Source: Clostridia bacterium
GTDB taxonomy: Bacteria > Bacillota > Clostridia > TANB77 > CAG-508
Direction: 5' to 3'
Assembly: GCA_017511265.1 (NCBI GenBank)
Contig: JAFWKV010000001.1
Coordinates: forward strand, 553-64,552
DNA length: 64,000 bases
Shown here: one piece after another, positions 1 through 64,000 of the stretch
Layout: each line of letters begins with the position of its first letter
Numbering within the stretch: the stretch's first letter is position 1
Notes under the pieces: model-generated
What the model saw: the letters and a program-made list of their open reading frames with translations, nothing else
Told to the model about the DNA's origin: nothing
Databases searched by the model: none
Made by a program: the position numbers and the translations under genes

Positions 1-3000
1 CCTTCTAGTGGCTGATTTGTGTCTTCATCTACTTTTGTTAATGTAAATGATGGGTTATTGTCTAATGTTATTGTAATAACTGGATTGTCTGGATTTGTAT
101 AGTCTATTTCTGCTTCTCCTCGTATGCTTCCACTTTCTATTTGGAGTTCTAGCTCACTATTGTTTTTCTGTGCTTTAAATACTAGTGGTTCATTATTTAA
201 AACATATCCTTCCGTTGGGTAAATTTCTTTTAAAGTGTATGTTGCTGTTATGTTCTTTTCTTCAACAAATTGATATAGATTATCTATTTGTATTTCTCCA
301 TTTTCATCTGTTGTGTAAATTGTGTTTTCACTTTTATCTTCTCCTGTTAGTGTAAATTGTGTTCCTTGTAAAAGTGTTTCTGTATCTTTTTCTTTCTTTA
401 TAATTTTTAAGCTATATTCTGGTATTTTTTCATTATCTATTTGTATGTTTATTGTTGGTATTTCATCTGTTTTTGTTACACTACTTGATGTTATTCTTTC
501 TCCTGTTATTTGTAAGTTCATATTAGTGTTTAATGTAAATTTTATTGGTGTATTTGGTAGGTAATATCCTTTTGCTGTTACTTCTTGTAATGTATATTCT
601 TCGTTTAAATATAATCCACTTACATTTATTTCTCCATTTGAATTTGTAGTTAAGTTATTATCTTTTTCTTTTCCTGTTAGTTTAAATCTTACTCCACTTA
701 AATTCTGTGCTCCTGTATTTTTTATTATTTTTAATCTTGCTTTTGGTTCATTTTCTAACTGTAATTTTACTTTATAATCTTCACCATCATTTTTGTGGAC
801 AATTGCGGATTTTAACCAACTATATTTTTCTTCTAAGTTTGTATATGAGCCATTGTCATTTTTATATGCAACATGTAAATTATCTTCATTATCTGTATAT
901 GTATAGACCTTTATTTCTTCTTCATTTATTACATAATCACTCGTTGTTTTTATCTCTTTTATAATATAAGTTTTTTCGGCACATAAACCATATATTTTTA
1001 CTCTTCCATCATTGTCTGTAACTCTTATTTTGCTTTCTTCTTTTCCTTCTTCTGTTACTTTAAATGTTATTCCTTGTAATTTTTTATCTGTGTTTTCTTG
1101 TAATTTTTCTATTTCTAAATCATATTGTTTTGCTATCATAAAGCCTAATTTGTCACTTGCTGTATATGTATTATATTTTCCTGCATCTGTCATCAATGCA
1201 AAGTTTATTGCATGTTCGCTATATGCTATTTCATTATAGTTAACTCCTTCTGGTATGTTTATTGTATATTTAAATGTATGGCTATCTTTACTATGTAATA
1301 CATAATCTCCTAAACTTATAATATATGTTTTTATACTATTCCAATCTGTAACTTCATTTGCTGTTTTCCAATTATTATTTGTATCATTTATATCATTGCT
1401 TGGTTTTTCTTGTGTTGAATAATATACTGTTGTGTAATCTACTAATTCATTAGGTACTATTATTCCTGAATTTGTAATATTTGTTGTAAATTGTGAACCT
1501 AGTTCTCTATTTCCAACTATAAATTGATTTCCCTCAAAAGGTATTACTCCTTGTAATATTACATTTGTTATATCTTGAGCATAGTTGTTAGTTAAATTTA
1601 TATTTATTTCTGCTGTTCTTTGACTTTTTTCAACTTTTGCAACTCGTGGTGCTATTGTTGTACTATTTTTATCATCATAATTTGAAGCAATTTGATTTGT
1701 TAATAATTCGTTTGGAGATATTAAGTTAATTGCCTTTTTAGTATAATTTAGTATTTCTTCTGTATTTAAGTCTCCATCTATATCATAAATGTCGTTTCCT
1801 TTATAATAATAGTCTACTCCTTGTTCATTTATTGCATATAATTCTATATCTCTTGTTACTGTCGTATTTCGTGGGTCTGGTGTCATATTACAGTCTATAT
1901 TTATATTATATGTTTCTTCATTTTCATTTTCTGTTAAAACTTTTATATAGTAATTCCCATCTTGCTCAAATAAATCATACCCTAAAATTGCTACTCTATT
2001 CTTGTCTACTGTTACACTGTTTATCTCCATATTTATTATTTCTGATGGTACTTTTACTAAAAATGTTCCATTTTTCCATTTTTGTTCATTATACTGATTG
2101 GTTTCTGTTTTTATTGTTATTATTTGGTTTTCTGTTGTTTCTTGTGTTGAAAGTATTTGTTTACTAATGTTTATGCTTGCAACAGATAGTGGTGCTTCGT
2201 AATGTGCTGAATGTGTTACTGTACTTGAATTTGTTCCAAATGTTCCTGTTAAATTACTATTTATATATTCTAATTTGTCAAATTCTTCTCTTGTATAGTT
2301 TTCTGTAATATATTGGTCATCTAATTCTTTTACATTATATACTGTAAAACTTGAATTTACATTTGTTGCACTTGTTTCAACTCTTATATGTTTTATTGCA
2401 TTTTCGTAGCGATATGGATTAGATTCATTATATGTATTCCAATTTTCTTTTGTAAATGTTTCTATTAATTCGTTTGTTGTGTCATTATATACTTTTATCC
2501 ATCCATCTTCTCCTAGCATTCCATCTGCTCCTGAAAAGTATATTCCTACATTTGATGTTAGTTCTTCCATTGTTTCTTTGCTTGAATCTGTTTTTATAAA
2601 ATTATCATGTGCTTGTTCACTGCCTGTTTTTGTTTCTTTCATTGTTGTTCCTGTTGATATACCTTCTGTACCTGTTGTTAATTGCCATCTAACTGTATAA
2701 TAGTCGTCTTTTTCTTGTTCAGATATATTATTAAATATTTTAAGTGGTTTTTCTTTTGATACTACATATCTTGAATATGGCGATGCTACATATTTTCCTA
2801 CCGTTATATCAAATCTATATGCAAAGCCTTCATATTTTACCCATCTTGCAACTATTGTTGCTTCTGCTGTATTTGATACATATGGATTAGTAAATTCAGT
2901 GTTTTGGTTGTTGTATCCTTCATAATATGTTTTTACTGGTATTAATAGTTGAACACTATTTTCTTCCATATTTTCGTATGCTTCTTTTGGATATATAACT

Positions 3001-4034
3001 TTTACTTTATATTCATTGTATCTCTTTTCAATATATGATGATGTGTTTACTATTCCTGTAACTGTTTGGTTTTCATTTACAATTGCTTCTCTTTGTGCTG
3101 TAAATGCTCCTGTTTCTTGGTTATATTCGTATGTTATTCTGTCTCCTTCAAATTCTACAGAAATAGGCTTATATCCATTTAGTTCAGGAATTGTTCCTTC
3201 TAAATATGATTTTTTTAGTATTAAGTCATTGTCTTTTTCTTCTGTTTTTATGGTGAAGTTTAATACCATATTTTCGCCATTTAATAGTTCATCAAAACTG
3301 TTTACAGTGTTTTTTACATCTGAAACTGATATACCAGCTGTTGTTGTTCCATACCAATCGACATTAAAATTAATAGTTTTATTTATTGGTGTTTCTACTC
3401 CATTGTCATCTACATGTGTTCCTGTAAATGTTATACTATTTATTTTGCTATATTTTGTTGTATCATTTCCTATTGCTTCTGTTTTTTTGTATTGACTTGT
3501 ATAGTCTCCACTTCTTACAATTCCTGTAAGTAATTTTTGGCTACCATTTTGCATTTCTTTTAAATCTATTGTTTTGGTATTATTTGATATATAATTTGCT
3601 TTGATTATGCTATCTTTAACTATTGTTGTATTTAGATAAAAGTTGTTTGAATTAATTGTTATTTTCCCGTTTTTAAAGTATCCATTATTTATTACCTTTA
3701 GGTCCATATATAAAGTGTCTTCTTTTCCTACTTCATTACAGGTTCCTCTTATGGCATCTGCATTTCCGTCTAAATCTATGTCTTTTAAGAAAAATGCATC
3801 AAATTTTACATATTCTGAGTTTGTTGCTTCATCTCCATTGTTTACTGCGTCGTATGATCTAGAACGTAAAATTTCTGGTGTTATTTCAGTATTTGACTTT
3901 TGTATGTTTTGCTGTAGTTTTATAAAAATTGTTGCAATAATTGCTATAAATATAATTACAGCTATTATGTGTATTAGCTTTATTTCTATAATTTTACCTC
4001 TTTTTTTGGTTTCTTTTGTATTAGTATTTACCAT
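1..4034 (-). CDS. Large cell-surface adhesin, truncated by the window edge (N-terminal signal anchor, distal Cna-B/SpaA-type repeats)
   Basis: Absent from the ORF track because it runs off the window. My translation of the minus strand from ATG 4034..4032 (RBS AGAGGTAG) stays open to position 1. It begins MVNTNTKETKKRGKIIEIKLIHIIAVIIFIAIIATIF. The distal part has repeated LQG.xFxLT...D.NGxI...L....YxLxE units typical of Cna-B/prealbumin-fold adhesin repeats. Confidence 0.75.
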   Translation of the reverse strand, partial: MVNTNTKETKKRGKIIEIKLIHIIAVIIFIAIIATIFIKLQQNIQKSNTEITPEILRSRSYDAVNNGDEATNSEYVKFDAFFLKDIDLDGNADAIRGTCNEVGKEDTLYMDLKVINNGYFKNGKITINSNNFYLNTTIVKDSIIKANYISNNTKTIDLKEMQNGSQKLLTGIVRSGDYTSQYKKTEAIGNDTTKYSKINSITFTGTHVDDNGVETPINKTINFNVDWYGTTTAGISVSDVKNTVNSFDELLNGENMVLNFTIKTEEKDNDLILKKSYLEGTIPELNGYKPISVEFEGDRITYEYNQETGAFTAQREAIVNENQTVTGIVNTSSYIEKRYNEYKVKVIYPKEAYENMEENSVQLLIPVKTYYEGYNNQNTEFTNPYVSNTAEATIVARWVKYEGFAYRFDITVGKYVASPYSRYVVSKEKPLKIFNNISEQEKDDYYTVRWQLTTGTEGISTGTTMKETKTGSEQAHDNFIKTDSSKETMEELTSNVGIYFSGADGMLGEDGWIKVYNDTTNELIETFTKENWNTYNESNPYRYENAIKHIRVETSATNVNSSFTVYNVKELDDQYITENYTREEFDKLEYINSNLTGTFGTNSSTVTHSAHYEAPLSVASINISKQILSTQETTENQIITIKTETNQYNEQKWKNGTFLVKVPSEIINMEINSVTVDKNRVAILGYDLFEQDGNYYIKVLTENENEETYNINIDCNMTPDPRNTTVTRDIELYAINEQGVDYYYKGNDIYDIDGDLNTEEILNYTKKAINLISPNELLTNQIASNYDDKNSTTIAPRVAKVEKSQRTAEININLTNNYAQDITNVILQGVIPFEGNQFIVGNRELGSQFTTNITNSGIIVPNELVDYTTVYYSTQEKPSNDINDTNNNWKTANEVTDWNSIKTYIISLGDYVLHSKDSHTFKYTINIPEGVNYNEIAYSEHAINFALMTDAGKYNTYTASDKLGFMIAKQYDLEIEKLQENTDKKLQGITFKVTEEGKEESKIRVTDNDGRVKIYGLCAEKTYIIKEIKTTSDYVINEEEIKVYTYTDNEDNLHVAYKNDNGSYTNLEEKYSWLKSAIVHKNDGEDYKVKLQLENEPKARLKIIKNTGAQNLSGVRFKLTGKEKDNNLTTNSNGEINVSGLYLNEEYTLQEVTAKGYYLPNTPIKFTLNTNMNLQITGERITSSSVTKTDEIPTINIQIDNEKIPEYSLKIIKKEKDTETLLQGTQFTLTGEDKSENTIYTTDENGEIQIDNLYQFVEEKNITATYTLKEIYPTEGYVLNNEPLVFKAQKNNSELELQIESGSIRGEAEIDYTNPDNPVITITLDNNPSFTLTKVDEDTNQPLE

Positions 4035-4072
4035 TTTTTCTACCTCTTATATAAAAATAATTATTCAATTTT

Positions 4073-4100
4073 ATTTTAACATACCGACAATGATTGTCAA
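4073..4100 (-). promoter_or_regulatory. Putative sigma-A promoter of the adhesin gene
   Basis: The minus strand reads TTGACA (4100..4095), a 16-nt spacer, then TGTTAAAAT (extended -10, TAAAAT at 4078..4073). It lies about 40 nt upstream of the start codon. Confidence 0.4.
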
Positions 4101-4135
4101 CATTTTTTTACATTTTTTTTAGGATATTTTTTACA

Positions 4136-4167
4136 TGGAAAAAGGGCTTAAAAATAATTTTAAGCCC
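4136..4167 (-). terminator. Rho-independent terminator after the 94-aa gene
   Basis: Stem GGGCTTAAAA/TTTTAAGCCC (4144..4167), followed on the minus strand by CTTTTT. Confidence 0.6.
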
Positions 4168-4174
4168 CCTGCCG

Positions 4175-4459
4175 TTATCGTTCTCCTTTATCTTTTTCTG
4201 AAGCAATTTTCTCCGAATAAATAAGAATCAATTCATTATATATTTCTTCTAATTTAATTTTTTTATTTGCTAACTTATAAATTGCATCCATATCATTATT
4301 ATTATAAGCTTCAATTACTTCTTTAGGCTTTATTCCAGACTGGGATATTTGGCCTAAATATGCGATTGCTTTTGGGTTTAAAGACAATAATCTATTAACT
4401 AGTCCTTTATTAGAAATATATTTTTCTATTTCTTCTTTTAATTCCTTTGAAATTTTCAT
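4175..4459 (-). CDS. Hypothetical small soluble protein (94 aa)
   Basis: Clean ORF with normal composition and its own terminator. I recognise no family. Confidence 0.55.
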   Translation of the reverse strand: MKISKELKEEIEKYISNKGLVNRLLSLNPKAIAYLGQISQSGIKPKEVIEAYNNNDMDAIYKLANKKIKLEEIYNELILIYSEKIASEKDKGER

Positions 4460-4492
4460 AAAATCACTCCTTTCTTATATTTATATAATATA

Positions 4493-4969
4493 TTAATCTG
4501 CATTTAATCTTCTAATTTCAAAAATTTGCCTTAATATTATTGTTCTAATAATAACAGCAATCAAACTACTTGCTGAATTAAAATCATATGTAGAACGAAC
4601 TGCAGCTATTATTAAAGTTACTAATTGCCCTAGTAAGCCTATTATTAAAATTATAGTAATAAAAGTTGTTTTTCCTTTTTTTATTGCTCTGTAAATTAAA
4701 AATCCCTCAAGGATAAATAAAAAGCATTCAATAAAATATACAGAAGATAAAATAATCTTAACAATTAAATGTACTATTGAATATTCTTCTTCATTTAAAT
4801 CAGCTAAATTAGTATTGTCATCTTCTTTTGTAGCCTGTATTAGTTGGTCTACATTTTCATCGGCATATGGTGAAACAATAGTAAAAACTCCGAGTCCAAA
4901 TTCAATTATTGCAAATATAAAACATATTATTGCAACAGCTTTTAGAAGTCTAAATTTTTTTGTACCCAT
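4493..4969 (-). CDS. Hypothetical integral membrane protein (about 4 TM segments)
   Basis: The ORF has several long hydrophobic segments. I recognise no family. Confidence 0.55.
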   Translation of the reverse strand: MGTKKFRLLKAVAIICFIFAIIEFGLGVFTIVSPYADENVDQLIQATKEDDNTNLADLNEEEYSIVHLIVKIILSSVYFIECFLFILEGFLIYRAIKKGKTTFITIILIIGLLGQLVTLIIAAVRSTYDFNSASSLIAVIIRTIILRQIFEIRRLNAD

Positions 4970-4984
4970 TTAATAATTCCTCCT

Positions 4985-6512
4985 TTACATAAGTGGTGCA
5001 AGTAATCGTAAAAATGCTTGCCATAAGTCTTTTAGTGGCTTAGGATTTGTTTCATCAATTGTTATTTCATGGCTCTTTTCCATTGAATCCAGTAAATCTT
5101 GTTTAATATCATCAATAATATCTACATTTTCAAAATAGCATCCACATTCAAAATGTAAATATAAACTTCTATAATCCATATTAATTGTTCCTACTGTAGC
5201 AACTTTATCATCAGAAACATAAACTTTACTGTGAACAAAACCAGGTGTATATCTATAAACCTTTACTCCACCTTTTACTAGTGGATCTGCATAGGACTCA
5301 GAAACAGTATAAACTATCTTTTTATCAGGTATTCCAGGAATAACAATTCTAACATCTACTCCCCTCTTTGCTGCAAGAATTAAGTTATTTATAACATCTG
5401 TATCTATAATTAAATATGGAGTATAAATGTAAATATATTTTTTTGCATTAGAAATGATATTTAGGTAAATATTTTCTGCAACCTTTTCATCTGTGAATGG
5501 ATTTTCTCCATAAGGTACTACATAACCTTGTCCATCTTCTTTTTTAGAAAAATCATATTTAAATTTAGAAAAATCATCATCTTCTTTTTTATATGCATTC
5601 CACATTTCTAAAAACATTACAGTATAATTCCAAACGGCATCTCCCTTTATTCTCATTCCATTATCTTTCCAGTGGCCATATTTGCTATTAATATTTATGT
5701 ATTCATCAGCAATATTTATTCCTCCAGAAAAGGCGACTTTTCCATCTACTACAAGGATTTTACGATGATCACGATGATTCATAATAACTCCAGCATCTAC
5801 ACCAATTTTATTAAATTGTATACACTTAATGCCTTTTTTATTTAGTGTTTTATTATATGACTCATCAAGAAGAGCCAAACAACCTAAATCATCATAAATA
5901 ACACGTACATCAACACCATTTGCTGCCTTTTCTTCTAAAATTTCTAAAATTGAATTCCACATTTTTCCTTCAGCAACAATAAAATATTCGAAAAATATGA
6001 ATTTTTCAGCTTTTTTTAGTTCTTCAAGCATTACAGGAAAAACGTCATCCCCAAGTTTATAATAGTCAACATTGTTGTTGCAAGTAATTGGATAACTCGT
6101 ATAGTTACTAATATATTTCAAATTGCTTAAATTTTTTTCATTTATTTCTTCAAGAATTTTTTCATCTTGTTTAAAAAACTTCTTCCCCTTTTCTTCGCTC
6201 TCCATAACATTACTTAATAGAATACTTCTTTTTTTATTTCTTCCGAAGGACAAAGAAAAGAATAGTTCCTACAATTGGAAAAAGTAAAATTATAATAATC
6301 CATGGGAGTGCGTATGAATAGTTTTTGCTTGTTTTTATAAGCACTAAAACAATTATTGTTCCAAAAAGTCTATATATAATTGTATCAATCTCAATATTGG
6401 GAACAATTAATGCTAAATGTTTTCCAGTAATCCATAGTAAAAACACCATATAAACAACATAAATGATAAGTGCTATTAAAGAACAAATACCTCTATAAAG
6501 TTTTTTATTCAT
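4985..6512 (-). pseudogene. cls: Cardiolipin synthase split by a frameshift (N-terminal TM part 6234..6512, catalytic part 4985..6253)
   Basis: The 422-aa ORF has two PLD HKD motifs (HRKILVVDGKVAFSGGINI and HSKVYVSDDKVATVGTINMD). The 92-aa ORF is the usual two-helix Cls N-terminus ending PIVGTILFFV. The expected continuation FGRNKKRS is in the other frame. The ORFs overlap by 20 nt. Confidence 0.85.
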
Positions 6513-7806
6513 TTATATCCCTCCTAACTATATCATCTAAAACACCATTACTTTCTATTTTAACTTTCACATTTTTTGATACCAAAAATTCGTAAAACCT
6601 TCTTTCTATATCATTGTTGTCTAAAATTGATGTAAATGTAAATGCCATCTTATTTTCATACGAACAAGCTGAACACTTAATTCTTTCAACTGGTTCTGGT
6701 GCAATTAGCATAAAAAACATATCTATGTATGGTTGATACTTACCAATAATTCCTACTCTACCAACATTCGAAAATGTTATAGTTGTATATTTTCTAATTT
6801 CAATATAACTTAACCTTACAATAAGTTTCTTTAAAAAAAGTGGAACAATTTTTACTAACGGATTATTACCTATTTTTACATTCGCAGACATAGTTCTCAT
6901 TATTTCTTCTTCAGTAAGTCTTTTTTGGAAATCATTTTTTACAAATTGTAAAATCTTTTCAAATGTATCAAGGTTATCTTTTTTTATTTCTGCCTCAAGT
7001 GTAATGTATGAAAAGAAATTTGATAAAGTTTTAGATGATGGAAAATATTTTTTCAAATTAACCGGTATACAAAGTTTTATCGGCTTTGTTCCATTATATT
7101 TTTTATAATTTTCTTCATAAATTGAATAGATTAGTACTGCAGATAAATATTGCGTTATTGAACAGTTGCTTTTTTTACATTTTTCTTTTAAGCTGTCTAC
7201 ATCAATAATTTCATGAATTGCAGAAACAGCATCTAATTTGATAGTAGATCCTTTTAATATATATGCTTTTTTAGATGATGCATTTGATTTTAAACTTTTA
7301 TCATAGTGTTGCATATAACTATCTTCTGTTGTATAATCTAAACTTTTTGTGCTTCTTAGATTTTCTTTAAATTCATTTGGATGTGCTAGCTCTATATATG
7401 AATATATTATTTCTTTAAAAAATAAGCTACCACTATTCCCATCAGTTAAAGCGTGATATATGTCTATATTTATTTCATTTTTAAAATATGTAACTTTAAA
7501 TAAATAATTATTATTCTTTTTGTAATCTATATATTTACAAGGATAGTCATTTTCTTCTTTTATTATAGGTAATTGGGTATTATATTCAAGATAATTCCAA
7601 AATATACCTGATTTCATTCTTACTCTAAATGGTTCATATTTTTTTAAAGCTATTATTACAGCTTTATATAAGATTTCAGGTTGAATTTTTTCTTTTAATC
7701 TAGCTGAAAATCTAAATACTGTACTATACTTTTTTCCTGCCGAAATTGGAAATATTTTAGCTGAATTATCTAGCCATCTCCTATGTAATTTTTTTTCTTT
7801 TTTCAT
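6505..7806 (-). CDS. Condensation-domain/alcohol-acetyltransferase-like acyltransferase (HxxxDG motif)
   Basis: Contains HALTDGNSG, which resembles the HHxxxDG catalytic motif of the WS-DGAT/condensation superfamily. I prefer the ATG at 7806 (MKKEKKLHRRW) over the TTG at 7827. The stop overlaps the cls start. Confidence 0.55.
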   Translation of the reverse strand: MKKEKKLHRRWLDNSAKIFPISAGKKYSTVFRFSARLKEKIQPEILYKAVIIALKKYEPFRVRMKSGIFWNYLEYNTQLPIIKEENDYPCKYIDYKKNNNYLFKVTYFKNEINIDIYHALTDGNSGSLFFKEIIYSYIELAHPNEFKENLRSTKSLDYTTEDSYMQHYDKSLKSNASSKKAYILKGSTIKLDAVSAIHEIIDVDSLKEKCKKSNCSITQYLSAVLIYSIYEENYKKYNGTKPIKLCIPVNLKKYFPSSKTLSNFFSYITLEAEIKKDNLDTFEKILQFVKNDFQKRLTEEEIMRTMSANVKIGNNPLVKIVPLFLKKLIVRLSYIEIRKYTTITFSNVGRVGIIGKYQPYIDMFFMLIAPEPVERIKCSACSYENKMAFTFTSILDNNDIERRFYEFLVSKNVKVKIESNGVLDDIVRRDINE

Positions 7807-7838
7807 ATAAGATATTTTCCTTTCCAAAAAAAATATGT

Positions 7839-8723
7839 TTATTGTCTCAATTTATAATCATTTAGCAAATCTTCATAAGCACGATTAGCTAAACTGTCAT
7901 TATAATTTATAATCCAAATATGTTGAGCTTCTTTATATTCCCTTATTTGAACATCTACATTTACTTTGCTAGCTTTTTCTTGTAATAAATGTACATCAGG
8001 ATTCAAAATATCATTTGTGCCTGTATAAATTATTAAATTATTCAATTTTGATAAATCTCCATTTATAGGGTTAGCAAAATATTTTTCATTTTCTGCTGCT
8101 CCTCTGGTGTAGAAAATACCCGCTATATACAATTTAAACTTATTTAAGTCTTTATCATAAGGCTGAACTTGGTCAATTTTAGGATTTGACATTGTCGTAT
8201 CTAGCCATGGAGATATTAGTATTGTTTGTTTTGGCAACGGATTATTATCATTTGCTAGTTTTTCTTCTAGACCAAGTGCTAATCCACCACCTGCTGAATC
8301 TCCCATTATTGTTAAATTTTCTGTTTTAACTGTTTTTAATAATTTACTATAAAAGTTATCTGTTATATTTAAAACAGATTTATATGTATATCTTGGTGTT
8401 AAAGGATAATCTGGTACTATAATTTTCGCTTTTGTATCTTTTGAAAGTTTTTGTACAAATTTCCAATGTTTATGTGTAGCTTCAGCCATATAAGCACCAC
8501 CATGAAAATATAGTATAACATTTTGGCTCATATCTTTTTTGGGTGAAATTGTAAATATTTTTCTTGACATAAAAGTACTTGTCTCAATCTTGAGTTCATC
8601 ATCAATTGTTTGAGGGATTTTTGATTCTATATCTACTATAAAAAAATAACCAGGTATAAGTATTGATATTGAAATAAAAATTATAATAATACTAATAATC
8701 AATCTTTTATTCATTTTATGCAC
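7839..8723 (-). CDS. Membrane-anchored alpha/beta hydrolase (HSL-type esterase/lipase)
   Basis: HGGAYM oxyanion motif and GDSAGG nucleophile elbow, with an N-terminal TM helix. Confidence 0.8.
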   Translation of the reverse strand: MHKMNKRLIISIIIIFISISILIPGYFFIVDIESKIPQTIDDELKIETSTFMSRKIFTISPKKDMSQNVILYFHGGAYMAEATHKHWKFVQKLSKDTKAKIIVPDYPLTPRYTYKSVLNITDNFYSKLLKTVKTENLTIMGDSAGGGLALGLEEKLANDNNPLPKQTILISPWLDTTMSNPKIDQVQPYDKDLNKFKLYIAGIFYTRGAAENEKYFANPINGDLSKLNNLIIYTGTNDILNPDVHLLQEKASKVNVDVQIREYKEAQHIWIINYNDSLANRAYEDLLNDYKLRQ

Positions 8724-8768
8724 CTCTTACATTATATATTATCACATTATTTATATTTTGGAAATATT

Positions 8769-9140
8769 TTATATGTTTGTTGGTGCTAAATAATTAAAAT
8801 ATGGTATATTTCTTAGGATAGCAAATAAAATAGATAATCCTACAAGAAAATACCAAATAATATTTGGTATTTCTTTTTTTCCTTTTAACAAGTACTTATA
8901 AACTAAATATACCAAACCAAAAGGTAATAGTATTATAACTAACATATTATATCTAAATGCTTGATAAAAATCTAATTTAATCAAAGAATATATTGCACGT
9001 GTTATTCCACATCCAGCACAATAAAACCCTGTTATTTTATTAAAAATACATGGTATTCCTATTTTATATTTAAATATTGCAATAGCAAATACACTTGCTA
9101 TTGCAATTAAAATTATTCTTTGAATTTTTTTGTTTTCCAT
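8769..9140 (-). CDS. DUF2752-family membrane protein
   Basis: CAGCGITRA matches the CxxCGxTR signature, and the protein is multi-TM. Confidence 0.65.
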   Translation of the reverse strand: MENKKIQRIILIAIASVFAIAIFKYKIGIPCIFNKITGFYCAGCGITRAIYSLIKLDFYQAFRYNMLVIILLPFGLVYLVYKYLLKGKKEIPNIIWYFLVGLSILFAILRNIPYFNYLAPTNI

Positions 9141-9487
9141 TAATTATTCCTTGCTATAGTATTTAATTCATTTTGAACTAGGCAGTAAGTTACAATTGAT
9201 AAACCAAAAATTGATAGTATTAAGTATAACACTGAATTGTCACTAGTATTAATACCACGTTTTTGATTTGCTTCATACATTTCTTTTCCTATTTTATAGT
9301 TCCAATAGATACCATAAATACCACATGTTATTAATGCGAATAAAAATGCTTTAACACCTGTAAAATCAGGATCTTCATTTGCTTTTCCTACATCATCTGT
9401 CATTGTAATAAACCAATAAATTCCATAAATACCACATGTAATAATTGATAATAGGATTGCAACTACAATATTTCTTTCTTTAATCAT
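9140..9487 (-). CDS. DUF4234-family membrane protein
   Basis: Duplicated ITCGIYGIYW motifs are characteristic of DUF4234. Confidence 0.65.
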   Translation of the reverse strand: MIKERNIVVAILLSIITCGIYGIYWFITMTDDVGKANEDPDFTGVKAFLFALITCGIYGIYWNYKIGKEMYEANQKRGINTSDNSVLYLILSIFGLSIVTYCLVQNELNTIARNN

Positions 9488-9635
9488 TTTTTTATCCCTC
9501 CTCTATCTTTATAAGTTTAATATACTATAATTCGACAAAAAAATCAAGCAAAATCTTTATATTCTTGCAAATTAATACTAAAAATGATATTATAATAAAA
9601 AATACAATATAATTATTCATGGAGTGTGATAAATA

Positions 9636-10619
9636 ATGATTGATAGAGATTCAAATCCGGATTTTTTAAATTCGTTTTTAGACTATTCTATTACAATATT
9701 AAATAAATCACCTAATTCTGTAAAAGAATACAATTATGACATAGCTATGTTTTTAAAATATATAATGATTCGTTTTAAACTTACAAAAGAAACTGACTAT
9801 TCTAGTATAGACATTTCAAAATTTAATGTATCTACATTAAAAAAAATATCTTTGGATGATATTCACGCATTTGTTTCTCATCTTGCAGTTGACAATAAAA
9901 GCAAAGCAACAACTCGTGCAAGAAAAGTCTCAACAATTAGAATATTTTTTAAATATCTTTCTGAAAAAGAAAAAGTATTGAAAATTAATCCTGCTCAAAA
10001 CCTTGAAACGCCTAAGTTGGATAAACGTATTCCTAAGTATCTATCCCTGGATGATAGCAGAAAGCTTTTAAATATAGCTGCTGATGAAAATAATAGAAAT
10101 AAAGAGCGTGATTTTGCAATAATTACATTATTTTTAAATTGTGGTTTACGTCTTTCTGAGCTAGTAGGAATTAATATAAAAGATATAGATTTTGGTGAAT
10201 ATAAATTAAATGTTATAGGTAAAGGTAATAAAGAGCGTACAATTTATTTGAATAAGGCTTGCATAAATGCAATAAATGATTATTTAGCAGTTAGACCACG
10301 TGAAGGTGTTAAAGTAGATTCTAAACATTCTGAAAAGGCTTTATTTTTAAGTGAACAACGTAAGCGTATTAGTAATCGTACTGTTCAATATATTGTTGAT
10401 AAGGAACTTGCTAAAGCTGGTCTTGATACTACAAAGTATTCTGTTCATAAATTAAGACATACTGCAGCTACTTTAATGTATCAGTATGGTAATGTAGATA
10501 TTAGAGCACTTCAAGAATTATTAGGACATGAAAGTATTTCTACTACTGAGATTTATACTCATGTTAATAATGAACAAGTTCGTAATGCTGTTGAGAGTAA
10601 CCCCCTTGCAGATATGTAA
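9636..10619 (+). CDS. Tyrosine recombinase, XerC/XerD-like
   Basis: C-terminal catalytic motifs GLRLSEL, HKLRHTAAT and LLGHESISTTEIYTHV. Confidence 0.85.
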   Translation: MIDRDSNPDFLNSFLDYSITILNKSPNSVKEYNYDIAMFLKYIMIRFKLTKETDYSSIDISKFNVSTLKKISLDDIHAFVSHLAVDNKSKATTRARKVSTIRIFFKYLSEKEKVLKINPAQNLETPKLDKRIPKYLSLDDSRKLLNIAADENNRNKERDFAIITLFLNCGLRLSELVGINIKDIDFGEYKLNVIGKGNKERTIYLNKACINAINDYLAVRPREGVKVDSKHSEKALFLSEQRKRISNRTVQYIVDKELAKAGLDTTKYSVHKLRHTAATLMYQYGNVDIRALQELLGHESISTTEIYTHVNNEQVRNAVESNPLADM

Positions 10620-10823
10620 AACAAAATTAAAGGCATAAATCTAGCAGGAGATGTATATATATAAATAAAGAAAATCTGCGTAAGCGACCAAACGAGCGTA
10701 GCGAGTGCGATTGGAGCAAGCTACAGACCAGCAATTTTCAGTTCGGAGCTTGCGACACACAAAGATTTTCGTATTTATATATATACATCTCCTGCTAGAT
10801 TTATGCTTTTAATTTTGTTTTTA
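10617..10823. repeat. ~200-bp palindromic element spanning stop codon to stop codon between the xer gene and dpaB
   Basis: The arms TAAAACAAAATTAAAGGCATAAATCTAGCAGGAGATGTATATATATAAATA and its near-perfect complement enclose a G+C-richer ~80-bp core. The core contains AACGAGCGTAGCGAGTG, a string shared with the 13.2-kb element. Confidence 0.8.
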
Positions 10824-11405
10824 CAATAGCATAGGCTGTATTTGTTCACCTTTTAGTGCATATTCAATTGTTTTACAAATGTATTCCGGATCAAAGACTA
10901 TAGACCTAGGCTTTGTTATAGGATTATCTTGCCTGAAAGGTACAAAATAATAATTTTTTCTATTTAACAATTTTCCTATATTTTCAGCATTTCCACTTAA
11001 TCCATTATTTGTCGATGGAGCAATTACTAGTGAATTTTCATTTCTCAAATGCGATTTTGCAGCCATAGTGGCTGGCGTATCTATAATATCATTGGCTAAT
11101 TTTGCCATTGTATTTCCTGAAGCTGGTGCAACAATCATAATATCTGTAAGTTTTTTAGGACCTATTGGTTCAGCATCTTGTATTGTGTGTATTATTTCAT
11201 TTTCTGTTATTTCTTCTATTTCATCAATAAAATCTTTTGCTTTTCCAAATTTAGTATCTTGGTTGTATGCATTATATGACATAATTGGTAAAACATTTGC
11301 TCCTTTTTTAACTAATTCTTTTATTTTAGGGATAGTTTTGCTAAATGTACAAAACGAACCTGTAAGTACAAATCCAATTTTTATACCATCAAAATTCAAT
11401 ATCAT
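10821..11405 (-). CDS. dpaB: Dipicolinate synthase subunit B (SpoVFB)
   Basis: Flavoprotein-type sequence with IGFVLTGSFCT, APASGNTMAKLANDI and YFVPFRQDNPITKP, typical of DpaB. I prefer the start at MILNFDG (RBS AAAGGGGGAG). Confidence 0.8.
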   Translation of the reverse strand: MILNFDGIKIGFVLTGSFCTFSKTIPKIKELVKKGANVLPIMSYNAYNQDTKFGKAKDFIDEIEEITENEIIHTIQDAEPIGPKKLTDIMIVAPASGNTMAKLANDIIDTPATMAAKSHLRNENSLVIAPSTNNGLSGNAENIGKLLNRKNYYFVPFRQDNPITKPRSIVFDPEYICKTIEYALKGEQIQPMLL

Positions 11406-11517
11406 CTCTCCCCCTTTCATATTATCTCTTATATAATATGAAAGTTATGTAAATTATGGGATAGAGTTAAAAATATTTAATCAAGGAGTAGAATACATAT
11501 TCTACTCCTCTTTTTTC

Positions 11518-11811
11518 TTACATTTTCAGTTCTTTTAGCATTCTTTTTATTAATTGAGTACATGTTAAGTAACACATTACTGAAAATCCAATACTTGTTA
11601 CAAACATAGCCCACTGTAGTAATATAAGAGAAGCTATAGCTATTGCTAAACAATAAGTTAAGCAATACCACCAGAATAAAAATACTTTCTTTGTTTTTTC
11701 AAAATCATTAAGAAGCAATCTCCAGCCTGTAGTTTTTAACTCATATATACTGCATAGACACAATATAAGTAACTCTGACATAAGTAGACCTAACATTATT
11801 GCATTACTCAT
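11518..11811 (-). CDS. Hypothetical small membrane protein
   Basis: A 97-aa hydrophobic ORF. The alternative-frame ORF 11477..11671 is probably spurious. Confidence 0.45.
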   Translation of the reverse strand: MSNAIMLGLLMSELLILCLCSIYELKTTGWRLLLNDFEKTKKVFLFWWYCLTYCLAIAIASLILLQWAMFVTSIGFSVMCYLTCTQLIKRMLKELKM

Positions 11812-11921
11812 TTTTTCTCCTTAATATTATATTGAACAATTAATGCAAGAATATATTTTCAACTTCTTAAATAAAAGAAGTTGGTAAAAAGATTTACCAA
11901 CTAATTATATCATTTAATTAC

Positions 11922-13115
11922 TTATTTTGCAATCATTCTAACAGTTTCTTTAGCAATCATAAGCTCCTCATTTGTAGGAACAACCCAAATTTTTACCTTT
12001 GAGGAATCTTTAGAGATTTCTTTTTCTTCTCCTCTACAATTGTTTTTATCTTCATCAATTTCAATGCCCATAAATTCAAGTTGTTTGCAAATATTTTTAC
12101 GCACATTAATTTGATTTTCTCCTACTCCTCCAGTAAATACAACTGCATCTATTCCCCCCATTGCGACAGCATATTTAGCAATATATCCTGCAATAGAATA
12201 TGTAAACATCTTCATTGCAATTGCTGCCATTTCATTATCTCCATAAGAAGCTAATTCTATTTCTCTAAAGTCAGGTGCCATACCAGATACTCCAATTAGG
12301 CCTGATTTCTTATTTAACATATTCTCAACTTCATCTGCAGTCATATTTTCTTTTTTCATTAGATAAGTTACAACTGATGGGTCTAGCTCGCCACTTCTTG
12401 TAACCATTGGAATTCCGCCAAGTGGAGTAAGTCCCATAGATGTGTCTATTGATTTGCCACCATCGACAGCACAGATGCTTGAACCTTGTCCTAAATGACA
12501 TGTTACTACTTTTAAATCTCTTCTATCTGCATTCATTAATTCTGCTAATCTAATTGAAACATACATATGTGATGTGCCATGGAATCCATATTTTCTTATT
12601 CCATATTTTTCATAATATTCATATGGAATTGGATATATATATTTCTCTTTAGCAATTGTTTGGTGGAATGCTGTATCAAATACCCCAACATTTACTTTAC
12701 CTGGCATTTCTTTTTGTATTACTCTTATTCCCTTTATTTGTGGTGGATTATGTAATGGTCCAAGGTCTGAACATTCTTCTAATACTTTTATTACATCTTC
12801 GTCTATAACAACTGTTTCTGTAATTTTTTCTCCACCATGTAACAGTCTGTGTCCTACTGCTGTTATTTCGTCTAAGCTGTCTATTACTTTATATTCCGGA
12901 TTTGTAAATTGCTTTAGTGTATAGTTTATTGCTTCTGAATGGTCAATTGCTACATGATTAATTGTTTTCTTTTGGCCACATGCTTTGTGTGTTATAAATG
13001 ATTCTTGCTCTCCTATTCTTTCGTATTTTCCTGAAGCTATTACTTCTTCTGTTTCCATATCGATTAATTGGTATTTTAGTGATGAACTACCACAATTTAA
13101 AACTAATATTTTCAT
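11922..13115 (-). CDS. ackA: Acetate kinase (paralog 1)
   Basis: MKILVLNCGSSSLKYQL N-terminus, with GFHGTSH and VPTNEE motifs. Confidence 0.9.
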   Translation of the reverse strand: MKILVLNCGSSSLKYQLIDMETEEVIASGKYERIGEQESFITHKACGQKKTINHVAIDHSEAINYTLKQFTNPEYKVIDSLDEITAVGHRLLHGGEKITETVVIDEDVIKVLEECSDLGPLHNPPQIKGIRVIQKEMPGKVNVGVFDTAFHQTIAKEKYIYPIPYEYYEKYGIRKYGFHGTSHMYVSIRLAELMNADRRDLKVVTCHLGQGSSICAVDGGKSIDTSMGLTPLGGIPMVTRSGELDPSVVTYLMKKENMTADEVENMLNKKSGLIGVSGMAPDFREIELASYGDNEMAAIAMKMFTYSIAGYIAKYAVAMGGIDAVVFTGGVGENQINVRKNICKQLEFMGIEIDEDKNNCRGEEKEISKDSSKVKIWVVPTNEELMIAKETVRMIAK

Positions 13116-13141
13116 TAAAAAATCCTCCTTATTTTTTTATT

Positions 13142-13347
13142 TCAAGTTATAATATAAAAAATTTATGCGACTCCTTGTTCATTACATTCGGATAGAAATT
13201 GTATTGCTAAAAAATGAGCCTCTTTCACTTAGTCCTCACTCGCTACTCTCGTTCGACGTGAACATCCCTCATTTTTGTAGCTTTACAATTTCTAATCCTC
13301 ATTTCAATCAAGCGTCGTCTTCTAAATTCTTTTATATTATAACTTGA
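13142..13347. repeat. Imperfect palindromic interspersed element between the two ackA genes
   Basis: Arms are TCAAGTTATAATATAAAA...AGAAATTGT...AAAATGAG. Strings of 18-19 nt (AAAATGAGGGATGTTCAC and AAAATGAGCCTCTTTCACT) recur, inverted, in the core of the 32.5-kb element. Confidence 0.75.
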
Positions 13348-13369
13348 AATTAATAATCAATAAAATATA

Positions 13370-14569
13370 CTATTTATTTTTTATAATTTCTAGAGTTTCT
13401 TTTGCAATTTGGAGTTCCTCGTTTGTAGGAACAACCCAAACTTTAATTTTAGAATCAGGCGTTGAAAGTTCTGCTTCTTCTCCTTTAGTTTGCTTATTTA
13501 ATTCTTGATCAATTTTTACTCCAAATACTTTTAAGTGCTTACATATTTGTTTTCTGTCTAAAACTGCTTTTTCGCCTACTCCAGCGGTAAATGTAATAAC
13601 ATCAATTCCACCCATTGCAACTGCACATTTTGCAATGTTTTGTGCTACTGTGTAATCAAATACATCTAAAGCAAGTGTTGCATGTGCTCCACCTGAAATG
13701 CTGTCTAATTCCACATCTCTAAAATCTAAAGATATTTGTGAAATTCCATAAACTCCAGATTTTTTATTTAGGATATTATCCATTTCTTCTGGTGTAGCAT
13801 TTAGCTTTTTCATTAAATATGTAACTACCGATGGATCTAAATCTCCACTTCTTGACCCCATGCAGAGTCCTCCAAGGGGTGTAAGACCCATTGTTGTTTC
13901 AACACATTCACCATTTTTAATTGCTGCTAAACTTGCTCCCTGTCCTAAATGACAATTTACAATTTTTAAGTCTTTAATATCTTTATTCATAAGTTCAGCA
14001 ACTCTGTTAGCAACATATTTATGAGATGTACCATGAAATCCATATTTTCTTATATGATATTTTTCATAATATTCATAAGGTATTGGGTATAAATATCTTT
14101 CTACAGGTATTGTTTTATGAAATCCTGTATCAAAAACAGTTACCATTTTTACGTCTGGAGCTACTTTTTGGCAGGCTCTTATTCCTGCGACGGCAGATTT
14201 ATTATGTAATGGCGCTAATTCTGCAACTCTTTCAATTTCATTAATTACATCTTCTGTTACTAAACAAGCATCTCTTAAGTTTTCTCCACCATGAACTATT
14301 CTATGCGCAATTCCGCCTAATTCGTCCATATTTTTTAGCACTCCATAATGCTTGTTCAATAATCTTGATAGTATAAATTTAATGGCTTTTTCGTGATTTG
14401 ATACTTGATGCTCAAAATGATGTTTAACATTATTTACTTTGTGTGTCAAAAATGAGTTAGGTTGTCCAATTCTTTCAAAGTTGCCTTTTACAAGCATTTT
14501 TTCTGTTTCCATATCTATTACTTGATATTTCATAGAAGAACTGCCTGAATTTATTACTAATATTTTCAT
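13370..14569 (-). CDS. ackA: Acetate kinase (paralog 2, diverged)
   Basis: Same family motifs as paralog 1. By eye it is about half to two-thirds identical to paralog 1. Confidence 0.9.
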   Translation of the reverse strand: MKILVINSGSSSMKYQVIDMETEKMLVKGNFERIGQPNSFLTHKVNNVKHHFEHQVSNHEKAIKFILSRLLNKHYGVLKNMDELGGIAHRIVHGGENLRDACLVTEDVINEIERVAELAPLHNKSAVAGIRACQKVAPDVKMVTVFDTGFHKTIPVERYLYPIPYEYYEKYHIRKYGFHGTSHKYVANRVAELMNKDIKDLKIVNCHLGQGASLAAIKNGECVETTMGLTPLGGLCMGSRSGDLDPSVVTYLMKKLNATPEEMDNILNKKSGVYGISQISLDFRDVELDSISGGAHATLALDVFDYTVAQNIAKCAVAMGGIDVITFTAGVGEKAVLDRKQICKHLKVFGVKIDQELNKQTKGEEAELSTPDSKIKVWVVPTNEELQIAKETLEIIKNK

Positions 14570-14572
14570 TAA

Positions 14573-15571
14573 TTAATTTTCTCCTTTTTGTGATTGTACA
14601 GCAGTAATAGCAACAACACCTGCAATATCTTCTGCTGAGCATCCTCTAGATAAATCGTTTACAGGCTTTGCTATTCCTTGGCAAATTGGTCCATATGCAT
14701 TTGCTTTTGCTAAACGTTGCACTAGCTTGTATCCAATGTTTCCTGCATTTAAATCAGGAAATACTAATACATTTGCTTCTCCCTTTAAAATACTATTAGG
14801 AGCCTTTAGTTCTGCAACCTCAGGAACAATGGCACTATCTAATTGTAATTCCCCATCTAAAATTAATTCTGGATAATTCTCTTTTGCAATTTTGGTTGCA
14901 TTTACAACTTTATCAACATCTTTTCCACTACCATGAGTTGAATATGAAAGCATTGCAACTTTTGCATTTGAGCCTGTTAAACTTTCAAAACTTTTAGCTG
15001 ATGAAGCTGCTATTTCTGCTAATTCTTCTTCATTGGGATTTGGGTTTAATCCACAGTCTGCAAATACAAATGTACCATTGTCACCATATTCGCAATTTGG
15101 TACTTCCATTAAGAAAAAGGCAGATACTAATTTTGTTCCAGGAGCAGTTTTAAGAATTTGTAGTGCTGGTCTTAAAGTATCAGCTGTTGAATGTATTGCT
15201 CCTGACACTAATCCATCTGCTTCTTCTTGTTTTACCATCATCATTCCATAGTATACTGGATCTAAAACTAATTCTTGGGCTTGCTCTATAGTCATTCCTT
15301 TATGTTTTCTTAGTTCATATAACTTTTCAGCATATTCTTCTTTTTTTGCTGAACTTTCAGGTTCAACTATTGTAGCTTTTGAAATGTCTATACTGTTCTC
15401 GTTAGCTAGTTTTGTTATTTCATCTTTTTTTCCTACTAAAACAATATGAGCAAAGCCTTCATTTAAAACCATTTGTGCTGCTTTTATTGTACGTATGTCA
15501 CTTGCTTCTGGTAATACTATGGTTTTAACGTCAAGCTTTGCTCTTGTTTTTATGTTTTCAATAAAGTTCAT
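14573..15571 (-). CDS. pta: Phosphate acetyltransferase
   Basis: Typical Pta sequence (IVLPEASD, GLVSGA, ANVLVFPDLNAGNIGYK). I chose the start at MNFIENIK, behind RBS GGGAGGAG. Confidence 0.9.
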   Translation of the reverse strand: MNFIENIKTRAKLDVKTIVLPEASDIRTIKAAQMVLNEGFAHIVLVGKKDEITKLANENSIDISKATIVEPESSAKKEEYAEKLYELRKHKGMTIEQAQELVLDPVYYGMMMVKQEEADGLVSGAIHSTADTLRPALQILKTAPGTKLVSAFFLMEVPNCEYGDNGTFVFADCGLNPNPNEEELAEIAASSAKSFESLTGSNAKVAMLSYSTHGSGKDVDKVVNATKIAKENYPELILDGELQLDSAIVPEVAELKAPNSILKGEANVLVFPDLNAGNIGYKLVQRLAKANAYGPICQGIAKPVNDLSRGCSAEDIAGVVAITAVQSQKGEN

Positions 15572-15676
15572 CTTTTTTTCTCCTCCCATTTTTTTCACAA
15601 CTATTATACATATATTTTGTAAAAAAAACAAGAGATTTTAAAAATCTGCTAATTTAAGCAAATTCTTTTTTTAATA

Positions 15677-15942
15677 TTATTTATAAACTTCTATTCTATG
15701 TCCAATTTCTAATACTAGAATTGTAATTTTTTCATCCTGTATTTCACATATTAGTCTATAATCTCCTATTCGATATCTCCATTGTCCAATTCTATTAGAA
15801 GTTAATCCTTTTCCGTGAATCCTAGGATTTTCGCATCCCTCTAAATTTTTTTCTATCCATCCAATTATTAAAGATGCTGTATATTTATCCATTTTTTTAG
15901 TTGCTTTATTGCTCTATCTGTTAATATCACTTTATAGTTCAT
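15677..15942 (-). pseudogene. RelE/ParE-family toxin, frameshifted in an A7 run
   Basis: The 71-aa ORF carries the toxin core (YRIGDYRLICEIQDEKITILVLEIGHR). The true N-terminus MNYKVILTDRAIKQLKK starts at 15942, directly after the antitoxin stop. It is in another frame, and one more A at 15892..15898 would fuse the two. Confidence 0.75.
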
Positions 15943-16161
15943 CTATAATCCTAGCTCCTCCTTTGCTTCCTCAATTGTATATGTTTTAGGATTTTTCTTA
16001 TATTCTTTCATAGCTTTTTCATAGCTTTTTAAATCATACTCATCTTCTATTTTTTCAATGATAGCTTTTCTTATTAAATCTGATAAAGACATATTATTTA
16101 TTTTTGCATAAGATTTTATTAGTTTCTCATCTTCTTCATTTAATCTTACTGAAACTGTCAT
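15943..16161 (-). CDS. Ribbon-helix-helix antitoxin (RelB/DUF6290-like)
   Basis: MTVSVRLNEEDEKLIKSYAKINNMSLSDLIRKAI is an RHH fold signature. RBS GGAGAG precedes the ATG at 16161, and the stop abuts the toxin ATG. Confidence 0.7.
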   Translation of the reverse strand: MTVSVRLNEEDEKLIKSYAKINNMSLSDLIRKAIIEKIEDEYDLKSYEKAMKEYKKNPKTYTIEEAKEELGL

Positions 16162-16277
16162 TTTTATCACTCTCCTTGTAATACAAGGTACTACATTCTC
16201 GTTTCTTTGTCAATAGTTTATTTTATTATTCTACACATTAAATTGTGAATTTATACTTTTAAAAAAATTTAAATGAG

Positions 16278-16307
16278 TTGATATTTTTCCCAAAATAATG
16301 ATATAAT
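16278..16307 (+). promoter_or_regulatory. Putative promoter of the dGTPase-like gene
   Basis: TTGATA, an 18-nt spacer, then TGATATAAT (extended -10). Confidence 0.45.
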
Positions 16308-16328
16308 CAACGCAAAAGGAGGTTTTTT

Positions 16329-17534
16329 ATGAATAAGTTATTTGAAAAAGAAAAAGCAGACGAAAATAATCCCAAATGGCAAAATATGATATCAAGAGAA
16401 CAACCATTATATGTTAGAAACAACAGCTTACGCTCTGAATTTGAAAGAGACTATACTAGAATAATCAATAGTAATGGTTATAAAAGATTAAAACACAAAA
16501 CACAAGTGTTTTTCAGACCTAAAAGCGACCATATATGTACTAGAAGTGAGCACGTTACACTTGTAGAATCTATCAGTCATACTTTAGCACATAATATGGG
16601 ACTAAATGAAGAACTAACAAAAGCCATAGCAACTGCACATGATATTGGCCACAGCCCATTTGGCCATGCCGGAGAAAAAATATTATCTCAAATTTCTCAA
16701 AGAGATTGTGGATGTACATTTTGGCATGAAAGAAATGGCATTAATATGTTAGATAATATAGAATTGTTAGAAGATTTAAATTTAGACAGAGAAAATTTAA
16801 ATTTAACTTATGCTGTACGTGATGGCGTAATTTCACACTGTGGCGAAATTGATGAAAATTCATTAAAACCACGTGACGAATTTATTAATTTATATGATTA
16901 CACATATCCAAATCAATATGCACCATATACTTGGGAAGGATGCGTTGTTAAAGTTTCGGATAAAATTTCTTACATCTGTAGAGATATTGAAGATGCAATA
17001 AGATTGCATATAATTGATAATGAATTAGATGATTTATACAATATTTTAAAATTGCCTAAAGGCACAAAAATAAATAATACAACAATAGTTAATGAATTAA
17101 TTTATGATTTGTACCAAAATTCTACACCTAAAAAAGGTTTATGCTTCTCAAAAGAAAAGTTTGATTTGCTAAACAATATTAAAAAGTTTAATTATGAAAA
17201 AATATATGGTTCAAAAAAAGTAAGAAAAAGTGACAAATATTTTTCTTTGATTATAAACGAATTTTATGAACTATTAAAAAGCGCTTATGATGGATCAAAT
17301 ACACTGGAGCACTTAAGAGAGTTGCAACACTTCTACCCTACTTTAATTGAAACATTTATTGATTGGATTTCGTGTTATTGGAATTTAACAGATAGAACTA
17401 ATTCAAATTTAAAAAACAAAATAATTTTTAACATAGATAATAAGCAAGATTATTACAAGGCTATTATTTACTTCATTTCAGGCATGACTGATAACTTTGC
17501 AATTGATACTTATATGGAGATGATCAGCTTTTAA
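16329..17534 (+). CDS. dGTP triphosphohydrolase-like HD-domain protein
   Basis: FERDYTRIINSNGYKRLKHKTQVF, RSEHV and HDIGHSPFGHAGE are hallmark Dgt-family motifs. Confidence 0.85.
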   Translation: MNKLFEKEKADENNPKWQNMISREQPLYVRNNSLRSEFERDYTRIINSNGYKRLKHKTQVFFRPKSDHICTRSEHVTLVESISHTLAHNMGLNEELTKAIATAHDIGHSPFGHAGEKILSQISQRDCGCTFWHERNGINMLDNIELLEDLNLDRENLNLTYAVRDGVISHCGEIDENSLKPRDEFINLYDYTYPNQYAPYTWEGCVVKVSDKISYICRDIEDAIRLHIIDNELDDLYNILKLPKGTKINNTTIVNELIYDLYQNSTPKKGLCFSKEKFDLLNNIKKFNYEKIYGSKKVRKSDKYFSLIINEFYELLKSAYDGSNTLEHLRELQHFYPTLIETFIDWISCYWNLTDRTNSNLKNKIIFNIDNKQDYYKAIIYFISGMTDNFAIDTYMEMISF

Positions 17535-17535
17535 G

Positions 17536-17690
17536 TGCTGTATTTTGGGACGGGGCGACAGGTGATGCCTTGGGGACGGAGGAAAAAGTATCACCTGTTT
17601 AAAATGTTAAATCTAGTTAAAATATAAACAGGTGATACTTTTTCCTCCGTCCCCAAAGCATCACCTGTCGCCCCGTCCCAAAATACAGCA
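17536..17690. repeat. 155-bp modular palindrome (GGGAC-module family)
   Basis: The left arm TGCTGTATTTTGGGACGGGGCGACAGGTGATGCCTTGGGGACGGAGGAAAAAGTATCACCTGTTTA has a near-perfect complement on the right. It starts 2 nt after the dgt-like stop. Confidence 0.9.
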
Positions 17691-17706
17691 GACACTTTTC
17701 CTTTTC

Positions 17707-18378
17707 TCAATCTCTCCTAGCAATCAAAGCATTAATGTGTATTCCTTGCTCAGAAAACATTTTTTCATGCTCAGTTTCAATATTATCAATATCTTCCCAA
17801 AAGTTATCTTCTTTATGTAGATCATAAGTCTTTTTTATAACTTCAAACCCAGATTCTTCAAAATAAATTAAACTTGAATTAAACAAATCAATATCATCAG
17901 TTTTAAAATAAACCTCTCCTCCTGGAGTTAAAAACTGCTTATACTTTTCAAGCTGTCTTGTATGAGTTAAACGTTTTTTTCTATGCTTGCCCTTTGGCCA
18001 AGGATTACAGAAATTAATATAAATTCGTTCTATTTTATCCTGCTCTCCTAAAATAAGTAGTATTCGTTCTATATCAAATCTTGTTAGCACTAAATTGTCA
18101 ACCTCTTTGTTAGCATCTTTATAAGACTGTTCAACATTTCTTTTTGCTAAGCCTAGCATAGCATCAACCAAATCAATTGCAATATAATTTATATTTTGAT
18201 GTTCTACTGCTAATTTTGATATAAACTGGCCCTTTCCACATCCTAATTCTAAGTGTATGGGTTGTTCAGGTTTAGCAAAAAAATTTCTCCAATTTTCCTT
18301 CCAATTTTCTGGGTCATCTACATAAAATTTACTCGCTTCTAATTCTGGTCTAGCCCACTTCTTATATCTAATTCTCAT
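17707..18378 (-). CDS. trmB: tRNA (guanine46-N7)-methyltransferase
   Basis: HLELGCGKGQF SAM motif and the FCNPWPK motif, with typical length. Confidence 0.9.
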   Translation of the reverse strand: MRIRYKKWARPELEASKFYVDDPENWKENWRNFFAKPEQPIHLELGCGKGQFISKLAVEHQNINYIAIDLVDAMLGLAKRNVEQSYKDANKEVDNLVLTRFDIERILLILGEQDKIERIYINFCNPWPKGKHRKKRLTHTRQLEKYKQFLTPGGEVYFKTDDIDLFNSSLIYFEESGFEVIKKTYDLHKEDNFWEDIDNIETEHEKMFSEQGIHINALIARRD

Positions 18379-18920
18379 TTACTTCCCTCACAATGCTTTT
18401 TATATAATGCTTTAATATTTTTTCTCTTTAATGTTGCATTTATCCCATTTTCAGCAACTTGGTCAAAAACTTCTGTAAGCATTTCTGATACATTTTGATT
18501 TAATTTTGTATTATATTTTTCCTTTGCCCAATACTCAGCTTCTGACTTCAATGTCCAATTTTTACCATTGTAGATTTTGCTTGCTGAAAGTTTATCACAA
18601 ATCATTTCTGCTACATATTTATAAGGAATCATAGGTGTTTTGTTCGTAGCCGCTTCATCATACCAATATTCAGGGTGATGTCTATTTCTTCCTTTATGAT
18701 GAAGCCACGCTTTTGAATATCCATTTTGCTTTTTGCATTCAGTTATTGGGCTATATGTTCCCTTGTAATATTTAATACTTTCCAAAAACTCTGTAGGAGA
18801 AAATTTTGACCAATCATGCATAAAACCTCTAAATGGAATACCTATTTTACAACAGAATATAAATACATACCATTTGTGGCGCATTACTAATACTGTATGT
18901 TTTACTACATTTTTTACCAT
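18375..18920 (-). CDS. Conserved hypothetical protein (possibly DUF5662-like)
   Basis: The ORF overlaps trmB by 4 nt. It has HDWSKF and HHKGRNRHHPEYW motifs. The family assignment is from memory only. Confidence 0.45.
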   Translation of the reverse strand: MVKNVVKHTVLVMRHKWYVFIFCCKIGIPFRGFMHDWSKFSPTEFLESIKYYKGTYSPITECKKQNGYSKAWLHHKGRNRHHPEYWYDEAATNKTPMIPYKYVAEMICDKLSASKIYNGKNWTLKSEAEYWAKEKYNTKLNQNVSEMLTEVFDQVAENGINATLKRKNIKALYKKHCEGSK

Positions 18921-18990
18921 AATAACCTCCGTTTACTTTTTATATTATATCAAATATTATTAAATTTTCAAGAATTAAAAATATAAGCTA

Positions 18991-19866
18991 TTATTGCAGA
19001 TTAATATTAAAATCATTTGGTAAATCACATTTTAGTTCTACTTGTTTATTTGTTGCAGGATTTACAAATGTCATTTTATAGCAATGTAAAGCTTGTCTAC
19101 TAATTAAATTAGATTTCTTACCATATAATGTATCTCCTAATAAAGGATGTCCAATATAAGCCATATGTACTCGTATTTGATGGGTTCTTCCTGTTTTTAA
19201 AATACATTTTACTACAGAATTATCATTATTTTCTTGTAATACTTCATAATAAGTAATTGCCTCTTGACCACTTTCATTTACACAGCGCTCGATAATACTT
19301 TTTTCTTTTCGTGCTATTGGCAAATTAATTATTCCAGATTTTTCTTTAAATATTCCATCTACAATACATATATATTCTTTTTTGAATATACCATTTTTCA
19401 TTTGCTTTATTAAACATTCTTGTATATATTCGTTTTTTGCAAAAATAACTAATCCAGATGTATCTAAATCAAGTCTATTTACTGGTCGTATCTTCTTTTT
19501 TAAACCTATTTTATCAAAATAAAACCTAACTCCATTAGATAGACTATCATTATAGTGCCTCATTGAAGGATGTACTGCAATTCCTGAAGGTTTATTAACT
19601 ATTAATAAACCTTCATCTTCGTATATAATATCTAAAGTCATTTTAACCGGTTGTATATTTAAATTGTTTTCTTCATAATCAAGCATTATTTGGATCTTAT
19701 CGTTTAGTTGAGGTGTTATTCTTGTATCACATAAATTATTATTTAGCATAATTTTATTGTTTTTTATTAATTTCACCAATAGTCTTGAAGAAATATTCAA
19801 TTCTGTTTTTAAAAGTTGATTAAAACTTTTATAATTATTATTTTTTACTATATATTTTAAAACCAT
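18991..19866 (-). CDS. RluA-family 23S rRNA pseudouridine synthase (RluD-like)
   Basis: RPVNRLDLDTSGLVIFAK catalytic Asp motif and GRTHQIRVH motif. Confidence 0.9.
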   Translation of the reverse strand: MVLKYIVKNNNYKSFNQLLKTELNISSRLLVKLIKNNKIMLNNNLCDTRITPQLNDKIQIMLDYEENNLNIQPVKMTLDIIYEDEGLLIVNKPSGIAVHPSMRHYNDSLSNGVRFYFDKIGLKKKIRPVNRLDLDTSGLVIFAKNEYIQECLIKQMKNGIFKKEYICIVDGIFKEKSGIINLPIARKEKSIIERCVNESGQEAITYYEVLQENNDNSVVKCILKTGRTHQIRVHMAYIGHPLLGDTLYGKKSNLISRQALHCYKMTFVNPATNKQVELKCDLPNDFNINLQ

Positions 19867-19906
19867 TTTATTCTTTCCTTATCAGAATCTGCAAATGAGA
19901 ACAGAG

Positions 19907-19939
19907 GTGATACTTTTTCCTCCGTCCCCAAAGTATCAC
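19907..19939. repeat. Solitary GGGGACGGAGG-loop hairpin
   Basis: A 10-bp stem GTGATACTTT/AAAGTATCAC encloses the 13-nt TTCCTCCGTCCCC. The same unit occurs at 52537, 52603, 17.6 kb and 41.1 kb. Confidence 0.75.
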
Positions 19940-19954
19940 TTTATAGCACATAAA

Positions 19955-20302
19955 AAGAGTAAATCTGTAAGCCGGGTTCTGTCGTTTAAAATAGTCATTT
20001 ATCTAGGATATATATTACTATATATCTCAAGCCACGCAGGTTAGAAGTTGCCGAGCAGGCTTAATCTTCAATTTAGGTGTTGCTCCAGATGGGGTTTACA
20101 CAGCCCAATATGTCACCATATTGGCGGTGAGCTCTTACCTCGCCTTTTCACCCTTTCCGTAATCTACGGTGGTTATTTTCTGTTGCACTATCCTTAAGGT
20201 CACCCTCACTAGACGTTATCTAGCATCTTTGCTCTGTGGAGCCCGGACTTTCCTCTCGTAGTATCTTTCGATATTCTACCAGCGACTATTCAATTTACTC
20301 TG
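19955..20302 (-). ncRNA. rnpB: RNase P RNA (bacterial, type B-like)
   Basis: The minus strand contains GAGGAAAGTCCGGGCTCCACAG and, near the 3' end, ACAGAACCCGGCTTA. P1 pairs AGAGTAAAT (20301..20293) with ATTTACTCT (19964..19956). An extended -10 TGTTATAAT sits just upstream. Confidence 0.85.
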
Positions 20303-20336
20303 AAAGATATTATAACATTTATTTAATAATAAGTAA

Positions 20337-20363
20337 AGGATGAGAAAAATAATTTCTCATCCT
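20337..20363. terminator. Hairpin terminator between the hypothetical gene and rnpB
   Basis: Stem AGGATGAGAAA/TTTCTCATCCT flanked by A/T runs. Confidence 0.5.
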
Positions 20364-20393
20364 TTAAACTAGTATAGTAATCTACTTATCTTA

Positions 20394-20702
20394 CTATATG
20401 AGAACTTTGAATTGACCATCCTCATTCACAATTAGTGAGTGTGTGCACTTGTCTTTCTTGATTTTTCCGTTTTGATATTTAATCTCTTCATAAAACCAAA
20501 TTTTATATAGATGTTTTAACTCCAATTTCGAATACTTGATAATTCTTTTGCAATTGATTAAAAATCTATTATATGCTTCGTATGAGGTTGTAGATGTTGT
20601 AAGCATAGCTTTTGATTCATAATAAGACCAATTTACATGCTTACAAATTAATCCAGATGGTGTCATCAAAGAAATTTCTGCACGAACAGTTCTAATACTC
20701 AT
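20394..20702 (-). CDS. Hypothetical protein (102 aa)
   Basis: ORF only. I recognise no family. Confidence 0.45.
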   Translation of the reverse strand: MSIRTVRAEISLMTPSGLICKHVNWSYYESKAMLTTSTTSYEAYNRFLINCKRIIKYSKLELKHLYKIWFYEEIKYQNGKIKKDKCTHSLIVNEDGQFKVLI

Positions 20703-20775
20703 TAGTTCTCCTATCTAGTAGTTGTTTAAACTAGCAGATATATAATATCACATTTATTATAATAAGTAAAGTCCT

Positions 20776-21693
20776 TTATTTGTCTTGCTTTTCTGTTTCT
20801 TCTAAGAAATTTTTATATTTTATAAAATAAACATCTTTATTACCTATATCTGCTGCATTTTTCAATTCGTTTAAAATAATAAATGTTTTGTTGGTGTTAT
20901 AATAATTTTCTTTATCACTTATTCTACTTAATTCCATTGAATAACTTTCTATAGCTTTTCCAATATATTTTTTACATTCTTCCCAATTATCTATACTTGC
21001 AAAAACATAACTATTAAAAACATTTGACTTTGTATCTAATAAGTTTGCATACTCAGTATTATTAGGTAAACTATTTACATAAGCAGGTAAATATCTATAT
21101 AAATTTGCTAGCTTCATTAATGTTTTTTCTTTATTTTCTTCTTTAGAAATAACAGCTAATTCATCTAATTCCTTATTAAAATTTAAAATTTGTTCCTGAT
21201 TTATGTTCATACTATATAAGTCAAGTGTCATAGTAGGAATAGTTGAATACAAAATTTCTATATCGTTTTTTATTGCTTCCCAATCTGTTGTATCATGATT
21301 TGTTAAAATTCTTTGTTCTTTTAACCCATATTGTTCTGCTGTAGTATTAGTTGTGCTATTACTACTTTCCTGACTTTTTGAGGAAGATTCAGATTGTCCT
21401 CCTGAGCTACTACTTGAAGAATACTGTTCTTGTCCCCCATCTTTTTCGCTTTCAGCTTGATTTTTAGAACCCACACTTGTTTTTGAAACAGATATTTTAA
21501 AATTTTCTAATGTAATATTGTTTACACTATTTAATAGATATGTTAATTTATTGTCCATGTATTTTATTTCAGATATTAATTTTTCATTTTCCTTTGTATC
21601 ATTGTTATTTGTTATATTTTTTACCAAAAAAATGATTAATATTACAATAGCAACTGCTAATAATATAAATAAAGCAGTTTTAAAATTTTTCAT
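20776..21693 (-). CDS. Hypothetical membrane-anchored protein with a Ser-rich linker
   Basis: N-terminal TM helix followed by a SSSSSGGQSESSSKSQESS low-complexity linker. Confidence 0.55.
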   Translation of the reverse strand: MKNFKTALFILLAVAIVILIIFLVKNITNNNDTKENEKLISEIKYMDNKLTYLLNSVNNITLENFKISVSKTSVGSKNQAESEKDGGQEQYSSSSSSGGQSESSSKSQESSNSTTNTTAEQYGLKEQRILTNHDTTDWEAIKNDIEILYSTIPTMTLDLYSMNINQEQILNFNKELDELAVISKEENKEKTLMKLANLYRYLPAYVNSLPNNTEYANLLDTKSNVFNSYVFASIDNWEECKKYIGKAIESYSMELSRISDKENYYNTNKTFIILNELKNAADIGNKDVYFIKYKNFLEETEKQDK

Positions 21694-21761
21694 AAAATCA
21701 CCTTAAAAGTAGTGTTTCCGTTTTTTTATCTTTTATTCTAAATGAAAATAAGGAGAATGAT

Positions 21762-22043
21762 ATGGTTACAATTGTAAAGCTTTATAGTGAAATAAGTGGT
21801 GAAATAAATAGATTTTTAAGTAATTTTTATAATATTAATTTGCATCTTGAAAGTTCTTTAAAATGGGAAAAGGATTATGAGAATCCAATTGAAATGGCGG
21901 AAATAATGGGCACTTTTATAGATAATAATGATAAATATAATATTAATATGTGGGTTAGTTTTGATAAAGGGTTGTTTATAAATGTTACAGAACATAATGT
22001 TAATAAAATTATTCGATATATGTATGAAAGATTTCCTTATTAA
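21762..22043 (+). CDS. Hypothetical protein (93 aa)
   Basis: ORF with an RBS-like AAGGAGAATG upstream. Confidence 0.5.
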   Translation: MVTIVKLYSEISGEINRFLSNFYNINLHLESSLKWEKDYENPIEMAEIMGTFIDNNDKYNINMWVSFDKGLFINVTEHNVNKIIRYMYERFPY

Positions 22044-22066
22044 ATACTACAACAATTCCTATAAAT

Positions 22067-22249
22067 GAAGATGACAATATATAATAATTATTTTCTTTCC
22101 TCGGCTTGCTTCGTGGATTACAAATTCTAAAAGAAAAATCAAAACTTTACCCGAAGACAGGACCCTTTTTGATTTTTCTTTTAGAATTTGTACATTCCAC
22201 TCCACGGCACATTCATCATTTCAAAATTTTTTATATATTATCATCTTCG
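22067..22249. mobile_element. MITE-like element, copy 1 (~183 bp, terminal inverted repeats)
   Basis: TIRs GAAGATGACAATATATAA and TTATATATTATCATCTTCG enclose a hairpin core GGATTACAAATTCTAAAAGAAAAATCAAAA...TTTTGATTTTTCTTTTAGAATTTGTA. Confidence 0.75.
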
Positions 22250-22761
22250 TCTGTAGGAGTTGTTGTATTGTTAGTAGCTTCTTCCTTAACTTCTTCAGCA
22301 CTTTCAGCTTTTTCATAAGCTTCTTCTACTTCGTCCACTATTTCAACTTCTTTAACAGGTTCTTCAGCTTCATCATTATTTTCATCTTCTTCAATTTCTT
22401 CTTGTTTGTCACCACAATTTGGACAGTATTTTGAAGTTTTATCTATTTTTTCATAGCAATTAGAGCACTGTTTTAAGTCTTTTAAATTTAAAATTTCGTT
22501 TAATATATTTTCAATCTCATCAGACAAAACGTCAACTTTTGTACATTCTTCTTCCAATTCTTCTTTTATGTTGATAGTATCTTGTAGCAAATGTTTTTCA
22601 TACACCTTTTTACCTATTTGCTTATATAAATCTTCTATATCAGATTTATCCTCATTCATTTTCATTCTTAATTTAGCCTCTTTTGCAAGTTTACCAGTCT
22701 TCTCAGCAGTAAACTTATAAGTTTCACTAGCCTTTTTTCCAATCTTATCAAAAAAATCCAT
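22231..22761 (-). CDS. Zinc-ribbon domain protein with an acidic C-terminal tail
   Basis: CSNCYEKIDKTSKYCPNCG zinc ribbon. The last six codons and the stop (DEDDNI*) lie inside the MITE terminal repeat. Confidence 0.7.
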   Translation of the reverse strand: MDFFDKIGKKASETYKFTAEKTGKLAKEAKLRMKMNEDKSDIEDLYKQIGKKVYEKHLLQDTINIKEELEEECTKVDVLSDEIENILNEILNLKDLKQCSNCYEKIDKTSKYCPNCGDKQEEIEEDENNDEAEEPVKEVEIVDEVEEAYEKAESAEEVKEEATNNTTTPTDEDDNI

Positions 22762-22858
22762 CTTCCTATTCCCTCCAATTCTATAATTAAATAGATAGTA
22801 TAATTATTATCTATTTAGAAGATAAAAACATATAAAAAGTAAGTAATGCATAGCAACT

Positions 22859-23039
22859 AAGATGACAATATATAAAAAATTTTGAAGAGACGAATGCGCC
22901 GTGGAGTGGAATGTACAAATTCTTAAGAAAAATCAAAAAGGGTCCTGTCTTCGGGTAAAGTTTTGATTTTTCTATTAGAATTTGTAATCCACGAAGCAAG
23001 CCGAGGAAAGAAAAAATTTATTATATATTATCATCTTCG
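22859..23039. mobile_element. MITE-like element, copy 2 (core inverted relative to copy 1)
   Basis: The reverse complement matches the copy 1 core at about 95% by eye, with the same TIRs. The spurious ORFs starting MLRGLQIL on opposite strands reveal the pair. Confidence 0.75.
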
Positions 23040-23108
23040 TTGTCAGAAGTATGTTTTAATTTATAGTTTTTATAATATATTATATATAAAATTATAAACT
23101 ATATACGT

Positions 23109-24098
23109 TTATTCAGCCTTTTTGTCTCTTGTCATAAGCATCTCGAGAGCCTCTTCAGGCTTCAATCCATTATATAAAATTTTATAAACCGCATCAAGAA
23201 TTGGCATTTCAATACCATGTAACTCAGCAAGACTATGAGCTACTTCAATATTATCAATACACTCTATTGTCATACCAACAATTTTCTTTGTTTCATCCAA
23301 AGTTTTACCTTCTCCAATTAGTTTGCCAGCTCTTCTATTTCTACTATGCTCACTTTGGCAAGTAACAATTAAATCACCAAGACCTGTCAATCCATAAAAA
23401 GTATCCTTTTTTCCACCAAGTTCAACACCTAGTCTTGAAAGCTCTTTTAGGCCTCTTGTTATAAGTGCTGCAAAAGTATTATCACCTAAATTAATTCCAG
23501 TAGCAAGCCCAGCGCAAAACGCAATTATATTTTTTAGAGCTCCACCTAATTCAACTCCTTTTATATCTCTTGATGTATATAATCTCATGGTTACAGATGA
23601 AAATGTATTTTGCACATCTCTTAATATACGCTCATCTTTAGATGCAATAACTAACAATGTTGGAATTGCAAGAGAAACTTCTTCTGCATGGCTTGGTCCT
23701 GCCAAAGCTCCTACTCTTGCATTAGGAATTTCGTCAAGAATAACTTCATCTAAAGTTTTCATTGTATCTTCTTCAAATCCTTTTGAGCAAATTATAATTG
23801 GTTGTTTTTTTGGATTTACATATTCTTTATATTGCTTAACTGTGCTTCTTGTAAATTTTGACGGTGTAACATGTAAAATAAAGTCAGCATCATCAATTAC
23901 TTCTTGAAAGTTTGTAGAACATACTACGCTATCTGGTATTACTGCTTGAGGTAAAAATTTGCATTTTCTTTCAGTATTAATAAAATCTCTTTCTTCTTCA
24001 GAAAAGGACCATACCTTTACATTATTCCCCAAATTAGCTAAATGTATACTTAATGCTACGCCCCATGTGCCACTTCCTATTATAGCTATTGTTTTCAT
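23109..24098 (-). CDS. gpsA: NAD(P)H-dependent glycerol-3-phosphate dehydrogenase
   Basis: IGSGTWG Rossmann motif, GALKNIIA, and conserved der-plsY-gpsA synteny. Confidence 0.92.
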   Translation of the reverse strand: MKTIAIIGSGTWGVALSIHLANLGNNVKVWSFSEEERDFINTERKCKFLPQAVIPDSVVCSTNFQEVIDDADFILHVTPSKFTRSTVKQYKEYVNPKKQPIIICSKGFEEDTMKTLDEVILDEIPNARVGALAGPSHAEEVSLAIPTLLVIASKDERILRDVQNTFSSVTMRLYTSRDIKGVELGGALKNIIAFCAGLATGINLGDNTFAALITRGLKELSRLGVELGGKKDTFYGLTGLGDLIVTCQSEHSRNRRAGKLIGEGKTLDETKKIVGMTIECIDNIEVAHSLAELHGIEMPILDAVYKILYNGLKPEEALEMLMTRDKKAE

Positions 24099-24115
24099 TT
24101 TATTGCCCCCTATAT

Positions 24116-24748
24116 TTAACTTTTCTTAAAACTAATTTTATTCTCTGTTCCATTTAGAATACGCTGTATATTTTCTCTATGGTTAAATGCTACAATTACA
24201 GCTAAAATTATGCTATAAACAAAATATCCGCTTCCATCGCTCACTAAATAATTGCTATGTATAAATAAAGTTAACACTGGAAATAAAATTGCTGCACCAA
24301 CTGACCCAACAGAAACCATTCTAGTAAGTAACATTAGCACTAAAGCAAACACTAAGCATATTAGTCCAATTTGCCAGTTTGTTATAAGAAGCACACCTAA
24401 AGAAGTAGCAACACCTTTTCCACCTTTAAATTCAAAAAATATTGGAAAAGTATGTCCTACAATAACAAGAATTCCTGCAATTTGCACTAATAAAGCTTTA
24501 TCAGCATCTTTAAAAATCCAGCCTGCAATTACTGCAATTAAAATTGCAACAATTCCCTTTAAAATATCACATAAAAGTGTAATTGCAGCAGCTTTTTTAC
24601 CTACTGAACGTAGCATATTAGTTGAACCAGCATTTCCGCTTCCTCTTTCTCTTACATCAAAACCTGCTATTTTTTTACTAATTATGACTGAAAAATTAAT
24701 ACTTCCTATTGCATATGCAATTATTGCAATAATAATATAAGCTGCCAT
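24116..24748 (-). CDS. plsY: Glycerol-3-phosphate acyltransferase PlsY
   Basis: GSGNAGSTN and FKGGKGVAT motifs in a multi-TM protein. Confidence 0.92.
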   Translation of the reverse strand: MAAYIIIAIIAYAIGSINFSVIISKKIAGFDVRERGSGNAGSTNMLRSVGKKAAAITLLCDILKGIVAILIAVIAGWIFKDADKALLVQIAGILVIVGHTFPIFFEFKGGKGVATSLGVLLITNWQIGLICLVFALVLMLLTRMVSVGSVGAAILFPVLTLFIHSNYLVSDGSGYFVYSIILAVIVAFNHRENIQRILNGTENKISFKKS

Positions 24749-24750
24749 TT

Positions 24751-26079
24751 TTATACCTCCTTTTCTCCCTTTTCTCTTACTATTAACCTTACCGGTGTTC
24801 CAATTAAACCAAATTCTTTTCTAAATTGATTAATAATATATCTTTGATATGAAAAATGAAATAACTCTTTATTATTAACAAAAATAACAAAAGTTGGTGG
24901 TTTGGTCGAAGCTTGTGTACCGTAAAAAATCTTTAGTCTTTTACCTTTATCAGTTGGTGGTTGAGTAATTGCTATTGCTTCATTTATAACTTGATTAACT
25001 ACTGATGTTGAAACTCTTAAACTATTTTGTTTTGCTACATCATTAATCATCGGAAATAATTTTTGTACTCTTTGTCCTGTTTTTGCAGAAATAAATATTA
25101 TAGGTGCATATGATAAATAAGAAAGTTTATTATATACTTCTTTTTTATATTTTTCTACTGTTCCTGTTTCTTTATCATAATCATCCCATTTGTTTACAAC
25201 TATAATCACACCTTTTCCTGCCTCATGGGCTTCTCCTGCAATTTTAGCATCTTGATCTGTTACGCCCTCATTTGCATCAATAAGTAATAAACAAACATCT
25301 GCTCTTTCAATTGCCAATAATGTTCTCATTACACTAAATTTTTCAATTGACTCTTTAACCTTATTTTTCTTTCTTACTCCTGCTGTATCTATAAACACAT
25401 ATTTTCCATTGCTATTTTCAAAATAAGAATCAATTGCATCTCTTGTAGTTCCTGCTATGTCACTTACTATTGCTCTATTTTCACCAAGTACTTTATTTAC
25501 CAATGAAGATTTGCCTACATTTGGCTTTCCTATTACTGCAACTTTTATTAATTCTTTATCATCATCTCTTTCATCTTTTGGAGGAAAGTGTTCAAATATT
25601 GCATCTAGCACATCTCCTATACCTAAAGCATTTGCTGCAGATAATGGCATTGGGTCTCCTAAGCCTAAATTGTAAAATTCATATATATCATCTTGTGTTT
25701 TGCCTAAATTGTCTGCTTTATTGCATACAAGTACTACTGGCTTTTTTGCCTTTTTAAGCATTAATGCAATTTCTTGATCTGCTGCTGTAACACCTTGTTT
25801 TATGTCTGTTAAAAATATTATAACATCTGCTATTTGCATTGCCATATTTGCTTGTTCTCTCATTTGTGATAATATTATATCATCTGATTCCGGCTCAATT
25901 CCACCTGTATCTATTAGTGTAAAATCTCTACCTCTCCAATTCGATTCTGCATATACTCTGTCTCTTGTTACTCCTGGTGTATCTTCTACTATTGATATAC
26001 GTGTTCCTACTAAGTAATTAAAAAATGTTGATTTTCCTACATTTGGTTTTCCAATTATTGCTACTACTGGTTTTGACAT
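24751..26079 (-). CDS. der: Ribosome-assembly GTPase Der (EngA)
   Basis: Two tandem G domains (GKPNVGKST and GKPNVGKSS) plus a KH-like C-terminus. Confidence 0.95.
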   Translation of the reverse strand: MSKPVVAIIGKPNVGKSTFFNYLVGTRISIVEDTPGVTRDRVYAESNWRGRDFTLIDTGGIEPESDDIILSQMREQANMAMQIADVIIFLTDIKQGVTAADQEIALMLKKAKKPVVLVCNKADNLGKTQDDIYEFYNLGLGDPMPLSAANALGIGDVLDAIFEHFPPKDERDDDKELIKVAVIGKPNVGKSSLVNKVLGENRAIVSDIAGTTRDAIDSYFENSNGKYVFIDTAGVRKKNKVKESIEKFSVMRTLLAIERADVCLLLIDANEGVTDQDAKIAGEAHEAGKGVIIVVNKWDDYDKETGTVEKYKKEVYNKLSYLSYAPIIFISAKTGQRVQKLFPMINDVAKQNSLRVSTSVVNQVINEAIAITQPPTDKGKRLKIFYGTQASTKPPTFVIFVNNKELFHFSYQRYIINQFRKEFGLIGTPVRLIVREKGEKEV

Positions 26080-26149
26080 TGTTTCACCTTCTTTGTTTGT
26101 ACTAATATAATAATTCTTTTTTCACAATAATTTTACTATATACACAATA

Positions 26150-26192
26150 AAAAAGCAAGAGAAAACTTTTTGGGACAGGTCCAAAAAGTTTC
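26150..26192 (-). terminator. Terminator-like hairpin after the GH3 gene
   Basis: On the minus strand, GAAACTTTTTGGAC..GTCCCAAAAAGTTTTC is followed by a U-rich tract. The left arm repeats the last codons of the gene. Confidence 0.55.
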
Positions 26193-26194
26193 CC

Positions 26195-27280
26195 CTAAAA
26201 AGTTTCATCTCGAATTTCTTGTATTTTCTCATTTATGTTTTCAACATCCACGCCATTATAAATTACATCATCAGAAATACTGTATTTCTGTTTTAAATTA
26301 AGAATCCTTTTAGTACTCCTGTTAACTCTATATTCTTTAATCACACCGCTTCTAGCCATATTATACACCTGTTCAATTGCGTTTTTTTCATCCTTAGGAG
26401 TAAATCTAAAAAGAACAATATCACTACCTGAAGTAAAAGCTTGTCTAACTGCTAATTTATAACCATAAATAAACCTAATAGCACGCATCTTCAAATCATC
26501 AGTAATAACAAGTCCTTTAAACTTGAGCTTTTGCCTTAAATATTTACCTATAAACTTTCTAGAAAGAGAAGCGGGTAAGGTTCTTGAAACACTTTTAATA
26601 ACAATATGGCTTACCATAACTGCATCTGCACCATTTCTAATTGCAATTTTAAATGGCATCATATCAACATTTTCAATTTGCTCAATATCCTTTTCTACAA
26701 TGGGTAAAAAAAAGTGAGAATCTTTTTTAGTTATTCCATGTCCTGGAAAGTGTTTTATAACAGAAATTACATTTTTTCGTTGCAATTCTTGCATTGCATC
26801 AATTCCGTACTTAGTTACATCTTTTTTATTTTCGCCAAATGCTCTATCGCCTATAGCATGATTGTCAGAAAAACGCTTAATGTCAAAAACAGGGGCAAAG
26901 TTCATATTTATACCAGAGTCATATAAAATATCACCTATAATGCTATATGCTTTTTTTACAAGCTTTTCGCCACCACTTTTAGCAAGCAAATGGGCAGAAG
27001 GCAAATTCAGTAATTCATTAGGCATTCTATTTACTCTACCACCTTCTTGATCAATAGCAATAAATAATGGAACTTTATTTACTTTATTTAGCTCTTTTAA
27101 ATCCTTAATAAGCTTTAACATTTCTTCATAAGAGTCATAATTTTTTTTATATAAAATAACCCCGCCAACTTTATACTTTAATATTAAATCTTTTACTCTA
27201 TCATTTACATGCTTTCCTTCAAATCCAACCATCATCATCTGACCCAGCTTCTCTTGAAAAGTTAAATCATTTAAATTCAT
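26195..27280 (-). CDS. Glycoside hydrolase family 3 beta-N-acetylhexosaminidase (NagZ-like)
   Basis: AIDQEGGRVNRM and KHFPGHG motifs. Confidence 0.8.
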   Translation of the reverse strand: MNLNDLTFQEKLGQMMMVGFEGKHVNDRVKDLILKYKVGGVILYKKNYDSYEEMLKLIKDLKELNKVNKVPLFIAIDQEGGRVNRMPNELLNLPSAHLLAKSGGEKLVKKAYSIIGDILYDSGINMNFAPVFDIKRFSDNHAIGDRAFGENKKDVTKYGIDAMQELQRKNVISVIKHFPGHGITKKDSHFFLPIVEKDIEQIENVDMMPFKIAIRNGADAVMVSHIVIKSVSRTLPASLSRKFIGKYLRQKLKFKGLVITDDLKMRAIRFIYGYKLAVRQAFTSGSDIVLFRFTPKDEKNAIEQVYNMARSGVIKEYRVNRSTKRILNLKQKYSISDDVIYNGVDVENINEKIQEIRDETF

Positions 27281-27293
27281 ACCTTTACCTTTC

Positions 27294-29228
27294 TTAAATA
27301 CTATGTTTTTTATACTCTTTCAGTAAAGCCTTAAGTGCATCAATTTGCCCTTGAAGTTCTCTTCCAGTATCCGTATCAGCAACTGTTTTACGTTCAGTAG
27401 TTCTAGCATCAACAATAATTTCAGACTGAATATCCTCACTATACTTAATAGCATCTCTAATTGAATTAAACGGATTATTTGCATTAAGTACCAATCCACG
27501 AGAATTATAAGAAAGAGTATAACCTGCCTTCCCTGTCTTTTCTCTGTATGCTTTAGCAAAGCCTCCATCAATAACCAGTAATTTGCCTCCAGCTCGAACA
27601 GGGCTCTCTCCATCTTTCATATTAACAGGAGTATGACCATTTATAATGTGAGAAAATTCATTATCTATTCCAAATGCTTTAAGTAGTTTCTCGCAATTTT
27701 CTTTTTTTACAACATAAGAATAATAAGGTATTTTGTTTTCTTTATGTGTAGTTTTGTCATTTATAAAATAGCGTTCAAATGTTGTCATTTGATCCTTGCC
27801 AAAAAATGGCGAATGTTTTCCACACCACAAATACCACATATAGTCTCTAGCATCTTTGTCATTTCCGTAATATGCCTTTTCTATAACAATATCTAAGTAA
27901 TCTAGTAATTCCTTACCTGCTAATTCTTTGTCAAGTACTTTAACTTTAATAAATTCACCTTTTTCATCAATAGGAATGCAAGCATGTATTAGCAAATTCG
28001 AATTAAAAATTTTATATGTTGAACCCATATCATATAAAAATTTTATATGTTCATGTAATTTAGCACTATTTGCAAAAGAAGTATGTAATCTTTCAACTAT
28101 TTCTTTCTCTTCTTTTGTTAGAGCATATGGAGATTTTGGGTCTATTGTTGGAAAATATGTGTCATTTAATTCATACTCTTTTCCTTTGATTTTTACTGTT
28201 CCTTTTTCAAAATCAATTTTATCCAATAAAAGTCTATTATCTAAGCCATATTCTGGATGTCTTTTTATTAATTGTCCTTCAAGTTTAAATTGAATTATAG
28301 CCATTGCTTTATTAATTTTTGATAATAATTTATTATCGGTATCTGCATATTTGTTATAATCATATATCTTTGGTAAAAATTCTTTACCTGGATCTTCTTT
28401 ATATGTTTGTAAAGCAAAAATTGAAAGTGGCCTTATATTTATTCCATACCTATCTTCTAATACACGTATATTGTCATACCTTGCACAAATTCTAACTAAA
28501 TTTGCAATACATACATTATTTCCACATGCAGCTCCCATCCACATTATGTCGTGATTTCCCCATTGAATGTCTAGATATTTTAATTTCATTAATCTATCTA
28601 TTATTAAATCTGGATATAAGCCTCTGTCAAATATATCTCCAACTATATGTAAATAATCTATTGCTAATCTTTTTATTGCTTTTGAAATTGATTTTATTAA
28701 TTCGTCTGCTGCTTCAAGTTCTATAATGTTGTCAATTATGGATTGATAATATTCTTCTTTTTCTGTTCTGTTTATTGGTGCATGAAGTAATTCATCTATT
28801 ATATATGCAAATGTTTTAGGCAGGGTTTTTCTAACTTTTGACCTTGTATATTTACTACCTACTTCTCTACATATTTTTATAAGTCTTCTAATTGTTAGAT
28901 TATACCATTCCTCTGTAGCTTTGTTTTTATTTTTTAAAATTCTTAGTCTTTCTTCTGGGTAATATATTAGTGTTGCTAAGTCGTCTATTTCTTTTTTTGA
29001 TAATTCTGATTGATATAATGCATTTATTTTTGCTTTTATTCTTCCAGCTCCATTGTTTAATATATGTACAAATGGTTCGTATTCGCCATGTAAATCACTT
29101 AAAAATATTTCTGTTCCTTTTGGCAATTTTAATATTGCCTCTAGGTTTATAATTTCTTCTACTACTTCCTTTGTATTTGTAAATTCTTTACTTAATAATT
29201 GTAAATATGCTTGTTTATTGTATTCCAT
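27294..29228 (-). CDS. fbp: Fructose-1,6-bisphosphatase class 3
   Basis: The ~640-aa length and the N-terminus EIINLEAILKLPKGTEIFLSDLHGEY are diagnostic of the Firmicute class III FBPase. Confidence 0.9.
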   Translation of the reverse strand: MEYNKQAYLQLLSKEFTNTKEVVEEIINLEAILKLPKGTEIFLSDLHGEYEPFVHILNNGAGRIKAKINALYQSELSKKEIDDLATLIYYPEERLRILKNKNKATEEWYNLTIRRLIKICREVGSKYTRSKVRKTLPKTFAYIIDELLHAPINRTEKEEYYQSIIDNIIELEAADELIKSISKAIKRLAIDYLHIVGDIFDRGLYPDLIIDRLMKLKYLDIQWGNHDIMWMGAACGNNVCIANLVRICARYDNIRVLEDRYGINIRPLSIFALQTYKEDPGKEFLPKIYDYNKYADTDNKLLSKINKAMAIIQFKLEGQLIKRHPEYGLDNRLLLDKIDFEKGTVKIKGKEYELNDTYFPTIDPKSPYALTKEEKEIVERLHTSFANSAKLHEHIKFLYDMGSTYKIFNSNLLIHACIPIDEKGEFIKVKVLDKELAGKELLDYLDIVIEKAYYGNDKDARDYMWYLWCGKHSPFFGKDQMTTFERYFINDKTTHKENKIPYYSYVVKKENCEKLLKAFGIDNEFSHIINGHTPVNMKDGESPVRAGGKLLVIDGGFAKAYREKTGKAGYTLSYNSRGLVLNANNPFNSIRDAIKYSEDIQSEIIVDARTTERKTVADTDTGRELQGQIDALKALLKEYKKHSI

Positions 29229-29332
29229 TTAATCACCTCGCAAAAGAAATTATATACTATAGTATACAAAAATGCTAGTATTTTTCTCCAATTTGTGTTA
29301 AAATTAGTTTTAATTCAGATTGGAGGAAGCAT

Positions 29333-31027
29333 ATGGCATTTGATGGATTGAGCTTAAAAGCTTTAAGCTATGAATTTAAGCAATTAATTGGATATAAAAT
29401 AGATAAAGTTTTTGAACCTAACAAAAACAATATTGTTTTAGGCTTATATGGAAATAATACAAAATTTGCATTAAACATTTGTATAGATAGCAAATTTTAC
29501 AGAATTAATTTAACAACACATCCTAAGCCTAATCCTATGCAATCACTTAATTTTTGTATGCTTTTAAGAAAACACATTATAGGATATAAAATAAAGAATA
29601 TTTTAACTTATGGCTTAGAAAGACTTATTATATTTGAGCTTGAACCTTTTGATGGATACGAAAAAAACATTAAATATTTAATTGTAGAACTAATGGGTAA
29701 GCATAGTAATATTATTTTAACAGATAATAATAAGGTTATAATAGATAGTATTAGGCACACAAATACTTCTAGCAATTCTTACAGAAATATTTTTCCAAAG
29801 CAAATATATCAGTTACCAAAATCTGATAAACTTAATATTGAGGATATTATGAATTTTGAAAAATTTTATGAAATCATTAGTCCAGATTTAGAAGCAAATT
29901 CTCTTGAAAAATCTATTTCTAATAAATTTACTGGCCTTTCTATGTCATCTATAAAGTTTTTTATGCAAAATTCAAATAATTCTTCAGTTGAAAGTGCAAA
30001 GCATGTTTTTGTAATGATAAAAAATATACTTAAAGAAGCGGAAAATAGTAATGTCCATTTTGAGCAAATTGATGAAAATGACTATTGCTTAGCACTTAAT
30101 AAAACACAGTCACAGCCCTTTTGCTTAAATTTTTTTATTGATGATTTCTATTATAAAAAAGAATCTGCATTTGATTTTATAACATATAGAAATAGTATTT
30201 TAAAGCTTATTCTAGATAAGTTAAAAAAATATAATAAAAGACTATTAAATATAAATGCAAAACTTATTGATTGTGATAATAAAAACACATATCAATTATA
30301 TGGTGAACTACTCACAGCTAATTTATATAAGTTTAATAATGAGCATTTGGAAAATGTTGAGGTTCTTAATTACAATACAGGTAAGACTGTAATTATTCCT
30401 TTAGATAAAACATATACTGTAAATGAAAATTGTAAAAGATATTATAAAAAATATAACAAATTAAAAAATGCATTAAATATTGTTGAAAAGCAAAAGAAAG
30501 AAACAGAAAATGAATTAAAATATATTGAAAGTGTAGTTTTTGAATTAGAAAGTGCTAAATCTATTGAAGAAGTAAATATGATTTATGACGAAATTGCCGA
30601 AAACAGCTTATTTAAGAGCAAATCTAATGTAGCTAAAAAGAAAACAAATGCCAAAAAGAAAAAGAATAGGCAATTATCTACATTTAATCCTTTAACATTT
30701 GTCATAAATGGATATACTGTTTTAGTAGGTAGAAACAATAAAGAAAATGATTGGCTAACTACCAAATATGCTTCTTCTAATGACCTATGGTTTCATACTA
30801 AGAACATTCACGGAAGTCATGTTATTTTAAGAACAGAAGGTTATTCAAAAATTGATGTAGATATTTTGCTTGAATGTGCTAAGCTAGCTGCAAAACATAG
30901 TAAAGGCAAAAATTCGGCAAATGTACCTGTTGATTATGCTTTAGTTAAATATGTAAAAAAGCCGCACAGTGCAAAACCTGGCATGGTTATCTATACACAT
31001 AATAAAACATTGTATGTTACTCCATAA
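29333..31027 (+). CDS. rqcH: Ribosome quality-control NFACT protein RqcH (FbpA family)
   Basis: MAFDGLSLKAL...KIDKVFEP N-terminus, a coiled-coil middle, and a C-terminal DLWFHTKNIHGSHVIL (DUF814/NFACT-R). Confidence 0.85.
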   Translation: MAFDGLSLKALSYEFKQLIGYKIDKVFEPNKNNIVLGLYGNNTKFALNICIDSKFYRINLTTHPKPNPMQSLNFCMLLRKHIIGYKIKNILTYGLERLIIFELEPFDGYEKNIKYLIVELMGKHSNIILTDNNKVIIDSIRHTNTSSNSYRNIFPKQIYQLPKSDKLNIEDIMNFEKFYEIISPDLEANSLEKSISNKFTGLSMSSIKFFMQNSNNSSVESAKHVFVMIKNILKEAENSNVHFEQIDENDYCLALNKTQSQPFCLNFFIDDFYYKKESAFDFITYRNSILKLILDKLKKYNKRLLNINAKLIDCDNKNTYQLYGELLTANLYKFNNEHLENVEVLNYNTGKTVIIPLDKTYTVNENCKRYYKKYNKLKNALNIVEKQKKETENELKYIESVVFELESAKSIEEVNMIYDEIAENSLFKSKSNVAKKKTNAKKKKNRQLSTFNPLTFVINGYTVLVGRNNKENDWLTTKYASSNDLWFHTKNIHGSHVILRTEGYSKIDVDILLECAKLAAKHSKGKNSANVPVDYALVKYVKKPHSAKPGMVIYTHNKTLYVTP

Positions 31028-31043
31028 CATACAATGTTCTATT

Positions 31044-31571
31044 TTATCCAAGTAAAGCTAATAGAATAAGCAAATATACTAATTCTTCTCCAGTTAATTT
31101 TCTATCCATAAATTCAGTATTAATTTTAAATCTTTTCCAAAACCATTTCATATCATCTTTAAGACTTTCTTTTAATCCTTTTTTCTCATCTGGCTTGTCA
31201 ACAAATGATATATCATAATGGTCAACATCTTGTGCTTTAAAGAATAATTCAAAATCATCTGTTTCCCCTTTATTTAGGTCTTTTATTTCTAAATAATCAG
31301 TTCCTAATAATGTATTTCGTGGCGAATATAAATCTACCTTCATATATTTCCCGTTTAAGTCTTCTTCTCCATCATTTGTTATCTTTCCTTTAATACGCCC
31401 ATTTACAAGTGTTGCCTCTGATTGTTCTATTTGAACCTGTGACGGAGTATTTTCACTCGACCTTATTGTATTATAATTAGAATTTAATCCAACAAATATT
31501 AATATATTTGAGAAAAAATAAAATAATACTATCCAAATAATATATTTGGCAAATTTTTTTAATGTATCCAT
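31044..31571 (-). CDS. Hypothetical membrane-anchored protein
   Basis: N-terminal and C-terminal TM segments. I recognise no family. Confidence 0.5.
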   Translation of the reverse strand: MDTLKKFAKYIIWIVLFYFFSNILIFVGLNSNYNTIRSSENTPSQVQIEQSEATLVNGRIKGKITNDGEEDLNGKYMKVDLYSPRNTLLGTDYLEIKDLNKGETDDFELFFKAQDVDHYDISFVDKPDEKKGLKESLKDDMKWFWKRFKINTEFMDRKLTGEELVYLLILLALLG

Positions 31572-31628
31572 ATTTTTACTTTCCTTTCATTCTATTACTA
31601 TTATAACAGTTATTTACATAAAAATCAA

Positions 31629-31661
31629 GAAAAAAGGCTGTTGGTATTAACACCAACAGCC
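31629..31661 (-). terminator. Rho-independent terminator
   Basis: Stem GGCTGTTGGT/ACCAACAGCC, followed on the minus strand by TTTTTTCTT. Confidence 0.7.
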
Positions 31662-31678
31662 TCAGGTACGTATTTGTT

Positions 31679-31894
31679 TTAATTCACAAGTACTTCATAG
31701 GCTATCTTAAAAAACAGAATGCCAAGTACACATATGCCTAATACTCCGAAAAGCAAAAAGATAGCTAATAGTGGTGCATAAGAAATAATCTTTAATACTT
31801 CAAATAAGACTAACCCACCACCATAAAGAGTTGCTGTTCCTATCACTGCAAAAATAAGAGCAATAAAACAGTCAAAAAAAGAAATTTTTTTCAT
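31679..31894 (-). CDS. Small membrane protein (71 aa from MKKISFF)
   Basis: Two hydrophobic helices. I prefer the internal start with RBS AGAAAGG. Confidence 0.45.
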   Translation of the reverse strand: MKKISFFDCFIALIFAVIGTATLYGGGLVLFEVLKIISYAPLLAIFLLFGVLGICVLGILFFKIAYEVLVN

Positions 31895-32049
31895 AATCCG
31901 TACCTTTCTACGTATTTTTAGATACTTATAAAGTATAACACACTGCTCATAAAAAATCAACTATTAGACAAATCTTGATTAAAATGGTATAATTAAAGTA
32001 TGTACTTGTAGTATTCATGTGTTAGGTATTAATTGAAAGGTAGGTAATT

Positions 32050-32415
32050 ATGCTGTTTTTTTCACCCAAAATGCTTCACATCAAAGAGGTAAAATTACCT
32101 CGTACCCCTCAGGAGTTTGCGAAAGCTCTTATCCAGTGGGGTACAGACGCCTCACATGAAAATTCCTCTCTTCTTTTAGATCTTGATACATTAAGGTTCA
32201 TGAGAGAATGGGCTCTTAGCTACTATGATGACTCGTGTCTCTGCTGTGTTCTACGCGAGTGTGTTGTCATTGGTAGTTATATGCCTTATAACGGAAAAAA
32301 TGTTGTTGTGCTGGATGAACTTCTATTAACATATCCAGATCATCAGCTCTTGTACAACAAGAAGCCAGGAAAGATTTCTTCTATAATGGGCTTGTACGTT
32401 GCTCATCTCATCTAA
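32050..32415 (+). CDS. Hypothetical protein with atypical (higher G+C) composition
   Basis: Clean 121-aa ORF. A sampled 60-nt stretch (32101..32160) is about 53% G+C, against an AT-rich background. It has its own extended -10 promoter and terminator. Confidence 0.55.
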   Translation: MLFFSPKMLHIKEVKLPRTPQEFAKALIQWGTDASHENSSLLLDLDTLRFMREWALSYYDDSCLCCVLRECVVIGSYMPYNGKNVVVLDELLLTYPDHQLLYNKKPGKISSIMGLYVAHLI

Positions 32416-32437
32416 AAGAAAAAAGGAGTAGTACAAA

Positions 32438-32466
32438 AGGGACGCAAACTTGCGTCCCTACTTTTA
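32438..32466 (+). terminator. Rho-independent terminator of the 121-aa gene
   Basis: Stem AGGGACGCAA/TTGCGTCCCT followed by ACTTTTAT. Confidence 0.65.
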
Positions 32467-32860
32467 TGCTGTCTTTTGGGACGGGGCAAAAAAACATCAG
32501 CCTGCTGTCAATGGGGACGTAGCAATTTGACAACCTGCCTTTGGCTAAGTTCCCTTAATTTTTTATATTAGCGCTTGATTGGAATAAGCATTAGAAATTG
32601 TTTAGCTAGAAAATGAGGGATGTTCACGGTACTCGTGTTGAATTATGAATTATAGAAAAATTTGATTTTTCTATAATGAAGAATGATACGCGAGGGACTG
32701 AGTGAAAGAGGCTCATTTTCTAGCCTTACAATTTCTTTGCGAATGAAATGAACAAGCTAATATAAAAAATTAAGGGAACTTAGCCAAAGGCAGGTTGTCA
32801 AATTGCTACATCCCCATTGACAGCAGGTGATGTTTTTTTGCCCCGTCCCAAAAGACAGCA
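32467..32860. repeat. 394-bp nested (Russian-doll) palindrome of the GGGAC-module family
   Basis: The ~105-bp arms (TGCTGTCTTTTGGGACGGGGCAAAAAAACATCAGCCTGCTGTCAATGGGGACGTAGCAATTTGACAACCTGCCTTTGGCTAAGTTCCCTTAATTTTTTATATTAGC) differ at 2 positions. The core equals the 13.2-kb element family, with a further small palindrome inserted at its centre. The right end abuts the mutS stop. Confidence 0.9.
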
Positions 32861-35473
32861 TCACTTCATTTTTTCTTTCATTCTAACCAATGTGTTTAGT
32901 GCATCAATTGGAGTTAGTGCATTTAAATCAACTTGGTCAATCTCGTGAGCTATTTCAGCAAGTTTATAATTAAACATATCAAATTGTCCTTCAACCTGCT
33001 TCTTATCTTCTTTTTCCTGTTTTTTATCTCTTAAAATACTTTTTCTTTCAAGTGTTCTTAAAATCTCATTTGCCTTTTGAGTAACATCTTTAGGTACTCC
33101 TGCAAGTTTGGCAACATGAATTCCATAACTTTCATCTGTACCACCTTTAAGAATTTTTCTTAAAAATATTATATCTTCTCCCTTTTCCTTAACAGCTATT
33201 TGATAATTTTTTACACCTTCTAATCTATTTTCCAGTTCAGTTAATTCATGATAATGTGTTGCAAATAGTGTTTTTGCTCCACATTTTTCTTTGTTTGCAA
33301 TAAAGTCTGCAACAGCCCATGCAATTGAAAGTCCATCATATGTTGATGTTCCTCTCCCTATTTCATCAAGAATTACTAAGCTATTTGATGTGGCTTCCTT
33401 TAGTATTGATGCAACTTCCATCATTTCTACCATAAATGTACTTTGTCCCATACTCAAGTCATCTGATGCTCCAACCCTAGTAAATATTTTATCTACTGCA
33501 CCTATTTTAGCACTTGATGCTGGTACAAAGCTTCCAACTTGTGCCATTAGTGTAATTAACGCTACTTGCCTCATATATGTGGATTTTCCAGCCATATTAG
33601 GTCCTGTAATTATTGCCAATCTATTTTCATCTTTATCCAAATATGTATCATTTTCAACAAAGCTTCCTGTTGGTATCATCTTCTCAATTACAGGATGCCT
33701 ACCATCTTTAATGTCTATTATTCCATTTTGCTTTACCTCTGGCATACAATAATTCATATCTTCTGCAACTTGTGCAAATGATGTTAATACATCTAGTGTT
33801 GCAACAATTGTACTTGAAGTTTGAAGTCTTTTTATATTTTTAGATATTTCTTCTCTAACCTCTGTAAATGCGTTATATTCTAAGTTTACAACCTTTTCTT
33901 CAGCACCTAATACTTTGTTTTCTATTTCTTTTAATTCTTCTGTTATATATCTTTCAGCATTTGTAAGTGTTTGCTTTCTTATAAATCTAGCTGGAACTTG
34001 TGATAAAAATGATTTAGTAACCTCTATATAATACCCAAATACTTTATTAAAGCCTACTTTCAAGTTCTTTATTCCTGTTTTTTCACGTTCTTCCGCTTCT
34101 ATTTTTATAATCCAATTCTTCCCATCTGTAGTTGCTCTTTTTAATTCATCTATTTCTTCGTCATAGCCAAGCTTTATAATTCCACCTTCTTTTATGCTGA
34201 TAGGTGGTTCATCAACTATTGCTTTTTCAATTAAGTCATGCACATCTTGTAACTCGTCTAAATTTTCATGCAATTCTTTCAAATAATCACTTTTACAGTT
34301 ACTTAATACATTTTTCACAGATGGCAATTTTGCAAGTGAACTTTTAAGCGAAATCATATCTCTTGCATTGGCATTACCATAAGCCATTTTACCTGCCAAA
34401 CGCTCAATATCATAAACTTTTTTTAAGCTATCTATAATATCTCCTCTGATCATAATTTCTTCTTTTAGTTCTTTTACAGCACTTAAACGTTTATTAATTT
34501 CAATAACGTCTATTAGTGGGTCATTAAGCCATCTTCTTAGCATACGTCCGCCCATAGAAGTTGAAGTTTTATCTAATACCCAAAGTAAAGTTCCTTTTTT
34601 GCTCTTATCTCTTAGTTTTTCAGTGATTTCTAGGTTTCTTCTTGCATTTATATCTAAAGACATATATTTTGATATATTGTAAATTGTAATTTTGTTTATA
34701 TGTTCTAGGCTTGTTTTTTGAGTTTGTTTTAAGTATTCTAAAAGTGCATTAATTGAAGCTATAGCAATTGATTTTTCTTCTATATTTTCTATTAGATTAT
34801 TAGCTGGGTCTTGTACAGTGAATTTTTCTTTTAATTTGCTACAATCATCTGTAAAAAAAGTATCTCCAAATTTTGTAACATATATATCAAATCTTTCCTT
34901 TATTTTATCCATTTCTTCTCTGCAATCATACATCATACTGTTTACTACAAGCTCTGCTGGATTAAATCTTGCAATTTCATCTAGTACCATTGCAAAATTA
35001 TTTGTTTGCTTAACTTCACTGCTGTAGAATTCACCTGTTGAAACATCACACAAGCTTATTCCAAAGTATATTCCAGTTTTAAAAATTGACATTATATAGT
35101 TGTTTTTTCTTTCTTCTAGCATATTTGATTCTACAATAGTTCCTGGTGTAACTACTCTTATAACATCTCTTTCCACCATTCCCTTTGTTGTTTTTGGGTC
35201 AGTTAATTGCTCACATATTGCAACTTTATAACCTTTTGCTATAAGTTTTGCAATATAGCTTTCTGCAGCATGGTGTGGCACTCCACACATTGGTGCACGT
35301 TCTGCTTGCCCACAATCTCTACCTGTTAAAGTTATTTCTAATTCTCTTGATGCTGTTAGTGCATCATCAAAAAACATTTCGTAGAAGTCACCTAATCTAT
35401 AAAATAATATACAATCTTCATATTGTTTTTTTGTTTCAAAATATTTTTGCATCATTGGTGAATATTCTGCCAT
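32861..35473 (-). CDS. mutS: DNA mismatch repair protein MutS
   Basis: 870 aa, with the MutS N-terminus TPMMQKY and Walker A GPNMAGKST. Confidence 0.95.
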   Translation of the reverse strand: MAEYSPMMQKYFETKKQYEDCILFYRLGDFYEMFFDDALTASRELEITLTGRDCGQAERAPMCGVPHHAAESYIAKLIAKGYKVAICEQLTDPKTTKGMVERDVIRVVTPGTIVESNMLEERKNNYIMSIFKTGIYFGISLCDVSTGEFYSSEVKQTNNFAMVLDEIARFNPAELVVNSMMYDCREEMDKIKERFDIYVTKFGDTFFTDDCSKLKEKFTVQDPANNLIENIEEKSIAIASINALLEYLKQTQKTSLEHINKITIYNISKYMSLDINARRNLEITEKLRDKSKKGTLLWVLDKTSTSMGGRMLRRWLNDPLIDVIEINKRLSAVKELKEEIMIRGDIIDSLKKVYDIERLAGKMAYGNANARDMISLKSSLAKLPSVKNVLSNCKSDYLKELHENLDELQDVHDLIEKAIVDEPPISIKEGGIIKLGYDEEIDELKRATTDGKNWIIKIEAEEREKTGIKNLKVGFNKVFGYYIEVTKSFLSQVPARFIRKQTLTNAERYITEELKEIENKVLGAEEKVVNLEYNAFTEVREEISKNIKRLQTSSTIVATLDVLTSFAQVAEDMNYCMPEVKQNGIIDIKDGRHPVIEKMIPTGSFVENDTYLDKDENRLAIITGPNMAGKSTYMRQVALITLMAQVGSFVPASSAKIGAVDKIFTRVGASDDLSMGQSTFMVEMMEVASILKEATSNSLVILDEIGRGTSTYDGLSIAWAVADFIANKEKCGAKTLFATHYHELTELENRLEGVKNYQIAVKEKGEDIIFLRKILKGGTDESYGIHVAKLAGVPKDVTQKANEILRTLERKSILRDKKQEKEDKKQVEGQFDMFNYKLAEIAHEIDQVDLNALTPIDALNTLVRMKEKMK

Positions 35474-35492
35474 TTGTATTACTCCTCTTATT

Positions 35493-36356
35493 CTATCTTA
35501 TTTTTGTATATTCTTCTTCTAATTCTTCTAATTGCCTCATTTCTTCTGGTTTTGCAGCTCTTGCTGTAAATTGTTCTTTTAATTTTTTTATTCTTTCCGC
35601 TGCTGTTTTTCTTACATCCGCTTCTTTTATTCTTCTATATTCTTCTAGTGCCATTCTTGCTGTAAAATATGTGGTATTTGGAATTTCACTTGAATATACT
35701 ATTTCTGGCTTGTTTAATTCTTTTCCTCTTACATAAACTTCTACTGTACATAAGCCAGATTTTTCAATTGCATCAACTGTTGAAGGAACACCACTATATG
35801 CTTGATTATGGTGTGAAGTTGAAACTAGTCTTCCAAAACCTATTTTATCAATTTGTTCTTGATATCTTTCATGTAATGAAATTAAGCTTTCTAATTTTGG
35901 AACAGCAAGAACTCTTACAGTTACTGAAAATCCCTTCTCTTTCATTTCTTTAATTCTATTTATTATCCTGTCGTTTTTTAATGTTCCTTCAAAAATAAAA
36001 TTGTAGCCTTCATCTATTGATTTTCTTAATATTTGGCCAGTCCATGTTCCTGCATCTTGTTCTACAATGCTTACATATTCTGTTGGATATTTTTTAGCCA
36101 TTTCTATTGCTTTTGGATGATATGGTTTATATTCGTCTGTTGTTATTATAATAACTTGTTTTCCTTGGCTCTCTAATTCATTTTTAGAATATGTAATAAC
36201 TGCGCCTTTTCCAGCTCCTGATTGTGCTCCAACAATTATTGCTATTGGCTCATTACTTGTAAGCATCCCATTAAACACTTCATCTTCTATTTTTCTATAT
36301 ATTGTTTGATGTTCTTCTGGCGTTAATTTGTATTTATCTCTTATATTTTGTTCCAC
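35493..36356 (-). CDS. Zeta-toxin-family P-loop kinase-like protein
   Basis: The layout resembles zeta/PezT: P-loop GAQSGAGKG about 45 aa from the N-terminus, and a helical Lys/Glu-rich C-terminal tail. The Walker A ends GKG instead of GKT/S. Confidence 0.7.
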   Translation of the reverse strand: MEQNIRDKYKLTPEEHQTIYRKIEDEVFNGMLTSNEPIAIIVGAQSGAGKGAVITYSKNELESQGKQVIIITTDEYKPYHPKAIEMAKKYPTEYVSIVEQDAGTWTGQILRKSIDEGYNFIFEGTLKNDRIINRIKEMKEKGFSVTVRVLAVPKLESLISLHERYQEQIDKIGFGRLVSTSHHNQAYSGVPSTVDAIEKSGLCTVEVYVRGKELNKPEIVYSSEIPNTTYFTARMALEEYRRIKEADVRKTAAERIKKLKEQFTARAAKPEEMRQLEELEEEYTKIR

Positions 36357-36378
36357 TTTTATAGTTCCTCCAGCTTAT

Positions 36379-36591
36379 TTAAATATTTTCATATATTTCT
36401 TTTATTTCTTTGCCATATACATTTAATATCTTTTTTATTATCTCTTTGTCACCACTATACATTAAGCTTCTTTCTTTTTTTAGCTGTTCTAATTCTTTTT
36501 TGTATTTAATATCTTCTGATTTTTTTACACAGTCTGCTATTTTATATGCCATTATCTCTACAGCTGAGTCGAAATCTGAATATTCGCTCAT
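36379..36591 (-). CDS. Small acidic helical protein, candidate cognate antitoxin
   Basis: A 70-aa ORF from MSEYSDFDS, directly upstream of the zeta-like gene. Its ATG overlaps the miaB TGA (ATGA). The functional call is inferred from position only. Confidence 0.4.
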   Translation of the reverse strand: MSEYSDFDSAVEIMAYKIADCVKKSEDIKYKKELEQLKKERSLMYSGDKEIIKKILNVYGKEIKEIYENI

Positions 36592-38000
36592 ATTATTTCT
36601 CCCTTCAAGTACCACATATGTTGTGATACTATCTTTAAATTTATAATTTGATCTTTTAAATTTTCGTCTCCCTCAAAAACAACAACCTTATTGCTTTCAG
36701 TTCTGCCTGTTAGCATATTAGGGTTATTCTTGCTCTTGCCTTCTACTAATACCTTCTGAACTGTTCCTACATATTTTTGATTATTTTCTTCAACTTGACT
36801 TTCAACCAATTCTTTTAGTCTGTCAAATCTTTTATGTTTAATTTCATCTGGTATTTGATTTTCCATTTTTGCTCCTGGTGTCCCTTCACGAATTGAATAT
36901 ATGAACATAAAGACTTGTTCAAATCTAACCTTTTCTACAATGTCTAATGTATCCTCAAAATCTTCTTCAGTTTCACCTGCAAATCCCACTATTATATCAG
37001 TCGTAAACACTACTCCAGGTATTTTTTGTTGCATTTTGCTAACTAACTCTAAGTATTGTTCTTTAGTATATTTTCTGTTCATTACTTTTAACATTTTTGT
37101 GCTTCCTGATTGAAGTGGCAAGTGTATTAACTTGCATACTTTTTCACAATCTCTAACTGCTTCTATTACATCATCTGTAAAGTCTTTTGGATGTGGCGAA
37201 ATAAATCTAATTCTTTCTATTCCATCTATTTGGTTTATTGCTCTAAGTAAAGTTGCAAAAGAGTTTATTCCATTCCAATCTAGACTTTTTTCTTTCCATT
37301 TTTCAACTCGTAAATATGAATTAACATTTTGACCAAGTAAAGTAATTTCTTTATATCCTTCTTGTGCTAATTCTTTGATTTCTCTTATTATATCTTGTGG
37401 ATGTCTACTTCTTTCTCTTCCCCTTACATAAGGAACTATGCAAAAGGAACAGAAATTGTTACAACCGTACATTATTGTAACATTTGCTTGAGTATTGCTT
37501 GTTCTTTTTATTGGCAAACCTTCATATACTTTTCCATCTATGTCTAATATGTCTCTTACCTTATTTCTTTCTTGTAAAGAATTGTATAAATCTTCCGGAA
37601 ATTTGTGTAGAGTGTGTGTTCCAAATACAATGTCTACAAATGGATATGAACTATTTATTTTTTCAACCATCTGTTTTTCTTGCATCATACATCCACCTAT
37701 TGCAATTATTGTACCTTTTTGTTCTTTTATTCTTTTTAATTCTCCTAGTTTTCCAAATAATCTATCCTCTGCATTTTCTCTAACACAGCATGTGTTAAAC
37801 AAGCATAAATCTGCATCTTTAAAGCTATCCACCTTGTTGTAACCCATTTGTTCAATCATTCCAGCTAATTTTTCAGAATCGTTTTCATTTAGTTGGCATC
37901 CCATTGTTATTATTGTATATTTTAAGTTTTTATTTTTGTTTTCGGTTTTAACTTTATTTATGTATTTTTTTTGTTCTTCAATTTCTTGCTTTGTTTCCAT
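36588..38000 (-). CDS. miaB: tRNA-i6A37 methylthiotransferase MiaB
   Basis: Radical-SAM CNNFCSFCIVP motif and a TRAM C-terminus. I placed the start at METKQE (RBS GGAGGAAAAA), because the longer ORF would overlap rpmE. Confidence 0.9.
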   Translation of the reverse strand: METKQEIEEQKKYINKVKTENKNKNLKYTIITMGCQLNENDSEKLAGMIEQMGYNKVDSFKDADLCLFNTCCVRENAEDRLFGKLGELKRIKEQKGTIIAIGGCMMQEKQMVEKINSSYPFVDIVFGTHTLHKFPEDLYNSLQERNKVRDILDIDGKVYEGLPIKRTSNTQANVTIMYGCNNFCSFCIVPYVRGRERSRHPQDIIREIKELAQEGYKEITLLGQNVNSYLRVEKWKEKSLDWNGINSFATLLRAINQIDGIERIRFISPHPKDFTDDVIEAVRDCEKVCKLIHLPLQSGSTKMLKVMNRKYTKEQYLELVSKMQQKIPGVVFTTDIIVGFAGETEEDFEDTLDIVEKVRFEQVFMFIYSIREGTPGAKMENQIPDEIKHKRFDRLKELVESQVEENNQKYVGTVQKVLVEGKSKNNPNMLTGRTESNKVVVFEGDENLKDQIINLKIVSQHMWYLKGEII

Positions 38001-38070
38001 TTTTTCCTCCATTTCGTCAAGCTTTATTTTATTATATTTTTCTGGAATTTGCAAGAAAAAAAATATAGTC

Positions 38071-38271
38071 TTATGCAAGACCATATTTTTTCTTAAATCT
38101 ATCTGCTCTACCACCTACTGTATCTTGTCTTAAATTACCTGTCCAGAATGGATGGCATTTTGAGCATACGTCTACTTTCATATCTTTTTTTGTTGAACCA
38201 ACTTCTAAAACATTTCCACAAGCACACGTGATTGTTGTTGTTTCATAAGCTGGATGTAAATCCTTTTTCAT
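38071..38271 (-). CDS. rpmE: 50S ribosomal protein L31 (Zn-ribbon type A)
   Basis: MKKDLHPAY...CACG...[10 protein letters not shown]. Confidence 0.95.
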
Positions 38272-38370
38272 TTATGTATTCACCTCTTTCTCACTTCATA
38301 ATAAATTTGCCATATATTATATTAACATATTTTTTTTTAGATTTCAAGTTTTAATTAATATTTATTTACA

Positions 38371-38532
38371 TTATTTTTTATTTTCCTGTTGGTATTGATT
38401 ATACAAATACTCAACTGTAGCTGTTAGTTCTTTGTTAAGTGATACTTTATTAACTAATTTTGACATAACATTTATTAAACATGCTACTATTAAAATAATT
38501 AACCCTATTTTTTTCCAATATTTAGCTAACAT
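38371..38532 (-). CDS. Possible small membrane protein (53 aa, below the ORF-track cutoff)
   Basis: My translation gives MLAKYWKKIGLIILIVACLINVMSKLVNK...QQENKK*. There is no strong RBS, so this is speculative. Confidence 0.3.
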   Translation of the reverse strand: MLAKYWKKIGLIILIVACLINVMSKLVNKVSLNKELTATVEYLYNQYQQENKK

Positions 38533-38601
38533 TTTTCTTCTCCTATAAATTAATTACATATTAATTATACTTTTTTTTCGTTTATTTGTCAACAATTCCT
38601 A

Positions 38602-39615
38602 TTAGATTAGCTCAAATGATATTTTTCCCTTACCATCTTTGTATTCTACTGTTGAAATACTTCCATTTATAATTGTCATGCTAGGTCCTTTGTGTGAAAT
38701 ATCAGCATCATAAATTATTGGTATATTTAATTTTGAAATGATGCTATCTTTTACGCATTCAAGCATATCATAACCTAAATAAGAATTATCATTTCCGCAT
38801 CTCCCAAAAATTATACCTTTTGTATACTTAAAATAGCCTAATTCATTAAACTTCCAAAGTGTTCTTATTAGCTCTTCTTTTGATAAATCACAATTGTCAA
38901 AGCACCATATAATTCCATCATTTTTATATTTTTCTATAAAAATGTTTGTTCCGTCATATTTTGTTCCAGCAAGTTCTGAAATTATGTCTATACATCCAGC
39001 AAGCATTCTGCCCTTTATAGTTGCAGTTTTACCATCTAATAATTTCCATTCGACTTTTTGCGTTAGATTATATCCTTCTAAACCTGTTACTTTTTCTTGT
39101 CTTTCATTTTCATACATTTCATAACTATGCTGTGTTAGCAAATTTCCCTTAACTATTTCAAGATTTTCTACTAAACTCGTGTCATATTCTTCAGCTCCAA
39201 AGCTTTTAAAGTTATTTCCATAAATTGTTGCTATGTCATATTTAGTTGTTAGTGGGAATAAAATGCCTGTTGGGTCTGAAAAGCCTTCTATCCATTTTGG
39301 ATTATCGACTAATTTATCAAAATCCACATAAGGTAAAATTTCTACTAAAAATTCTCCCCCGCTAGCACACCAAATAAAATTGATATCTTTTCTTTCAAAC
39401 ATTTCATTTAATTCTTTTGCTCTTGTTTGTGCATCTGCACTTCTACATCTGTCTGATTTAAAGGCATTTTTAGATAATTCTACTTTATATCCCATTTTCT
39501 CCATTTTTATTTTAGCATTTTTGTATCTCTTTATATCAAGTTCTTCGTACGCACCATTTGACGGAGCTGGAACTCCTATAACACTTCCTTTTTTTAAAAA
39601 GTTTGGATAAATCAT
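38602..39615 (-). CDS. S66-family LD-carboxypeptidase (LdcA/MccF-like)
   Basis: GFSDPTG nucleophile motif, with typical length and layout. Confidence 0.8.
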   Translation of the reverse strand: MIYPNFLKKGSVIGVPAPSNGAYEELDIKRYKNAKIKMEKMGYKVELSKNAFKSDRCRSADAQTRAKELNEMFERKDINFIWCASGGEFLVEILPYVDFDKLVDNPKWIEGFSDPTGILFPLTTKYDIATIYGNNFKSFGAEEYDTSLVENLEIVKGNLLTQHSYEMYENERQEKVTGLEGYNLTQKVEWKLLDGKTATIKGRMLAGCIDIISELAGTKYDGTNIFIEKYKNDGIIWCFDNCDLSKEELIRTLWKFNELGYFKYTKGIIFGRCGNDNSYLGYDMLECVKDSIISKLNIPIIYDADISHKGPSMTIINGSISTVEYKDGKGKISFELI

Positions 39616-39721
39616 TTTATTCACTTCCATTTCCTTATTATTTGATTATTCTAAATATATCACTTCTATTGTAGAAAGTAAATTAAATATAGTATATAAT
39701 ATAATAAAATAATTATAAAGG

Positions 39722-41053
39722 ATGGAAAAGATGAAAATTCAAAAATACGAAACTAATTTTAAAAGAAACCTTTTTTGGAAAGAAAGCACATTAAACACAA
39801 AACAATACACAGAAAAACAAGAAAATAAAGTAATAAATGTTTATCCTGTCATATCTTATCAAGAAATAATAGGCTTTGGTGGAGCTTTTACAGAAGCGGC
39901 AGGCTATGCTTATAGTAAGCTAAGTGATTCAAAAAAAGTTGAACTTATAGATGACTATTTTTCACAAAATGGCTTAAACTATTCAATTGGTAGATTACCT
40001 GTCGGGAGTTGTGACTTTTCTCTTAATTCTTATTCATATTCAAAAAGACCAGATTTGTCTGATTTTAGTATAGAAAGAGATAGAAAATATCTCTTACCTT
40101 TTCTGAAATCTTCACTAGAAAAAAGGCAATTGAAATTATTAGCTTCTCCATGGAGCCCTCCAAGCTTTATGAAATCCAATAAAATGCTAAAATTAGGTGG
40201 TAAGCTTTTAAATAAATATTATCAAACTTGGGCAGATTATTTGGTAAAGTATATACAAGCCTATGAATCTGAAAATGTACCTATAAAATACATAACAGTT
40301 CAAAATGAAGCAAATGCAACTCAAATATGGGAATCTTGTTTGTACTCAGCTGAAGAAGAAGTAAATTTTGCAACAAATTATCTATATTATGGTTTTGTAC
40401 ATAATAATATTGATACTAAAATACTGATATGGGATCATAACAAAGAAAAACTTTTTACAAGAGCTCTATCAGAACTAAGCACAGATTCTGCAAAGCAAGC
40501 TATTTCTGGATTTGCATTTCATTGGTATTCTGGTGACCATTTTGAAAATATTAAATTGACACATGATGCTTTTCCTGATAAGCTTTTATTTCATACAGAA
40601 GGCTGTACAGGCTTTTCTCATTTTAGAAAAGAAGATGAAGTTCAAAATGGCGAAATATATGCTCATGATATTTTAGGTGATTTAAATGCCGGTATAAATG
40701 CCTTTATAGACTGGAATTTAATACTTGATCATAAAGGAGGGCCAAATCATAAGTTAAATTACTGCAATAGTCCAATAATGCTAAATGATGCTAATTCTGA
40801 TTATGTTAAAAATTTAACGTATTATTATATTGGGCATTTTAGTAAATTTATTAAACCTGGTAGCAAACGTATTGCTTTTAGTAGATATGATGATAGAATT
40901 GAAGTAACTGCTTTTAAGAATACTGATGGTTCTATTGCTGTTGTTCTTCTGAATCGTAATAATTGGAACTATGAATATAATTTATGTATAAATGATTTTG
41001 TTATTCATGATAATTTAGATAGTCATGCTATTGTTACTTTGGTAATTAAGTAA
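39722..41053 (+). CDS. Glycoside hydrolase family 30 (glucosylceramidase-like)
   Basis: GFGGAFTEAA, ASPWSPPSFMK and ITVQNE motifs. Confidence 0.85.
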   Translation: MEKMKIQKYETNFKRNLFWKESTLNTKQYTEKQENKVINVYPVISYQEIIGFGGAFTEAAGYAYSKLSDSKKVELIDDYFSQNGLNYSIGRLPVGSCDFSLNSYSYSKRPDLSDFSIERDRKYLLPFLKSSLEKRQLKLLASPWSPPSFMKSNKMLKLGGKLLNKYYQTWADYLVKYIQAYESENVPIKYITVQNEANATQIWESCLYSAEEEVNFATNYLYYGFVHNNIDTKILIWDHNKEKLFTRALSELSTDSAKQAISGFAFHWYSGDHFENIKLTHDAFPDKLLFHTEGCTGFSHFRKEDEVQNGEIYAHDILGDLNAGINAFIDWNLILDHKGGPNHKLNYCNSPIMLNDANSDYVKNLTYYYIGHFSKFIKPGSKRIAFSRYDDRIEVTAFKNTDGSIAVVLLNRNNWNYEYNLCINDFVIHDNLDSHAIVTLVIK

Positions 41054-41214
41054 GTGATGCCTTGGGGACGGAGGAAAAAGAAGCGATGCCTTGGGGACGG
41101 AGGAAAAAGTATCACCTGTTTATATTATAGCTAGAATTTACAGTTTAAACAGGTGATACTTTTTCCTCCGTCCCCAAGGCATCGCTTCTTTTTCCTCCGT
41201 CCCCAAGGCATCAC
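41054..41214. repeat. 161-bp modular palindrome (two GTGATGCCTTGGGGACGGAGG-type modules per arm)
   Basis: It begins the base after the GH30 TAA, and its last base is the first base of the convergent gene's stop codon. It shares its inner module with the 17.5-kb palindrome. Confidence 0.9.
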
Positions 41215-41408
41215 TAATTATGGTCGTCAAATAATAATTTAATTCCCCATAATCCTGACACACCTACAAGTGAATAAACAATCCTACTAAGTATTGACAT
41301 ATCTCCAAACAAAGTTGCAACTAAGTCAAATTTAAATAGTCCTATCAATCCCCAGTTGATTGCACCAATTATAATTAAAGTCAAAGCTGTTTTATCTATA
41401 ATTTTCAT
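41214..41408 (-). CDS. DUF378-family small membrane protein
   Basis: IIGAINWGLIGLFKFDLVATLFG signature. The start at MKIIDK follows RBS GGAGGTG. Confidence 0.75.
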   Translation of the reverse strand: MKIIDKTALTLIIIGAINWGLIGLFKFDLVATLFGDMSILSRIVYSLVGVSGLWGIKLLFDDHN

Positions 41409-41512
41409 TTTATTTTGCACCTCCATATCTTTTATTCATATATATGTTATTTTTTTCAATTTTATTCTTTTTATTCATAAAAAAATAGTATGGATTTATT
41501 ATCCATACCATT

Positions 41513-42220
41513 TTAATTTTTGTTTAATACTTTTTCTACCAACTTTGATACACTTGGAAGTTCTTCTAAGGCTATTTCTTTTAATTCTTCAACAGATTCT
41601 TCCATACAATATCCATTGAAATCTTTTATCATTTGAATATCGCTATATCCATCCCCGATAGTATATATATTATTTTTTTCAACTCCTAATTTTTCTGCAA
41701 GCATTTTTATTGATTTCGATTTATTTACTTTATTCGATACAATTTCAATTGAACTTGATGTTATATTATATGATATTATATATTGCGAAAATTTACTGTT
41801 AATTTTTTCATTCATTTCAAGTGATTTCTTTTTAGTTGGATATTTTACATTTATTTTTGTCAAATTTGTGTGTTCAAAGTCAACTCTGCTTTCCAACTTA
41901 CTGCAACAGAACCATTCTGTTGATTTTTCTAATTCTAATTCGTTTTTTAATTCGTTTATTATATTATTATTTATCGATACATTAAAAATAATATCATTTT
42001 TCTTATTTAATATTGTTGCACCATGATTTATTATGCTATAATCATATATTAAATTATACTGATTTACCTTTTTCATTAAATCATAATAACTTCTTCCTGT
42101 AGCAATAATAAATTTATTGCCTAGTTTTATGAATTTGTCAACTGCCATTTTGTTTTTTTCAATGTCTTCATCATTTATATAAAATGTTCTGTCATAATCA
42201 CTTGCAATTATTTTTTTCAT
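41513..42220 (-). CDS. HAD-superfamily (Cof-type) phosphatase
   Basis: ASDYDRTF (motif I), ATGRSY and GDGYSDIQM (motif IV). Confidence 0.8.
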   Translation of the reverse strand: MKKIIASDYDRTFYINDEDIEKNKMAVDKFIKLGNKFIIATGRSYYDLMKKVNQYNLIYDYSIINHGATILNKKNDIIFNVSINNNIINELKNELELEKSTEWFCCSKLESRVDFEHTNLTKINVKYPTKKKSLEMNEKINSKFSQYIISYNITSSSIEIVSNKVNKSKSIKMLAEKLGVEKNNIYTIGDGYSDIQMIKDFNGYCMEESVEELKEIALEELPSVSKLVEKVLNKN

Positions 42221-42296
42221 ATATAACTCCTCATATTCAATATGTAACTATTTTACATCTTTTTTTTCAAAAAGTAAACTATATATAATAAAATCA

Positions 42297-42325
42297 TTTA
42301 CAAATTTATTTTTTTATTATATAAT
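42297..42325 (+). promoter_or_regulatory. Putative promoter of tRNA-Thr
   Basis: TTTACA, a 17-nt spacer, then TATAAT, ending 12 nt before the tRNA 5' end. Confidence 0.45.
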
Positions 42326-42337
42326 AACAAATATTAT

Positions 42338-42413
42338 GCTTCTATAGCTCAGTAGGTAGAGCACAGCCATGGTAAGGCTGGGGTCGCCGGTTCGATTCCG
42401 GCTGGAAGCTCCA
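42338..42413 (+). tRNA. tRNA-Thr (anticodon GGT), CCA encoded
   Basis: Hand-folded cloverleaf: acceptor GCTTCTA/TGGAAGC, D arm GCTC..GAGC, anticodon stem CAGCC/GGCTG with loop ATGGTAA, T arm GCCGG-TTCGATT-CCGGC. Confidence 0.9.
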
Positions 42414-42498
42414 GTAGCGTTTCTGTTCAAACTTGCTTTAGCAGATTCGTTTTTTTATAGTATTTATTTGAGAAATTAAATAAAAGAGGAGATCAACA

Positions 42499-43428
42499 AT
42501 GAAAAAATTATCAATAGTAGTTCCTGTATATTATAACGAAGAAAATCTTTTAGCATTATATACAGATTTAAAAGAAAAAGTGTTAGACGTTTTACCCAAA
42601 TTCAAATTAGACTATGAACTCATTTTTGTAGATGACGGCTCAAAAGACAATTCATACGGAATAATGAAAAATTTGTCAAAACTTGATTCTAAAATTGTTT
42701 TAGTAAAACTATCTAGAAACTTTGGTGAGCATTCTGCCATTTTAGCAGGACTTACAAAATCAACTGGAGACCTAGCTGTTCGTAAAGCTGCCGATTTACA
42801 AGAACCTTCTGACTTAATTTTAAAAATGATAGAAAAATATAATGAGGGCAACAAAGTTGTGCTTGCCACTAGAGCTGACAGAGAAGAACCTCTAATTCAA
42901 CGTGCATTTTCGTCTTTATATGCATTTATGATGAGAAAATTTGCCTTGCCTAATATGCCAAAAGGTGGTTTTGATAGCTTTCTTATTGACAGAGAAGTTA
43001 TTGATGTTTTAGTTAGTATGCAAGAAAAAAATACTTCTTTAATGAGTCAAATTTTATGGAGCGGTTTTAAAACTGACACTGTTCCCTATACTAGATTAAA
43101 AAGAGAAGCGGGAAAATCAAGATGGACACTTTCTAAAAAGATTAAACTTGTTATTGATTCTTTACTTGGATTCTCGTACTTACCTATTAGATTAATTTCA
43201 TTTATGGGAATATTTTTAGCTATATCTTCTTTTATTGGTTTATGTATTGTTCTTTATAGAAAAATGGTTGGTATTATTGATGTTGAGGGTTATTCTTCTT
43301 TGCTTATTCTTATGCTTTTTGGATTTGGTATTGTTATGTTTTCGCTTGGAATTTTAGGCGAATATATGTGGAGAATGTTTGATGCAACAAGAAACAGACC
43401 TCCTTTTATTATCGATAAAGATGACTAA
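42499..43428 (+). CDS. Family 2 glycosyltransferase, polyprenyl-phosphate sugar transferase type (GtrB/DPM1-like)
   Basis: LSIVVPVYYNEENL, FVDDGSKDNS, and two C-terminal TM helices. Confidence 0.85.
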   Translation: MKKLSIVVPVYYNEENLLALYTDLKEKVLDVLPKFKLDYELIFVDDGSKDNSYGIMKNLSKLDSKIVLVKLSRNFGEHSAILAGLTKSTGDLAVRKAADLQEPSDLILKMIEKYNEGNKVVLATRADREEPLIQRAFSSLYAFMMRKFALPNMPKGGFDSFLIDREVIDVLVSMQEKNTSLMSQILWSGFKTDTVPYTRLKREAGKSRWTLSKKIKLVIDSLLGFSYLPIRLISFMGIFLAISSFIGLCIVLYRKMVGIIDVEGYSSLLILMLFGFGIVMFSLGILGEYMWRMFDATRNRPPFIIDKDD

Positions 43429-43472
43429 AAGATGACTTTTGGGACTATCCCAAAAGTCATCTTTCTTTTTTA
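43427..43472 (+). terminator. Rho-independent terminator of the GT2 gene
   Basis: AAAAGATGACTTTTGGGA-CT-ATCCCAAAAGTCATCTT followed by TCTTTTTT. Confidence 0.65.
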
Positions 43473-43489
43473 CAAAAATAAATATAATC

Positions 43490-44137
43490 TCAAAAAATTC
43501 TTACAAACTCACAAACTAAAGTATCATCGCCATCCATATAATAATTTATATCATACGTTTTGGTAGATTCATCTTCTTTTACAACATATCTAGCACTATA
43601 TAACTCTTTGTTTTTGTATATGCTCTCTGAATATGGCATTTTGTCATCACTGATGTTTACCTCATTTGGCTTTTGTTCTAAATCCATTAACCCCATATTA
43701 GATTTACATTCCATCTCAAATTTTCTTATCATTTCTTCTGCTTGAACTGTCTCATCAATTTCTTCGTTATGTGTTAATTTATATTTTAATTGTACAATAT
43801 TTATTTTTGTATTGTCATCTCTTATATATATAACTTTAGCCATATTGTTGTCTAAATACATGTCTACATCTGCATCAAATGTATATGCTTCTTTCCCAAC
43901 TTTATATTTTGATGCTATTTTAAAATCTTTAATTTTACTTTTTGATGAAGCATATAGACTTGTATTTAGGTCTTCTATGTCAATCACTTGATGCGTATAT
44001 AAATGTAACTTTGCATTTGAATTTTCTTCAGATTTTTCTTTTTTTTCATTATGTAAAACTATAAACAGTAATCCAATTATAAACACAATTATGCAAATTC
44101 CCATTACAATTATATGTTTTTTATTTAAATTTTTCAT
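43490..44137 (-). CDS. Hypothetical membrane-anchored protein
   Basis: N-terminal TM helix. It lies directly downstream of the giant surface-protein gene. Confidence 0.5.
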   Translation of the reverse strand: MKNLNKKHIIVMGICIIVFIIGLLFIVLHNEKKEKSEENSNAKLHLYTHQVIDIEDLNTSLYASSKSKIKDFKIASKYKVGKEAYTFDADVDMYLDNNMAKVIYIRDDNTKINIVQLKYKLTHNEEIDETVQAEEMIRKFEMECKSNMGLMDLEQKPNEVNISDDKMPYSESIYKNKELYSARYVVKEDESTKTYDINYYMDGDDTLVCEFVRIF

Positions 44138-44204
44138 AAGTTATCCTCCATAACTTTTTGGGACGCGTTCCAAAAAGATCCGCGTCCATAAAAGTTTCTA
44201 TTAT

Positions 44205-47200
44205 TTACTGTCCAAAAGCTGAAAAGAATGTACTCAATGCATTTGCTGCATTATTTAGTAATCCGTTATTAATTTGTGTCAGGTAAGTTGTGTAATATGT
44301 TGTTCCATTAATTGTTTCTGTATCATCTTTTCTTTCATAGTTATCTTCTACCTCTGCGATATTTCCATCTACACTACCCAAAACGCCCTTCACAATTCCA
44401 TCATAGAATTTAATTGTTCCAGTATTTATTATACCATAGGTTGTTCCTCTTATTTCAGGTGAGGACATATTCACTGTTCCATCTTTTTTTCCTATTTTAA
44501 CTGTTGAATTAGCTGAATTTGTAATAGCAGCATTTGTAATACTACCTTGAGTATCTAAAATTATTGTTCCATCTTCTATTGTTACGGTTCCACCATTAAA
44601 GTTTTGAATAGTTCCTCTAGGCTCACCTGATGGTGCATTTCCTGTTGTAGTAGAACTTATAGTTGAATTACCTCTTATTTCTACAGTACCTCCATTGTTG
44701 TATACTGCTTGTCTTTCTCCTGTTGATATCATAGTTACTCCATCAATTATTACTGTTCCGCCTGCATAATTGTCAATTGTAGAAGATAATTGTACTACTG
44801 AATTTATAGTTCCATTTGTAAGTTTAATTGTCCCATAATTGTCTATAACTTTACTACTACCATTATTACTTAAAGTATTATTTTGTAGATTTATTATTAT
44901 ATTTTGTCCTGCAGATGTTTTAACATATTCTGTAGAATCCGTTAATATATTAATTGTTACCTCAGTACCATCTTTTGGTACTTGATTAACTGCCTCTTGT
45001 AATGTATTATAAGATACATCATTAATTTCTGCAGTGTCAACTACAGTCCAGTGAGCATAATATGTTACATCTTCATTTATTATTGTATCTTCTGTTATTG
45101 ATTCTCCACCTTCTTTTGATGTATACCATCCATCGCATTGGAATCCTGCTCTGGTTGCTTTTGGTAAGTCTCCTAAAGCAGTTCCACTTTCAACTAGTTT
45201 TGTTCCATTAATTATTTTACCACCATTTGGGTCGAAAGTAACTGTATATGTACTTTTCCAATGTGCATAAAATGTTATATCTCCATCTATTATTGTATTT
45301 TCTGTTATTTTGATTCCACCTTCTGCTGATGTGTACCATCCGTCAAGCATATATCCTGATTTTGTTGCTGTTGGCAATGTTCCTACAGGGTCACCTGGTT
45401 TTACTTTCCTTGTTCCATTAGCTATTGTGCCTCCATTTGGATCAAATGTTACAGTATCTTTTTCTTTTAGATAAACTACGTCATATGTATCACTATCTAT
45501 AGTTTCTGTTTTGTGTGCTATTACATAGTCATCTTCTATATTTTTTAAATGTTGGTCATTATCAGTTGCACTTGTTATTCCCTTTATAACACCATCATAA
45601 AAACTTAAATCTACAGTACTGCTTAAGCCATACTTTTTGCCTTGTATTATAGGAGTATTCATAACCATATTTCCATCTTTTGTTCCTATTGTCAGTGTTG
45701 TTTTACTATTATATAAGCCAGTTCCTGCACTAGATTCTGACCTTATTGTTCCTCCAGTTATTGTCATTTTGCTTTCATTTGATACTGCTATTCCATTATT
45801 TGTTCCATTAGTTGATACTATTGTTCCTCCAGATATTGTAACTGTTCCATTAGTATTATGAACTGTTCCTCTATTTTTGTTAGTTTCTACTGTTGCTTTA
45901 GAACTTAAATATGCATTTCCTGTTATTTCTATGGTTCCTCCTTCATTATATATTGCTTGTCTAGTTCCTGTAGTTATAATGCTTCCGCCACTAATTGTCA
46001 AATTGGCTTTTGATTTATTGTTAATAGCTCCTTGTGTTGTTGATGAGGTTATTGTTCCATTTGAAATTGCAAGAGTTCCAAAGTTATTAATTACAGGATT
46101 TACTCCATTATTACTTATAGTAAAATCTTGTAAATCAAATACAATATTTTTACCTGCAGCTACTTCAAGTTTTTCACTTGTATCTCTTAATAAAATAATT
46201 GTTTTTTGAGGTCCATTAGCAGTTACTGCATTTATAGCAGCTTGTAAAGTACTATAAAATGTCCCCTCAATTTCTGCTTTTTCTGTTTTCCATTGTGCAT
46301 ATAATGTTATATTTCCTAAATTATTTACTTCTTGTTGATATGTATATCTTGTTCCACTTCCATCAGGTTCGGTATTCCATCCCGCAAATGAATAATTTGT
46401 TTTTTGGAATGTATTTTTCCTTAATTTTTCTGTTTTATTGAACGGAATTGTTTGTGGTTCCATTGTTCCTGTTGCACTTGCATCATTTTTATCAAATGTT
46501 ATTGTATATCCTCCATTTGTAAAGTATCCTGGGTTTGATGTGCCCTCATCTATGTGAGCATATGTATAACTTACATTAGATGCATCATATACTGTGCCTG
46601 CTCCACCGACAATGTTAGTTGCACCAATAAACATATCATTACCATTTGCTGAATCCGTTATACCTGTTGTTACAAAATTTGATGATGCATAAATTGTTAT
46701 TAAATCTGTACAACCCTGAAACATATTATTAATTTTTGTTACATTTGTAGTATTAAAATTACTTAAATTTAAAGTCGTTATTCCACTACAACTATAAAAC
46801 ATATATTCCATAGTTGTTACACTGCCAGTATCAAATCCACCTAACTCTATGGTCGTTAAACTGCTACAGTTTTTTAACATTGCTTGCATATTTGTTACCA
46901 TTGATGTATTAAAGCTACTTATATTCAGACTTGTTAAGCCACTACATCCATCAAATATATTTGACATATTTGTTACTTGTGTTGTATCAAAGTTGCTTAA
47001 GTCTAACCCAGTTAGACCACTGCAACCTTGATACATACCCTGCATATTTGTTACACTTGAAGTATTAAAATGATTTACATTTATACTTGTTAAGCTACTA
47101 CAGTTTTGAAACATATTTCCCAAATTTGTAACATTGCTTGTATCAAAATTGCTTACATTTAGTGTTCCAACATTTTGGCAATTTGAAAACATATAGTGCA

Positions 47201-50200
47201 TATCGTTTACATTACTTGTATCAATTTCACTTACATCCAATGTGCTTACATTTTTACAATTATAAAATAGAAATTCCATATCAGTTACTTTGCTTGTGTT
47301 AAGGTTCGATAAGTTTAACGTAGCATTAATACTATTTCCTATATATGCAAATAAATATGCTGAGCTTGAGTTAGCAAATACTCCACCATTTTGTCCTATT
47401 ACTACATCATAGCCATTTGTGTTATCACCAGTTGCCCATAGTAGCACTCCTCCATTACTTTGCTGTGATACGTCCCAACATGTTGTATTATCTACTGTAT
47501 GGCCATCTATTGATGTTGCAAATGATATGCTCTTTATTTTGTCTCTTGTTATGCTTGTACCTAAGAATGTTCCATCTGCTGTAGCAGTTGTGTTTGCTTT
47601 AAGATTTGCTTCTTGCCAATGTGCATAATAGGTTACATCCTGGTTTCCCATTATAGTATTTTCTGATATCTGTTCTCCATTTTCTGTGAACCATCCTAAA
47701 AATTGGTAACCTGTTTTTCTTGCTGTTGGTAATGTTCCAATTCTTGTATCTTCAGCTACTGTTCTTGTATCTTCGCTTGCTGTTCCACCATTTGCATTAA
47801 ATGTTACAGTATAATCTTTGTAGAAGTATTTTGATGTTATTGTTATGCCATCTCCAAGTTTTGATATTGGAACCGCAACTACAGGACGAATTCTTTTACT
47901 ATTTCCATAATAGTTATAACTAACGCTTCCTTTAATTTCAACAAACATTTCATTGCTTTTGTCATTAGCTGAAGGAGAAGATAGCCACCATGCTCCAGTA
48001 CTTGGAGAATATATTGCTTCATCCATTTCAGATGAATATCCTAATCCACTAACATAAAAACTATAGTTTTCTACCTCACCACCTGATGTATTTTTTCCTA
48101 TTTTATATCCTGTTGCATTTTCTTCTACACTACAATCTAATTGTATTTCATGTGTTGCATTATATGATGCAACAAACATTTCTAATGAAGGTGCTCCTAC
48201 TGCCCAAAGTGCATAGTCTGCTTTATAATCATTCCAATTTGTTGTGTCTAATAAAGTTTGCAAACCTTGTATATTACTATTTATATTTGTTCCATCTGAT
48301 TTTAATTCCCATGATGAGTTTTGTGTATATTTTTTGTTTATCTTTTCACCTACTGATGATATTGTAGACGTTCCAAATCCAGGTAAATTGTTTAGAGCAT
48401 TATTTCCAATACTATCAGATATCAAGTATGCATAATTATTATCTGCATAGAACAATCTCCATATTCTATTATCGACTGTGCTATTTCCTGTAGTATAACC
48501 TGTTACTATTTTACCAAAATCACTTGAATATGTTGAATTTACTGTACCTAGCTCTAAATATCCATTTGAAAAGTATCCTGGATTTGATGTACCCCCATCT
48601 ATGTGTGCATATGTGTGGTTTATATGAGATGCATCATATACTGTGCCTGCTCCTCCTACAAGTTTAGTTGAACCAGTAAACATATCTGTACTATTTTCTA
48701 CTGCTGTCGTAACAAAGCTTGATGATGCATATATTGTTGCCAAATTAGAGCAATTAGCAAACATAGTATTCATACTTTTAACTTTTGATGTGTTAAAGCT
48801 ACTTACATCTATTTCACTTAAGGCATAATCATATGCAAACATTCCTTCCATTGTAGTAACATTTGATGTATCAAGTCCACTTACATTCAAACTTGGTAGT
48901 GTTCTGCAATTATAGAACAGATAGCTCATATTTGTCACATTGCTTGTATCAAAGTTTGTTAAATCTATTGTGGCATCTATACTATTTCCTATATATGCAA
49001 ACAAATATGCTGAGCTAGCGTTTGCTACAACACCACCATTCTGTCCGATTACTACTTCATATCCATTTGTGTCATCTCCAGTTGCCCATAGTAAAACACC
49101 ACCATTACTCTGTTTTGAGACATCCCAACATGTTGTATTATCTACTGTGTGTCCATCTATTGAATTTGTAAACGATACTTTCTTTATTTTGTCTCTAGTT
49201 ATGCTTGTTCCAAGGAATGCTCCATTTTCTGTTGCTGTTGTATTTGCTTTTAGGTATGTTCCCCATTGTGCATATAATGTTACTGTTCCATTTTCTGTTG
49301 CAGTTAAATTGATTACTTCTTGTTTATCTAAATAAGTTGTTCCGCTTCCATCAGATGCAGTATTCCAGCATGCAAAAGGATAGTTTGGATGTTGGAATGT
49401 ATTTTGGCTTAAATTCTGTGCTGTATTATATGTAAATGTTTGTGCTTCCATTTCTCCTGTTGCATTTTCGTCATTTTTGTCAAAGTTAACTGTATATTTA
49501 AACGCTTCCCATTGTGCATACAGTGTATGTGCTCCTGTTTGTGTTACAGTTGTATCTGCTGTGATATAGTTAGGATTTTCTCCTGGATTTTGTTCTATTG
49601 TCCAACCTTTAAAGCTATAATTTTCTCTTGTTGGAATTGGTAAGGTTCCATATTTGCTATCATATTCTACTTCTATTTCACTTGGTTCTACTGTTATTCC
49701 GTCTCCTGCATTAAATGTTACTTTAAATTTATTTACTTCCCATTGTGCATACAGTGTATGTGCTTCTGTTTGTGTTACAGTTGTGTCTGCTGTGATATAG
49801 TTAGGATTTTCTCCTGGCTCTTGTTCTATTGTCCAACCTTTAAATCTATAATGTTCTCTTGTTGGGATTGGTAAGGTTCCATATTTTTTACCATATTCTA
49901 CTTCTATTTCACTTGGGTTTATTGTTATTCCGGTTCCTGCATTAAGCGTTACTAAATATTTATTTACCATATTTATAAGAATTGCTATGGTTTTGCCTTT
50001 ATTTTCTTCCTTTACAGTTAAAGTTATTGTATTAGGTGTATATTTATTAGCAACTACAGTAAGAACATTTCCGTTTATCTCTGCATGTATAAATTCATCC
50101 TCATAATTTTTTGAAAAATTGCTACTTTGTGCGGTATTTGCTATTGTATACTCACCTGAATCTTCTCCCATTATGTTTACAGTTCCAGTTTGCCCTTTAG

Positions 50201-51311
50201 ATAATGTTAATTCGGTTACATCTGCATAGATTGATGCTTCTCCAACTGTTAATTTTGCTATTCTTGTTGATAATTCCTTTCTATATGTTTGATTAGTTTG
50301 TACTATTTCACAATAATAATATGTATTATTCATATCCATTGTTGCTTCCGGAATTGTGTAAACAGCATTTGTTGCACCTTCAATTGCTACTTTGTTAGCA
50401 CCATCACTACTTGTGCATTTATACCATTGATATGTAATGCTTCCATTTCCTGTTTCAGCTACATTAAAACTAAATGTTGCTGGTTTTCCTTCGGCTACAA
50501 ATACGTCTTGTAAGTCATCAGCTATTGTCATTCTACTTATTACAACAGTAGTTTGGTTTACAGATTCGTTTCCTGCTGTATCGACAATTTTTACATACCA
50601 AACTCCCTCATTTAATACCTCTATAGTGCAATTTGGTTCTATTGTTTCAGTTTTTGCTATTTTCCAATCAACTTGGTTAACAGATGATCCCTGTCCATAA
50701 TAAATAGTATACTTTTTTATGTCTCCTGTTGTCTCGATATTATTTATATAAAGTTTGTTTTCAATTGATGATAGGTTAAATGATATTCCTGAGATTGGCT
50801 TTTTGTATTCAACATTATATCTATCATCATCCAATCCACTAACAGTCCATATAGTTTTTTCTTTATACTTGATTCCATCTAGAGAAATAACTTTTCTTCG
50901 TTTTACATTAACTAAAAATTCTTGATCTATATTTTTAAATCCCAAGCTTTCTATTGTAGCTTTATCATAATATCTATAATCTTCTTGATCTATAATTTCT
51001 TCTTCTATTCCTTCTAATTGTTTCTTTTCTTCTTTTGCTCCATCGAAGGCCTGCTTTTGTTTGTCTTGTTCTAAATCTTGTAGTGTTCTTCCCAATTGTA
51101 GAACAGAATCATCACCTTTTCTATAATTTTGTTCTAATTCATTTACCTTATCTTGCATCATTTGTAATTCTGTACCACGGGCAGCTAGTCTTGCATTTTC
51201 TATAGAGTCCCTTCCTGCTGTAATTCCTACTCCTGATAAGATTAATAATAATATAATTGTTATTACTAATGCTGCAAGTGTAATACCTTTGTTACTTACT
51301 AAATTGTTCAT
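44205..51311 (-). CDS. Giant (2368 aa) surface protein: pilin-like N-terminal signal, Listeria-Bacteroides (Flg_new) repeats, two BspA/DUF285-type LRR blocks, two beta-helix-like modules
   Basis: The N-terminus NKGITLAALVITIILLLILSG resembles a class III (prepilin) signal. YTVTFNANGG...GYxFxGW...YAxW units are Flg_new repeats. Runs of LxxFDTSNVTNMxxMFxxC are DUF285/BspA LRRs. GT/NG-rich segments look like a parallel beta-helix. Confidence 0.85.
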   Translation of the reverse strand: MNNLVSNKGITLAALVITIILLLILSGVGITAGRDSIENARLAARGTELQMMQDKVNELEQNYRKGDDSVLQLGRTLQDLEQDKQKQAFDGAKEEKKQLEGIEEEIIDQEDYRYYDKATIESLGFKNIDQEFLVNVKRRKVISLDGIKYKEKTIWTVSGLDDDRYNVEYKKPISGISFNLSSIENKLYINNIETTGDIKKYTIYYGQGSSVNQVDWKIAKTETIEPNCTIEVLNEGVWYVKIVDTAGNESVNQTTVVISRMTIADDLQDVFVAEGKPATFSFNVAETGNGSITYQWYKCTSSDGANKVAIEGATNAVYTIPEATMDMNNTYYYCEIVQTNQTYRKELSTRIAKLTVGEASIYADVTELTLSKGQTGTVNIMGEDSGEYTIANTAQSSNFSKNYEDEFIHAEINGNVLTVVANKYTPNTITLTVKEENKGKTIAILINMVNKYLVTLNAGTGITINPSEIEVEYGKKYGTLPIPTREHYRFKGWTIEQEPGENPNYITADTTVTQTEAHTLYAQWEVNKFKVTFNAGDGITVEPSEIEVEYDSKYGTLPIPTRENYSFKGWTIEQNPGENPNYITADTTVTQTGAHTLYAQWEAFKYTVNFDKNDENATGEMEAQTFTYNTAQNLSQNTFQHPNYPFACWNTASDGSGTTYLDKQEVINLTATENGTVTLYAQWGTYLKANTTATENGAFLGTSITRDKIKKVSFTNSIDGHTVDNTTCWDVSKQSNGGVLLWATGDDTNGYEVVIGQNGGVVANASSAYLFAYIGNSIDATIDLTNFDTSNVTNMSYLFYNCRTLPSLNVSGLDTSNVTTMEGMFAYDYALSEIDVSSFNTSKVKSMNTMFANCSNLATIYASSSFVTTAVENSTDMFTGSTKLVGGAGTVYDASHINHTYAHIDGGTSNPGYFSNGYLELGTVNSTYSSDFGKIVTGYTTGNSTVDNRIWRLFYADNNYAYLISDSIGNNALNNLPGFGTSTISSVGEKINKKYTQNSSWELKSDGTNINSNIQGLQTLLDTTNWNDYKADYALWAVGAPSLEMFVASYNATHEIQLDCSVEENATGYKIGKNTSGGEVENYSFYVSGLGYSSEMDEAIYSPSTGAWWLSSPSANDKSNEMFVEIKGSVSYNYYGNSKRIRPVVAVPISKLGDGITITSKYFYKDYTVTFNANGGTASEDTRTVAEDTRIGTLPTARKTGYQFLGWFTENGEQISENTIMGNQDVTYYAHWQEANLKANTTATADGTFLGTSITRDKIKSISFATSIDGHTVDNTTCWDVSQQSNGGVLLWATGDNTNGYDVVIGQNGGVFANSSSAYLFAYIGNSINATLNLSNLNTSKVTDMEFLFYNCKNVSTLDVSEIDTSNVNDMHYMFSNCQNVGTLNVSNFDTSNVTNLGNMFQNCSSLTSINVNHFNTSSVTNMQGMYQGCSGLTGLDLSNFDTTQVTNMSNIFDGCSGLTSLNISSFNTSMVTNMQAMLKNCSSLTTIELGGFDTGSVTTMEYMFYSCSGITTLNLSNFNTTNVTKINNMFQGCTDLITIYASSNFVTTGITDSANGNDMFIGATNIVGGAGTVYDASNVSYTYAHIDEGTSNPGYFTNGGYTITFDKNDASATGTMEPQTIPFNKTEKLRKNTFQKTNYSFAGWNTEPDGSGTRYTYQQEVNNLGNITLYAQWKTEKAEIEGTFYSTLQAAINAVTANGPQKTIILLRDTSEKLEVAAGKNIVFDLQDFTISNNGVNPVINNFGTLAISNGTITSSTTQGAINNKSKANLTISGGSIITTGTRQAIYNEGGTIEITGNAYLSSKATVETNKNRGTVHNTNGTVTISGGTIVSTNGTNNGIAVSNESKMTITGGTIRSESSAGTGLYNSKTTLTIGTKDGNMVMNTPIIQGKKYGLSSTVDLSFYDGVIKGITSATDNDQHLKNIEDDYVIAHKTETIDSDTYDVVYLKEKDTVTFDPNGGTIANGTRKVKPGDPVGTLPTATKSGYMLDGWYTSAEGGIKITENTIIDGDITFYAHWKSTYTVTFDPNGGKIINGTKLVESGTALGDLPKATRAGFQCDGWYTSKEGGESITEDTIINEDVTYYAHWTVVDTAEINDVSYNTLQEAVNQVPKDGTEVTINILTDSTEYVKTSAGQNIIINLQNNTLSNNGSSKVIDNYGTIKLTNGTINSVVQLSSTIDNYAGGTVIIDGVTMISTGERQAVYNNGGTVEIRGNSTISSTTTGNAPSGEPRGTIQNFNGGTVTIEDGTIILDTQGSITNAAITNSANSTVKIGKKDGTVNMSSPEIRGTTYGIINTGTIKFYDGIVKGVLGSVDGNIAEVEDNYERKDDTETINGTTYYTTYLTQINNGLLNNAANALSTFFSAFGQ

Positions 51312-51408
51312 TTTATTCCCCCAAAATTTTATCTATTGTTACAACTTTATTTAACCATAACAGGCACTTTTTTTCAATAGTTTTTTATTTATTTTTAAAT
51401 ATTTTTTT

Positions 51409-51436
51409 CTGTCTTTTGGGATGGGGCAAAAGACAG
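51409..51436. repeat. Solitary GGGAC-family hairpin
   Basis: CTGTCTTTTG-GGATGGGG-CAAAAGACAG, 4 nt beyond the rpe stop. No U-tract follows in the rpe direction. Confidence 0.65.
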
Positions 51437-51440
51437 CACT

Positions 51441-52097
51441 CTATCGTAGTTCATCAATTATTGTTTTGTAATTTGTTGCACTTAAAATAGCAGTACCAGA
51501 AACGAGAATATTGGCACCTGCTTGTTTTACGCTGTCAGCTGTACGAAGATTTATACCTCCATCTGCCTCAATGTCTGTTTCTAAGCCTTGCTTATCAATA
51601 TAATCTTTTAAAGTTTCTATCTTGTTCACCATATCAACAAGCAAGGTTTGCCCACCTTTACCTGGTTCTACTGTCATAACAAGACATAAATGAACATAAG
51701 GCAAAAATTTAAATACATTTTCTATTGGCGTGTTTGGCTTTACTGAGATTCCTACCTTGCAATTTAAATCTTTTATTAATTTTATCATTTCCATTACTTC
51801 TTCGTCATTTTTGCAAGCTTCTAAGTGAAATGTTATAATGTTTGGCTCTACTCCTGAAAAATCTAAAATAGCTTCTTTTACATCTTTAACCATTAAGTGT
51901 ACATCTAGTGGTAGGTTTGAAATTCTTTTTATGTATGATGCATATTCTAGCATTTTTTGGTATGTGTCTTTTTCTACAAATTTGCCATCCATTACGTCTA
52001 TGTGGAAATAGTCTGTTTTTGCTTGTTCTAGCGCTATGAATGTTTTTGATTCTTCTCCTTTTTTTACAGAAAGAATTGAGGTTGAAATTTCTATCAT
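51441..52097 (-). CDS. rpe: Ribulose-phosphate 3-epimerase
   Basis: Typical Rpe motifs (HIDVMDGKFV, LVMTVEPGKGGQ, DGGIN) and conserved rsgA-rpe synteny. Confidence 0.92.
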   Translation of the reverse strand: MIEISTSILSVKKGEESKTFIALEQAKTDYFHIDVMDGKFVEKDTYQKMLEYASYIKRISNLPLDVHLMVKDVKEAILDFSGVEPNIITFHLEACKNDEEVMEMIKLIKDLNCKVGISVKPNTPIENVFKFLPYVHLCLVMTVEPGKGGQTLLVDMVNKIETLKDYIDKQGLETDIEADGGINLRTADSVKQAGANILVSGTAILSATNYKTIIDELR

Positions 52098-52115
52098 TTT
52101 TTGTCTCCTTTTTTT

Positions 52116-52145
52116 GATGTTTTTTGGGACGGGGCAAAAAACATC
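52116..52145. repeat. Solitary GGGAC-family hairpin
   Basis: GATGTTTTTTG-GGACGGGG-CAAAAAACATC. It has the same loop as the unit at 51409 but a different stem word. Confidence 0.65.
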
Positions 52146-52215
52146 TTTTTATTAATTAAATCATAATATCATCTATTTTACAACTCTTAAGTCGAATTTT
52201 GTCGATGAAAAGTTC

Positions 52216-52244
52216 TTGCTTTTACGCTGTTTCCATAATATAAT
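52216..52244 (+). promoter_or_regulatory. Putative promoter of the 24-codon ORF
   Basis: TTGCTT (52216..52221), a 17-nt spacer, then TATAAT (52239..52244). Confidence 0.4.
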
Positions 52245-52289
52245 AATTACACCTCTTTATAGAGAGTATCTTTACAAGGAGGTGATGTT

Positions 52290-52364
52290 ATGACTAGTTA
52301 CGAATTAATCTTTTTCTTAATAATTTTATTATTAGAAAAAGATAATGACAAAAGTCAAGATTAG
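52290..52364 (+). CDS. 24-aa ORF with a strong SD (candidate small toxic or leader peptide)
   Basis: AAGGAGGTG lies 7 nt upstream of the ATG. The product is MTSYELIFFLIILLLEKDNDKSQD*, and a terminator follows directly. Confidence 0.4.
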   Translation: MTSYELIFFLIILLLEKDNDKSQD

Positions 52365-52379
52365 TACATAACTAATCAT

Positions 52380-52412
52380 AAAAAACAGGTAGCTGTAGAC
52401 TACCTGTTTTTT
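52380..52412. terminator. Bidirectional rho-independent terminator
   Basis: AAAAA-ACAGGTAG-CTGTAGA-CTACCTGT-TTTTT. The A-run and T-run flanks allow termination in both directions. Confidence 0.65.
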
Positions 52413-52466
52413 GTTATGTCTAGTTACGACTTAATAACAAAAGTCAATTTTGCAATTGCTAATATT

Positions 52467-52495
52467 ATAATACTATTTTTTTTCTCTTTTGTCAA
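52467..52495 (-). promoter_or_regulatory. Putative minus-strand promoter firing toward the bidirectional terminator (candidate antisense sRNA)
   Basis: The minus strand reads TTGACA (52495..52490), a 17-nt spacer, then TATTAT (52472..52467). Confidence 0.4.
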
Positions 52496-52536
52496 TATTT
52501 TTTGTCTTATTTTTCCAATTTTTATTTAAAATTTTA

Positions 52537-52633
52537 TGATACTTTTTCCTCCGTCCCCAAAGTATCAGCTTTTGCCTAATTTTTCCATTTTTTATTTCTA
52601 TGTGATACTTTTTCCTCCGTCCCCAAAGTATCA
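52537..52633. repeat. Tandem pair of GGGGACGGAGG-loop hairpins downstream of rsgA
   Basis: TGATACTTT-TTCCTCCGTCCCC-AAAGTATCA occurs at 52537..52567 and 52603..52633, within a ~65-bp tandem duplication. Confidence 0.8.
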
Positions 52634-52672
52634 TAAATTTTGCAAAAGTTGTTATACCTTTCTTTTGCAATT

Positions 52673-53476
52673 TTACCGCTGGGCTAGTGCAGCTTTTACA
52701 CCACAGTTTTTTTCTTTTATATGTGTGCAACCTACAAATTCACATTTTTCTACATAAGGTGCAATATCAATAAAATAATTTTCTAGGTCTTTTGCTTTTA
52801 TCTCATTTAGTTCAAAGTTTGCAAATCCTGGTGTGTCTGCTATAAATGTGTTGTTATCTAATTCATATAGTTTTACTTGTGTTGTTGTATTTTTTCCTTT
52901 TTTATTTTTTTTACTTATTTCACCTTCTAATGTAATGTCTTTATTGAACAATGCATTTATTGTTGTTGATTTTCCTACTCCTGAATTTCCAGAAAACGCA
53001 CTTATTTTTCCTTTTAGTACAGCTTTGACTTCTTCAATGCCTTCATTTGCTTTTGCATTTGTTGCTATAACTGTATATCCTGTTTTTGTATATATGTCCA
53101 CAATTTTTTTATATGTGTCTGCTAAGTCTATTTTATTTACTACTATTATTGGTTTTATTTGTAAATATTCCGCATATGCTAATTGTTTGTCTAGCATTAG
53201 CAAATCTGGCTTTGGGTGTTTTGTTGATATTATAAATATTATTTGTTCAATATTTGCTATTTTAGGTCTTTTTAATTGCATCTTTCTTGGCTGAATTTCG
53301 TTTATTATGCTGTCTATTTCTTTTTTGTCTTCTAGTTCTTCAATTTCTACTATATCCCCAACAAGAGGGGTTACCCCCTCTTGTTTAAATTTGCCTCTAG
53401 CACTTGCTGAATACACATTGCCATTAGCTTTTACTTTATACAAATTTGAAATATTTTCTATAATTATTCCTTGCAA
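52673..53476 (-). CDS. rsgA: Ribosome small-subunit GTPase RsgA (CpgA), with the C-terminal tail out of frame
   Basis: OB fold, circularly permuted GTPase (NKIDL, GNSGVGKST) and zinc motif CEFVGCTHIKEKNC. The expected tail GKIAKERYNNFCKIY lies in another frame (to 52576). Confidence 0.88.
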   Translation of the reverse strand: MQGIIIENISNLYKVKANGNVYSASARGKFKQEGVTPLVGDIVEIEELEDKKEIDSIINEIQPRKMQLKRPKIANIEQIIFIISTKHPKPDLLMLDKQLAYAEYLQIKPIIVVNKIDLADTYKKIVDIYTKTGYTVIATNAKANEGIEEVKAVLKGKISAFSGNSGVGKSTTINALFNKDITLEGEISKKNKKGKNTTTQVKLYELDNNTFIADTPGFANFELNEIKAKDLENYFIDIAPYVEKCEFVGCTHIKEKNCGVKAALAQR

Positions 53477-53488
53477 TCTTTTTCTCCT

Positions 53489-55477
53489 TTAATTAAAAGC
53501 GTATGTTGTTTCACTGTCTAAGTCTATAGTATAGTTATCTGTCCATTCTCCACCATTTGTGTCTTTTATTTCTAATATTAATTTTACTTTGCCTTTTCCT
53601 GTGATTGTTGGTGAAAGTGTTGCTGTGTTTTTATCTACGCCAGATTTTGAATATACTGTATTACCATCTGCTGTAAGTTTTACTGTGACTTTCTTTTCAC
53701 TATCTGGATAGTCTTTGTCTGATGCATCATATCCTTTTGTAATACTTTTTACATTAATGTTTATTGTTGCTGTTTTCTCTTCTGCAACTTTGTTTACAGT
53801 AATTGTTATGCTACTACCTTCATTTACTTCTTTTCCTGCGTCTATGCTTTGTTTTAATACTGTTCCATCTTCTTTACCTTTTTCTTCTTCATATACTACT
53901 GTGACTTTAAATCCTGCTTTTGAAAGTGTGCTTTTTGCCTCTTCTTCTTCACTGCCTATTACTGATGGTACTTGAACTTTTTTAGCTCCTGCACTTACTT
54001 TTATTTTTATTGTATCGCCTTTGTTAACTTCTGTTCCTGCTTCTTTATCTTGTTCAAATACTATTCCTGCTTCAACCTTTTTGTTTGTTTCTTCTTCTAC
54101 TTCAAATTTTAGTCCTAATTCTTCCAAGGTTTTCACAGCATCTGCTTCTTTCTCTCCAACTACTTTTGGAACTGTTACCTTTTCTATTCCTTTACTTACA
54201 ACAACTTTTATTGTAGTATTTTCTTTTACATTTTTCTTCTCTGTTGGGTCTTGTGAGATTATTTGCCCTGCTGGATATTTTTCGTTGTATTCTTCGCCCG
54301 CAACTTCTACTGTTAACTTTAATTTTTGATTTTTGTTGTTTATTTCATCAACTTGTCTTTTTGCTTGTTCTATTTCTACTCCTACTAAGTTTGGTATGTC
54401 TATTTTAGCAGCTGTAATCTGTGCATAAACCCATGTTCCACCAAAACTCAATAAGAATAGTAAAATCAAGCCCAATACTGCACTTAGTTTTTTATGTTCT
54501 TTTATCCATGCTACTAATTTATTATCTTTCTTCTTTTTTCCTCGTTTATTTCCTGATTCATCTAAGTCGTCATCATCATATATTGTCGATATTCTTTGTG
54601 TCGCAAATTCATCGCTATATGTATCTTCATTATCTACAAAGTCCCCATCTGGGTCTTTTAGTGACATATTAAGGTCTCTTAGCATTGCTGTTGCACTTTG
54701 ATATCTTAAGCTTGTGTCTTTTCTTAATGCTTTCATTATGATGTCATTTACAGCTTCAGGTACCTTTTCGTTTACTTCTATTGGTTCTTCTGGATCCTCT
54801 TGCATGTGTTTTAGTGCTACAGATACTGGTGTATCTGCATCAAATGGAAGTTTACCTGTTAGCATTTCATACATTACTACTCCTAGTGAGTATAAGTCTG
54901 ATTTGGCATCTGTATAGCCACCTCTAGCATGTTCTGGCGAAAAGTAATGCACTGACCCTATTGTTGTTCCAAATGCTGTTATTGTAGAATTTGAAACTGC
55001 TTTTGCTATTCCAAAGTCAGTTACTTTTGCTACACCGTCTTCTGTTATTATTATATTGTGTGGTTTTATGTCTCTATGTATTATATTGTTTTTATGTGCT
55101 GTTTCCAAGGCTGATGCAATTTGTATTGCAATGTTAACAGACCATTTCCATGGAAGTGGTCCATTTTCTTCTAAGATTATTTCTTTTAGGGTTTTTCCTT
55201 GTATTAATTCCATGACTATATAATGCAAATTATCTTGCTTTCCTACATCATATACTGATACTATATTTGGATGTGTAATGCTTGCTGCCGCTTGTGCTTC
55301 TACTTCAAACCTTTTAATAAATTCTTGGTCTGTTGTAAATTCGTCTCTTAATATTTTTACTGCTACAAATCGGTTAAGTAAAGTATCTTTTGCTTTGTAT
55401 ACTGTAGCCATTCCTCCATTACCAACTTTTTTTATGATTTCATATCTGTCAGCTAACATGCTTCCATTTAAATCCAT
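53489..55477 (-). CDS. prkC: Ser/Thr protein kinase with PASTA repeats (PrkC/PknB type)
   Basis: Hanks kinase motifs (VAVKIL, HRDIKPHN, DFGIA), a TM segment, three PASTA-like repeats and a C-terminal beta domain. Confidence 0.92.
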   Translation of the reverse strand: MDLNGSMLADRYEIIKKVGNGGMATVYKAKDTLLNRFVAVKILRDEFTTDQEFIKRFEVEAQAAASITHPNIVSVYDVGKQDNLHYIVMELIQGKTLKEIILEENGPLPWKWSVNIAIQIASALETAHKNNIIHRDIKPHNIIITEDGVAKVTDFGIAKAVSNSTITAFGTTIGSVHYFSPEHARGGYTDAKSDLYSLGVVMYEMLTGKLPFDADTPVSVALKHMQEDPEEPIEVNEKVPEAVNDIIMKALRKDTSLRYQSATAMLRDLNMSLKDPDGDFVDNEDTYSDEFATQRISTIYDDDDLDESGNKRGKKKKDNKLVAWIKEHKKLSAVLGLILLFLLSFGGTWVYAQITAAKIDIPNLVGVEIEQAKRQVDEINNKNQKLKLTVEVAGEEYNEKYPAGQIISQDPTEKKNVKENTTIKVVVSKGIEKVTVPKVVGEKEADAVKTLEELGLKFEVEEETNKKVEAGIVFEQDKEAGTEVNKGDTIKIKVSAGAKKVQVPSVIGSEEEEAKSTLSKAGFKVTVVYEEEKGKEDGTVLKQSIDAGKEVNEGSSITITVNKVAEEKTATININVKSITKGYDASDKDYPDSEKKVTVKLTADGNTVYSKSGVDKNTATLSPTITGKGKVKLILEIKDTNGGEWTDNYTIDLDSETTYAFN

Positions 55478-55509
55478 TTTTATCTCTCCTCATTTTTAAA
55501 AATATAGTT

Positions 55510-56244
55510 TTATATATTTTTTATTACTACAACTGTTATATTGTCTATTCCTCCGTTTTCATTTGCAAGGTCTACAAGTTTACCTGGTGCTCTTTCGATA
55601 TTTCCTTGTACAGTATTAAATATTTGCTCTTTTGTTACCATATTTGTTAAACCATCTGAAGTCATTACTAGTATGTCGTCTTTTAAAAATCCTTTTACTG
55701 ATACGTCTGGTTCTACAAAAGCACTACATCCTATAGCTTTCATTAGCATGTTTTTCTTTGGATGTGTTTCTGCTTCTGCTTCTGTTATTTTTCCGTCTTT
55801 TACTAATTTTTGTACATAACTGTGGTCTTGTGTTAGTTTTCTTATAAATTGCTTTCTTACTCTATATATTCTACTGTCCCCTACATGTCCAATATACACT
55901 TTGTTGTTGTGTACTAAACAAATTTCTAATGTTGTTCCCATTCCTTCTAGGTCTTTGTTTTCTTTTGATTTTTCATATATGACCATATTTGCATATTCCA
56001 TACTGCTTCCTACTAGCTGTATTAGGCTGTCTCTGTCTTTTGATATTTCTTTGTAGTTGTTTTCTATGTATTTTTTTACACATGTTGTTGCCATTTGACT
56101 TGCTATTTCTCCGCCTTTGTATCCCCCCATTCCGTCTGCAAGAATGTATAGTTTGACGTCATTTAGTGTGTCTGATATGTAGAAATAGTCTTGATTTGTT
56201 TGCCTTGCTTTACCTATGTCTGATTTAGCATAAGCTATTATCAT
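55510..56244 (-). CDS. stp: PP2C-family Ser/Thr phosphatase (Stp/PrpC)
   Basis: ADGMGG, GTTL and SDGLTN motifs. It lies upstream of prkC, as is usual. Confidence 0.9.
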   Translation of the reverse strand: MIIAYAKSDIGKARQTNQDYFYISDTLNDVKLYILADGMGGYKGGEIASQMATTCVKKYIENNYKEISKDRDSLIQLVGSSMEYANMVIYEKSKENKDLEGMGTTLEICLVHNNKVYIGHVGDSRIYRVRKQFIRKLTQDHSYVQKLVKDGKITEAEAETHPKKNMLMKAIGCSAFVEPDVSVKGFLKDDILVMTSDGLTNMVTKEQIFNTVQGNIERAPGKLVDLANENGGIDNITVVVIKNI

Positions 56245-56324
56245 TGTTTCACCTCTGTTTTTATTATTTATATTTCTTCAGTTTATTTTATATCATACCT
56301 TGTTTTTTTTTTCAATAGATTAGC

Positions 56325-56376
56325 AAAAAAAATAAAAAAGAATCGAGCCACTCTCCTGTGTAGGATTGTGACTCGA
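56325..56376 (-). terminator. Rho-independent terminator of the 85-aa gene
   Basis: On the minus strand, stem TCGAGTCAC...GTGGCTCGA is followed by TTCTTTTTTATTTTTTTT. Confidence 0.65.
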
Positions 56377-56396
56377 CCTGAAAAGATGTGTGGAAC

Positions 56397-56654
56397 TTAG
56401 CTGTTGCTAACCCTGTTCCACTTGACGCTATGGCACTCCTCAACGTGGAGTTGCCCATTAATCTCCGAGACTCTTACAAGAAAAGTTTCGTTGTCAGACT
56501 GCACCGCATAGACAAGGTAATTGTCTTTGTGGTACGAGTGAGTTGAATGGATAAGAGTCAATGCGGCTCCATCCTCCAAGTTGAAGTCCGGCTCGCCATT
56601 AGCGTACTTGTTGTTGAATACGCGAATAATCTCGCGCATGAGTTCCATATCCAT
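56397..56654 (-). CDS. Hypothetical 85-aa protein, strong compositional outlier
   Basis: The stretch 56401..56460 is about 52% G+C. RBS AAAGGAG is present. I recognise no family. Confidence 0.6.
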   Translation of the reverse strand: MDMELMREIIRVFNNKYANGEPDFNLEDGAALTLIHSTHSYHKDNYLVYAVQSDNETFLVRVSEINGQLHVEECHSVKWNRVSNS

Positions 56655-56702
56655 GGATACTCCTTTCTCTGTTGTGCCTTGGGACTTTTTCCCCTTGGTA
56701 AT

Positions 56703-56731
56703 ATTATAGCAAAGCTATGCGTAATTGTCAA
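56703..56731 (-). promoter_or_regulatory. Consensus sigma-A promoter of the 85-aa gene
   Basis: The minus strand reads TTGACA (56731..56726), a 17-nt spacer, then TATAAT (56708..56703). Confidence 0.6.
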
Positions 56732-56758
56732 ATTATGTAAGGCGGTGTATTGGAGACA

Positions 56759-56822
56759 GGAAAACTTTTTTAAAACGTCCCCAAAAGTTTTCCACAGTCC
56801 ACCCTGTCCCCAAAAGTTTTCC
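56759..56822. repeat. GGGAC-family hairpin plus half-repeat, overlapping the cotJC stop
   Basis: GGAAAACTTTT-TTAAAACGTCCCC-AAAAGTTTTCC is followed by a second GTCCCCAAAAGTTTTCC. The last base is the first base of the cotJC stop codon. Confidence 0.75.
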
Positions 56823-57398
56823 TAATAAAATTTCTTTGCTGCTAGTCTGTCTTGTACGCCACGTAGTGCTTCGCCAAAACGTTGAAAATGCACCACTTCT
56901 CTTTGTCTTAAATAACGTAATGGGTCTATTACTTCTGGATTGTCTTTACTTAAGTCAATTAATTTTTCATACGTTGCACGTGCTTTTTGTTCTGCTGCTA
57001 GGTCTTCTTGTAAGTTTGCTATTGGATCTCCTTTTGCTGCAATATATGCTGCTGTAAATGGTACTCCTGCTGCTGATACTGGATATACATCTAATCCATG
57101 GTCTGTATAATATGCATCCAAACCAGCTTCTTTTATTTCTTCTATTGTAGCTCCTTTTGTCAATTGGTTTACTATAGTTCCTACCATTTCTAAGTGAGCC
57201 AATTCTTCTGTTCCGGATATCATTTAAAATTGCTTTTGAAGTTTGGTCAGGCATTCCAAATCGTTGAGATAAATACCTTAATGATGCAGCAAGTTCTCCG
57301 TCTGGGCCACCATATTGAGAAATAATATTTTTAGCAAGTTTCAAGTCTTTACACTTTATATTTATTGGGTATTGTAGCATTTTGTTATAAGTCCACAT
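56822..57398 (-). pseudogene. cotJC: Manganese-catalase-family spore coat protein CotJC, frameshifted
   Basis: The N-terminal ORF reads MWTYNKMLQYPINIK...YGGPDGELAASLRYLSQRFGMPD...ILNDI. The rest, GTEELAHLEM...AAEQKARATYE..., is in the ORF 56822..57223. An extra C in GATATC-C-GGAACA (about 57216) separates them. Confidence 0.85.
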
Positions 57399-57437
57399 TT
57401 AAAAATTCCCCCTTTCCCATGGCCACCCTTCGTTTAG
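57399..57437 (-). other. cotJB: Displaced 3' end of cotJB (encodes ...LNEGWPWERGNF*)
   Basis: My translation of the minus strand gives CTA AAC GAA GGG TGG CCA TGG GAA AGG GGG AAT TTT TAA. The TAA directly abuts the cotJC ATG (TAAATG). Confidence 0.75.
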
Positions 57438-57438
57438 A

Positions 57439-59031
57439 TTAGGAACATATATTAAATTTATATTTTATATTAATATTTCTATCGTCTATGATTATTTTAT
57501 CTATTAATTTAAATAATAAGCTTTTACTTGCATCATTTATTTCATTAAAGCTCATGATTTTTTTCATATTTTCTTTAAATTCATTATTTCCAATAATTAT
57601 TTCTTTATCTGTTTTATCACATTCTTGTTTATATATTTCCATTTTTCTTTCATATTCTTTCTTTTGTTTTTCATATTTTTTTACTAATACATTAAATGTA
57701 TCATTAGATATTACCTCTGATATTTTATCTTCATATAAATTACTTATAATCTTATTTAATTCTTCCATTTTTTTAGTTAGTTTTATTAATTCAGATTTTT
57801 TATTATTTTTTTTTATTCTATCCTTGTTATAGTCTAGTTGTTCTATGTTTAAATATTTTTTTATATTACTTTTTATAGCTTCTGTTACTAATCTGATAAG
57901 TTCATCTTCTCTTATATGGACATTACTACAGAATTTATTACCATATTTTTTGTATCTTGAACAAATACATCTAAAATTTTTTCCATGATTTTTATTATAT
58001 GTTATTCTACTGCCACATTTGCAAAATACTAGTCCTGTAAGAAGATGCTTTTCTTTGTTTGAATAATTCCATTCATTAGTTTGTTTATTCAGCATTTCTT
58101 GTACTATGTCAAAGTCAGCTCTTTCAATTATAGCTTTATGATTATCGAGAACAATAATTTGATTTTCTGTTGGAACTTTTGACGTTCTTTTTATCTTGTA
58201 ATTTATCTTTTTGTTTTTTAGTTGAACTAAATCTCCAGCATAAATTCTATCTCTTAATATTTTATTTATTACAGTAGAATTCCATTGGTATGTTGTGTGC
58301 TTTTTGCAATTAGGATTAAAATAATTTGTGGTTTCTTCTTTGTATTTAAGTGGTGTTATTATTCCCATATCGTTAAATATATTTGCTATTTGCGTTTTGC
58401 TTTTTCCTTTTTTATACAATCTAAAAATCATTTTAACATTTTCTGATACATTTTCATCAACTATAATTTTGTTTTTATTATTATTGTCTTTTTTGTATCC
58501 ATATGGTAAAAATGCTTTTATACAATCTCCACATTTTGCTTTTGTTTCTATTGCTGACCTGACTTTGTTTGATATGTCTTTTGCGTACATATCATTTATA
58601 ACAGATTTAAACGGTGTCATATCATTATTACTGTTATATTGATCATATGTATCAATATTATCGTTTACTGCTATATATCTTACCATTTTTGTTGGAAAAT
58701 ATTTTTCTACATACATGCCAACTCCAATATGGTCTCTTCCAAGTCTTGAAAGGTCTTTTGTTATTACAAGGTTTACTAACCCTCTTTCTATGTCGTTTAA
58801 TAAATTCTGAAATCCTGGTCTTTCAAAATTAGTACCTGTATATCCATCATCATAATAAACATTTGCTAATGTCCATTTTTGTTCTTTAACTATAGATTTT
58901 AAAAACTTAATTTGGTTTTCTATGCTCTCTGATATGTTTTTGTATTTTTCTTCTTTTTCGTCTTCTTTTGAAAGTCTCGCATATATTGCTACTTTCCATT
59001 TTATATTATAGTCATTATATAACCTGTTCAT
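57439..59031 (-). CDS. Large serine recombinase (SpoIVCA/TnpX/phage-integrase type)
   Basis: Resolvase catalytic domain (VAIYARLSKED, SIENQ, DDGYTGTNFERPGF, KDLSRLGRD), followed by recombinase and zinc-ribbon (CKCGS...C.CSRY) domains and a coiled-coil tail. Confidence 0.9.
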   Translation of the reverse strand: MNRLYNDYNIKWKVAIYARLSKEDEKEEKYKNISESIENQIKFLKSIVKEQKWTLANVYYDDGYTGTNFERPGFQNLLNDIERGLVNLVITKDLSRLGRDHIGVGMYVEKYFPTKMVRYIAVNDNIDTYDQYNSNNDMTPFKSVINDMYAKDISNKVRSAIETKAKCGDCIKAFLPYGYKKDNNNKNKIIVDENVSENVKMIFRLYKKGKSKTQIANIFNDMGIITPLKYKEETTNYFNPNCKKHTTYQWNSTVINKILRDRIYAGDLVQLKNKKINYKIKRTSKVPTENQIIVLDNHKAIIERADFDIVQEMLNKQTNEWNYSNKEKHLLTGLVFCKCGSRITYNKNHGKNFRCICSRYKKYGNKFCSNVHIREDELIRLVTEAIKSNIKKYLNIEQLDYNKDRIKKNNKKSELIKLTKKMEELNKIISNLYEDKISEVISNDTFNVLVKKYEKQKKEYERKMEIYKQECDKTDKEIIIGNNEFKENMKKIMSFNEINDASKSLLFKLIDKIIIDDRNINIKYKFNICS

Positions 59032-59069
59032 TGTTCCTCCTCTCTAAAATTATATAAATGACTACTTAC

Positions 59070-59183
59070 CTATTTTTTGTTTTGATAAAATAAAAACTTA
59101 TAATTTTCATCAACCCATTCTTGTATTAGTTCTTGTATGTTTTTGCCTTCTTTAGTATATGTTTCTTTTACTCTGTTTTCCAT
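59070..59183 (-). CDS. Possible 37-aa ORF upstream of the recombinase
   Basis: My translation gives MENRVKETYTKEGKNIQELIQEWVDENYKFLFYQNKK*. It is below the track cutoff and has no clear RBS, so this is speculative. Confidence 0.25.
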   Translation of the reverse strand: MENRVKETYTKEGKNIQELIQEWVDENYKFLFYQNKK

Positions 59184-59231
59184 TAATATCACCTCAGTAA
59201 AATATATTTTTTTAATAATATATAAATTACC

Positions 59232-59265
59232 AACAACAAAAAAGGCATCTATTTTTTAGATACCT
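59232..59265 (-). terminator. Terminator after the ABC transporter gene
   Basis: An imperfect 8-bp stem (AGGTATCT/AGATGCCT on the minus strand) followed by TTTTTGTTG. Confidence 0.45.
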
Positions 59266-59283
59266 TTTTATATAATTGTATTT

Positions 59284-61698
59284 TTATTCTGTTTTTAATG
59301 ATTCAACAGGGTCTTTTTTGCTTGCCATACTAGCTGGTCCAATTCCTGAGAATACTGTTAGTCCCATACTGATTAATATTAGTATAATTGCATGTACAGG
59401 TGATAATAACATAATATTGTCTATTTTTGCAAGCAAGCTGACTATTGCATTTATTCCTAGTGATAGTATAAAACTTACAGCTATTCCTAAAACACCTGAA
59501 GCTAAGCCTTCAATAATTGTTTCAGCTCTAAATACCCTTTTTACGTCTTTTTTACTAGCACCAATTGCACGTAAAATTCCAATTTCTTTTGTTCTTTCTA
59601 ATACTGATATGTATGTAATAATACCAATCATCAAGCTTGAAACTATTAAAGATATTGCTACAAAAGCAATCATAACCATTGATATCATAGAAACAATTTG
59701 AGATATACCTTGTGTTAAACTTTCCATTTGGTCTACATATATAATTTTATCTTCTTCGTTTGCTTGATTATTATATGTTTCTATAAATTTCTTTATTTCA
59801 GCTTTAGAATTTGCATCTTTTGGATAAATATTTATTGTATATGGATTTTCAAGTTTCCCTGATCCTAATATTTTCAAGTTCTTTTCATAAGTTGAATTTA
59901 TACCGTCAAATGCTTCTCCTGTAAATATGTTAATATTTTTATTAGCCATTTGTTCTTTTACTATTTCTGTTTCATTTGCTGTATTCATGTAATCTTCTAT
60001 TAATTCATGTGTATATCCTAAAAATCCACTAGGTGTATTTTTGTCTTTTACTTTTATGATTCCTGTGATTTTTAATTCAGGTGCTTTATTATACAATTCT
60101 TTAATAAATTCACTGTCATTTTCTCTACTTACCCATGTGTTTCCAACCTTTTGATAATAATCGCTACCTTTAATTATTCTATATGTCTTTCCAATCAATT
60201 TATCAAAGTCATAAGAAATATCTTCTGCTTTAACTTTTTCCCCATTTGAGGCTTTTTCTGTAAATTTAGCAATATCAGCTCTGTCTTCTATGTCTAATGA
60301 ATACATTGTTGTGAGTGATAATTCATTGTTTTCGTCTACTACAAGTGCTAGTTCATTTTTTGATTTTGGCATAGTACCTGAAACTACTTCATATTGGTCA
60401 CTATTTTTTAGCTCTTTAAATGAGTTTTTTAATAAATTAATTGAAAATAAGTCTCCTAATATTCCTTCATCTGATGTTTCAGAATCGTCAATTGGATTGA
60501 TTTTTGTTATGTTTCCGTTTTTGCCTGTGTCATATAATTGTATGTTTACATTATACGTGTACTGAATAAAAGAAGAAAATTTGTCTGTTTCGTTTTTGTG
60601 TTGTTCAATATATTCTTTCATTTTTTGTAGGTTGTTTTTCTTTGTTGCTGACTTTGAGCTAAGTGTCAAGTTTGTAGAAATGTCATCTTTAGCAACTATT
60701 GTGTCTTTATGCTCATTTTTTTCGTTTTTGATTTCTATTGTGTCAGTTTGTGTTCCTGTGTCTGAAACACTTGCTGTACTTTCCATACTTACAGCTTGAG
60801 TTGCTGATGATTCTTTTTGCATATTATTTGCATATTCTGTAACACCATTTGATAATGATAATACAAGTGCAATACCAATTATACCAATGCTTCCGGCTAT
60901 TGCTGTTACTAATGTTCTGCCTCTTTTGGTCATTAAGTTGTTTTTACTTAACGATAAAGCTGTAAGTAAACTCATTGAACTTCTCTTTTTATTATCATCT
61001 GAGTCTGTAGCTTCATTTCCATCAAATGGTTCTGTATCATCTATTATATGGCCATCTTTTAAGCTTACTATTCTAGTTGAATATTTTTGTGCAAGTTCTG
61101 GGTTGTGTGTAACCATTATAACTAGTTTTTCTTTTGCTACTTCTTTTAGTAAATCCATTATTTGTACACTTGTTTCTGAATCTAATGCACCTGTTGGCTC
61201 GTCAGCTAATATTATATCTGGATTATTTACTAATGCTCTTGCTATTGCAACTCTTTGCATTTGGCCTCCAGATAGTTGTCTTGGCTTTTTGTTTATGTGT
61301 TCTCCTAGTCCCACTTTTTTTAATGCTTCTGTAGCTCTTTTTTTGCGTTCTGATTTTGAAACACCTGATAGTGTCAATGCTAGTTCTACGTTGGATAGAA
61401 CTGATTGGTGTCCAATTAAATTGTAACTTTGAAATATAAATCCTATTTTGTGGTTTCTATATGTGTCCCAATTACTATCTTTATATTCCTTTGTACTAAT
61501 TCCGTTTATTATTAGTTCTCCTGTTGTATAGTGGTCTAATCCTCCTATTATGTTTAGTAATGTTGATTTACCACTACCACTTTGTCCTAAAATAGATACA
61601 AATTCATTTTTTCTAAAGTTGATTGAGACATTATCTAATGCTTTTTGCTCGATTGTGTCCATTTTATATATTTTAGTTATATTTTTTAAGGTTAACAT
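59284..61698 (-). CDS. Fused ABC transporter ATPase-permease (MacB/FtsX type)
   Basis: N-terminal NBD (GQSGSGKST, LSGGQMQR, ILADEP), a long extracytoplasmic domain, and a C-terminal FtsX-like 4-TM domain. Confidence 0.85.
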   Translation of the reverse strand: MLTLKNITKIYKMDTIEQKALDNVSINFRKNEFVSILGQSGSGKSTLLNIIGGLDHYTTGELIINGISTKEYKDSNWDTYRNHKIGFIFQSYNLIGHQSVLSNVELALTLSGVSKSERKKRATEALKKVGLGEHINKKPRQLSGGQMQRVAIARALVNNPDIILADEPTGALDSETSVQIMDLLKEVAKEKLVIMVTHNPELAQKYSTRIVSLKDGHIIDDTEPFDGNEATDSDDNKKRSSMSLLTALSLSKNNLMTKRGRTLVTAIAGSIGIIGIALVLSLSNGVTEYANNMQKESSATQAVSMESTASVSDTGTQTDTIEIKNEKNEHKDTIVAKDDISTNLTLSSKSATKKNNLQKMKEYIEQHKNETDKFSSFIQYTYNVNIQLYDTGKNGNITKINPIDDSETSDEGILGDLFSINLLKNSFKELKNSDQYEVVSGTMPKSKNELALVVDENNELSLTTMYSLDIEDRADIAKFTEKASNGEKVKAEDISYDFDKLIGKTYRIIKGSDYYQKVGNTWVSRENDSEFIKELYNKAPELKITGIIKVKDKNTPSGFLGYTHELIEDYMNTANETEIVKEQMANKNINIFTGEAFDGINSTYEKNLKILGSGKLENPYTINIYPKDANSKAEIKKFIETYNNQANEEDKIIYVDQMESLTQGISQIVSMISMVMIAFVAISLIVSSLMIGIITYISVLERTKEIGILRAIGASKKDVKRVFRAETIIEGLASGVLGIAVSFILSLGINAIVSLLAKIDNIMLLSPVHAIILILISMGLTVFSGIGPASMASKKDPVESLKTE

Positions 61699-61843
61699 TG
61701 TTTTCCTCCTTTTTTAGTGTTTAGTTTAATACTGTATTTTTATTTTTATAGATTTTTTTATTATGAAACAAAATGGACTAGATAAGGCTAGTCCATTTTG
61801 CTTTCATTTTTTGCTGACTTAAATTAAATAGACTTGTTTTTTA

Positions 61844-62227
61844 TTATTCTTGTGATCTTACTTTATATATTGCTATTAAGGTAATTACATCAAGAATTAA
61901 ATCCACAATACCTGTTACTCTTTGGTTTACAAAGAATCCAACAATTGCTCCAACAAGTCCAAGTATTAATAATACCATTAACAATGTTCCTTTGCTTTTG
62001 TCATTGATTATTCTTCTTATAAGCCACCAAAACCATAAATAAACTAAAGCACTTGTTACTGCTGTAACTCCTACAAAGATTTTTGGATCTATTCCATTTG
62101 TTTGTCCTGCAATGGCTTGCATTGCCTCATTACTGCTTATAGAAATGAGCATAAAAACAATACCAAGAATTGCATATATCATATAAAGCCAACTCATTCC
62201 TTTTAGCCAACTTTTAGCTTTTTCCAT
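61844..62227 (-). CDS. Hypothetical 4-TM membrane protein (element cargo)
   Basis: Hydrophobic ORF. The start at the second ATG has better spacing to RBS AAAGGGGA. Confidence 0.5.
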   Translation of the reverse strand: MEKAKSWLKGMSWLYMIYAILGIVFMLISISSNEAMQAIAGQTNGIDPKIFVGVTAVTSALVYLWFWWLIRRIINDKSKGTLLMVLLILGLVGAIVGFFVNQRVTGIVDLILDVITLIAIYKVRSQE

Positions 62228-62320
62228 GACCATATCCCCTTTCTCTTTAATTCGCTTATATTGTACTATAAAAGAAATAATTTGTCAATAATTTGTATTT
62301 TTTCTTTTATTTTGGGTGAT

Positions 62321-62650
62321 TCATTTATTTTTTCCTATTTTGAACGCAGGCCATGGTTGCTCTAACCATCTCCATTTATTACATGGATAGTTGATTGTAA
62401 GTGGTCCATATATTTTTTGATATTCGTCTTTTAGTTCTTTACATTCTTTACAGTATTTTTTGTGAAGGCAAAGGGCTTTTTTGTCTTCTGGATGTGTGTC
62501 TAGATATAATGCTAGTTCTGTTATAGCGAAGTCTAAACTTCTGATTTCATCTGCCATTTCTCTTCTTATTTTTTCTTTTTCACAGCAGGTTTTATCTTCG
62601 TTTTCTTCTGCTGGCATATTTCCTTGCATCATCATTGCCATTGTGTTCAT
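62321..62650 (-). CDS. cotJB: Spore coat protein CotJB, 5' portion with an element-derived tail (interrupted gene)
   Basis: LDFAITELALYLDTHPEDKKAL...YGPLT...NKWRWLEQPWP matches the CotJB family. It then runs into 8 residues (AFKIGKNK*) inside the inserted element. The ATG at 62650 overlaps the cotJA TGA. Confidence 0.8.
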   Translation of the reverse strand: MNTMAMMMQGNMPAEENEDKTCCEKEKIRREMADEIRSLDFAITELALYLDTHPEDKKALCLHKKYCKECKELKDEYQKIYGPLTINYPCNKWRWLEQPWPAFKIGKNK

Positions 62651-63021
62651 TCCTCTATCTTCTTCCGACATTTGTTACACCCCTCTCCTATTTTATTTGT
62701 TGCTTCTAAATATTCTATTTCTTTCATTGATTGTCCTGGACAGTATGGGCTTACTAGTTCTGGATAGATTGTTCCCATTTTTAGGCCTATATTTGGTTTG
62801 AATGTTTTATCCATATATTGGATTGGTACATAGCTTTGACCTAACATAGGGGTTTGTGGGAATACGTTTTCTTCTTCTCCAAATCCACATTCGCATTCGT
62901 CGTCATAGTCTGGACATTGACAGTATTCGTGTTGACATGCTTCTTCTAGCTTTTCTTTTTCGCATTTGTTGTCTTGGTTGTTGTTCATACAGCAATATCT
63001 TCTTATTCTACGATTGTACAT
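62647..63021 (-). CDS. cotJA: Spore coat-associated protein CotJA
   Basis: LGQSYVPIQYMDKTFKPNIGLKMGTIYPELVSPY matches the CotJA core motif. It lies upstream of cotJB. Confidence 0.8.
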   Translation of the reverse strand: MYNRRIRRYCCMNNNQDNKCEKEKLEEACQHEYCQCPDYDDECECGFGEEENVFPQTPMLGQSYVPIQYMDKTFKPNIGLKMGTIYPELVSPYCPGQSMKEIEYLEATNKIGEGCNKCRKKIEE

Positions 63022-63070
63022 TTTTTTTCCTCCTTTTCGTTTATATTACATAATATGAAAAAGAGTGAAA

Positions 63071-63304
63071 AAAAGTGATGCCTTAGCTGTCTTTTGGGAC
63101 GGTGTTGTCAATGGGGAAGGAGCTGTCAATGGGGACGTGCTTAAATGAAAACGTGTCAATGGGGACGGGTTTAAATGACACACATTAAAAATGTGTGTCA
63201 TTTAAGCCCGTCCCCATTGACACGTTTTCATTTAAGCACGTCCCCATTGACAGCTCCTTCCCCATTGACAACACCGTCCCAAAAGACAGCTAAGGCATCA
63301 CTTT
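63071..63304. repeat. 234-bp near-perfect palindrome with three TGTCAATGGGGA(A/C)G modules per arm
   Basis: The ~115-bp arms differ at one position, and the centre is CACATTAAAAATGTG. The outer shell reuses GTGATGCC and CTGTCTTTTGGGACGG words seen elsewhere. Confidence 0.9.
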
Positions 63305-63340
63305 TCCTTAAGTTATTATTCTCTGATATAATTTCTCTTT

Positions 63341-64000
63341 TTATTGATTTAACCCATAAATAAGTTTCGTGTTATAATAATTAGAATTTTTTTCTAATTC
63401 ATTTTTTACATAATTCAGACCATATTTTCCAATAAGTGTTTTTTCATTTGAAAATAAATTAGTTCCTAACCCTAATTTGTTTCCCTCTATCTTTACACCA
63501 AGACTTGCAAGTGTTGTAGGAAACATATCCATTGTTGAACCATATTTATATTTAGTATTTTCAGGAAAAACCGCAGGATTTATAATTATGTCTACTACAG
63601 TTCTTTCATAACCACTATCTCTTATTTCATTAAAAGTTTCAGGTTGCATACTTGTATGGTCACCACATATTATTATTGTTGTATTATCATAAAATTCCTG
63701 TTCCTGTATCCATTCAACAAACTGTTTAATCTTTTTAGACGAACAATTCAGTACATTAAAATACTGTTCTTCAAATTCTTCATCACATTCTTCACATTTA
63801 AATCCATCTGGGGCATGTGTATCAGCTGTTAGCATAGTAAAATTAAATGGCATTTCTTGTTCAGACATCAACATAATTTTTTCTTTTGCATATTCAAATA
63901 GGTCACTATCTGGAAATCCCCACCATACAAAGTCTCCAGCATCTTTTTTTTCTTCTTTTACAGCTTGATTAAAATCAAATATTTGGTAATTTCCATGTTC
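63341..64000 (-). CDS. LTA-synthase/sulfatase-family protein, C-terminal part (5' end beyond the window)
   Basis: ICGDHTS and GLGTNLFS are typical of the LtaS extracellular domain. The frame stays open upstream of the listed Met to position 64000 (...DFVWWGFPDSDLFEYAKEKIMLMSEQE). Confidence 0.8.
   Translation of the reverse strand, partial: EHGNYQIFDFNQAVKEEKKDAGDFVWWGFPDSDLFEYAKEKIMLMSEQEMPFNFTMLTADTHAPDGFKCEECDEEFEEQYFNVLNCSSKKIKQFVEWIQEQEFYDNTTIIICGDHTSMQPETFNEIRDSGYERTVVDIIINPAVFPENTKYKYGSTMDMFPTTLASLGVKIEGNKLGLGTNLFSNEKTLIGKYGLNYVKNELEKNSNYYNTKLIYGLNQ

What the first reader, a model, noticed from the sequence alone, without database searches (positions are those of the whole stretch)
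17536..17690. Same inner palindrome as the 41-kb locus but a different outer shell, evidence for modular assembly
The inner sequences CCTTGGGGACGGAGGAAAAAGTATCACCTGTTTA and TAAACAGGTGATACTTTTTCCTCCGTCCCCAA are shared with 41054..41214. Both have an AT-rich centre containing CTAG. The outer layer here is instead TGCTGTATTTTGGGACGGGGCGACAG, the module used at 32467, 51409 and 63087. The word AGGTGAT(A/G) recurs in nearly all copies (17.5, 19.9, 32.8 and 41.1 kb). Shared cores with swapped shells argue for a combinatorial, BIME-like mosaic family rather than independent terminators.
Basis: seen in the sequence. Interest (0 to 1): 0.6.

Follow-up and report, generated by a model that had tools for sequence, protein, structure and literature searches.

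The report
Nested REP-like palindrome, RAYT-linked family
The 155-base palindrome is a stacked copy of a small hairpin repeat (variable stem, constant GGGACGG loop) that occurs about 300 times in this gut Clostridia genome and also flanks its two RAYT-type single-strand-DNA transposase genes, so it is a mosaic mobile-repeat family of a known general kind and not a purpose-built terminator.

Summary
Window 17536-17690 is a near-perfect nested palindrome. Its inner 100 nt recur at 41053-41215 and at three other places in the genome, each time inside a different outer layer.

The basic unit is a hairpin with a 6-12 bp variable stem and GGGACG(G) at the 5' side of the loop. I count 302 units in four families (a-d). 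They occur singly, as inverted doublets that always point inward, and stacked in arms. There are 28 distinct paired architectures among 66 paired elements.

Outer "shells" are half-units: a 5' stem half plus the core, which can pair only with the other arm.

The genome has two Y1/HUH transposase genes outside the window. NCBIfam's best match for both is the REP-associated tyrosine transposase model, and the closest solved fold is 4ER8. Each is flanked by inward-pointing c- or d-type units. The same "GGGACG ... gene ... CGTCCC" arrangement holds in 55 of 80 homologous loci from other uncultured gut Clostridia, with 34 different stem words and a constant loop.

The closest described systems are REPIN/RAYT and TIRtron/TIRYT. 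Mobilisation and the way shells are added are inferred, not shown.

This scan has met the family before, in other genomes and at 63071-63304 of this window.

The parts
17536..17561 (+). Outer shell, left: b-type half-unit TGCTGTATTTTGGGACGG + GGCGACAG (5' stem half and core; no 3' stem half of its own)
   Evidence: outer stacked units have a median own stem of 3 bp
17562..17594 (+). c-type unit, left: GTGATGCCTTGGGGACGGAGGAAAAAGTATCAC (hairpin with a ~10-bp stem and loop GGGGACGGAGGAA)
   Evidence: the same unit type flanks the RAYT gene on contig C37
17595..17631 (.). Innermost stem CTGTTTA/TAAACAG and 23-nt AT-rich centre with CTAG. The centre is homologous in all five copies of the core and lies in either orientation
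17632..17664 (-). c-type unit, right (GGGACGG on the minus strand)
17665..17690 (-). Outer shell, right: mirror copy of the b-type half-unit
16329..17534 (+). Left neighbour: HD-domain phosphohydrolase (dGTPase-like). Its stop codon is 2 nt before the element
17707..18378 (-). Right neighbour, convergent: TrmB-like tRNA methyltransferase (Methyltransf_4). Its stop codon is 17 nt after the element
41053..41215 (.). Sister composite: the same c-doublet core inside a second c-type shell (architecture cc|cc). A near-identical composite lies at C29:13305-13438
19907..19939 (-). Single c-type unit immediately 3' of the RNase P RNA gene (19952-20301, minus strand)
32467..32860 (.). 394-bp MITE-like member: b+a units as 98-nt terminal inverted repeats around a non-coding cargo. 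Sister copies at C38:41519, C32:9905 and C13:15392
51409..51436 (+). Single b-type hairpin with a degenerate core (GGGATGG)
52116..52145 (+). Single b-type hairpin GATGTTTTTTGGGACGGGGCAAAAAACATC
52537..52634 (-). Two c-type units in the same orientation, 66 nt apart
63071..63305 (.). 235-bp stacked palindrome, architecture baaa|aaab

Best explanation
The element is a composite member of a REP/REPIN-like family of non-coding palindromic repeats.

Unit. The elementary unit is a short hairpin. Its stem sequence is free to vary, but its loop starts with GGGACG(G). Units sit singly, as inward-pointing doublets, or stacked. Pairs of units also bracket non-coding cargos of ~150-250 bp and bracket the genes of two RAYT/TIRYT-type Y1 HUH transposases.

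Likely mechanism. The most likely mechanism is that these transposases recognise the hairpin with its GGGACGG loop on single-stranded DNA and spread the doublets in trans, without target-site duplications.

This locus. It consists of a c-type doublet, a discrete module present five times in the genome, sitting in the centre of a b-type pair of half-units.

How shells arise (inferred). Nested shells most likely arise because the apex of an existing palindrome is where a new element ends up, or is exchanged. The joints lie a few bases 3' of GGGACGG. Whole composites then move as a unit.

Possible secondary role. Because the element lies between convergent genes, directly after both stop codons, it may also act as a 3'-end hairpin on both transcripts.

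Shown: the anatomy, the copy numbers, the association with the transposase genes in this genome and in other species, and the covariation of stems. Inferred: catalysis by these proteins, the strand and site of cleavage, and the way shells are added.
For: Census.
- 302 units in 159 loci, 86% outside called genes.
- Four unit families with matching left and right stem halves.
- Within every locus the orientation is '> <' and never '< >'.

Transposase genes.
- The genome has two Y1_Tnp genes.
- In NCBIfam both match REP_Tyr_transpos best, at 81.1 and 64.8 bits against a cut-off of 80.
- The HUH motif and the YIxxNPVK tyrosine are invariant in 43 homologues.
- The AlphaFold model has pLDDT 89.5. 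Its best solved-structure match is 4ER8 TnpArep, TM 0.69 normalised by target length.
- The C37 gene is flanked by inward c-units and the C8 gene by inward d-units.

Other species.
- In 55 of 80 loci the homologue has GGGACG 100-160 nt upstream and CGTCCC 15-70 nt downstream.
- 90 of 123 such sites lie in the loop of a hairpin of their own with a stem of at least 6 bp, against 7.8% of random positions. The stems use 34 different words.
- KGGGACGG reaches 50 or more copies in 10 of 25 relatives that have a homologue and in 1 of 15 without one.

Discrete modules.
- The core has five copies with sharp ends, different flanks and no direct repeats.
- A ~225-bp MITE-like member has at least 9 copies.
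- Spacing between the two innermost cores falls into classes of 47, 66, 75, ~191 and ~250 nt, and ~925 nt where the cargo is the transposase gene.

Location.
- Elements occupy 23.5% of convergent, 8% of tandem and 5% of divergent intergenic regions.
- The site downstream of trmB is empty in 13 of 19 relatives in the genus.
Against: - No transposition event, excision product or empty site was seen within the species. All five contigs from other samples carry the same junction between trmB and the shell.
- The two most abundant unit families, a and b, have no cognate transposase gene in this 86%-complete assembly. Their mobilisation would have to be in trans or by a gene that is missing from the assembly.
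- One of the two genes scores below the NCBIfam cut-off (64.8 against 80).
- The conserved motif is in the loop, not at the foot of the hairpin as in REPs studied biochemically, so the recognition mode cannot simply be transferred from 4ER8.
- Single units are strongly co-oriented with the upstream gene: 18 sense against 3 antisense. An RNA-level role would also predict this.
Confidence: 0.8

Rival explanations
1. The palindromes are host-selected RNA elements, such as bidirectional terminators or 3'-end stabilising hairpins. They would have evolved or been copied for that purpose, and the link to the transposase would be incidental.
For: The element starts 2 nt after one stop codon and ends 17 nt before the other, between convergent genes. 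Family members are enriched in convergent spacers. Singletons are sense to the upstream gene 18:3 and lie 10-40 nt after its stop. One sits right after the RNase P RNA.
Against: There is no U-tract and the terminator scan makes no call. Loops of 11-17 nt with an invariant GGGACG are not what termination needs. The same units bracket transposase genes in dozens of species and bracket non-coding cargos. There is no excess of G.T pairs on the GGGACG strand, 16 against 29. The site is empty in most relatives. A secondary role of this kind is compatible with the best explanation and is not excluded.
Confidence: 0.1
2. These are ordinary MITEs of a cut-and-paste (DDE) insertion sequence that shares the terminal inverted repeats.
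For: The long members have 63-98-nt terminal inverted repeats around a cargo.
Against: No copy that I compared has direct target-site duplications. The only genes bounded by these ends are Y1/HUH genes. The ends are themselves hairpins with covarying stems.
Confidence: 0.04
3. The 'swapped shells' are an assembly artefact: short-read assemblers joined different repeat copies through the shared core.
For: Many contigs of this genome end in these repeats. One contig from another sample, L116, joins the trmB-side arm of this locus to the flank of the C33 copy through the shared core.
Against: At this locus the shell sequence GGGGCGACAG occurs only twice in the genome, once on each side of the core. 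The two arms therefore belong together. The junction of trmB, shell and core is identical in five independent assemblies. The artefact remains possible for asymmetric composites such as C20:6768-6903.
Confidence: 0.03

Closest known systems
REP / REPIN elements with RAYT (TnpA-REP) transposases of Proteobacteria (Nunvar 2010; Bertels & Rainey 2011, PMC3116915; Ton-Hoang 2012; structure 4ER8)
   Same: Both are short extragenic palindromes in hundreds of copies. Inverted doublets are the main form. The Y1/HUH gene is itself flanked by the repeats in inverted orientation. Both prefer convergent and tandem spacers. A few copies sit in frame inside genes. Several repeat families coexist in one genome.
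   Different: The conserved tag is GGGACG(G) inside the loop, not GTAG at the 5' foot. Loops are long (11-17 nt). The protein is 220-275 aa with a C-terminal helix-turn-helix extension. The host is a 29%-GC, ~1.1-Mb gut Clostridia genome. Units are stacked in direct order in each arm.
TIRtrons / TIRYT (Di Nocera et al. 2013, PMC3733652), which correspond to TnpA-Y1 subclass 2.1 (Quentin et al. 2018, PMC6006769); probably RAYT Group 1 of Bertels et al. 2017 (PMC5581495), which includes Clostridia
   Same: Both have a RAYT-like protein with a C-terminal HTH domain and a gene flanked by terminal inverted repeats that carry a GGGG-rich motif (GGGGWSAS). Copies of those repeats are dispersed as singles, dimers and clusters. 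Relatives in this genus carry GGGGACAG, which fits the published consensus.
   Different: Here the motif is GGGGACGG, with G where the consensus has A at position 7. Each repeat is a hairpin with a covarying stem and the motif in its loop. Quentin et al. report finding no REP-like structures next to subclass 2.1 genes. Copy number is high for a small genome. Nested shells built from half-units have not been described.
BIMEs of E. coli (mosaics of Y and Z REPs)
   Same: Both are composite extragenic elements built from a small set of REP-type modules in variable number and combination.
   Different: BIME units alternate in orientation and are joined by defined linker motifs. Here the units are in direct order within an arm and the whole is one large palindrome.
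Pneumococcal BOX elements (boxA-boxB(n)-boxC)
   Same: Both are modular and have a variable number of internal modules. They are non-coding, form stable secondary structures and occur in a low-GC Gram-positive host.
   Different: BOX modules are unrelated in sequence, are not built around one conserved loop motif, and have no dedicated Y1 transposase.

Membership tests
REP/REPIN-RAYT system | Short palindromic repeat, mostly extragenic, in many copies | tested here: met
   302 units, 259 of them outside called genes. GGGACGG occurs 244 times in 1.13 Mb.
REP/REPIN-RAYT system | Y1/HUH transposase gene of the RAYT type, flanked by the repeats in inverted orientation | tested here: met
   Two genes with c- or d-type units pointing inward on both sides. 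The same arrangement holds in 55 of 80 loci of other species. The best fold match is 4ER8.
REP/REPIN-RAYT system | Inverted doublets (REPINs) as a main form | tested here: met
   66 of 104 elements not at contig ends are paired, always '> <'.
REP/REPIN-RAYT system | Conserved GTAG (or GTGG) tetranucleotide 0-2 nt 5' of the stem | tested here: not met
   The bases 5' of the stems are not conserved. The conserved block is GGGACG in the loop, 0-3 nt after the 5' stem.
REP/REPIN-RAYT system | Mobilisation of the repeats by the transposase | not testable with these tools
   Only indirect evidence: copies with different flanks, the site empty in 13 of 19 relatives, and expansions seen almost only in genomes with a homologue.
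TIRtron/TIRYT (TnpA-Y1 subclass 2.1) | RAYT-like protein, longer than classical RAYTs, with a C-terminal helix-turn-helix domain | tested here: met
   The proteins are 220 and 244 aa, against 165 aa for 4ER8. The model shows four helices at residues 157-219. Various HTH Pfam families hit below threshold, including HTH_23 and HTH_28.
TIRtron/TIRYT (TnpA-Y1 subclass 2.1) | Flanking inverted repeats that carry GGGGWSAS | tested here: inconclusive
   In this genome the motif is (T/G)GGGACGG, which departs from the consensus at position 7. Relatives in the genus carry GGGGACAG, which fits. I did not place the proteins in the published tree.
BIME | Mosaic of two or more REP types in variable combinations | tested here: met
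   28 paired architectures, and 18 stacks that mix unit families.
BIME | Successive REPs in alternating orientation, joined by defined linkers | tested here: not met
   Units are in direct order within each arm, spaced 14-36 nt apart, with one inversion at the centre.
Intrinsic (Rho-independent) terminator | Short GC-rich hairpin with a small loop, followed by a U-tract | tested here: not met
   The scan of 17000-20500 calls neither the element nor the single unit at 19907. No T-run follows the stems.
MITE of a DDE insertion sequence | Direct target-site duplication at the ends | tested here: not met
   No direct repeats at the ends of the five core copies or of the ~225-bp family. Where the flanks match each other they are inverted, being decayed outer units.

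The most novel reading that the evidence does not exclude
The nested 'Russian-doll' palindromes could record a specific reaction. In this reading the transposase cuts within the hairpin loop, 1-3 nt 3' of GGGACGG, on each strand of a doublet, and the apex between the two cuts is exchanged for another element. Existing family members would then be the preferred targets, and shells would be the leftover 5' half-units. That would be a loop-directed mode of recognition and insertion. It differs from the foot-tag and guide-sequence mechanism known for IS608 and E. coli TnpA-REP, and it may use the extra C-terminal HTH domain.
Probability: 0.2. Interest if true: 0.6.

Novelty: new variant of a known kind. 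Interest (0 to 1): 0.4.

Why it matters
REP/RAYT systems have been studied almost only in Proteobacteria. For the HTH-bearing subclass of the transposase, the literature I read reports either plain terminal inverted repeats or no associated structure at all.

This lineage of uncultured gut Clostridia offers a compact case of about 300 units in 1.1 Mb. The recognition element appears to be a loop motif in a stem that is free to vary, and the units stack into mosaics.

That gives a clear biochemical hypothesis to test: loop recognition, with cleavage next to GGGACGG.

It also has practical consequences. These repeats break short-read assemblies of this group, can create chimeric joins, sit at synteny breakpoints and can be mistaken for regulatory hairpins.

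Tried and rejected
- Rfam. No family reaches threshold. The only hits are sub-threshold generic long-hairpin (microRNA precursor) matches, both for the element and for the cargo of the ~225-bp member.
- Empty site at this locus. The two flanking genes lie on different contigs in every relative in the genus, so no orthologous junction exists.
- Insertion polymorphism within the species. Exact-protein look-up of TrmB gave five contigs. All have the same junction, most end inside the repeat, and one is a chimera or recombinant.
- G.T wobble asymmetry, used to tell an RNA-level or strand-specific fold. There is no bias towards the GGGACG strand, 16 against 29, and the count is driven by one chimeric b-type subfamily. 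The test is uninformative.
- Free shuffling of stem halves. Rejected, because left and right halves match within families.
- Simple insertion into a hairpin loop that leaves the loop bases on both sides. This does not fit C20:6768-6903, where the joints fall on a shared CAG/CTG. I could not decide between apex insertion, apex exchange and fold-back copying.
- Literature search for GGGACGG, GGGGACGG, TIRYT and TIRtron. The 15 top-ranked of 2,895 hits included nothing on these hairpins in Clostridia.

Full report
**1. What is at the coordinates**

Window 17536-17690 is a 155-nt palindrome. Its arms, 17536-17601 and 17625-17690, are 66 nt long and 98% complementary, with 23 nt between them. As RNA it folds at -130.5 kcal/mol, against -39 for shuffled sequences (z = -24.6).

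The element lies between two convergent genes:
- an HD-domain phosphohydrolase, 16329-17534 (+);
- a TrmB-like methyltransferase, 17707-18378 (-).

It starts 2 nt after one stop codon and ends 17 nt before the other.

From outside to inside, each arm reads:
- TGCTGTATTTTGGGACGGGGCGACAG;
- GTGATGCCTTGGGGACGGAGGAAAAAGTATCAC;
- CTGTTTA;
- then an AT-rich centre with CTAG.

The inner ~100 nt recur at 41053-41215, inside a different outer layer.
- The outer-layer word recurs at 32.4, 51.4, 52.1 and 63.1 kb (8 matches against 0.01 expected), but only over its first ~18 nt.
- AGGTGATR is over-represented (14 against 3.3). It is simply the stem of two of the unit types.

**2. The unit**

The window is part of contig C19 of a 1.13-Mb, 29%-GC assembly in 42 contigs that is 86% complete. 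GGGACGG occurs 18 times in the window (0.35 expected) and 244 times in the genome.

I listed every GGGACG with its context. Nearly all of them belong to one design: a stem of 6-12 bp around a loop that begins with GGGACG(G). There are four families.

| Family | Consensus |
|---|---|
| a | GTGTCAATGGGGACGGGCTTAAATGACAC and variants |
| b | GATGTTTTTTGGGACGGGGCAAAAAACATC or GCTGTCTTTT... |
| c | GTGATACTTTGGGGACGGAGGAAAAAGTATCAC |
| d | CTGCCAATAGGGACGGAGAATTTTGGCAG |

A table of left stem half against right stem half is block-diagonal. Units are therefore coherent hairpins, and stem halves do not assort freely.

A relaxed scan finds 302 units in 159 loci, and 259 of them lie outside called genes. 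Within every locus the orientation is '> <': the strand carrying GGGACG reads towards the centre, never away from it.

**3.

Among 104 elements that are not at contig ends:
- 38 are one-sided, and 37 of these are single units;
- 38 are simple doublets;
- 28 are stacked. Of the stacked ones, 18 mix unit families and 17 are asymmetric.

There are 28 distinct paired architectures among 66 paired elements: a|a, b|b, c|c, ba|ab, bc|cb, cc|cc, dc|cc, baaa|aaab and so on.

The distance between the two innermost cores falls into classes. These are 47 nt (a doublets), 66 nt, 75 nt (c doublets), ~191 nt and ~250 nt (two non-coding cargos), and ~925 nt where the cargo is a transposase gene. The modules are therefore discrete.

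The core of this finding, a c doublet with the CCTGTTTA...TAAACAGG centre, occurs five times:

| Copy | Outer layer |
|---|---|
| C19:18125 (this locus) | b-type shell |
| C19:41646 (the 41-kb locus) | second c-type shell |
| C29:13334 | second c-type shell |
| C33:8365 | b/c hybrid shell |
| C20:6799 | d-type unit on one side, c-type shell on the other |

The 163-nt cc|cc composite is nearly identical at C19:41.6 kb and C29, with unrelated flanks, so composites also move or are copied as wholes. No copy has direct repeats at its ends.

**4. What a shell is**

Outer units in a stack have almost no stem of their own. Their median own stem is 3 bp, and 18% reach 6 bp. The median is 6-8 bp for single, unstacked or innermost units.

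A shell is thus a 5' stem half plus GGGACGG plus a few bases. Its only pairing partner is the mirror copy on the other arm.

Within arms the cores are spaced at 14, 18-20, 27, 29-30 or 35-36 nt. In the tightest stacks the next unit begins 1-7 nt after GGGACGG.

Copies of the ~225-bp member show the same thing in decayed form. The 'unique' bases just outside their ends are inverted, not direct, and look like eroded a- or d-type half-units, for example TGGTCAAGAGGAAC|TGCTGTC.

This pattern says that new material ends up at the centre of an existing palindrome, with joints just 3' of the core. I could not decide between three routes:
- insertion into the apex;
- exchange of the apex between two loop cuts;
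- fold-back copying of a flank.

The C20 copy, whose joints fall on a shared CAG/CTG, argues against a simple insertion that leaves loop bases on both sides.

**5. The associated genes**

The genome has two Pfam Y1_Tnp genes, both outside the window.
- In NCBIfam their best family is REP_Tyr_transpos, at 81.1 and 64.8 bits (cut-off 80). The IS200 model scores only ~23 bits.
- Both have the HUH motif (HAH or HTH) and the YIxxNPVK tyrosine. These residues are invariant in an alignment of 43 homologues.
- The best sequence hit among solved structures is 4ER8, E. coli TnpA-REP.
- An AlphaFold model (pLDDT 89.5) has 4ER8 as its best fold match (E 3e-7, TM 0.69 on the target), ahead of the IS200, IS608 and ISDra2 transposases.
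- Residues ~157-219 form an extra helical domain with weak, mixed helix-turn-helix hits.

The C37 gene is bracketed by inward-pointing c units, one of which overlaps its stop codon. The C8 gene is bracketed by d units, with c and a units beside them. No cognate gene for the abundant a and b units is present in this incomplete assembly.

**6. Other genomes**

Homologues occur in 25 of 40 relatives in the same order. More than 564 were found in one scan of reference genomes. All the listed ones come from uncultured gut Clostridia, for example Clostridium sp. CAG:492 and CAG:452.

- In 55 of 80 loci from other species the gene has GGGACG 100-160 nt upstream and CGTCCC 15-70 nt downstream.
- 90 of 123 of these sites lie in the loop of a hairpin of their own with a stem of at least 6 bp, against 7.8% of random positions.
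- There are 34 different stem words. GGGACG sits 0-3 nt after the 5' stem and 5-8 nt before the 3' stem.

A constant loop in a freely changing stem is the signature of a structure recognised through its loop.

KGGGACGG reaches 50 or more copies in 10 of 25 relatives with a homologue and in 1 of 15 without one. Related genomes are not independent, so this is descriptive only.

Downstream of trmB, 13 of 19 relatives in the genus have no such element. Some have units with GGGGACAG instead.

**7. Function beyond spreading**

- Elements occupy 23.5% of convergent, 8% of tandem and 5% of divergent spacers.
- Single units are sense to the upstream gene 18:3, mostly 10-40 nt after its stop. One follows the RNase P RNA.

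This fits either a 3'-end RNA hairpin role or insertion into the lagging-strand template in a genome whose genes follow replication. I cannot separate the two here.

The elements are not canonical terminators, and the G.T test gave nothing.

**8. Comparison with what is known**

The system works like REP/REPIN-RAYT. It fails one defining feature of the classical REP, the GTAG tag at the foot.

It fits best the TIRtron/TIRYT description of Di Nocera et al. (PMC3733652): RAYT-like genes flanked by inverted repeats that carry GGGGWSAS, with dispersed copies. It also fits TnpA-Y1 subclass 2.1 of Quentin et al. (PMC6006769), which has the C-terminal HTH and for which those authors report finding no REP-like structures. 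Bertels et al. (PMC5581495) note that their Group 1 RAYTs occur in Clostridia.

I did not find three features in the papers read or searched:
- the hairpin with the motif in its loop;
- the G at motif position 7;
- the stacks of half-units.

Unlike BIMEs, the units do not alternate in orientation.

**9. Caveats**

- This is a short-read metagenome bin. Many contigs end in these repeats.
- One foreign contig joins this locus to the C33 copy through the shared core, so asymmetric composites may be chimeras.
- This locus itself is safe. Its shell sequence occurs only on its two arms, and the junction with trmB is the same in five assemblies.

**10. Earlier notes of this scan**

The scan has described the same family before, in other genomes and at 63071-63304 of this window, with the same closest relatives. 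I reached the RAYT and TIRYT reading before I opened those notes.

New here:
- the genome-wide architecture census;
- the finding that shells are half-units;
- the five-copy core with four different shells;
- the two cognate genes in this genome.

**Verdict**

This is a new variant of a known kind, of moderate interest.

Noticed in passing
G000 contigs C9:20374-20562, C18:52372-52562, C22:12269-12495, C21:4171-4363, C24:24056-24247, C34:20506-20697, C19:117102-117363, C32:13506-13769, C9:33852-34034 (all outside the window): A ~225-bp MITE-like member has 63-nt b-type inverted ends and a conserved, non-palindromic ~100-nt cargo. The cargo's internal hairpin GCTTTCTTTCA/TGAAAGGAAAGC is replaced by GCTTCCCACCC/GGTGGGGGAAGC in one copy, a compensatory change, so the cargo may be a structured RNA. 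No Rfam family matches.
   Followed up: partly
L116 (ENA ERZ28654271 scaffold_232308), compared with window 17536-17720 and G000:C33:8255-8555: In another sample's assembly, the trmB-side arm of this element continues through the shared core into the flank of the C33 copy. This is either an assembly chimera or real recombination between copies.
   Followed up: partly
window 16329-18378: The HD-domain gene and trmB, adjacent here, lie on different contigs in all ~80 relatives in the genus that I searched. The element therefore sits at a synteny breakpoint.
   Followed up: partly
G000 C20:16679-16752, C32:19904, C39:32284: Units lie in frame inside long ORFs. A c doublet reads ...DALGTEEKVSPSPEGDTFSSVPKASLSP... 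and a b unit reads ...IDVFGDGAKKHH... In these cases the CGG of the core is out of frame.
   Followed up: partly
whole genome: About 266 of 2969 CGG/CCG trinucleotides lie in unit cores. Earlier notes of this scan propose that in-frame CGG is read as a +1 shift to glycine in this lineage. Anyone counting CGG sites should mask these repeats.
   Followed up: no
window 19952-20301 (-): Bacterial RNase P class A RNA (298.5 bits). A single c-type unit lies 13 nt past its 3' end.
   Followed up: partly
window 10618-10821: An inverted repeat with 50-nt arms (98% complementary) and 104 nt between them. It has no GGGACG core and is unrelated to this family.
   Followed up: no
window 22119-22192 and 22914-22986: Two similar 26-nt inverted repeats (TACAAATTCTAAAAGAAAAATCAAAA ...) about 800 nt apart. 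They are not part of this family.
   Followed up: no
relatives G029 and G023: G029 has 143 KGGGACGG sites but no homologue of the transposase was found. G023 has two homologues but only one site. These are exceptions to the association and are worth a look: other core variants, or a missing gene.
   Followed up: no

Follow-up and report, generated by a model that had tools for sequence, protein, structure and literature searches.

A near-complete 396-nt palindrome between mutS and a convergent gene in a Clostridia bacterium, with hairpin modules resembling REP-type repeats

Introduction

Among the repeats with which the locus described here can be compared, REPs are the closest; they lie 3′ of genes, between unidirectional or convergent ORFs, and form tagged superfamilies that extend across phyla (PMC3733652). 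Their doublets fold into hairpins in which one configuration predominates, are flanked by A/T runs and give long palindromes as by-products (PMC3337134), and RAYT transposases mobilise both REPs and REPINs (Bertels & Rainey, PMC3116915, PMC3337134; Nunvar et al., PMC2817692). The GTAG and CGTC superfamilies occur mostly as head-to-head dimers 3′ of ORFs, the CGTC REPs being without a known transposase and carrying an unpaired foot tag, a CCA tail and a stem of 8-9 bp, with AT at its start, around a loop of 4-5 nt; the survey that defined them covered 8 phyla, Firmicutes and Actinobacteria not included (PMC3733652). In BIMEs, REPs are regularly spaced in alternating orientation (PMC2817692), and such clusters are tied to strain-specific breakpoints (PMC1525189). 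In addition, several insertion sequences, namely IS1397, ISKpn1, IS621, ISPsy8 and ISPpu9/10, insert at a fixed point in REP palindromes (PMC1525189).

The locus analysed here lies in a stretch of 64,000 nucleotides from a Clostridia bacterium, which we call the window. In its modular build, though with no sequence relation, it also resembles pneumococcal BOX and Neisseria Correia/NEMIS elements, which are modular, vary in the number of their sub-units, form long hairpins in transcripts and have terminator or promoter side-effects; Correia elements are, moreover, processed by RNase III, have defined terminal inverted repeats and duplicate a TA. Finally, in the process of quasi-palindrome correction reported by Ripley and by Lovett and colleagues, template switching is said to perfect imperfect inverted repeats and to be able to extend them outward, reportedly for short quasi-palindromes in experimental systems.

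Results

The intergenic region between mutS (− strand) and a convergent 121-aa ORF (+ strand) contains, 3′ of mutS, a near-complete palindrome of 396 nt (32466-32861) whose last base, 32861, also opens the mutS stop codon (TCA on +, i.e. TGA on −). A preceding sequence-only reading had described a 394-bp palindrome with near-identical arms, and this is what we find: the outer arms (32466-32572 and 32756-32861, 107 nt each) are 98% identical and differ by one indel, an extra G at 32500, and one mismatch, C32518 versus A32810, which gives GGGGACG on one side and GGGGATG on the other. As a single strand, the region folds into one 396-nt hairpin with an energy of −274 kcal/mol as RNA (z = −31) and −164 kcal/mol as DNA (z = −29). 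The relatives of its MutS belong to uncultured gut Clostridia MAGs, e.g. Clostridium sp. CAG:492/575 and Ca. Merdicola, and in comparison with relatives the palindrome locus is a synteny break 3′ of mutS. The window as a whole has a GC content of 29% and contains a class A RNase P RNA; an origin in Fusobacterium, to which these two traits had pointed, was rejected in view of the MutS relatives. The parts of the locus, and the second copy of its inner element, are as follows.

32466..32861, no strand: whole quasi-palindrome, 396 nt (sequence, repeat scan, folding)
32466..32499, + strand: outer module 1, left arm, G-form, ATGCTGTCTTTT-GGGACGGGGC-AAAAAAACATCA (sequence comparison)
32501..32532, + strand: outer module 2, left arm, CCTGC-TGTCAA-TGGGGACGTAGCAAT-TTGACA, a hairpin with a GGGGACG loop (sequence)
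32533..32572, + strand: unique 40-nt arm segment ACCTGCCTTTGGCTAAGTTCCCTTAATTTTTTATATTAGC, with its mirror copy at 32756-32795 (sequence)
32573..32755, − strand: inner element, an imperfect palindrome and inverted copy of 13174-13313 (sequence comparison)
32629..32694, no strand: centre of the inner element, 66 nt here versus 21 nt in the 13-kb copy (sequence comparison)
32796..32827, − strand: outer module 2, right arm, GGGGATG variant with 1 mismatch relative to the left arm (sequence)
32828..32861, − strand: outer module 1, right arm, exact reverse complement of 32466-32499 (sequence)
13174..13313, + strand: second copy of the inner element (about 140 nt), between two ackA paralogues, without the mini-palindrome (sequence comparison)

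Each arm is thus made of two hairpin modules with a GGGAC/GGGGACG core, as had been correctly named before, plus the unique 40-nt segment, for which searches of the window and of relatives' loci amounting to about 1.6 Mb gave no further copy. The modules inside one arm stand in direct orientation (GG..CC, GGGG..CCCC), and in the right arm the G-form of module 1, on the − strand, follows directly after the mutS stop. Module 1 had been suspected to be a chimera of the left half of a solitary hairpin at 51409 and the right half of another at 52116, and at the level of sequence it is: its arm positions 4-26 match the hairpin 51409-51431 at 96%, and positions 9-28 match the hairpin 52122-52141 at 100%.

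The inner element was likewise recognised as an inverted copy of the repeat in the ackA spacer, with matches on two sides, 32573-32628 to 13313-13257 at 88% and 32695-32756 to 13235-13174 at 89%. Its own arms 32593-32617 and 32712-32736 are 88% complementary; overall, the inner arms are 70-88% identical as compared with the 98% of the outer ones. The longer centre of the copy at mutS holds a perfect mini-palindrome, ATTATAGAAAAAT-TTG-ATTTTTCTATAAT (32649-32677; core 32649-32661 / 32665-32677 with a 3-nt loop), of which no other copy was found in the window or in the relatives' loci and which, by its position, looks like an apical insertion into the inner element. Its proposed kinship with a 22-kb MITE proved to be weak, as it is based on a single 12-mer, TTTGATTTTTCT, with 5 occurrences versus 0.19 expected, 4 of the 5 being the 22-kb element itself. 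The nesting as such stands, in that the structure is a mosaic of unrelated repeat families arranged concentrically.

The GGGAC modules are interspersed and not unique to the palindrome, as had also been anticipated: about 25 of them lie at 9 intergenic sites of the window, and they recur in related species. The string GGGGACG occurs 15 times in the window versus 0.23 expected, a number reached by 0 of 100 shuffles. The other sites are these.

17536..17690, no strand: sister composite palindrome between convergent genes; one GGGACGGGGC and one GGGGACGGAGG module per arm
41053..41215, no strand: sister composite palindrome that begins at the stop of a GH30 gene; two GGGGACGGAGG modules per arm
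63071..63305, no strand: sister composite palindrome with 116-nt arms, 99% complementary, and a 3-nt loop; four GGGAC/GGGGA modules in each arm
19907..19939, − strand: solitary hairpin GTGATACTTT-GGGGACGGAGGAA-AAAGTATCAC, just 3′ of the RNase P RNA gene
51409..51436, + strand: solitary hairpin CTGTCTTTT-GGGATGGGGC-AAAAGACAG, donor type for the left half of module 1
52116..52145, + strand: solitary hairpin GATGTTTTTT-GGGACGGGGC-AAAAAACATC, donor type for the right half of module 1
52537..52633, − strand: two solitary GGGGACGGAGGAA hairpins that point the same way (52537-52567 and 52603-52633), 3′ of rsgA
56759..56793, − strand: solitary hairpin GGAAAACTTTT-GGGGACGTTTTAA-AAAAGTTTTCC

GGGGACG is enriched 33-40-fold in the window; in 1.5 Mb from 80 related Clostridia species its enrichment is 8-9-fold, and across these it is the only 7-mer not of the codon type at the top of the list. 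Flanking stems with at least 6 bp of perfect pairing are present at 25% of GGGACG sites, versus 1.4% of random positions and about 1% for permuted hexamers. In an alignment of sequences that had been pre-selected for having stems, covariation is seen at 10 of 10 stem pairs and pairing in 96% of cells; the invariant columns, GGGAC(G), fall within the loops, which measure 9-15 nt, while the stems vary. Most occurrences of GGGGACG/GGGACGG among the relatives are intergenic (111 of 130, with 19 coding), and for 80 of 110 the G-form lies 3′ of a co-directional gene, the median distance to the stop being 21.5 nt, with most sites about 0-20 nt past the stop codon. Doublet clusters have the G-form first (G..C 33 versus C..G 3), and a T-rich tail after the G-form (22/51) is more frequent than an A-rich head before it (9/51). 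A DNA-uptake sequence is an unlikely reading of the motif because 85% of the sites are intergenic and the motif resides in loops, not in stems. That GGGAC is a general trait of the terminators of this clade could be ruled out, as it is present in only 18 of 450 perfect hairpins.

Related strains do show other forms of the locus, as had been expected of a structure that is not one invariant block. At the mutS stop site the window carries different modules from two related loci, L094 and L095, with 97% and 96% MutS identity, respectively, and no module is present in L096 and L097 at 94-95%; in a further one, L004, an identical outer arm stands over a diverged inner element. L095 has the inner element, the arm architecture and the second module in common with the window and differs in the outermost module, which points to turnover at the outer, stop-codon-proximal edge. 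Its module 2 keeps the loop GGGGAYGTAGCAA with compensating changes in the stem (TGTCAA/TTGACA in the window vs CTGCCA/TGGCAG). In the rpmE-miaB spacer, L095 and L134 have doublets with different stems, L014 has a solo hairpin and the window has none; neither an empty site nor a target duplication was found in this spacer, which is too diverged for insertion borders. Copy number is also uneven across close relatives, from 15 per 64 kb in the window to almost none in L132 and L096. Near-identical strains showed no polymorphism, and exact-protein look-ups for strain polymorphism at two of the sister palindromes returned only identical or truncated contigs.

The single canonical terminator in the neighbourhood of the palindrome lies just beyond its left arm.

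32438..32459, no strand: bidirectional intrinsic terminator hairpin AGGGACGCAA-ACTT-GCGTCCCT (terminator scan, both strands)

It has a G+C-rich stem that includes GGGACG, a short loop and a U-tract, i.e. a T-rich tail, on both strands; it ends the 121-aa gene and is the first canonical terminator for mutS transcripts, past the palindrome. With no canonical mutS terminator before 32459-32438, the mutS 3′ UTR should contain the whole 396-nt hairpin. The modules themselves have A/T-rich stems with loops of 9-15 nt, and only 15 of 51 are followed by a run of four or more T; a role as terminators would not seem to be general, given that only about one-third of the solitary hairpins have a convincing U-tract. 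A-run and T-run flanks are present in high-GC relatives of the repeat family.

The GGGGACG core and its loop variants are also found in Collinsella and, on metagenome contigs of 28-72% GC, in at least 40 sequence families and 43 distinct contexts. Four loop variants, GGGGACGGAGG, GGGGACGGGGC, GGGGACGTTCC and GGGGACGGGT, are common to the Clostridia clade, Collinsella aerofaciens and high-GC environmental bacteria. The rules that these groups share are a core in the loop or at the outer edge, a 5′ G-form and sites 0-15 nt past stops, and both the stop-proximal position and the G-form-first rule hold in the low-GC as well as the high-GC set. The raw number of metagenome hits is weakened as proof of conservation across phyla, since in a smaller viral collection three permuted control patterns had 1 hit each, the same as the real pattern; the case for such conservation is accordingly based on the 43 contexts, on a motif position that does not change and on the common loop variants. 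In IMG/VR the doublet pattern had 1 hit. A phage origin was rejected, the 23 single IMG/VR matches of the 15-mer TTGGGGACGGAGGAA being without hairpin context and attributable to chance, as was plasmid carriage of the high-GC subfamilies, for which BLAST against PLSDB gave only chance matches to the variable centre.

In Rfam scans at gathering thresholds the window matched RNase P, one tRNA and nothing else, and 15 related loci had no match; scans by E-value gave only sub-threshold, generic matches of long hairpins resembling miRNA precursors, so a known RNA family was ruled out. Literature searches by sequence strings returned only primers and human sequences and no paper that matches the repeat; CGTCCCC or GGGGACG is likewise absent as a string from the supplementary files of PMC3733652. 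The neighbouring small ORFs had no informative match in PHROGs, NCBIfam or Pfam. For the GGGGACG core of the outer modules, present in distant bacteria, no previous description was found.

A Pfam scan of 46 window ORFs revealed no RAYT/Y1 or other dedicated transposase and screening 1.5 Mb of relatives' loci with a crude HUH-Y motif gave no credible match, these searches together covering roughly 3% of the source genome and some 1% of each relative's. When ORFs within 2.5 kb of 120 metagenome doublets were clustered, no recurrent RAYT-like neighbour emerged, only orthologous loci of a single species, and the genes between adjacent doublets are housekeeping genes. The ends of the palindrome show no direct repeat that would mark a target-site duplication.

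Discussion

On the evidence presented here we lean towards regarding the structure as a cluster of non-coding repeats, compound in build and of the REP/REPIN/BIME kind, that occupies the 3′ intergenic region of two convergent genes. The sequence-only reading could assign it to no described repeat family; this is right as far as the tag is concerned, GGGGACG being neither GTAG nor CGTC, but not with respect to the architecture, which is of the well-described REP/REPIN/BIME type. Like REPs and REPINs, the modules are short (20-40 nt) extragenic imperfect palindromes in many copies (about 25 in the 64 kb of the window), form mostly inverted doublets, capable of folding into a single hairpin and with one of the two configurations dominant (33 versus 3), and are sited after genes and rarely between divergent ones; their A/T-run flanks suggest terminator co-option, and long palindromes occur as by-products. 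Where a REP has a conserved stem with an unpaired GT(A/G)G at its 5′ foot, however, the stems here vary within one genome, no GTAG stands at the hairpin feet and what is conserved is a core of 7-8 nt that occupies the loop or the outer edge. The covered sequence shows no RAYT gene, and the hosts, low-GC Clostridia and Actinomycetota, are not among the phyla reported for tagged REPs.

With the GTAG and CGTC superfamilies (Di Nocera et al. 2013, PMC3733652) the modules share the pattern of unrelated palindrome families in several phyla under one short invariant tag. The complement of the core, CGTCCCC, even starts with CGTC, as in the CGTC-tagged REPs, but in contrast to these the core is enclosed by the stem and the loops are 9-15 nt long. 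The resemblance to enterobacterial BIMEs lies in mosaic clusters of hairpin repeats and other short motifs in 3′ intergenic space and in the location of the palindrome at a synteny break 3′ of mutS; unlike in BIMEs, all modules of an arm point the same way and the block as a whole is mirrored, with a foreign repeat family at the centre. The nearest precedent for the apical mini-palindrome is provided by the REP-targeting insertion sequences, which are, however, autonomous, encode a transposase and make short target duplications, whereas the inserts here are non-coding, 50-180 nt long and without duplication.

How could such a cluster have come about? The unit would be a hairpin of about 30 nt with a freely varying A/T-rich stem and a conserved 5′-(G)GGGACG(G)-3′ that lies in the loop or, in doublets, at the outer edge; these hairpins would be seeded immediately past stop codons, usually as inverted pairs whose 5′ arm has the G-rich form. 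At the mutS locus, two modules per arm would have been built around an older, unrelated imperfect-palindrome repeat, that with the other copy between the ackA genes, which itself appears to have gained a small perfect palindrome at its apex. Perceivably, modules turn over at the stop-codon-proximal edge by a copy mechanism, recombination or template switching within the common core could produce chimeric modules, and intrastrand template switching, as in quasi-palindrome correction, may copy one arm onto the other. The last step would account for the outermost layer being the most perfect one. At the level of RNA, each arm would present its G-form hairpins first to the incoming transcript, and the hairpin in the mutS 3′ UTR might serve as a 3′-end barrier or terminator aid and would be a probable substrate of RNase III. 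Symmetrisation by template switching agrees with the greater perfection of the outer arms relative to the core; at this locus both this process and transcription across the palindrome are purely inferred.

An alternative that we consider unlikely is that the hairpins are host-selected sites for a conserved factor, acting as 3′-end or terminator RNA or as protein-bound single-stranded DNA, and that the palindrome is a bidirectional version of them which arose with no mobility. The conservation of the loop and the covariation of stems across species and even phyla would be expected under such selection, as would the stop-proximal position and G-form-first arrangement common to low-GC and high-GC sets and the presence of such hairpins behind rpmE in three lineages, each time with other stems. 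These observations have to be set against the very uneven copy number among close relatives, the gains and losses between strains at 94-97% MutS identity and the many copies without a U-tract; furthermore, no candidate binding protein is known and there is no Rfam match.

Somewhat more doubtful still is successive nested transposition, whereby an element of the ackA type would have hit the apex of the outer palindrome and the mini-palindrome the apex of that element, each layer targeting hairpin loops. Insertion at a fixed point in REP palindromes has been documented (PMC1525189), the inner element does sit at the centre of the outer arms, and the extra 45-52 nt that are absent from the 13-kb copy lie exactly at the inner-element apex. 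The earlier proposal that elements insert at hairpin apices therefore fits the innermost mini-palindrome, but it fits only that: for the outer layers the order of ages is wrong, the enclosing arms being far more alike than the enclosed ones, and L095, which keeps the inner element and the second module under another outermost module, indicates that the outside changed last. Neither target duplications nor a transposase were found, nor another copy of the mini-palindrome or the 40-nt segment.

A single MITE with terminal inverted repeats of about 107 bp that moves as one 394-bp unit is very unlikely. Its near-perfect inverted repeats, small size, intergenic location and position at a synteny breakpoint would suit this idea, but the window and about 1.6 Mb of relatives' sequence contain neither the unit nor its 40-nt segment a second time, the ends bear no target-site duplication, a related IS did not turn up, the outer and inner parts vary independently among strains, and the arms are concatenations of modules that also occur alone. 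Finally, an assembly or amplification artefact, i.e. a fold-back chimera, is exceedingly improbable: several further public contigs do end within the palindrome, as contigs frequently seem to, but the 446-nt intergenic region is spanned identically, with 0-1 differences, by at least 5 contigs from different samples and two assemblers, and the centre of the palindrome is asymmetric and homologous to a second locus.

Read as a cluster of the REP/REPIN/BIME kind, the palindrome is an extreme but explicable outcome of REP-like repeat dynamics, and it offers a natural case in which long near-perfect palindromes are built and tolerated beside essential genes. Such palindromes also matter in practice as a source of contig breaks in metagenome assemblies.

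We argue that the more valuable lead is the core of the modules, a 7-8-nt loop motif that is kept while stems are free to change, after stop codons and in unrelated phyla, which points to a sequence- and structure-specific activity on hairpins at gene ends. Tentatively, and as a possibility rather than as our expectation, we suggest that the GGGGACG(G) hairpins form a third tagged superfamily of palindromic repeats beside GTAG and CGTC, extending across Bacillota, Actinomycetota and high-GC environmental bacteria. If true, this would imply a conserved recogniser, for example a hairpin-specific nuclease or transposase or a 3′-end RNA-binding factor, and the same recognising activity could drive the accretion seen in this Russian-doll palindrome. 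Given that the CGTC REPs are still without a mobilising enzyme, a further tag in the culturable gut bacterium Collinsella aerofaciens would make the question experimentally testable.

Results

The palindrome and its layers

The window (29% G+C) belongs to a lineage of uncultured gut Clostridia whose closest species-level relatives have MutS proteins 81% identical to its own. The nested palindrome that the sequence-only reading had described lies at the 3' end of mutS, among the following features.

Features of the mutS 3' region, and other large palindromes with GGGGACG modules
32050-32415, + strand: 121-aa ORF, no family match
32438-32459: ordinary bidirectional terminator hairpin, six bases upstream of the palindrome
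32466-32861: palindrome, between the 121-aa ORF and mutS
32466-32572 and 32756-32861: its outer arms, 107 nt each
32861-35473, - strand: mutS
17536-17690; 41053-41215; 63071-63305: further large palindromes with GGGGACG modules
Module 1, in each arm: ATGCTGTCTTTT-GGGACGGGGC-AAAAAAACATCA
Module 2, in each arm: CCTGC-TGTCAA-TGGGGACGTAGCAAT-TTGACA

The observation itself is confirmed and its interpretation is partly supported. An extra G at 32500 and one C/T change in the second GGGGACG motif are the only differences between the arms, and the whole segment, the final base of which is the first base of the mutS stop codon, folds into a single 396-nt hairpin (RNA free energy -274 kcal/mol; z = -31 versus shuffles). 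Since the 446-nt spacer is spanned with 0-1 differences by at least five public contigs from different samples, and several others end within it, the palindrome is real and a practical obstacle for assemblers.

Besides its two modules, which are hairpin repeats with a GGGAC/GGGGACG core, each arm holds a 40-nt segment of which no further copy was found in the window or the fetched loci. Module 1 is indeed chimeric, as had been suspected: its left half is that of the solitary hairpin at 51409, its right half that of the one at 52116, and the join falls within the loop common to both, GGGAYGGGGC. As had also been proposed, the interior (32573-32755) repeats in inverted orientation the element that separates the ackA genes, with two blocks matching at 88-89% identity; the centre measures 66 nt here versus 21 nt in the ackA-spacer copy, and the surplus includes a perfect 13+13-nt palindrome with a 3-nt loop. 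The suggested kinship of the central mini-palindrome with the MITE-like repeat near 22 kb has a single shared 12-mer as its basis, and we consider it unproven.

The ackA paralogues are two acetate kinase genes in tandem (11922-13115 and 13370-14569), adjoining pta and separated by a 224-bp palindromic repeat, the core of which recurs inside 32466-32861. Elsewhere, two 94% identical copies of a ~165-nt element, inverted to each other (22061-22230 and 22876-23038) and each with its own 26-nt perfect inverted repeat, TACAAATTCTAAAAGAAAAATCAAAA, flank a 176-aa zinc-ribbon ORF (22231-22761); the arrangement resembles a pair of MITEs or a composite element enclosing a single gene. A 204-bp palindrome at 10618-10821 (50-nt arms, 98% complementary) begins exactly at the stop of a XerC/XerD-like tyrosine recombinase gene (9636-10619) and finishes at the stop of a convergent flavoprotein gene, and a 45-nt piece from its centre recurs twice in a related locus, L036. 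GAAGCGG occurs 11 times in the window versus 0.77 expected (7 on the - strand, 4 on the + strand; e.g. 18650, 24228, 26346, 34093); it is identical to the Chi sequence reported for Staphylococcus aureus, and so may serve this lineage as its AddAB Chi site.

A family of hairpins with a GGGGACG core

The modules are interspersed, a point the sequence-only reading had singled out for checking: GGGGACG occurs 15 times in the window versus 0.23 expected, at nine intergenic sites including three more large palindromes and six solitary hairpins, and copies are also found in related species. Across 1.5 Mb of loci fetched around mutS from 80 of these species, the most over-represented 7-mers are codon-like except for GGGGACG and GGGACGG (8-9-fold there, 33-40-fold in the window). 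Hairpin stems vary between copies and between species, the 5' part of the loop, (G)GGGAC(G), being constant, and 25% of GGGACG sites are flanked, in the right geometry, by a perfect stem of 6 bp or more, versus 1.4% of random positions and ~1% of permuted hexamers. Aligned without gaps, 13 hairpins whose loops are 13 nt long have double changes at 10/10 stem pairs and 96% of cells paired; as these hairpins were selected for having stems, the alignment illustrates the covariation pattern and does not prove it. The continuum reaches perfect hairpins of the type TTTTGGGAC-N3-GTCCCAAAA. That GGGAC is a general property of hairpins in this clade is ruled out by its presence in only 18 of 450.

Intergenic positions account for 111 of 130 sites. 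The G-form (the core read 5' to 3' on the given strand) stands 3' of a gene read in the same direction in 80 of 110 cases, at a median stop-to-motif distance of 21.5 nt, and in clusters of mixed orientation it precedes its reverse complement, the C-form, 33 times, the reverse order occurring 3 times. Since the two strands of such a palindrome read alike, transcripts coming in from the left and from the right both encounter the G-form hairpins first. T-rich tails after the G-form are commoner than A-rich heads before it, and only about a third of the hairpins have the look of a proper intrinsic terminator.

The palindrome at 63071-63305, between two co-directional genes, is more extreme than the one at mutS: 235 bp and almost perfect, it has 116-nt arms (99% complementary), a loop of only 3 nt and four GGGAC/GGGGA units per arm, three of them being TGTCAATGGGGA. 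Hairpins of the GGGAC type also immediately flank a 2368-aa ORF (44205-51311), at 44160 and 51409. The window further holds a large serine recombinase gene (57439-59031).

Comparison of strains

In strains with identical flanking proteins the palindrome is identical, with L004 as the sole exception; there the right outer arm matches at 100% across 125 nt, and the inner element differs at 9 of ~50 positions and is nearer to the ackA copy than is that of the window. Among further relatives the site is not invariant, a question that the sequence-only reading had raised. In L094 (97% MutS identity to the window), the same TGA stop is followed directly by two GGGGACGGAGG modules. In L095 (96%), the stop is followed by a single GGGACGGAGG module, then by a second module with the loop of module 2 and a compensated stem (CTGCCA/TGGCAG versus TGTCAA/TTGACA), a spacer of similar length and a diverged inner-element copy. 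L096, L097, L132 and L134 (92-95%) have different downstream genes and at most one small hairpin. By this comparison, the outermost module is younger than both the inner element and the overall arrangement.

The rpmE-miaB spacer gives the same picture: L095 and L134 have doublets (inverted pairs) there whose stems are unlike, L014 has a lone hairpin, and the window has no such hairpin. Module copy number also differs sharply among close relatives. Judged from these sequences, the mutS 3' end is a synteny breakpoint, and gene content downstream of mutS is different in nearly every relative. On the other side, a zeta-toxin family gene lies between a miaB-like gene and mutS in the window (35493-36356) and is missing from that position in L094, L095, L132 and L134 (93-97%), so that mutS is variable on both sides. 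Many public contigs of the window's species end inside or at the edge of GGGGACG palindromes (L003, L004, L090-L093, L094, L095, L121-L124, L126-L131); these repeats thus fragment short-read assemblies.

Metagenomes and Collinsella

A scan of a metagenome collection for GGGGACGGAGG-N45-75-CCTCCGTCCCC returned at least 120 loci. Since three permuted control patterns equalled the real pattern in match number in a smaller viral collection (one each), the raw count is not evidence by itself. The matches listed come from gut, soil, peat, marine and reactor samples, mostly on contigs of 55-72% G+C, and fall into 43 distinct sequence contexts, in every one of which the motif lies at, or within ~10 nt of, the outer edge of a palindrome. 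Among these same matches the motif has A-rich sequence before it and T-rich sequence after it, lies at a median of 13 nt past the stop where an ORF ends nearby, and has ordinary housekeeping genes around and between its doublets.

A subfamily on contigs of 66-68% GC (L142, L150, L153, L157, L160, L163, L164 and about 20 more) has the order stop codon, A5-7, GGGGACGGAGGGGATTAAGTCG, a variable, compensated stem top, the reverse complement and T5-7; its 22-nt base is conserved, its apex varies freely, and the whole resembles a bidirectional terminator cassette.

Another subfamily is assigned to Collinsella aerofaciens (Actinomycetota) because a 1049-aa protein encoded beside it matches named Collinsella proteins at 98-100% identity. 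Its loci also carry hairpins with the loops GGGGACGGGGCAG, TGGGGACGGGTTGAT and TGGGGACGTTCCTTT; these loop variants are shared with the window (GGGACGGGGC) and, among the Clostridia relatives, with L010 (GGGACGGGTCT) and L023/L024 (GGGACGTTCCT). Contigs of this type have both doublets and solitary hairpins with the window's GGGGACGG loop variants (L183 5043-5109, L183 ~6278, L181 ~12246, L235 ~389).

Neither Rfam models nor plasmid records matched the motif hairpins, and a literature search by sequence string returned no paper matching the motif. A 2013 survey of tagged REPs includes neither the GGGGACG motif nor the phyla Firmicutes and Actinobacteria (PMC3733652).

Discussion

The nested palindrome is most likely a compound repeat cluster of the REP/REPIN/BIME type. 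Such repeats are extragenic hairpins located after genes, form inverted doublets with one configuration favoured, have A/T-run flanks that mimic terminators, are tied to strain-specific breakpoints and yield long palindromes as by-products (PMC3337134, PMC3733652, PMC2817692, PMC1525189); the GGGGACG repeats resemble them in position, polarized doublets, flanks, breakpoints and long palindromes alike. What is new is that these REP-like compound repeats have features that set them apart from described REPs: whereas a described tag, GTAG or CGTC, stands unpaired at the base of a stem that is itself conserved, the GGGGACG core sits inside a variable one, and whereas BIME modules alternate in orientation, those of the palindrome are direct within one arm. 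No Y1/RAYT or other dedicated transposase was found in the window, in a crude screen of the 1.5 Mb from relatives or near the 120 listed metagenome doublets, sequences that cover a small fraction of each genome.

The sequence-only reading had also proposed that elements insert into the apex of existing hairpins. The innermost mini-palindrome agrees with that proposal. The outer layers speak rather for turnover at their outer edge, since the outer arms are the most perfect part and the outermost module differs between strains. No target-site duplication was seen at the palindrome, nor a second copy of the entire unit in the window or in the relatives' loci. The chimeric module 1 would be the expected product of recombination or template switching within a shared core, and the mirror-perfect outer arms would be expected from intrastrand template switching (quasi-palindrome correction).

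Ahead of the palindrome lies a terminator that serves the 121-aa gene. Because mutS has none before 32459-32438, its mRNA should, as predicted from the sequence, hold the entire 396-nt hairpin in the 3' UTR.

Taken together, we regard the palindrome itself as of moderate interest, and the lead as the family of GGGGACG-core hairpins and whatever recognises that core, for which Collinsella aerofaciens, a culturable gut actinobacterium, offers a practical organism in which to probe the function of the motif.

Follow-up and report, generated by a model that had tools for sequence, protein, structure and literature searches.

It has been argued that proteobacterial REPIN-RAYT systems accompany the chromosome over long times as vertically inherited partners and that they also shape transcription termination and mRNA stability. 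To our knowledge, REP sequences, REPINs and their RAYTs have been studied almost only in Proteobacteria; the founding REP/RAYT papers make no mention of Firmicutes. In Pseudomonas and Enterobacteria the REPIN/BIME-RAYT systems consist of short extragenic hairpin units present in many copies. Two units in inverted orientation make a doublet of about 100 bp, in which the arms are conserved and the spacer varies, and alternating units also form clusters. The units are found mostly downstream of genes and in the gaps between convergent genes, and a chromosomal RAYT-type gene of conserved position has units inverted around it. The definition of the REPIN that we follow is that of bioRxiv 10.1101/2021.07.10.451892. 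Group 1 RAYTs are "also found in the Clostridia", abundant repeats being associated only with Groups 2 and 3 (Bertels et al. 2017, PMC5581495). The closest precedent for the elements described below is given by the TIRtrons (Di Nocera et al. 2013, PMC3733652), in which inverted repeats sharing the motif GGGGWSAS flank RAYT-like genes (TIRYTs); in some cases the repeats make up families of moderate abundance, arranged as dimers or clusters. The portion of that text that was searched lists no Firmicutes and contains no GGGAC or GTCCC string.

Here we analyze a palindrome between two convergent genes in a window of 64 kb (64,000 nucleotides, the whole stretch of DNA under study) from an uncultured, low-GC Clostridia bacterium. 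The genes and the parts of the palindrome are the following.

39722-41053, + strand: GH30 glycoside hydrolase gene, TAA stop at 41051-41053 (ORF, Pfam)
41053-41215, unstranded: the palindrome, four REP-like modules, two of them inverted, on either side of a unique centre (repeat finder, folding)
41054-41080, + strand: outer left module A1, GTGATGCCTTGGGGACGGAGGAAAAAG, a half-module lacking its own 3' closing arm
41083-41115, + strand: inner left module A2, GCGATGCCTTGGGGACGGAGGAAAAAGTATCAC
41104-41164, unstranded: core hairpin region, including A5 and T5 flanks
41153-41185, - strand: inner right module A2', reverse complement of A2
41188-41214, - strand: outer right module A1', whose foot abuts and overlaps the DUF378 stop
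41214-41426, - strand: DUF378 membrane protein gene, TAG stop read from 41216 to 41214 (ORF, Pfam)

The first-pass annotation had described a 161-bp palindrome at 41054-41214 that starts flush after the GH30 stop and leaves no spacer between the two genes. Both points are borne out. The repeat finder delimits a near-perfect palindrome at 41053-41215, that is, the annotated element plus one complementary base at either end, with arms of 77 nt (41053-41129 and 41139-41215) that are 96% complementary and 9 nt apart, and the 160 nt of the convergent gap (41054-41213) lie wholly inside it. Position 41214 was rightly placed in the DUF378 stop codon, of which it is the third base as read and the lowest in plus-strand coordinates, rather than the first base as had been claimed. 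The minus strand reads AAT TAG TGA TGC at this end of the gene, so that the TAG is followed by a second in-frame stop (TGA). The annotation was also correct in assigning two module copies to each arm: these are tandem, 29 nt long and 97% identical to each other. The variable base had been read as an initial G or A; the actual variation is G[T/C]GATGCC.

At the centre, the core hairpin (41109-41159) has a GC-poor stem of 14 bp, GTATCACCTGTTTA / TAAACAGGTGATAC, with a folding energy of -18.8 kcal/mol; it is flanked by A5 at 41104-41108 and T5 at 41160-41164, and contains a non-palindromic spacer of about 23 nt (approximately 41123-41145). This is the shape of a two-way intrinsic terminator. The core was missed by a simple terminator scan, its loop being longer than the scan allows. 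The complete palindrome folds as one long hairpin in transcripts of both directions, as had been proposed: the plus-strand RNA reaches -144.8 kcal/mol (z = -21.1) and the minus-strand RNA -143.1 kcal/mol (z = -25.3), and in neither case was any of 200 shuffled sequences as good. The alternative fold into a set of small local hairpins, also suggested at first, turns out to be weak, since all four modules lack a perfectly paired stem of their own. By inspection, the inner modules pair GCGATGCCTT with AAAGTATCAC through two mismatches and one wobble, and the outer modules A1 and A1' have no 3' partner of their own.

Comparison of the element with Rfam 15 at E <= 10 returned only sub-threshold matches to microRNA precursors, which are typical of any long hairpin, and a weak match to 3' VR-RNA (E 0.05). 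At the gathering score the whole window yields no matches other than RNase P RNA and a tRNA, and ten other module-bearing loci match no family.

The assembly of the locus is supported by three short metagenome contigs that carry exactly the window's flanking proteins and come from independent assemblies. Two of them (L077 and L078) enter the palindrome from the GH30 side, and the third (L079) enters it from the DUF378 side and runs through the right arm into the centre; all are identical to the window in sequence. With independent assemblies agreeing from both sides and covering both arms and most of the centre, the palindrome is not an assembly artefact of this record. A chimeric fold-back join could be argued from the fact that all short-read contigs of the species break inside the element, but breaks are expected at repeats and three more palindromes of like build occur in the window, so that we give this explanation next to no credence.

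In fact, the element is not a property of this locus, as the first-pass annotation had taken it to be, since nine copies of its module, 25 modules at 12 sites and at least three like-built palindromes are present in the window. A module of about 26 nt, (G)TGAT-nnn-TT-GGGGACGGAGG-AAAAAG, recurs throughout: the 25-mer GATGCCTTGGGGACGGAGGAAAAAG, searched with up to 3 mismatches, accounts for those nine copies, with 0 expected, and the string GGGGACG occurs 15 times against 0.23 expected. The census of the 64 kb counts T-prefixed related (GGGACG) modules, all at intergenic sites, and corresponds to 3.9 modules per 10 kb. The family is defined by a G-rich motif, GGGGACGG, which at the palindrome takes the form GGGGACGGAGGAA, and four types can be distinguished. 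Module A has the grammar (G)TGAT-nnn-TT-GGGGACGGAGGAA-AAAG... (sequence for comparison GTGATRCYTTGGGGACGGAGG), module B the grammar GCTGTMTTTTGGGACGGGG (sequence for comparison GCTGTMTTTTGGGACGG), module C TGTCAATGGGGACG and module D GGAAAACTTTTGGGGACG. The members outside the GH30-DUF378 gap are these.

17536-17690, unstranded: sister palindrome E1, arms of 66 nt, 98% complementary
19907-19939, - strand: single closed A hairpin, GTGATACTTT-GGGGACGGAGGAA-AAAGTATCAC, -10.9 kcal/mol
26158-26196, + strand: single related module, AAACTTTTTGGGACAGGTCCAAAAAGTTT, by the stop of the gene at 26195-27280
32466-32861, unstranded: composite palindrome E4, about 400 bp, outer arms of 34 nt 100% complementary, with B and C modules
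44154-44177, + strand: short related palindrome, CTTTTTGGGACG/CGTTCCAAAAAG, between two minus-strand genes
52116-52145, + strand: single B-like hairpin, GATGTTTTTT-GGGACGGGGC-AAAAAACATC, upstream of rpe
52537-52633, - strand: two single A hairpins, at 52537-52567 and 52603-52633, oriented as direct repeats, between rsgA and rpe
56758-56850, - strand: two D-type modules (GGAAAACTTTTGGGGACAGGG and GGAAAACTTTTGGGGACGTTTTAAAAAAGTTTTCC), right after the TAG of a Mn-catalase (CotJC-like) gene
63071-63305, unstranded: largest member E3, a 235-bp palindrome with arms of 116 nt, 99% complementary and 3 nt apart

When a module stands alone, the motif forms a 13-nt loop on an AT-rich stem of 8-10 bp and of varying sequence; for single modules with stems of 9-10 bp the energies range from -8 to -10.9 kcal/mol. 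The closed variants differ from one another in the sequence of the stem. The single A hairpin at 19907-19939 lies 12 nt downstream of the RNase P RNA gene. In the palindromes the modules are layered. In E3 each arm combines GTGATGCCTTA with a single B and three C modules, and E1, which lies in the convergent gap between an HD hydrolase and a methyltransferase gene, has an outer pair of B modules (TGCTGTATTTTGGGACGGGGCGACAG) enclosing an A-spacer-A core like that of 41053-41215. The two cores (17560-17666 and, in reverse orientation, 41081-41187) are about 90% identical over 107 nt, and the identity includes the spacer, that of the 41104-41164 core being homologous to the one of the 17588-17638 copy. 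Such identity at unlinked loci indicates that the whole doublet was copied as a unit. The common core is wrapped by A1 modules at 41053-41215 and by B modules at 17536-17690.

A long inverted repeat with a short unique centre, dispersed in intergenic DNA and bordered at 41053-41215 by TAA on both sides, also has the appearance of a conventional MITE, that is, a deletion derivative of a DDE insertion sequence which moves by cut-and-paste through its terminal inverted repeats, and whose parent would have ends matching GTGATGCCTTGGGGACGG. The other copies speak against it: target-site duplications are not consistent, with no direct repeats found at the ends of the copies at 17536, 32466 and 63071, and modules also occur singly and in direct pairs. 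Moreover, no DDE transposase gene adjoins any copy examined, the only consistent neighbouring enzyme being the Y1/HUH protein described below, and a MITE origin therefore has very little probability. Pfam searches of the ORFs adjoining the other palindromes found no transposase; they returned mutS, cotJA/B, a sulfatase fragment, an NFACT protein and others. A reading of the TGTC... modules as the multi-site ends of a Tn7/Mu-like element was rejected on the same two grounds, the ends having no direct repeats and no DDE-type transposase gene adjoining them.

The same gap was compared among relatives of the GH30 gene. Within the species (L077-L079) the element is kept exactly, but on the question raised by the first-pass annotation, whether orthologous loci hold it in place relative to the stop codons, the comparison as a whole is mixed. 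In L083 (GH30 87% identical) a degenerate module starts in the stop codon, AAG TGA TGA TTT TGA GG, and the contig ends 29 nt past it, the remainder of the gap falling outside the data. In L080 (GH30 86%) a different GGGACG palindrome fills the gap, the whole 113 nt of which fold as one hairpin, and in L084 (GH30 78%) there is a canonical A-tract/stem/T-tract terminator, AAAAACGGGTTCC...GGAACCCGTTTTT, plus an extra gene. A hairpin after GH30 hence recurs in the relatives while its sequence turns over, and in the present species it is the repeat family that supplies it. The density of modules is 3.9 per 10 kb in the window versus 1.9 and 0.9 in the loci of relatives. Among the three contigs of the species, which all carry the start of the element, and the relatives compared, there was no clean empty site, no excision product and no polymorphism between strains.

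These comparisons bear on the idea that an intrinsic terminator working in both directions arose at this gene pair itself, with its internal duplication being local and no mobile element involved. It accords with the hairpin following GH30 in all three relatives whose contigs span the gap, with the canonical terminator of L084, the end-to-end hairpin of L080 and the A5/T5 flanks of the core here. The dispersal of the family undoes it, because identical modules of 25-29 nt and a 107-nt core about 90% identical lie at unlinked loci, and modules also flank transposase genes in other genomes, which local evolution cannot yield. Evolution in place is thus largely refuted and we consider it highly unlikely.

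The flush fit to stop codons, too, is a trait of the repeat family and not of the 41054-41214 site. In 25 of 70 pairs of a module and an ORF end, a descriptive count made with no formal null model, the stop lies at most 12 nt from the G-run of the module. The stop of mutS in the window is the TGA inside a GTGATGC foot, that of the right-hand side of E4; a D module follows directly the TAG of the Mn-catalase gene, and the TAA of the HD hydrolase gene is 1 nt from the 17536 element. Elsewhere, the ABC-F gene adjoining the transposase has as its stop the TGA of aTGAttttGGGG in three lineages, and a TAG|GGGACG junction is found in several metagenomic loci. The modules tolerate a stop codon, and sometimes supply one, through the TGA of the GTGATG foot. 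The cause of the fit could be a preference for insertion sites or the survival, in a compact genome, of only those insertions that are harmless.

A scan for the exact 19-mer, covering one genome for each species, found no low-GC genome with many copies, which means that the source species, or its variant of the repeat, is not represented there. Its single matches were copies in Collinsella and in Clostridia MAGs, and these led to the transposase. In Collinsella (Actinobacteria, 60% GC) the 19-mer lies inside a conserved 26-mer, TGATCCCTTGGGGACGGAGGAAAAAG, sometimes closed by GGGATCA into a hairpin of like shape with another stem, and four low-GC Clostridia MAGs have (A)ATGATTTT versions of the module; the loop GGGGACGGAGGAA is conserved from low-GC Clostridia to Collinsella, with differing stems. 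The window-specific variant GATRCYTTGGGGACGGAGGAAAAAG had 0 matches in the metagenome scan, and the genome collection likewise lacks the exact variant of the window. The module had 0 matches in the viral contig scan, and there is thus no sign of carriage by phages.

In one of the low-GC Clostridia MAGs (L005) a hairpin, AATGATTTTGGGGACGGAGGAAAAAGTCATT, is located about 90 nt upstream of an ORF of 253 aa and an inverted copy just downstream of it, and the ORF encodes a Y1_Tnp protein (Pfam E 3.5e-13). Hairpins are inverted in the same way around the genes of L087/88, L089/90, both paralogues of L091/92, L173 and L174-176; flanking hairpins were found in all seven gene lineages examined and for every homologue placed on a longer contig. 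The subtype of the loop tracks the lineage or paralogue of the transposase, being GGGGTCGGAGACAA in L089 and, next to the second L091 paralogue, GGGGACGTTTCC. With the NCBIfam model "REP-associated tyrosine transposase" (cut-off 80) the proteins reach 72-82 bits, versus at most 28 bits with the IS200 model, and their only relative in the PDB is the E. coli TnpA-REP (4ER8). In 25 sequences the HUH histidines are invariant, as is the tyrosine of a conserved Y-I-H-x-N-P motif, the putative catalytic residue. These transposases are about 250 aa long, with a C-terminal extension of about 100 aa beyond the RAYT profile (about 146). The L005 protein has 1615 homologues at E <= 1e-10, many of them only on contigs of 0.9-1.5 kb, a size that would fit with breaks at the flanking repeats. 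In several lineages the gene order is ABC-F, sometimes dCMP deaminase, the Y1 gene and Tex; constant neighbours such as ABC-F and Tex are as expected of a single-copy, vertically inherited gene. With two RAYTs as tblastn queries, no Y1 transposase gene was found in the 64-kb window, nor by the Collinsella copies among loci L001-L086. Aimed searches for a rumen RAYT with the stem of the window (P0153, P0128) recovered flanked RAYTs whose stems were ATGATTTT. A RAYT matching the modules of this organism is presumed by analogy with those other Clostridia, whose modules have different stems.

The association was surveyed more widely with an alignment of the 25 Y1 proteins, which recovered 80 metagenomic loci of 29-53% identity and with GC contents from 24 to 64%. 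The motif is present upstream on the plus strand in 61 of 73 loci, downstream on the minus strand in 63 of 71 and on both sides in 48 of 64, compared with 44 of 491 control windows of 300 nt (9%). When the best inverted repeat between the two flanks of each gene was sought without bias, most loci with enough flank gave a hairpin with a GGGGACGG or GGGGACAG loop; examples are TGTCAATGGGGACGG and TGTCAATGGGGACGGACCTTTTTGACA (the C module of the window), GCCAAAAGGGACGGGGAATTTTGGC (B-like) and GGATCACGGGGACGGTTCTCGTGATCC. A perfect stem of at least 6 bp occurs in 53% of the loci versus 14% when flanks are swapped between loci, and 30 distinct stem sequences were counted. Stems so varied and yet complementary show that the loop is the conserved feature and that the stems co-vary.

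The conservation of the loop across low-GC Clostridia and 60%-GC Collinsella, despite the change of stem, would also be expected if the modules were functional RNA or protein-binding sites under selection (for example a GGAGG/CCUCC element that affects ribosome binding, a target of an RNase or a nucleoid protein's binding site), the transposase being secondary. The loop GGGGACGGAGGAA does contain a Shine-Dalgarno-like GGAGG, and many copies lie at transcript 3' ends. Yet single modules are found in both orientations with respect to local transcription, five in one and three in the other, so that no RNA strand is favoured; no Rfam family passes the gathering score; and the loop subtypes track the transposase paralogue, as does an enzyme recognition site. 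We regard selection for such a site, as the primary explanation, as improbable.

The likeness to REPIN/BIME-RAYT systems, in which a single-copy Y1 transposase moves the REP doublets, extends to all of the structural features listed at the outset, the gene with its inverted units being seen here in other genomes. There are also differences. The GTAG tag of classical REPs is absent, the foot of the module being GTGATG or (A)TGAT, and where classical REPs conserve a GC-rich stem, here it is the 13-nt G-rich loop that is conserved, on a stem that is AT-rich and variable. The palindromes reach 160-400 bp with an arm symmetry of 96-100%, the transposases have the additional C-terminal extension of about 100 aa, and the host is the uncultured low-GC bacterium introduced above. 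A reading of the modules as CGTC-tagged REPs was discarded, because CGTC lies inside the 13-nt loop (CCTCCGTCCCC) and is not terminal, and the loop has the wrong size; as described by Di Nocera et al. (2013, PMC3733652), these REPs have an unpaired terminal CGTC tag, a stem of 8-9 bp and a loop of 4-5 nt.

TIRtrons share with this system the Y1 gene between inverted repeats with a GGGG(A/T)(C/G)-type motif. Their consensus GGGGWSAS is fully matched by GGGGACAG, found at 56805 in the window and in L093-L095, L141 and L162, and by GGGGACAC variants, whereas most modules here have GGGGACGG, which agrees at 7 of 8 positions and has G, not A, at position 7. Searches of the full-text literature for the module motif strings returned only unrelated primer matches. 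With the subterminal hairpins of IS200/IS605 there are in common the single-strand hairpins, an enzyme of the Y1 HUH superfamily and the Pfam Y1_Tnp match, but here the RAYT profile fits far better than the IS200 profile, the gene keeps its ABC-F/Tex neighbours instead of being scattered in many copies, and multiplication is confined to the short modules. Finally, a Rho-independent two-way terminator has the same A-tract/stem/T-tract between convergent genes; here the stem lies within a duplex of about 75 bp and belongs to a repeat with copies dispersed over the window, and termination is a prediction.

By analogy with the systems above, we consider it likely that the palindrome at 41053-41215 is a REPIN/BIME-like cluster of four modules, probably spread by a RAYT-type enzyme and probably acting as a two-way terminator. 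It consists of a REPIN-like core of about 103 bp (module, spacer of about 23 nt, inverted module), with two module copies per arm. In the most likely origin, a RAYT-type Y1/HUH enzyme acting on single-stranded hairpin DNA would have spread both modules and doublets, and the larger palindromes, judging from their layered structure, would arise when a symmetric unit is inserted into the centre of another; the core doublet lies here inside the outer A1/A1' pair, and at 17536-17690 inside the B/B' pair. Transposition alone is not sufficient to explain the near-perfect symmetry of the 160-235-bp palindromes. It is plausible that the element acts as RNA where the two convergent transcripts end. The 14-bp core stem with its A5 and T5 could stop transcription from both directions, and the duplex of about 75 bp could shield the 3' ends of both mRNAs from exonucleases, possibly with cutting by RNase III; the element would in this way take over the job of the ordinary hairpin terminator found after GH30 in L084. 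What we observed is the structure, the dispersal of the modules in the window, their association with RAYTs in other genomes and the turnover of hairpins at the orthologous site; a matching RAYT in this organism, the route of mobilisation, the nested insertion and the effects on termination and stabilisation are what we infer.

A broader proposal can be put forward only tentatively, and we hold it to be doubtful at present: that the hairpins with a GGGGACGG loop make up, together with their Y1 transposases, a widespread REPIN-RAYT-like system, not described as such, in gut Clostridia, Collinsella and many other anaerobes, in which recognition would depend on the conserved loop and not on a tagged stem. 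The modules would then be portable cassettes, each a "stop codon plus two-way terminator", that insert flush against or into last codons, take the place of native terminators and, through nested insertion, build up into near-perfect palindromes of 160-400 bp tolerated by the host.

For the single locus the meaning is modest, since the "exact fit" between the two genes is a habit of the repeat family and no bespoke device. In practical terms, short-read assemblies break at the modules, as contigs with exactly the proteins of the window end inside the element, and gene callers may set stop codons within repeat DNA. The core of 19-26 nt shared with Collinsella, at 60% GC, offers a test case for a Y1 enzyme that reads the loop of a hairpin. 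A dense family with a different layout of recognition, in low-GC uncultured Clostridia of the gut, would widen the current picture of REPIN-RAYT systems.

Two further large palindromes in the window are built from the same family of modules, the related REP-like hairpin repeat units with a G-rich loop (types A to D):

63071-63305, palindrome with arms of 116 nt that are 99% complementary, with 3 nt between the arms
32466-32861, composite palindrome, about 400 bp in length, with outer arms of 34 nt that are perfectly complementary

The first, which lies between a sulfatase-like fragment on one side and cotJA on the other, exceeds in size the palindrome between the GH30 and DUF378 genes, and each of its arms contains one B module and three C modules. 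In bacteria, palindromes as large and as perfect as this one are usually unstable. The composite palindrome includes the mutS stop codon TGA in its right foot and carries further inverted repeats inside its centre of about 180 nt (32573-32755); a plain terminator with a GGGACGC stem (32436-32459) stands immediately to its left.

Modules also occur singly, and one A hairpin (19907-19939), which is without a T-tract, is located 12 nt downstream of the 3' end of the RNase P RNA. This hairpin may serve rnpB as a signal for the 3' end or for processing. The RNA and two other features of the window are as follows:

19952-20301, minus strand, RNase P RNA (298 bits)
44205-51311, minus strand, very long ORF of 2368 aa
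57439-59031, minus strand, large serine recombinase gene with Resolvase, Recombinase and Zn-ribbon domains

The recombinase gene adjoins the cotJ operon and could be a marker of a prophage or of a sporulation-excised element. In the same region the Mn-catalase (CotJC-like) gene (56822-57398, minus strand) is read as two overlapping ORFs, corresponding to Pfam positions 1-64 and 63-197; the split may mean that the gene is frameshifted or a pseudogene, or that a sequencing error was made near 57220. Elsewhere, a ParE-toxin/antitoxin pair (15677-16197) is 79% identical to a pair at 193-716 of L080, the contig of a relative, and the genomic neighbourhoods of the two pairs differ.

In other genomes, the genes encoding transposases of the REP-associated tyrosine transposase (RAYT) type have constant neighbours across lineages (L005, L087-L090, L173-L176), the order being DUF378, ABC-F, sometimes dCMP deaminase, the Y1 gene and then Tex. 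Beyond the Y1 domain, these proteins continue at the C-terminus for about 100 aa, and this extension is conserved. An Oceanispirochaeta MAG (L052, 6560-6700) carries four GGACGGAGGAAGAAAATA units in tandem and one full motif, upstream of a Y1_Tnp gene of 163 aa (Pfam E 9.6e-15).

The module core of 19-26 nt (TGATCCCTTGGGGACGGAGGAAAAAG) is also present in Collinsella genomes of 60% GC, among the loci L001-L076 (Collinsella and others), for example:

L006, 5060-5078 and 7293-7311, module core
L014, oriented 4232, module core

In Collinsella the core usually lies directly 3' of a stop codon, with an unrelated GC-rich terminator hairpin coming after it. A C-type palindrome (GTCATTGGGGACG...) is additionally present in one context among L001-L076. 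No transposase gene was seen inside these 8-kb core-bearing loci. The core in Collinsella is an AT-rich motif conserved across phyla, within a GC-rich genome.

Follow-up and report, generated by a model that had tools for sequence, protein, structure and literature searches.

Between rsgA and rpe, on the 64,000-nucleotide stretch of DNA analysed here (the window), lie 575 bp containing two hairpin units of one stem family (family 1), a toxin-antitoxin-like module and, ahead of the ribosome-binding site of rpe, a hairpin unit of another family (family 2). Other units of the same kind were found after rpe, after the RNase P RNA gene (rnpB; 19952-20301, minus strand) and elsewhere in the window, which belongs to a MAG from an uncultured gut member of the Clostridia (1.127 Mb, 29% G+C, 86% complete, 89% coding). 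The heptamer GGGACGG is referred to below as the core of the units, which are as follows:

52537..52567, minus strand: family-1 unit, arms (A/C)TGATACTTT / AAAGTATCA(T/G), minus-strand loop GGGGACGGAGGAA
52603..52633, minus strand: family-1 unit, first copy of a 66-bp tandem pair
52116..52145, plus strand: family-2 unit, GATGTTTTTTG-GGACGGGG-CAAAAAACATC, core on the plus strand
51409..51436, plus strand: unit with the degenerate core GGGATGG, CTGTCTTTTG-GGATGGGG-CAAAAGACAG
19907..19939, minus strand: family-1 unit, located past the RNase P RNA gene at a distance of 12 nt
56759..56793, minus strand: unit with the variant core GGGGACGT, GGAAAACTTTT-GGGGACGTTTTAA-AAAAGTTTTCC
17536..17690, no strand assigned: palindromic composite made up of modules of the same kind, its four cores (17547, 17573, 17647 and 17673) being ordered ++--
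41054..41214, no strand assigned: palindromic composite of family-1 modules, four cores in the order ++--
63071..63304, no strand assigned: palindromic array built from GTGTCAATGGGGACGG modules; it contains cores at 63096, 63162, 63208 and 63274 as well as variants
32439..32850, no strand assigned: composite of about 370 bp bordered by GCTGTCTTTTGGGACGGGGC modules, + ... - polarity, cores at 32478 and 32843

The six single hairpins at the head of this list, which had been picked out by the initial annotation, are real: their coordinates, arms and loops were all verified in the sequence, and when folded as single-stranded DNA each is predicted to form the hairpin with an open loop of 8 or 13 nt (-5.2 to -9.3 kcal/mol; z-scores of -3.3 to -6.6). 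Their description as solitary units does not apply to those at 52537 and 52603, which constitute one 66-bp tandem pair and not two independent units. The stems were said to be made from different words, but three of the six units (19907, 52537, and 52603) have an identical stem and share the minus-strand sequence (G/A/C)TGATACTTT-GGGGACGGAGGAA-AAAGTATCA(C/T/G). The near invariance of the loops holds for the 5-7 nt of GGGAC(GG), but not for the remainder of the loop, which is specific to the stem family, and the unit at 51409 departs from it with its variant GGGATGG.

As regards the position of the units, that at 52603 starts 40 nt past the rsgA stop codon, and that at 52537, the second copy of the tandem pair downstream of rsgA, was present in every strain contig examined. 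The unit at 52116 is antisense to rpe, ends 6 nt ahead of the rpe Shine-Dalgarno sequence and is the only unit of terminator-like appearance, on the plus strand alone, where no gene reads into it. The unit at 51409 starts 4 nt past the rpe stop codon and is antisense to transcription. The unit at 19907 was also found in strain contig L141, and that at 56759 is followed by a half-unit extending to about 56822. GGGACGG occurs 18 times in the window, as compared with 0.35 copies expected from shuffled sequences, and the full family-1 unit gives 7 matches where none is expected.

The whole genome (G000, its contigs being denoted by C numbers and its relatives by other G numbers) contains 244 copies of GGGACGG, versus roughly 7 expected according to an estimate based on the base composition, which amounts to an approximately 30-fold excess. 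Among the 227 cores with enough flanking sequence to be scored, 139 lie within the loops of hairpins with 7 or more pairs, and the 61 distinct left-arm strings of these hairpins can be grouped into about six families. The units consist of a 7-13-nt arm, 0-4 nt, GGGAC(GG), another 4-8 nt and the complementary arm. In this layout the core is always placed on the loop's 5' side, and most of the 244 copies are borne in this way by a loop of 8-13 nt; the mean G+C content of the stems is 0.30 and the median loop length is 13 nt. The families recognized are the following:

Family 1: left arm GTGATACTTT, loop GGGGACGGAGGAA
Stem family with left arms GATGTTTTTT, GCTGTTTTTT and GCTGTCTTTT: loop GGGACGGGG(C/T)A
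Stem family with left arm GTGTCAAT: loop GGGGACGGGCTTA
Stem family with left arm GTTGTCAAT(T): loop GGGACGGTTCT
Stem family with left arm GCCAATA: loop GGGACGGAGAATT
Minor family of this genome: carries GGGGACAG

When the intergenic hairpins were enumerated on the basis of structure only, GGGAC was the sole recurring G+C-rich loop word (55 of 445 hairpins), the other words being AT-rich. In a comparison of 18 stem families, eight from this genome and ten located beside RAYT genes of nine other genomes, GGGAC was present in all 18, an invariance which is partly due to construction, since the set was chosen for having the core. The arms of these families remain able to pair in 120 of the 126 cells, with three or four pair types at every position, and the likeness between the stem words amounts to 33%, which is about random. 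The initial proposal that the loop is more conserved than the stem is thus borne out, in the form of a conserved core carried by varied stems which still pair. A count of wobble mismatches between the arms, intended to show which of the strands folds, gave 16 G.T versus 55 A.C, figures which are dominated by one imperfect family and by bulges and were given no weight.

The other 88 of the 227 cores have no hairpin at the level of the unit: they belong to half-modules, in which a left arm is joined to the core and which are stacked in arrays, and the hairpin may therefore not always be required. The left arm is biased at the cores (position -5 is C in 85% of cases and position -2 is T in 96%), and judging from these biases, part of it may also be read. 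In about a dozen places, half-modules are fused to modules of other families 0-3 nt past the core. These chimeric junctions are suggestive of breakage just 3' of the core, slippage being the alternative.

The units are almost all intergenic, and a handful lie within real genes; the other units classified as genic mostly overlap stop codons or over-extended ORF starts. Units were found in 20 of the 85 convergent intergenic regions, 49 of the 660 co-directional ones and 2 of the 76 divergent ones. About 48 of the clusters are solo units, and the tandem arrays mostly have periods of 27-30 nt. The distance from the upstream stop codon to the beginning of a sense copy is approximately 10-40 nt, and 5-40 nt separate the end of an antisense copy from the following start. 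This closeness to stops and starts is best explained by selection: the units occur at the ends and beginnings of genes because a genome which is 89% coding tolerates them only at boundaries and in a few linkers. At about ten gene ends in this genome (among which C6:16203, C26:6651, C36:7947, and C9:43798), the upstream ORF terminates within a sense unit, for instance in the form AAT GGG GAC GGT TCT AAT TGA, which reads NGDGSN*. The unit supplies the last codons and the stop in these cases, and the repeat therefore constitutes the C-terminus of several proteins.

Three units are read in frame inside genes. An inverted doublet in argS (G000 C20:16362-18162) adds about 31 residues (...DEDGESDALGTEEKVSPSPEGDTFSSVPKASLSPS...) in the linker preceding the catalytic domain, a single unit encodes GDTLGTEEKVSL in a SpoU/TrmH-like methyltransferase gene (G000 C32:19585-20434), and another single unit encodes DVFGDGAKKHH in an AddA-like helicase-nuclease gene (G000 C39:30767-34385). 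The core contains CGG, and all three units are read in frames without CGG, a sample (n = 3) which is too small to show avoidance. Copies inserted in frame inside genes are known to occur in the case of REPs (PMC3733652).

It had been suggested in the initial annotation that the loop, displaying GGAGG in the transcript, might bind 30S subunits, or mimic or occlude the anti-Shine-Dalgarno sequence, and thus protect the 3' ends of the upstream RNAs. The display itself was confirmed: after both rsgA and rnpB, the transcribed strand shows GGGGACGGAGGAA in an open 13-nt loop. The reported scarcity of U-tracts, which this proposal can likewise invoke, was also found, the 8 nt past the stem in the direction of the upstream gene containing 2.3 T on average and at least 6 T in 2% of cases; after rpe, the hairpin at 51409 is followed by A7 on the transcribed strand, as reported. 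However, GGAGG is restricted to the GTGATACTTT family, the others carrying GGGACGGGGC, GGGACGGGCTTA or GGGACGGTTCT, and the feature common to all the families is GGGACGG. For co-directional gene pairs, 49 cores are found on the sense and 42 on the antisense strand, so that half of the transcripts would carry CCGUCCC instead; the ratio for the family-1 units alone is about 12:10 (hand tally), and the units at 52116 and 51409 would yield the C-rich CCCCGUCCC when transcribed. The units read in frame inside genes also speak against a ribosome-directed role of the loop, which we regard as very improbable. When the whole window was searched against Rfam 15, no family reached its gathering threshold over the units, and a cut-off of E <= 1 in the region 52080-52680 brought up nothing either. 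Intrinsic terminators were ruled out as a candidate by the U-tract counts, the composition of the stems and the size of the loops.

Two Y1_Tnp genes were identified in the genome, at C37:8958-9692 and C8:24856-25518. They encode proteins of 244 and 220 aa, respectively, which are 44% identical, and the HUH (HxH) and Y-x3-NP (YIHxNP) motifs are invariant in the transposase alignment. The best NCBIfam model is that of the 'REP-associated tyrosine transposase' (NF047646, cut-off 80), which gives 64.8 bits with the C37 protein and 81.1 bits with the C8 protein, and the sole relative with a solved structure is the E. coli TnpA-REP (4ER8, E = 9e-5). The C37 gene is flanked by inverted exact family-1 units (C37:8929-8961 and 9846-9878), one of which overlaps the stop codon of the transposase gene, and the C8 gene is flanked by inverted units of the GCCAATA family. 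No family-specific transposase gene was found for four of the six stem families in this assembly, which is 86% complete. In the clusters of mixed orientation, the order GGGACGG...CCGTCCC was observed 58 times and the reverse order never, and this polarity is that observed around the transposase genes. The suggestion that the conserved loop might be a recognition site for a protein is supported by these data, the best candidate being a Y1/HUH transposase of the RAYT/TIRYT kind, since inverted units flank both genes.

The relationship between gene and repeat was analyzed in 40 relatives originating from human, ruminant and rabbit gut. Their GGGACGG counts are bimodal, amounting either to 66-274 or to background values. 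The transposase gene was detected in 24 of the 40 by a profile search; 15 of the 16 relatives without the gene have GGGACGG at background, and clear amplification of the core occurs among the 40 only in the gene-bearing genomes, apart from G029. In four genomes (G017, G023, G024, and G040), the gene is present and GGGACGG is not amplified, an alternative core having been shown to exist in G024 only. Among the 28 RAYT loci of the relatives, about 17 are flanked by a hairpin whose loop is of the GGG(G)AC type and whose stem is another one, as read from the listed hairpins, and wherever both flanks could be seen, the second is an inverted copy with the same polarity as in G000. G024 and G021 have RAYTs which cluster in one clade (99/98 support) and are flanked by loops reading GGTTCCGGGTTT. 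The prediction was tested that this 12-mer would be the one amplified: it is present in 210 copies in G024, 64 copies in G021 and none in G000, G004 or G023. Each genome therefore amplifies the loop core flanking its own enzyme.

These findings also bear on the possibility that a different system acting on DNA (such as a nucleoid or replication protein, DNA uptake or restriction-modification) uses GGGACGG as its site, the hairpins being spread by recombination or slippage without any Y1 enzyme. The 27-30-nt periods of the tandem arrays and a 66-bp strain polymorphism described below fit slippage or recombination, and G029 has a repeat bearing GGGGACGG, the gene of the transposase clade not having been found in this 99% complete genome by the profile search. 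The genome G029 belongs to another family of the same order (loci L150-L155) and carries about 180 copies of GGGACGG in the repeat TGTCCCTACAA...TTGTAGGGGACGGCGTCC(C/T)CGACGTCCC, where the motif forms part of the stems. No such system was identified, however, and a plain protein site needs neither a hairpin nor a fixed polarity of the pairs nor inverted copies around Y1 genes. Given that amplification tracks the Y1 gene and that the amplified core is the one flanking this gene, an explanation of this kind seems quite unlikely.

E. coli REPs are known to stabilize upstream mRNA. By this precedent, the units might be host expression elements, either factor-independent terminators or stem-loops stabilizing 3' or 5' ends, with the transposase genes as incidental neighbours; the location of sense copies near upstream stops and that of antisense copies near the next starts, together with the scarcity of units in divergent promoter regions, would be in line with this. 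However, they have no U-tract, their stems have a G+C content of 30% and their loops measure 8-13 nt, whereas the ordinary terminator-like hairpins of this genome have small loops and A/T-tract arms. In addition, a stabilizing function would leave unexplained why a G-rich loop is kept on both strands. The strict polarity of the mixed clusters and the change of core with the transposase point rather to a DNA-level element, and we consider a role as host expression elements unlikely. The inverted pairs flanking the transposase genes, as well as the core which changes with the transposase from one genome to another, argue likewise against the 30S-binding role discussed above, and the tempting reading of the loops as mimics of a ribosome-binding site can be set aside.

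We therefore favour, with a probability of roughly three in four, the explanation that the hairpins belong, as solo or tandem units, to a REP/TIR-like family maintained by the candidate RAYT/TIRYT-kind Y1 (HUH) transposases encoded on C37 and C8. The G-rich loop motif would most likely be a tag read by the single-stranded DNA transposase encoded in the genome. In single-stranded DNA, such as the lagging-strand template, the arms could pair and leave the G-rich heptamer exposed and unpaired at the 5' side of the loop, where the enzyme might read both this tag and the shape of the hairpin; if so, the stems would be free to drift as long as they still paired. The units would spread as inverted pairs derived from the flanks of the transposase gene itself, and the later decay of these pairs would give rise to solo units, stacked half-modules and tandem copies. 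If mRNA ends are affected at all, this would be a by-product. Binding, cleavage, the choice of strand and the reading of the loop by the Y1 enzymes are all features which we infer from the sequences. That the tag, and possibly the nick site, sits in the hairpin loop in these long Y1 HUH enzymes (TIRYT or subclass 2.1-like) is a more tentative proposal.

The closest known system is the TIRYT/TIRtron, the apparent likeness being based on the length of the protein, the motif, the weak C-terminal HTH signal and the absence of the GTAG-reading residues. TIRtrons encode long Y1 proteins and are flanked by inverted repeats with the common motif GGGGWSAS (PMC3733652), and the TIRYTs have been equated with TnpA-Y1 subclass 2.1 and RAYT group 1 (PMC6006769, PMC5581495), members of the latter group having been reported in Clostridia (PMC5581495). 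The proteins of the present clade are 220-260 aa long, versus 165 aa in the case of the E. coli TnpA-REP, and have a weakly HTH-like C-terminal region, where the matches are variable (HTH_24, 1e-3; HTH_3, 7e-6 in one member; HTH_23, 0.16); the residues reading GTAG are not conserved, VFRDR being present where E. coli has IWQPR. The gene is located here between inverted repeats with a G-rich motif, GGGGACGG matching 7 of the 8 positions of GGGGWSAS, and all 8 positions are matched in GGGGACAG, which occurs in the minor family of G000 and beside the G005 gene. Unlike what has been described for the TIRYTs, the motif is located here in the loop of a short hairpin, the stems vary between families and genomes, several stem families use one core, and, with 244 cores in 1.13 Mb, the number of copies per Mb is one of the highest, whereas the TIR families in the literature are only moderately abundant. 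Both automatic and manual searches for REP-like secondary structures adjacent to subclass 2.1 genes were reported to have found none (PMC6006769).

The substrates which the E. coli TnpA-REP binds and cleaves are REP hairpins formed by folded single-stranded DNA, and a conserved motif adjacent to them is required (PMC3333891, PMC3479197, PMC8266576). In the canonical REPs, the stem is G+C-rich, the loop measures 2-5 nt and the 5' foot carries an unpaired GTAG or GTGG (PMC6006769, PMC3733652). The present units resemble the REPs and REPINs of the E. coli REPtron and Pseudomonas in that they are short extragenic palindromes with a high copy number, often forming inverted doublets, which are likewise scarce in divergent promoter regions, and in that a low-copy Y1 gene lies between inverted copies and the enzyme and the repeat vary together across genomes. 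They differ from them in that no conserved tetranucleotide (GTAG/GTGG or CGTC) is present at the foot of the hairpin, GGGACGG being located in the loop, in that stems with about 30% G+C and 8-13-nt loops replace the G+C-rich stems and 2-5-nt loops, and in that the host is a low-G+C gut member of the Clostridia and not a proteobacterium.

In the HUH Rep origins of circoviruses, geminiviruses and rolling-circle plasmids, the hairpin has a variable stem and a loop containing a conserved nonanucleotide. These origins share with the present units an invariant loop sequence, a stem which need only pair and an enzyme of the HUH family as the likely reader, but we are dealing here with dispersed chromosomal repeats, the partner of which is a relative of the Y1 transposases and not a Rep protein. 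This parallel would therefore be a resemblance in the possible mode of action and not a matter of family membership.

The REP-RAYT association is textbook knowledge in the case of Proteobacteria, and the longer Y1 subclass, which also occurs in Clostridia, had no REP-like substrate in the published analyses. An enzyme of this longer kind is accompanied here by hundreds of hairpins with a conserved loop. The features which are new for the TIRYT class are the tag located in the loop, the interchangeable stems and the very high copy number; no description of this layout was found in the literature searched, and searches with the motif strings returned only unrelated eukaryotic primers and promoters. 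If the tag is indeed read in the loop, many stem families could be served by a single enzyme. The second-largest TnpA-Y1 subclass, so far an orphan, would then have its natural substrate revealed, and REP-like colonization of genomes would extend to gut Clostridia at a very high density. The loop-tagged hairpins and the enzyme lend themselves to a concrete and cheap biochemical test. The repeat family also accounts for contig breaks in the MAG, for intergenic regions filled with palindromes and for in-frame insertions in essential genes such as argS.

As regards the breaks, the ends of several contigs of G000 (C2, C3, C5, C9, C21, C36, and others) fall inside GTGTCAATGGGGACGG arrays or other units, and the strain contigs L141-L149 likewise break within repeat units. 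The repeats are a main cause of MAG fragmentation, including that of contigs from other samples.

The recent history of the rsgA-rpe region was examined by comparing species and strains. In L001, which is the nearest species available, rsgA adjoins rpe, where G000 has 575 bp including three units, and the approximately 31 extra residues of ArgS are absent in 11 congeners. The compact rsgA-rpe region of L001 and the absence of the ArgS doublet in the relatives indicate that units have been inserted. Contigs of the same species from other samples all have the same rsgA-rpe layout save one, L124, which carries a single family-1 unit, one copy of the 66-bp tandem pair being missing; a change of this kind in the copy number can be produced by ordinary recombination or slippage. 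When compared at the units, the strain contigs either carry the same units or end inside them, and no clean pair of filled and empty sites was found among them when the exact neighbours (rpe, methyltransferase, hydrolase) were looked up. The elements look old and stable within the species.

The part of the intergenic region between the family-1 and family-2 units (52160-52520) carries what may be a type I toxin-antitoxin module, arranged in a par/Fst-like manner. A Shine-Dalgarno sequence (AAGGAGG) precedes a hydrophobic ORF of 24 codons, MTSYELIFFLIILLLEKDNDKSQD, on the plus strand, and the best promoter-like site of the region is present on the minus strand (TTGACA-17-TATTAT, 52495-52467). 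The direct repeat GTTATG(A/T)CTAGTTACGA flanks a bidirectional terminator (about 52380-52412), and since these repeats lie on either side of the terminator, the convergent transcripts would be complementary over the start codon of the putative toxin. No Pfam match was found, and a small ORF similar to that of 24 codons starts at G000 C2:26929. Directly downstream of rpe, the window contains an ORF of 2368 aa (44205-51311) with repeated Flg_new and DUF285 domains, which suggests that it encodes a giant surface protein; in the strain contig L118, this ORF is split into two ORFs of 310 and 2044 aa.
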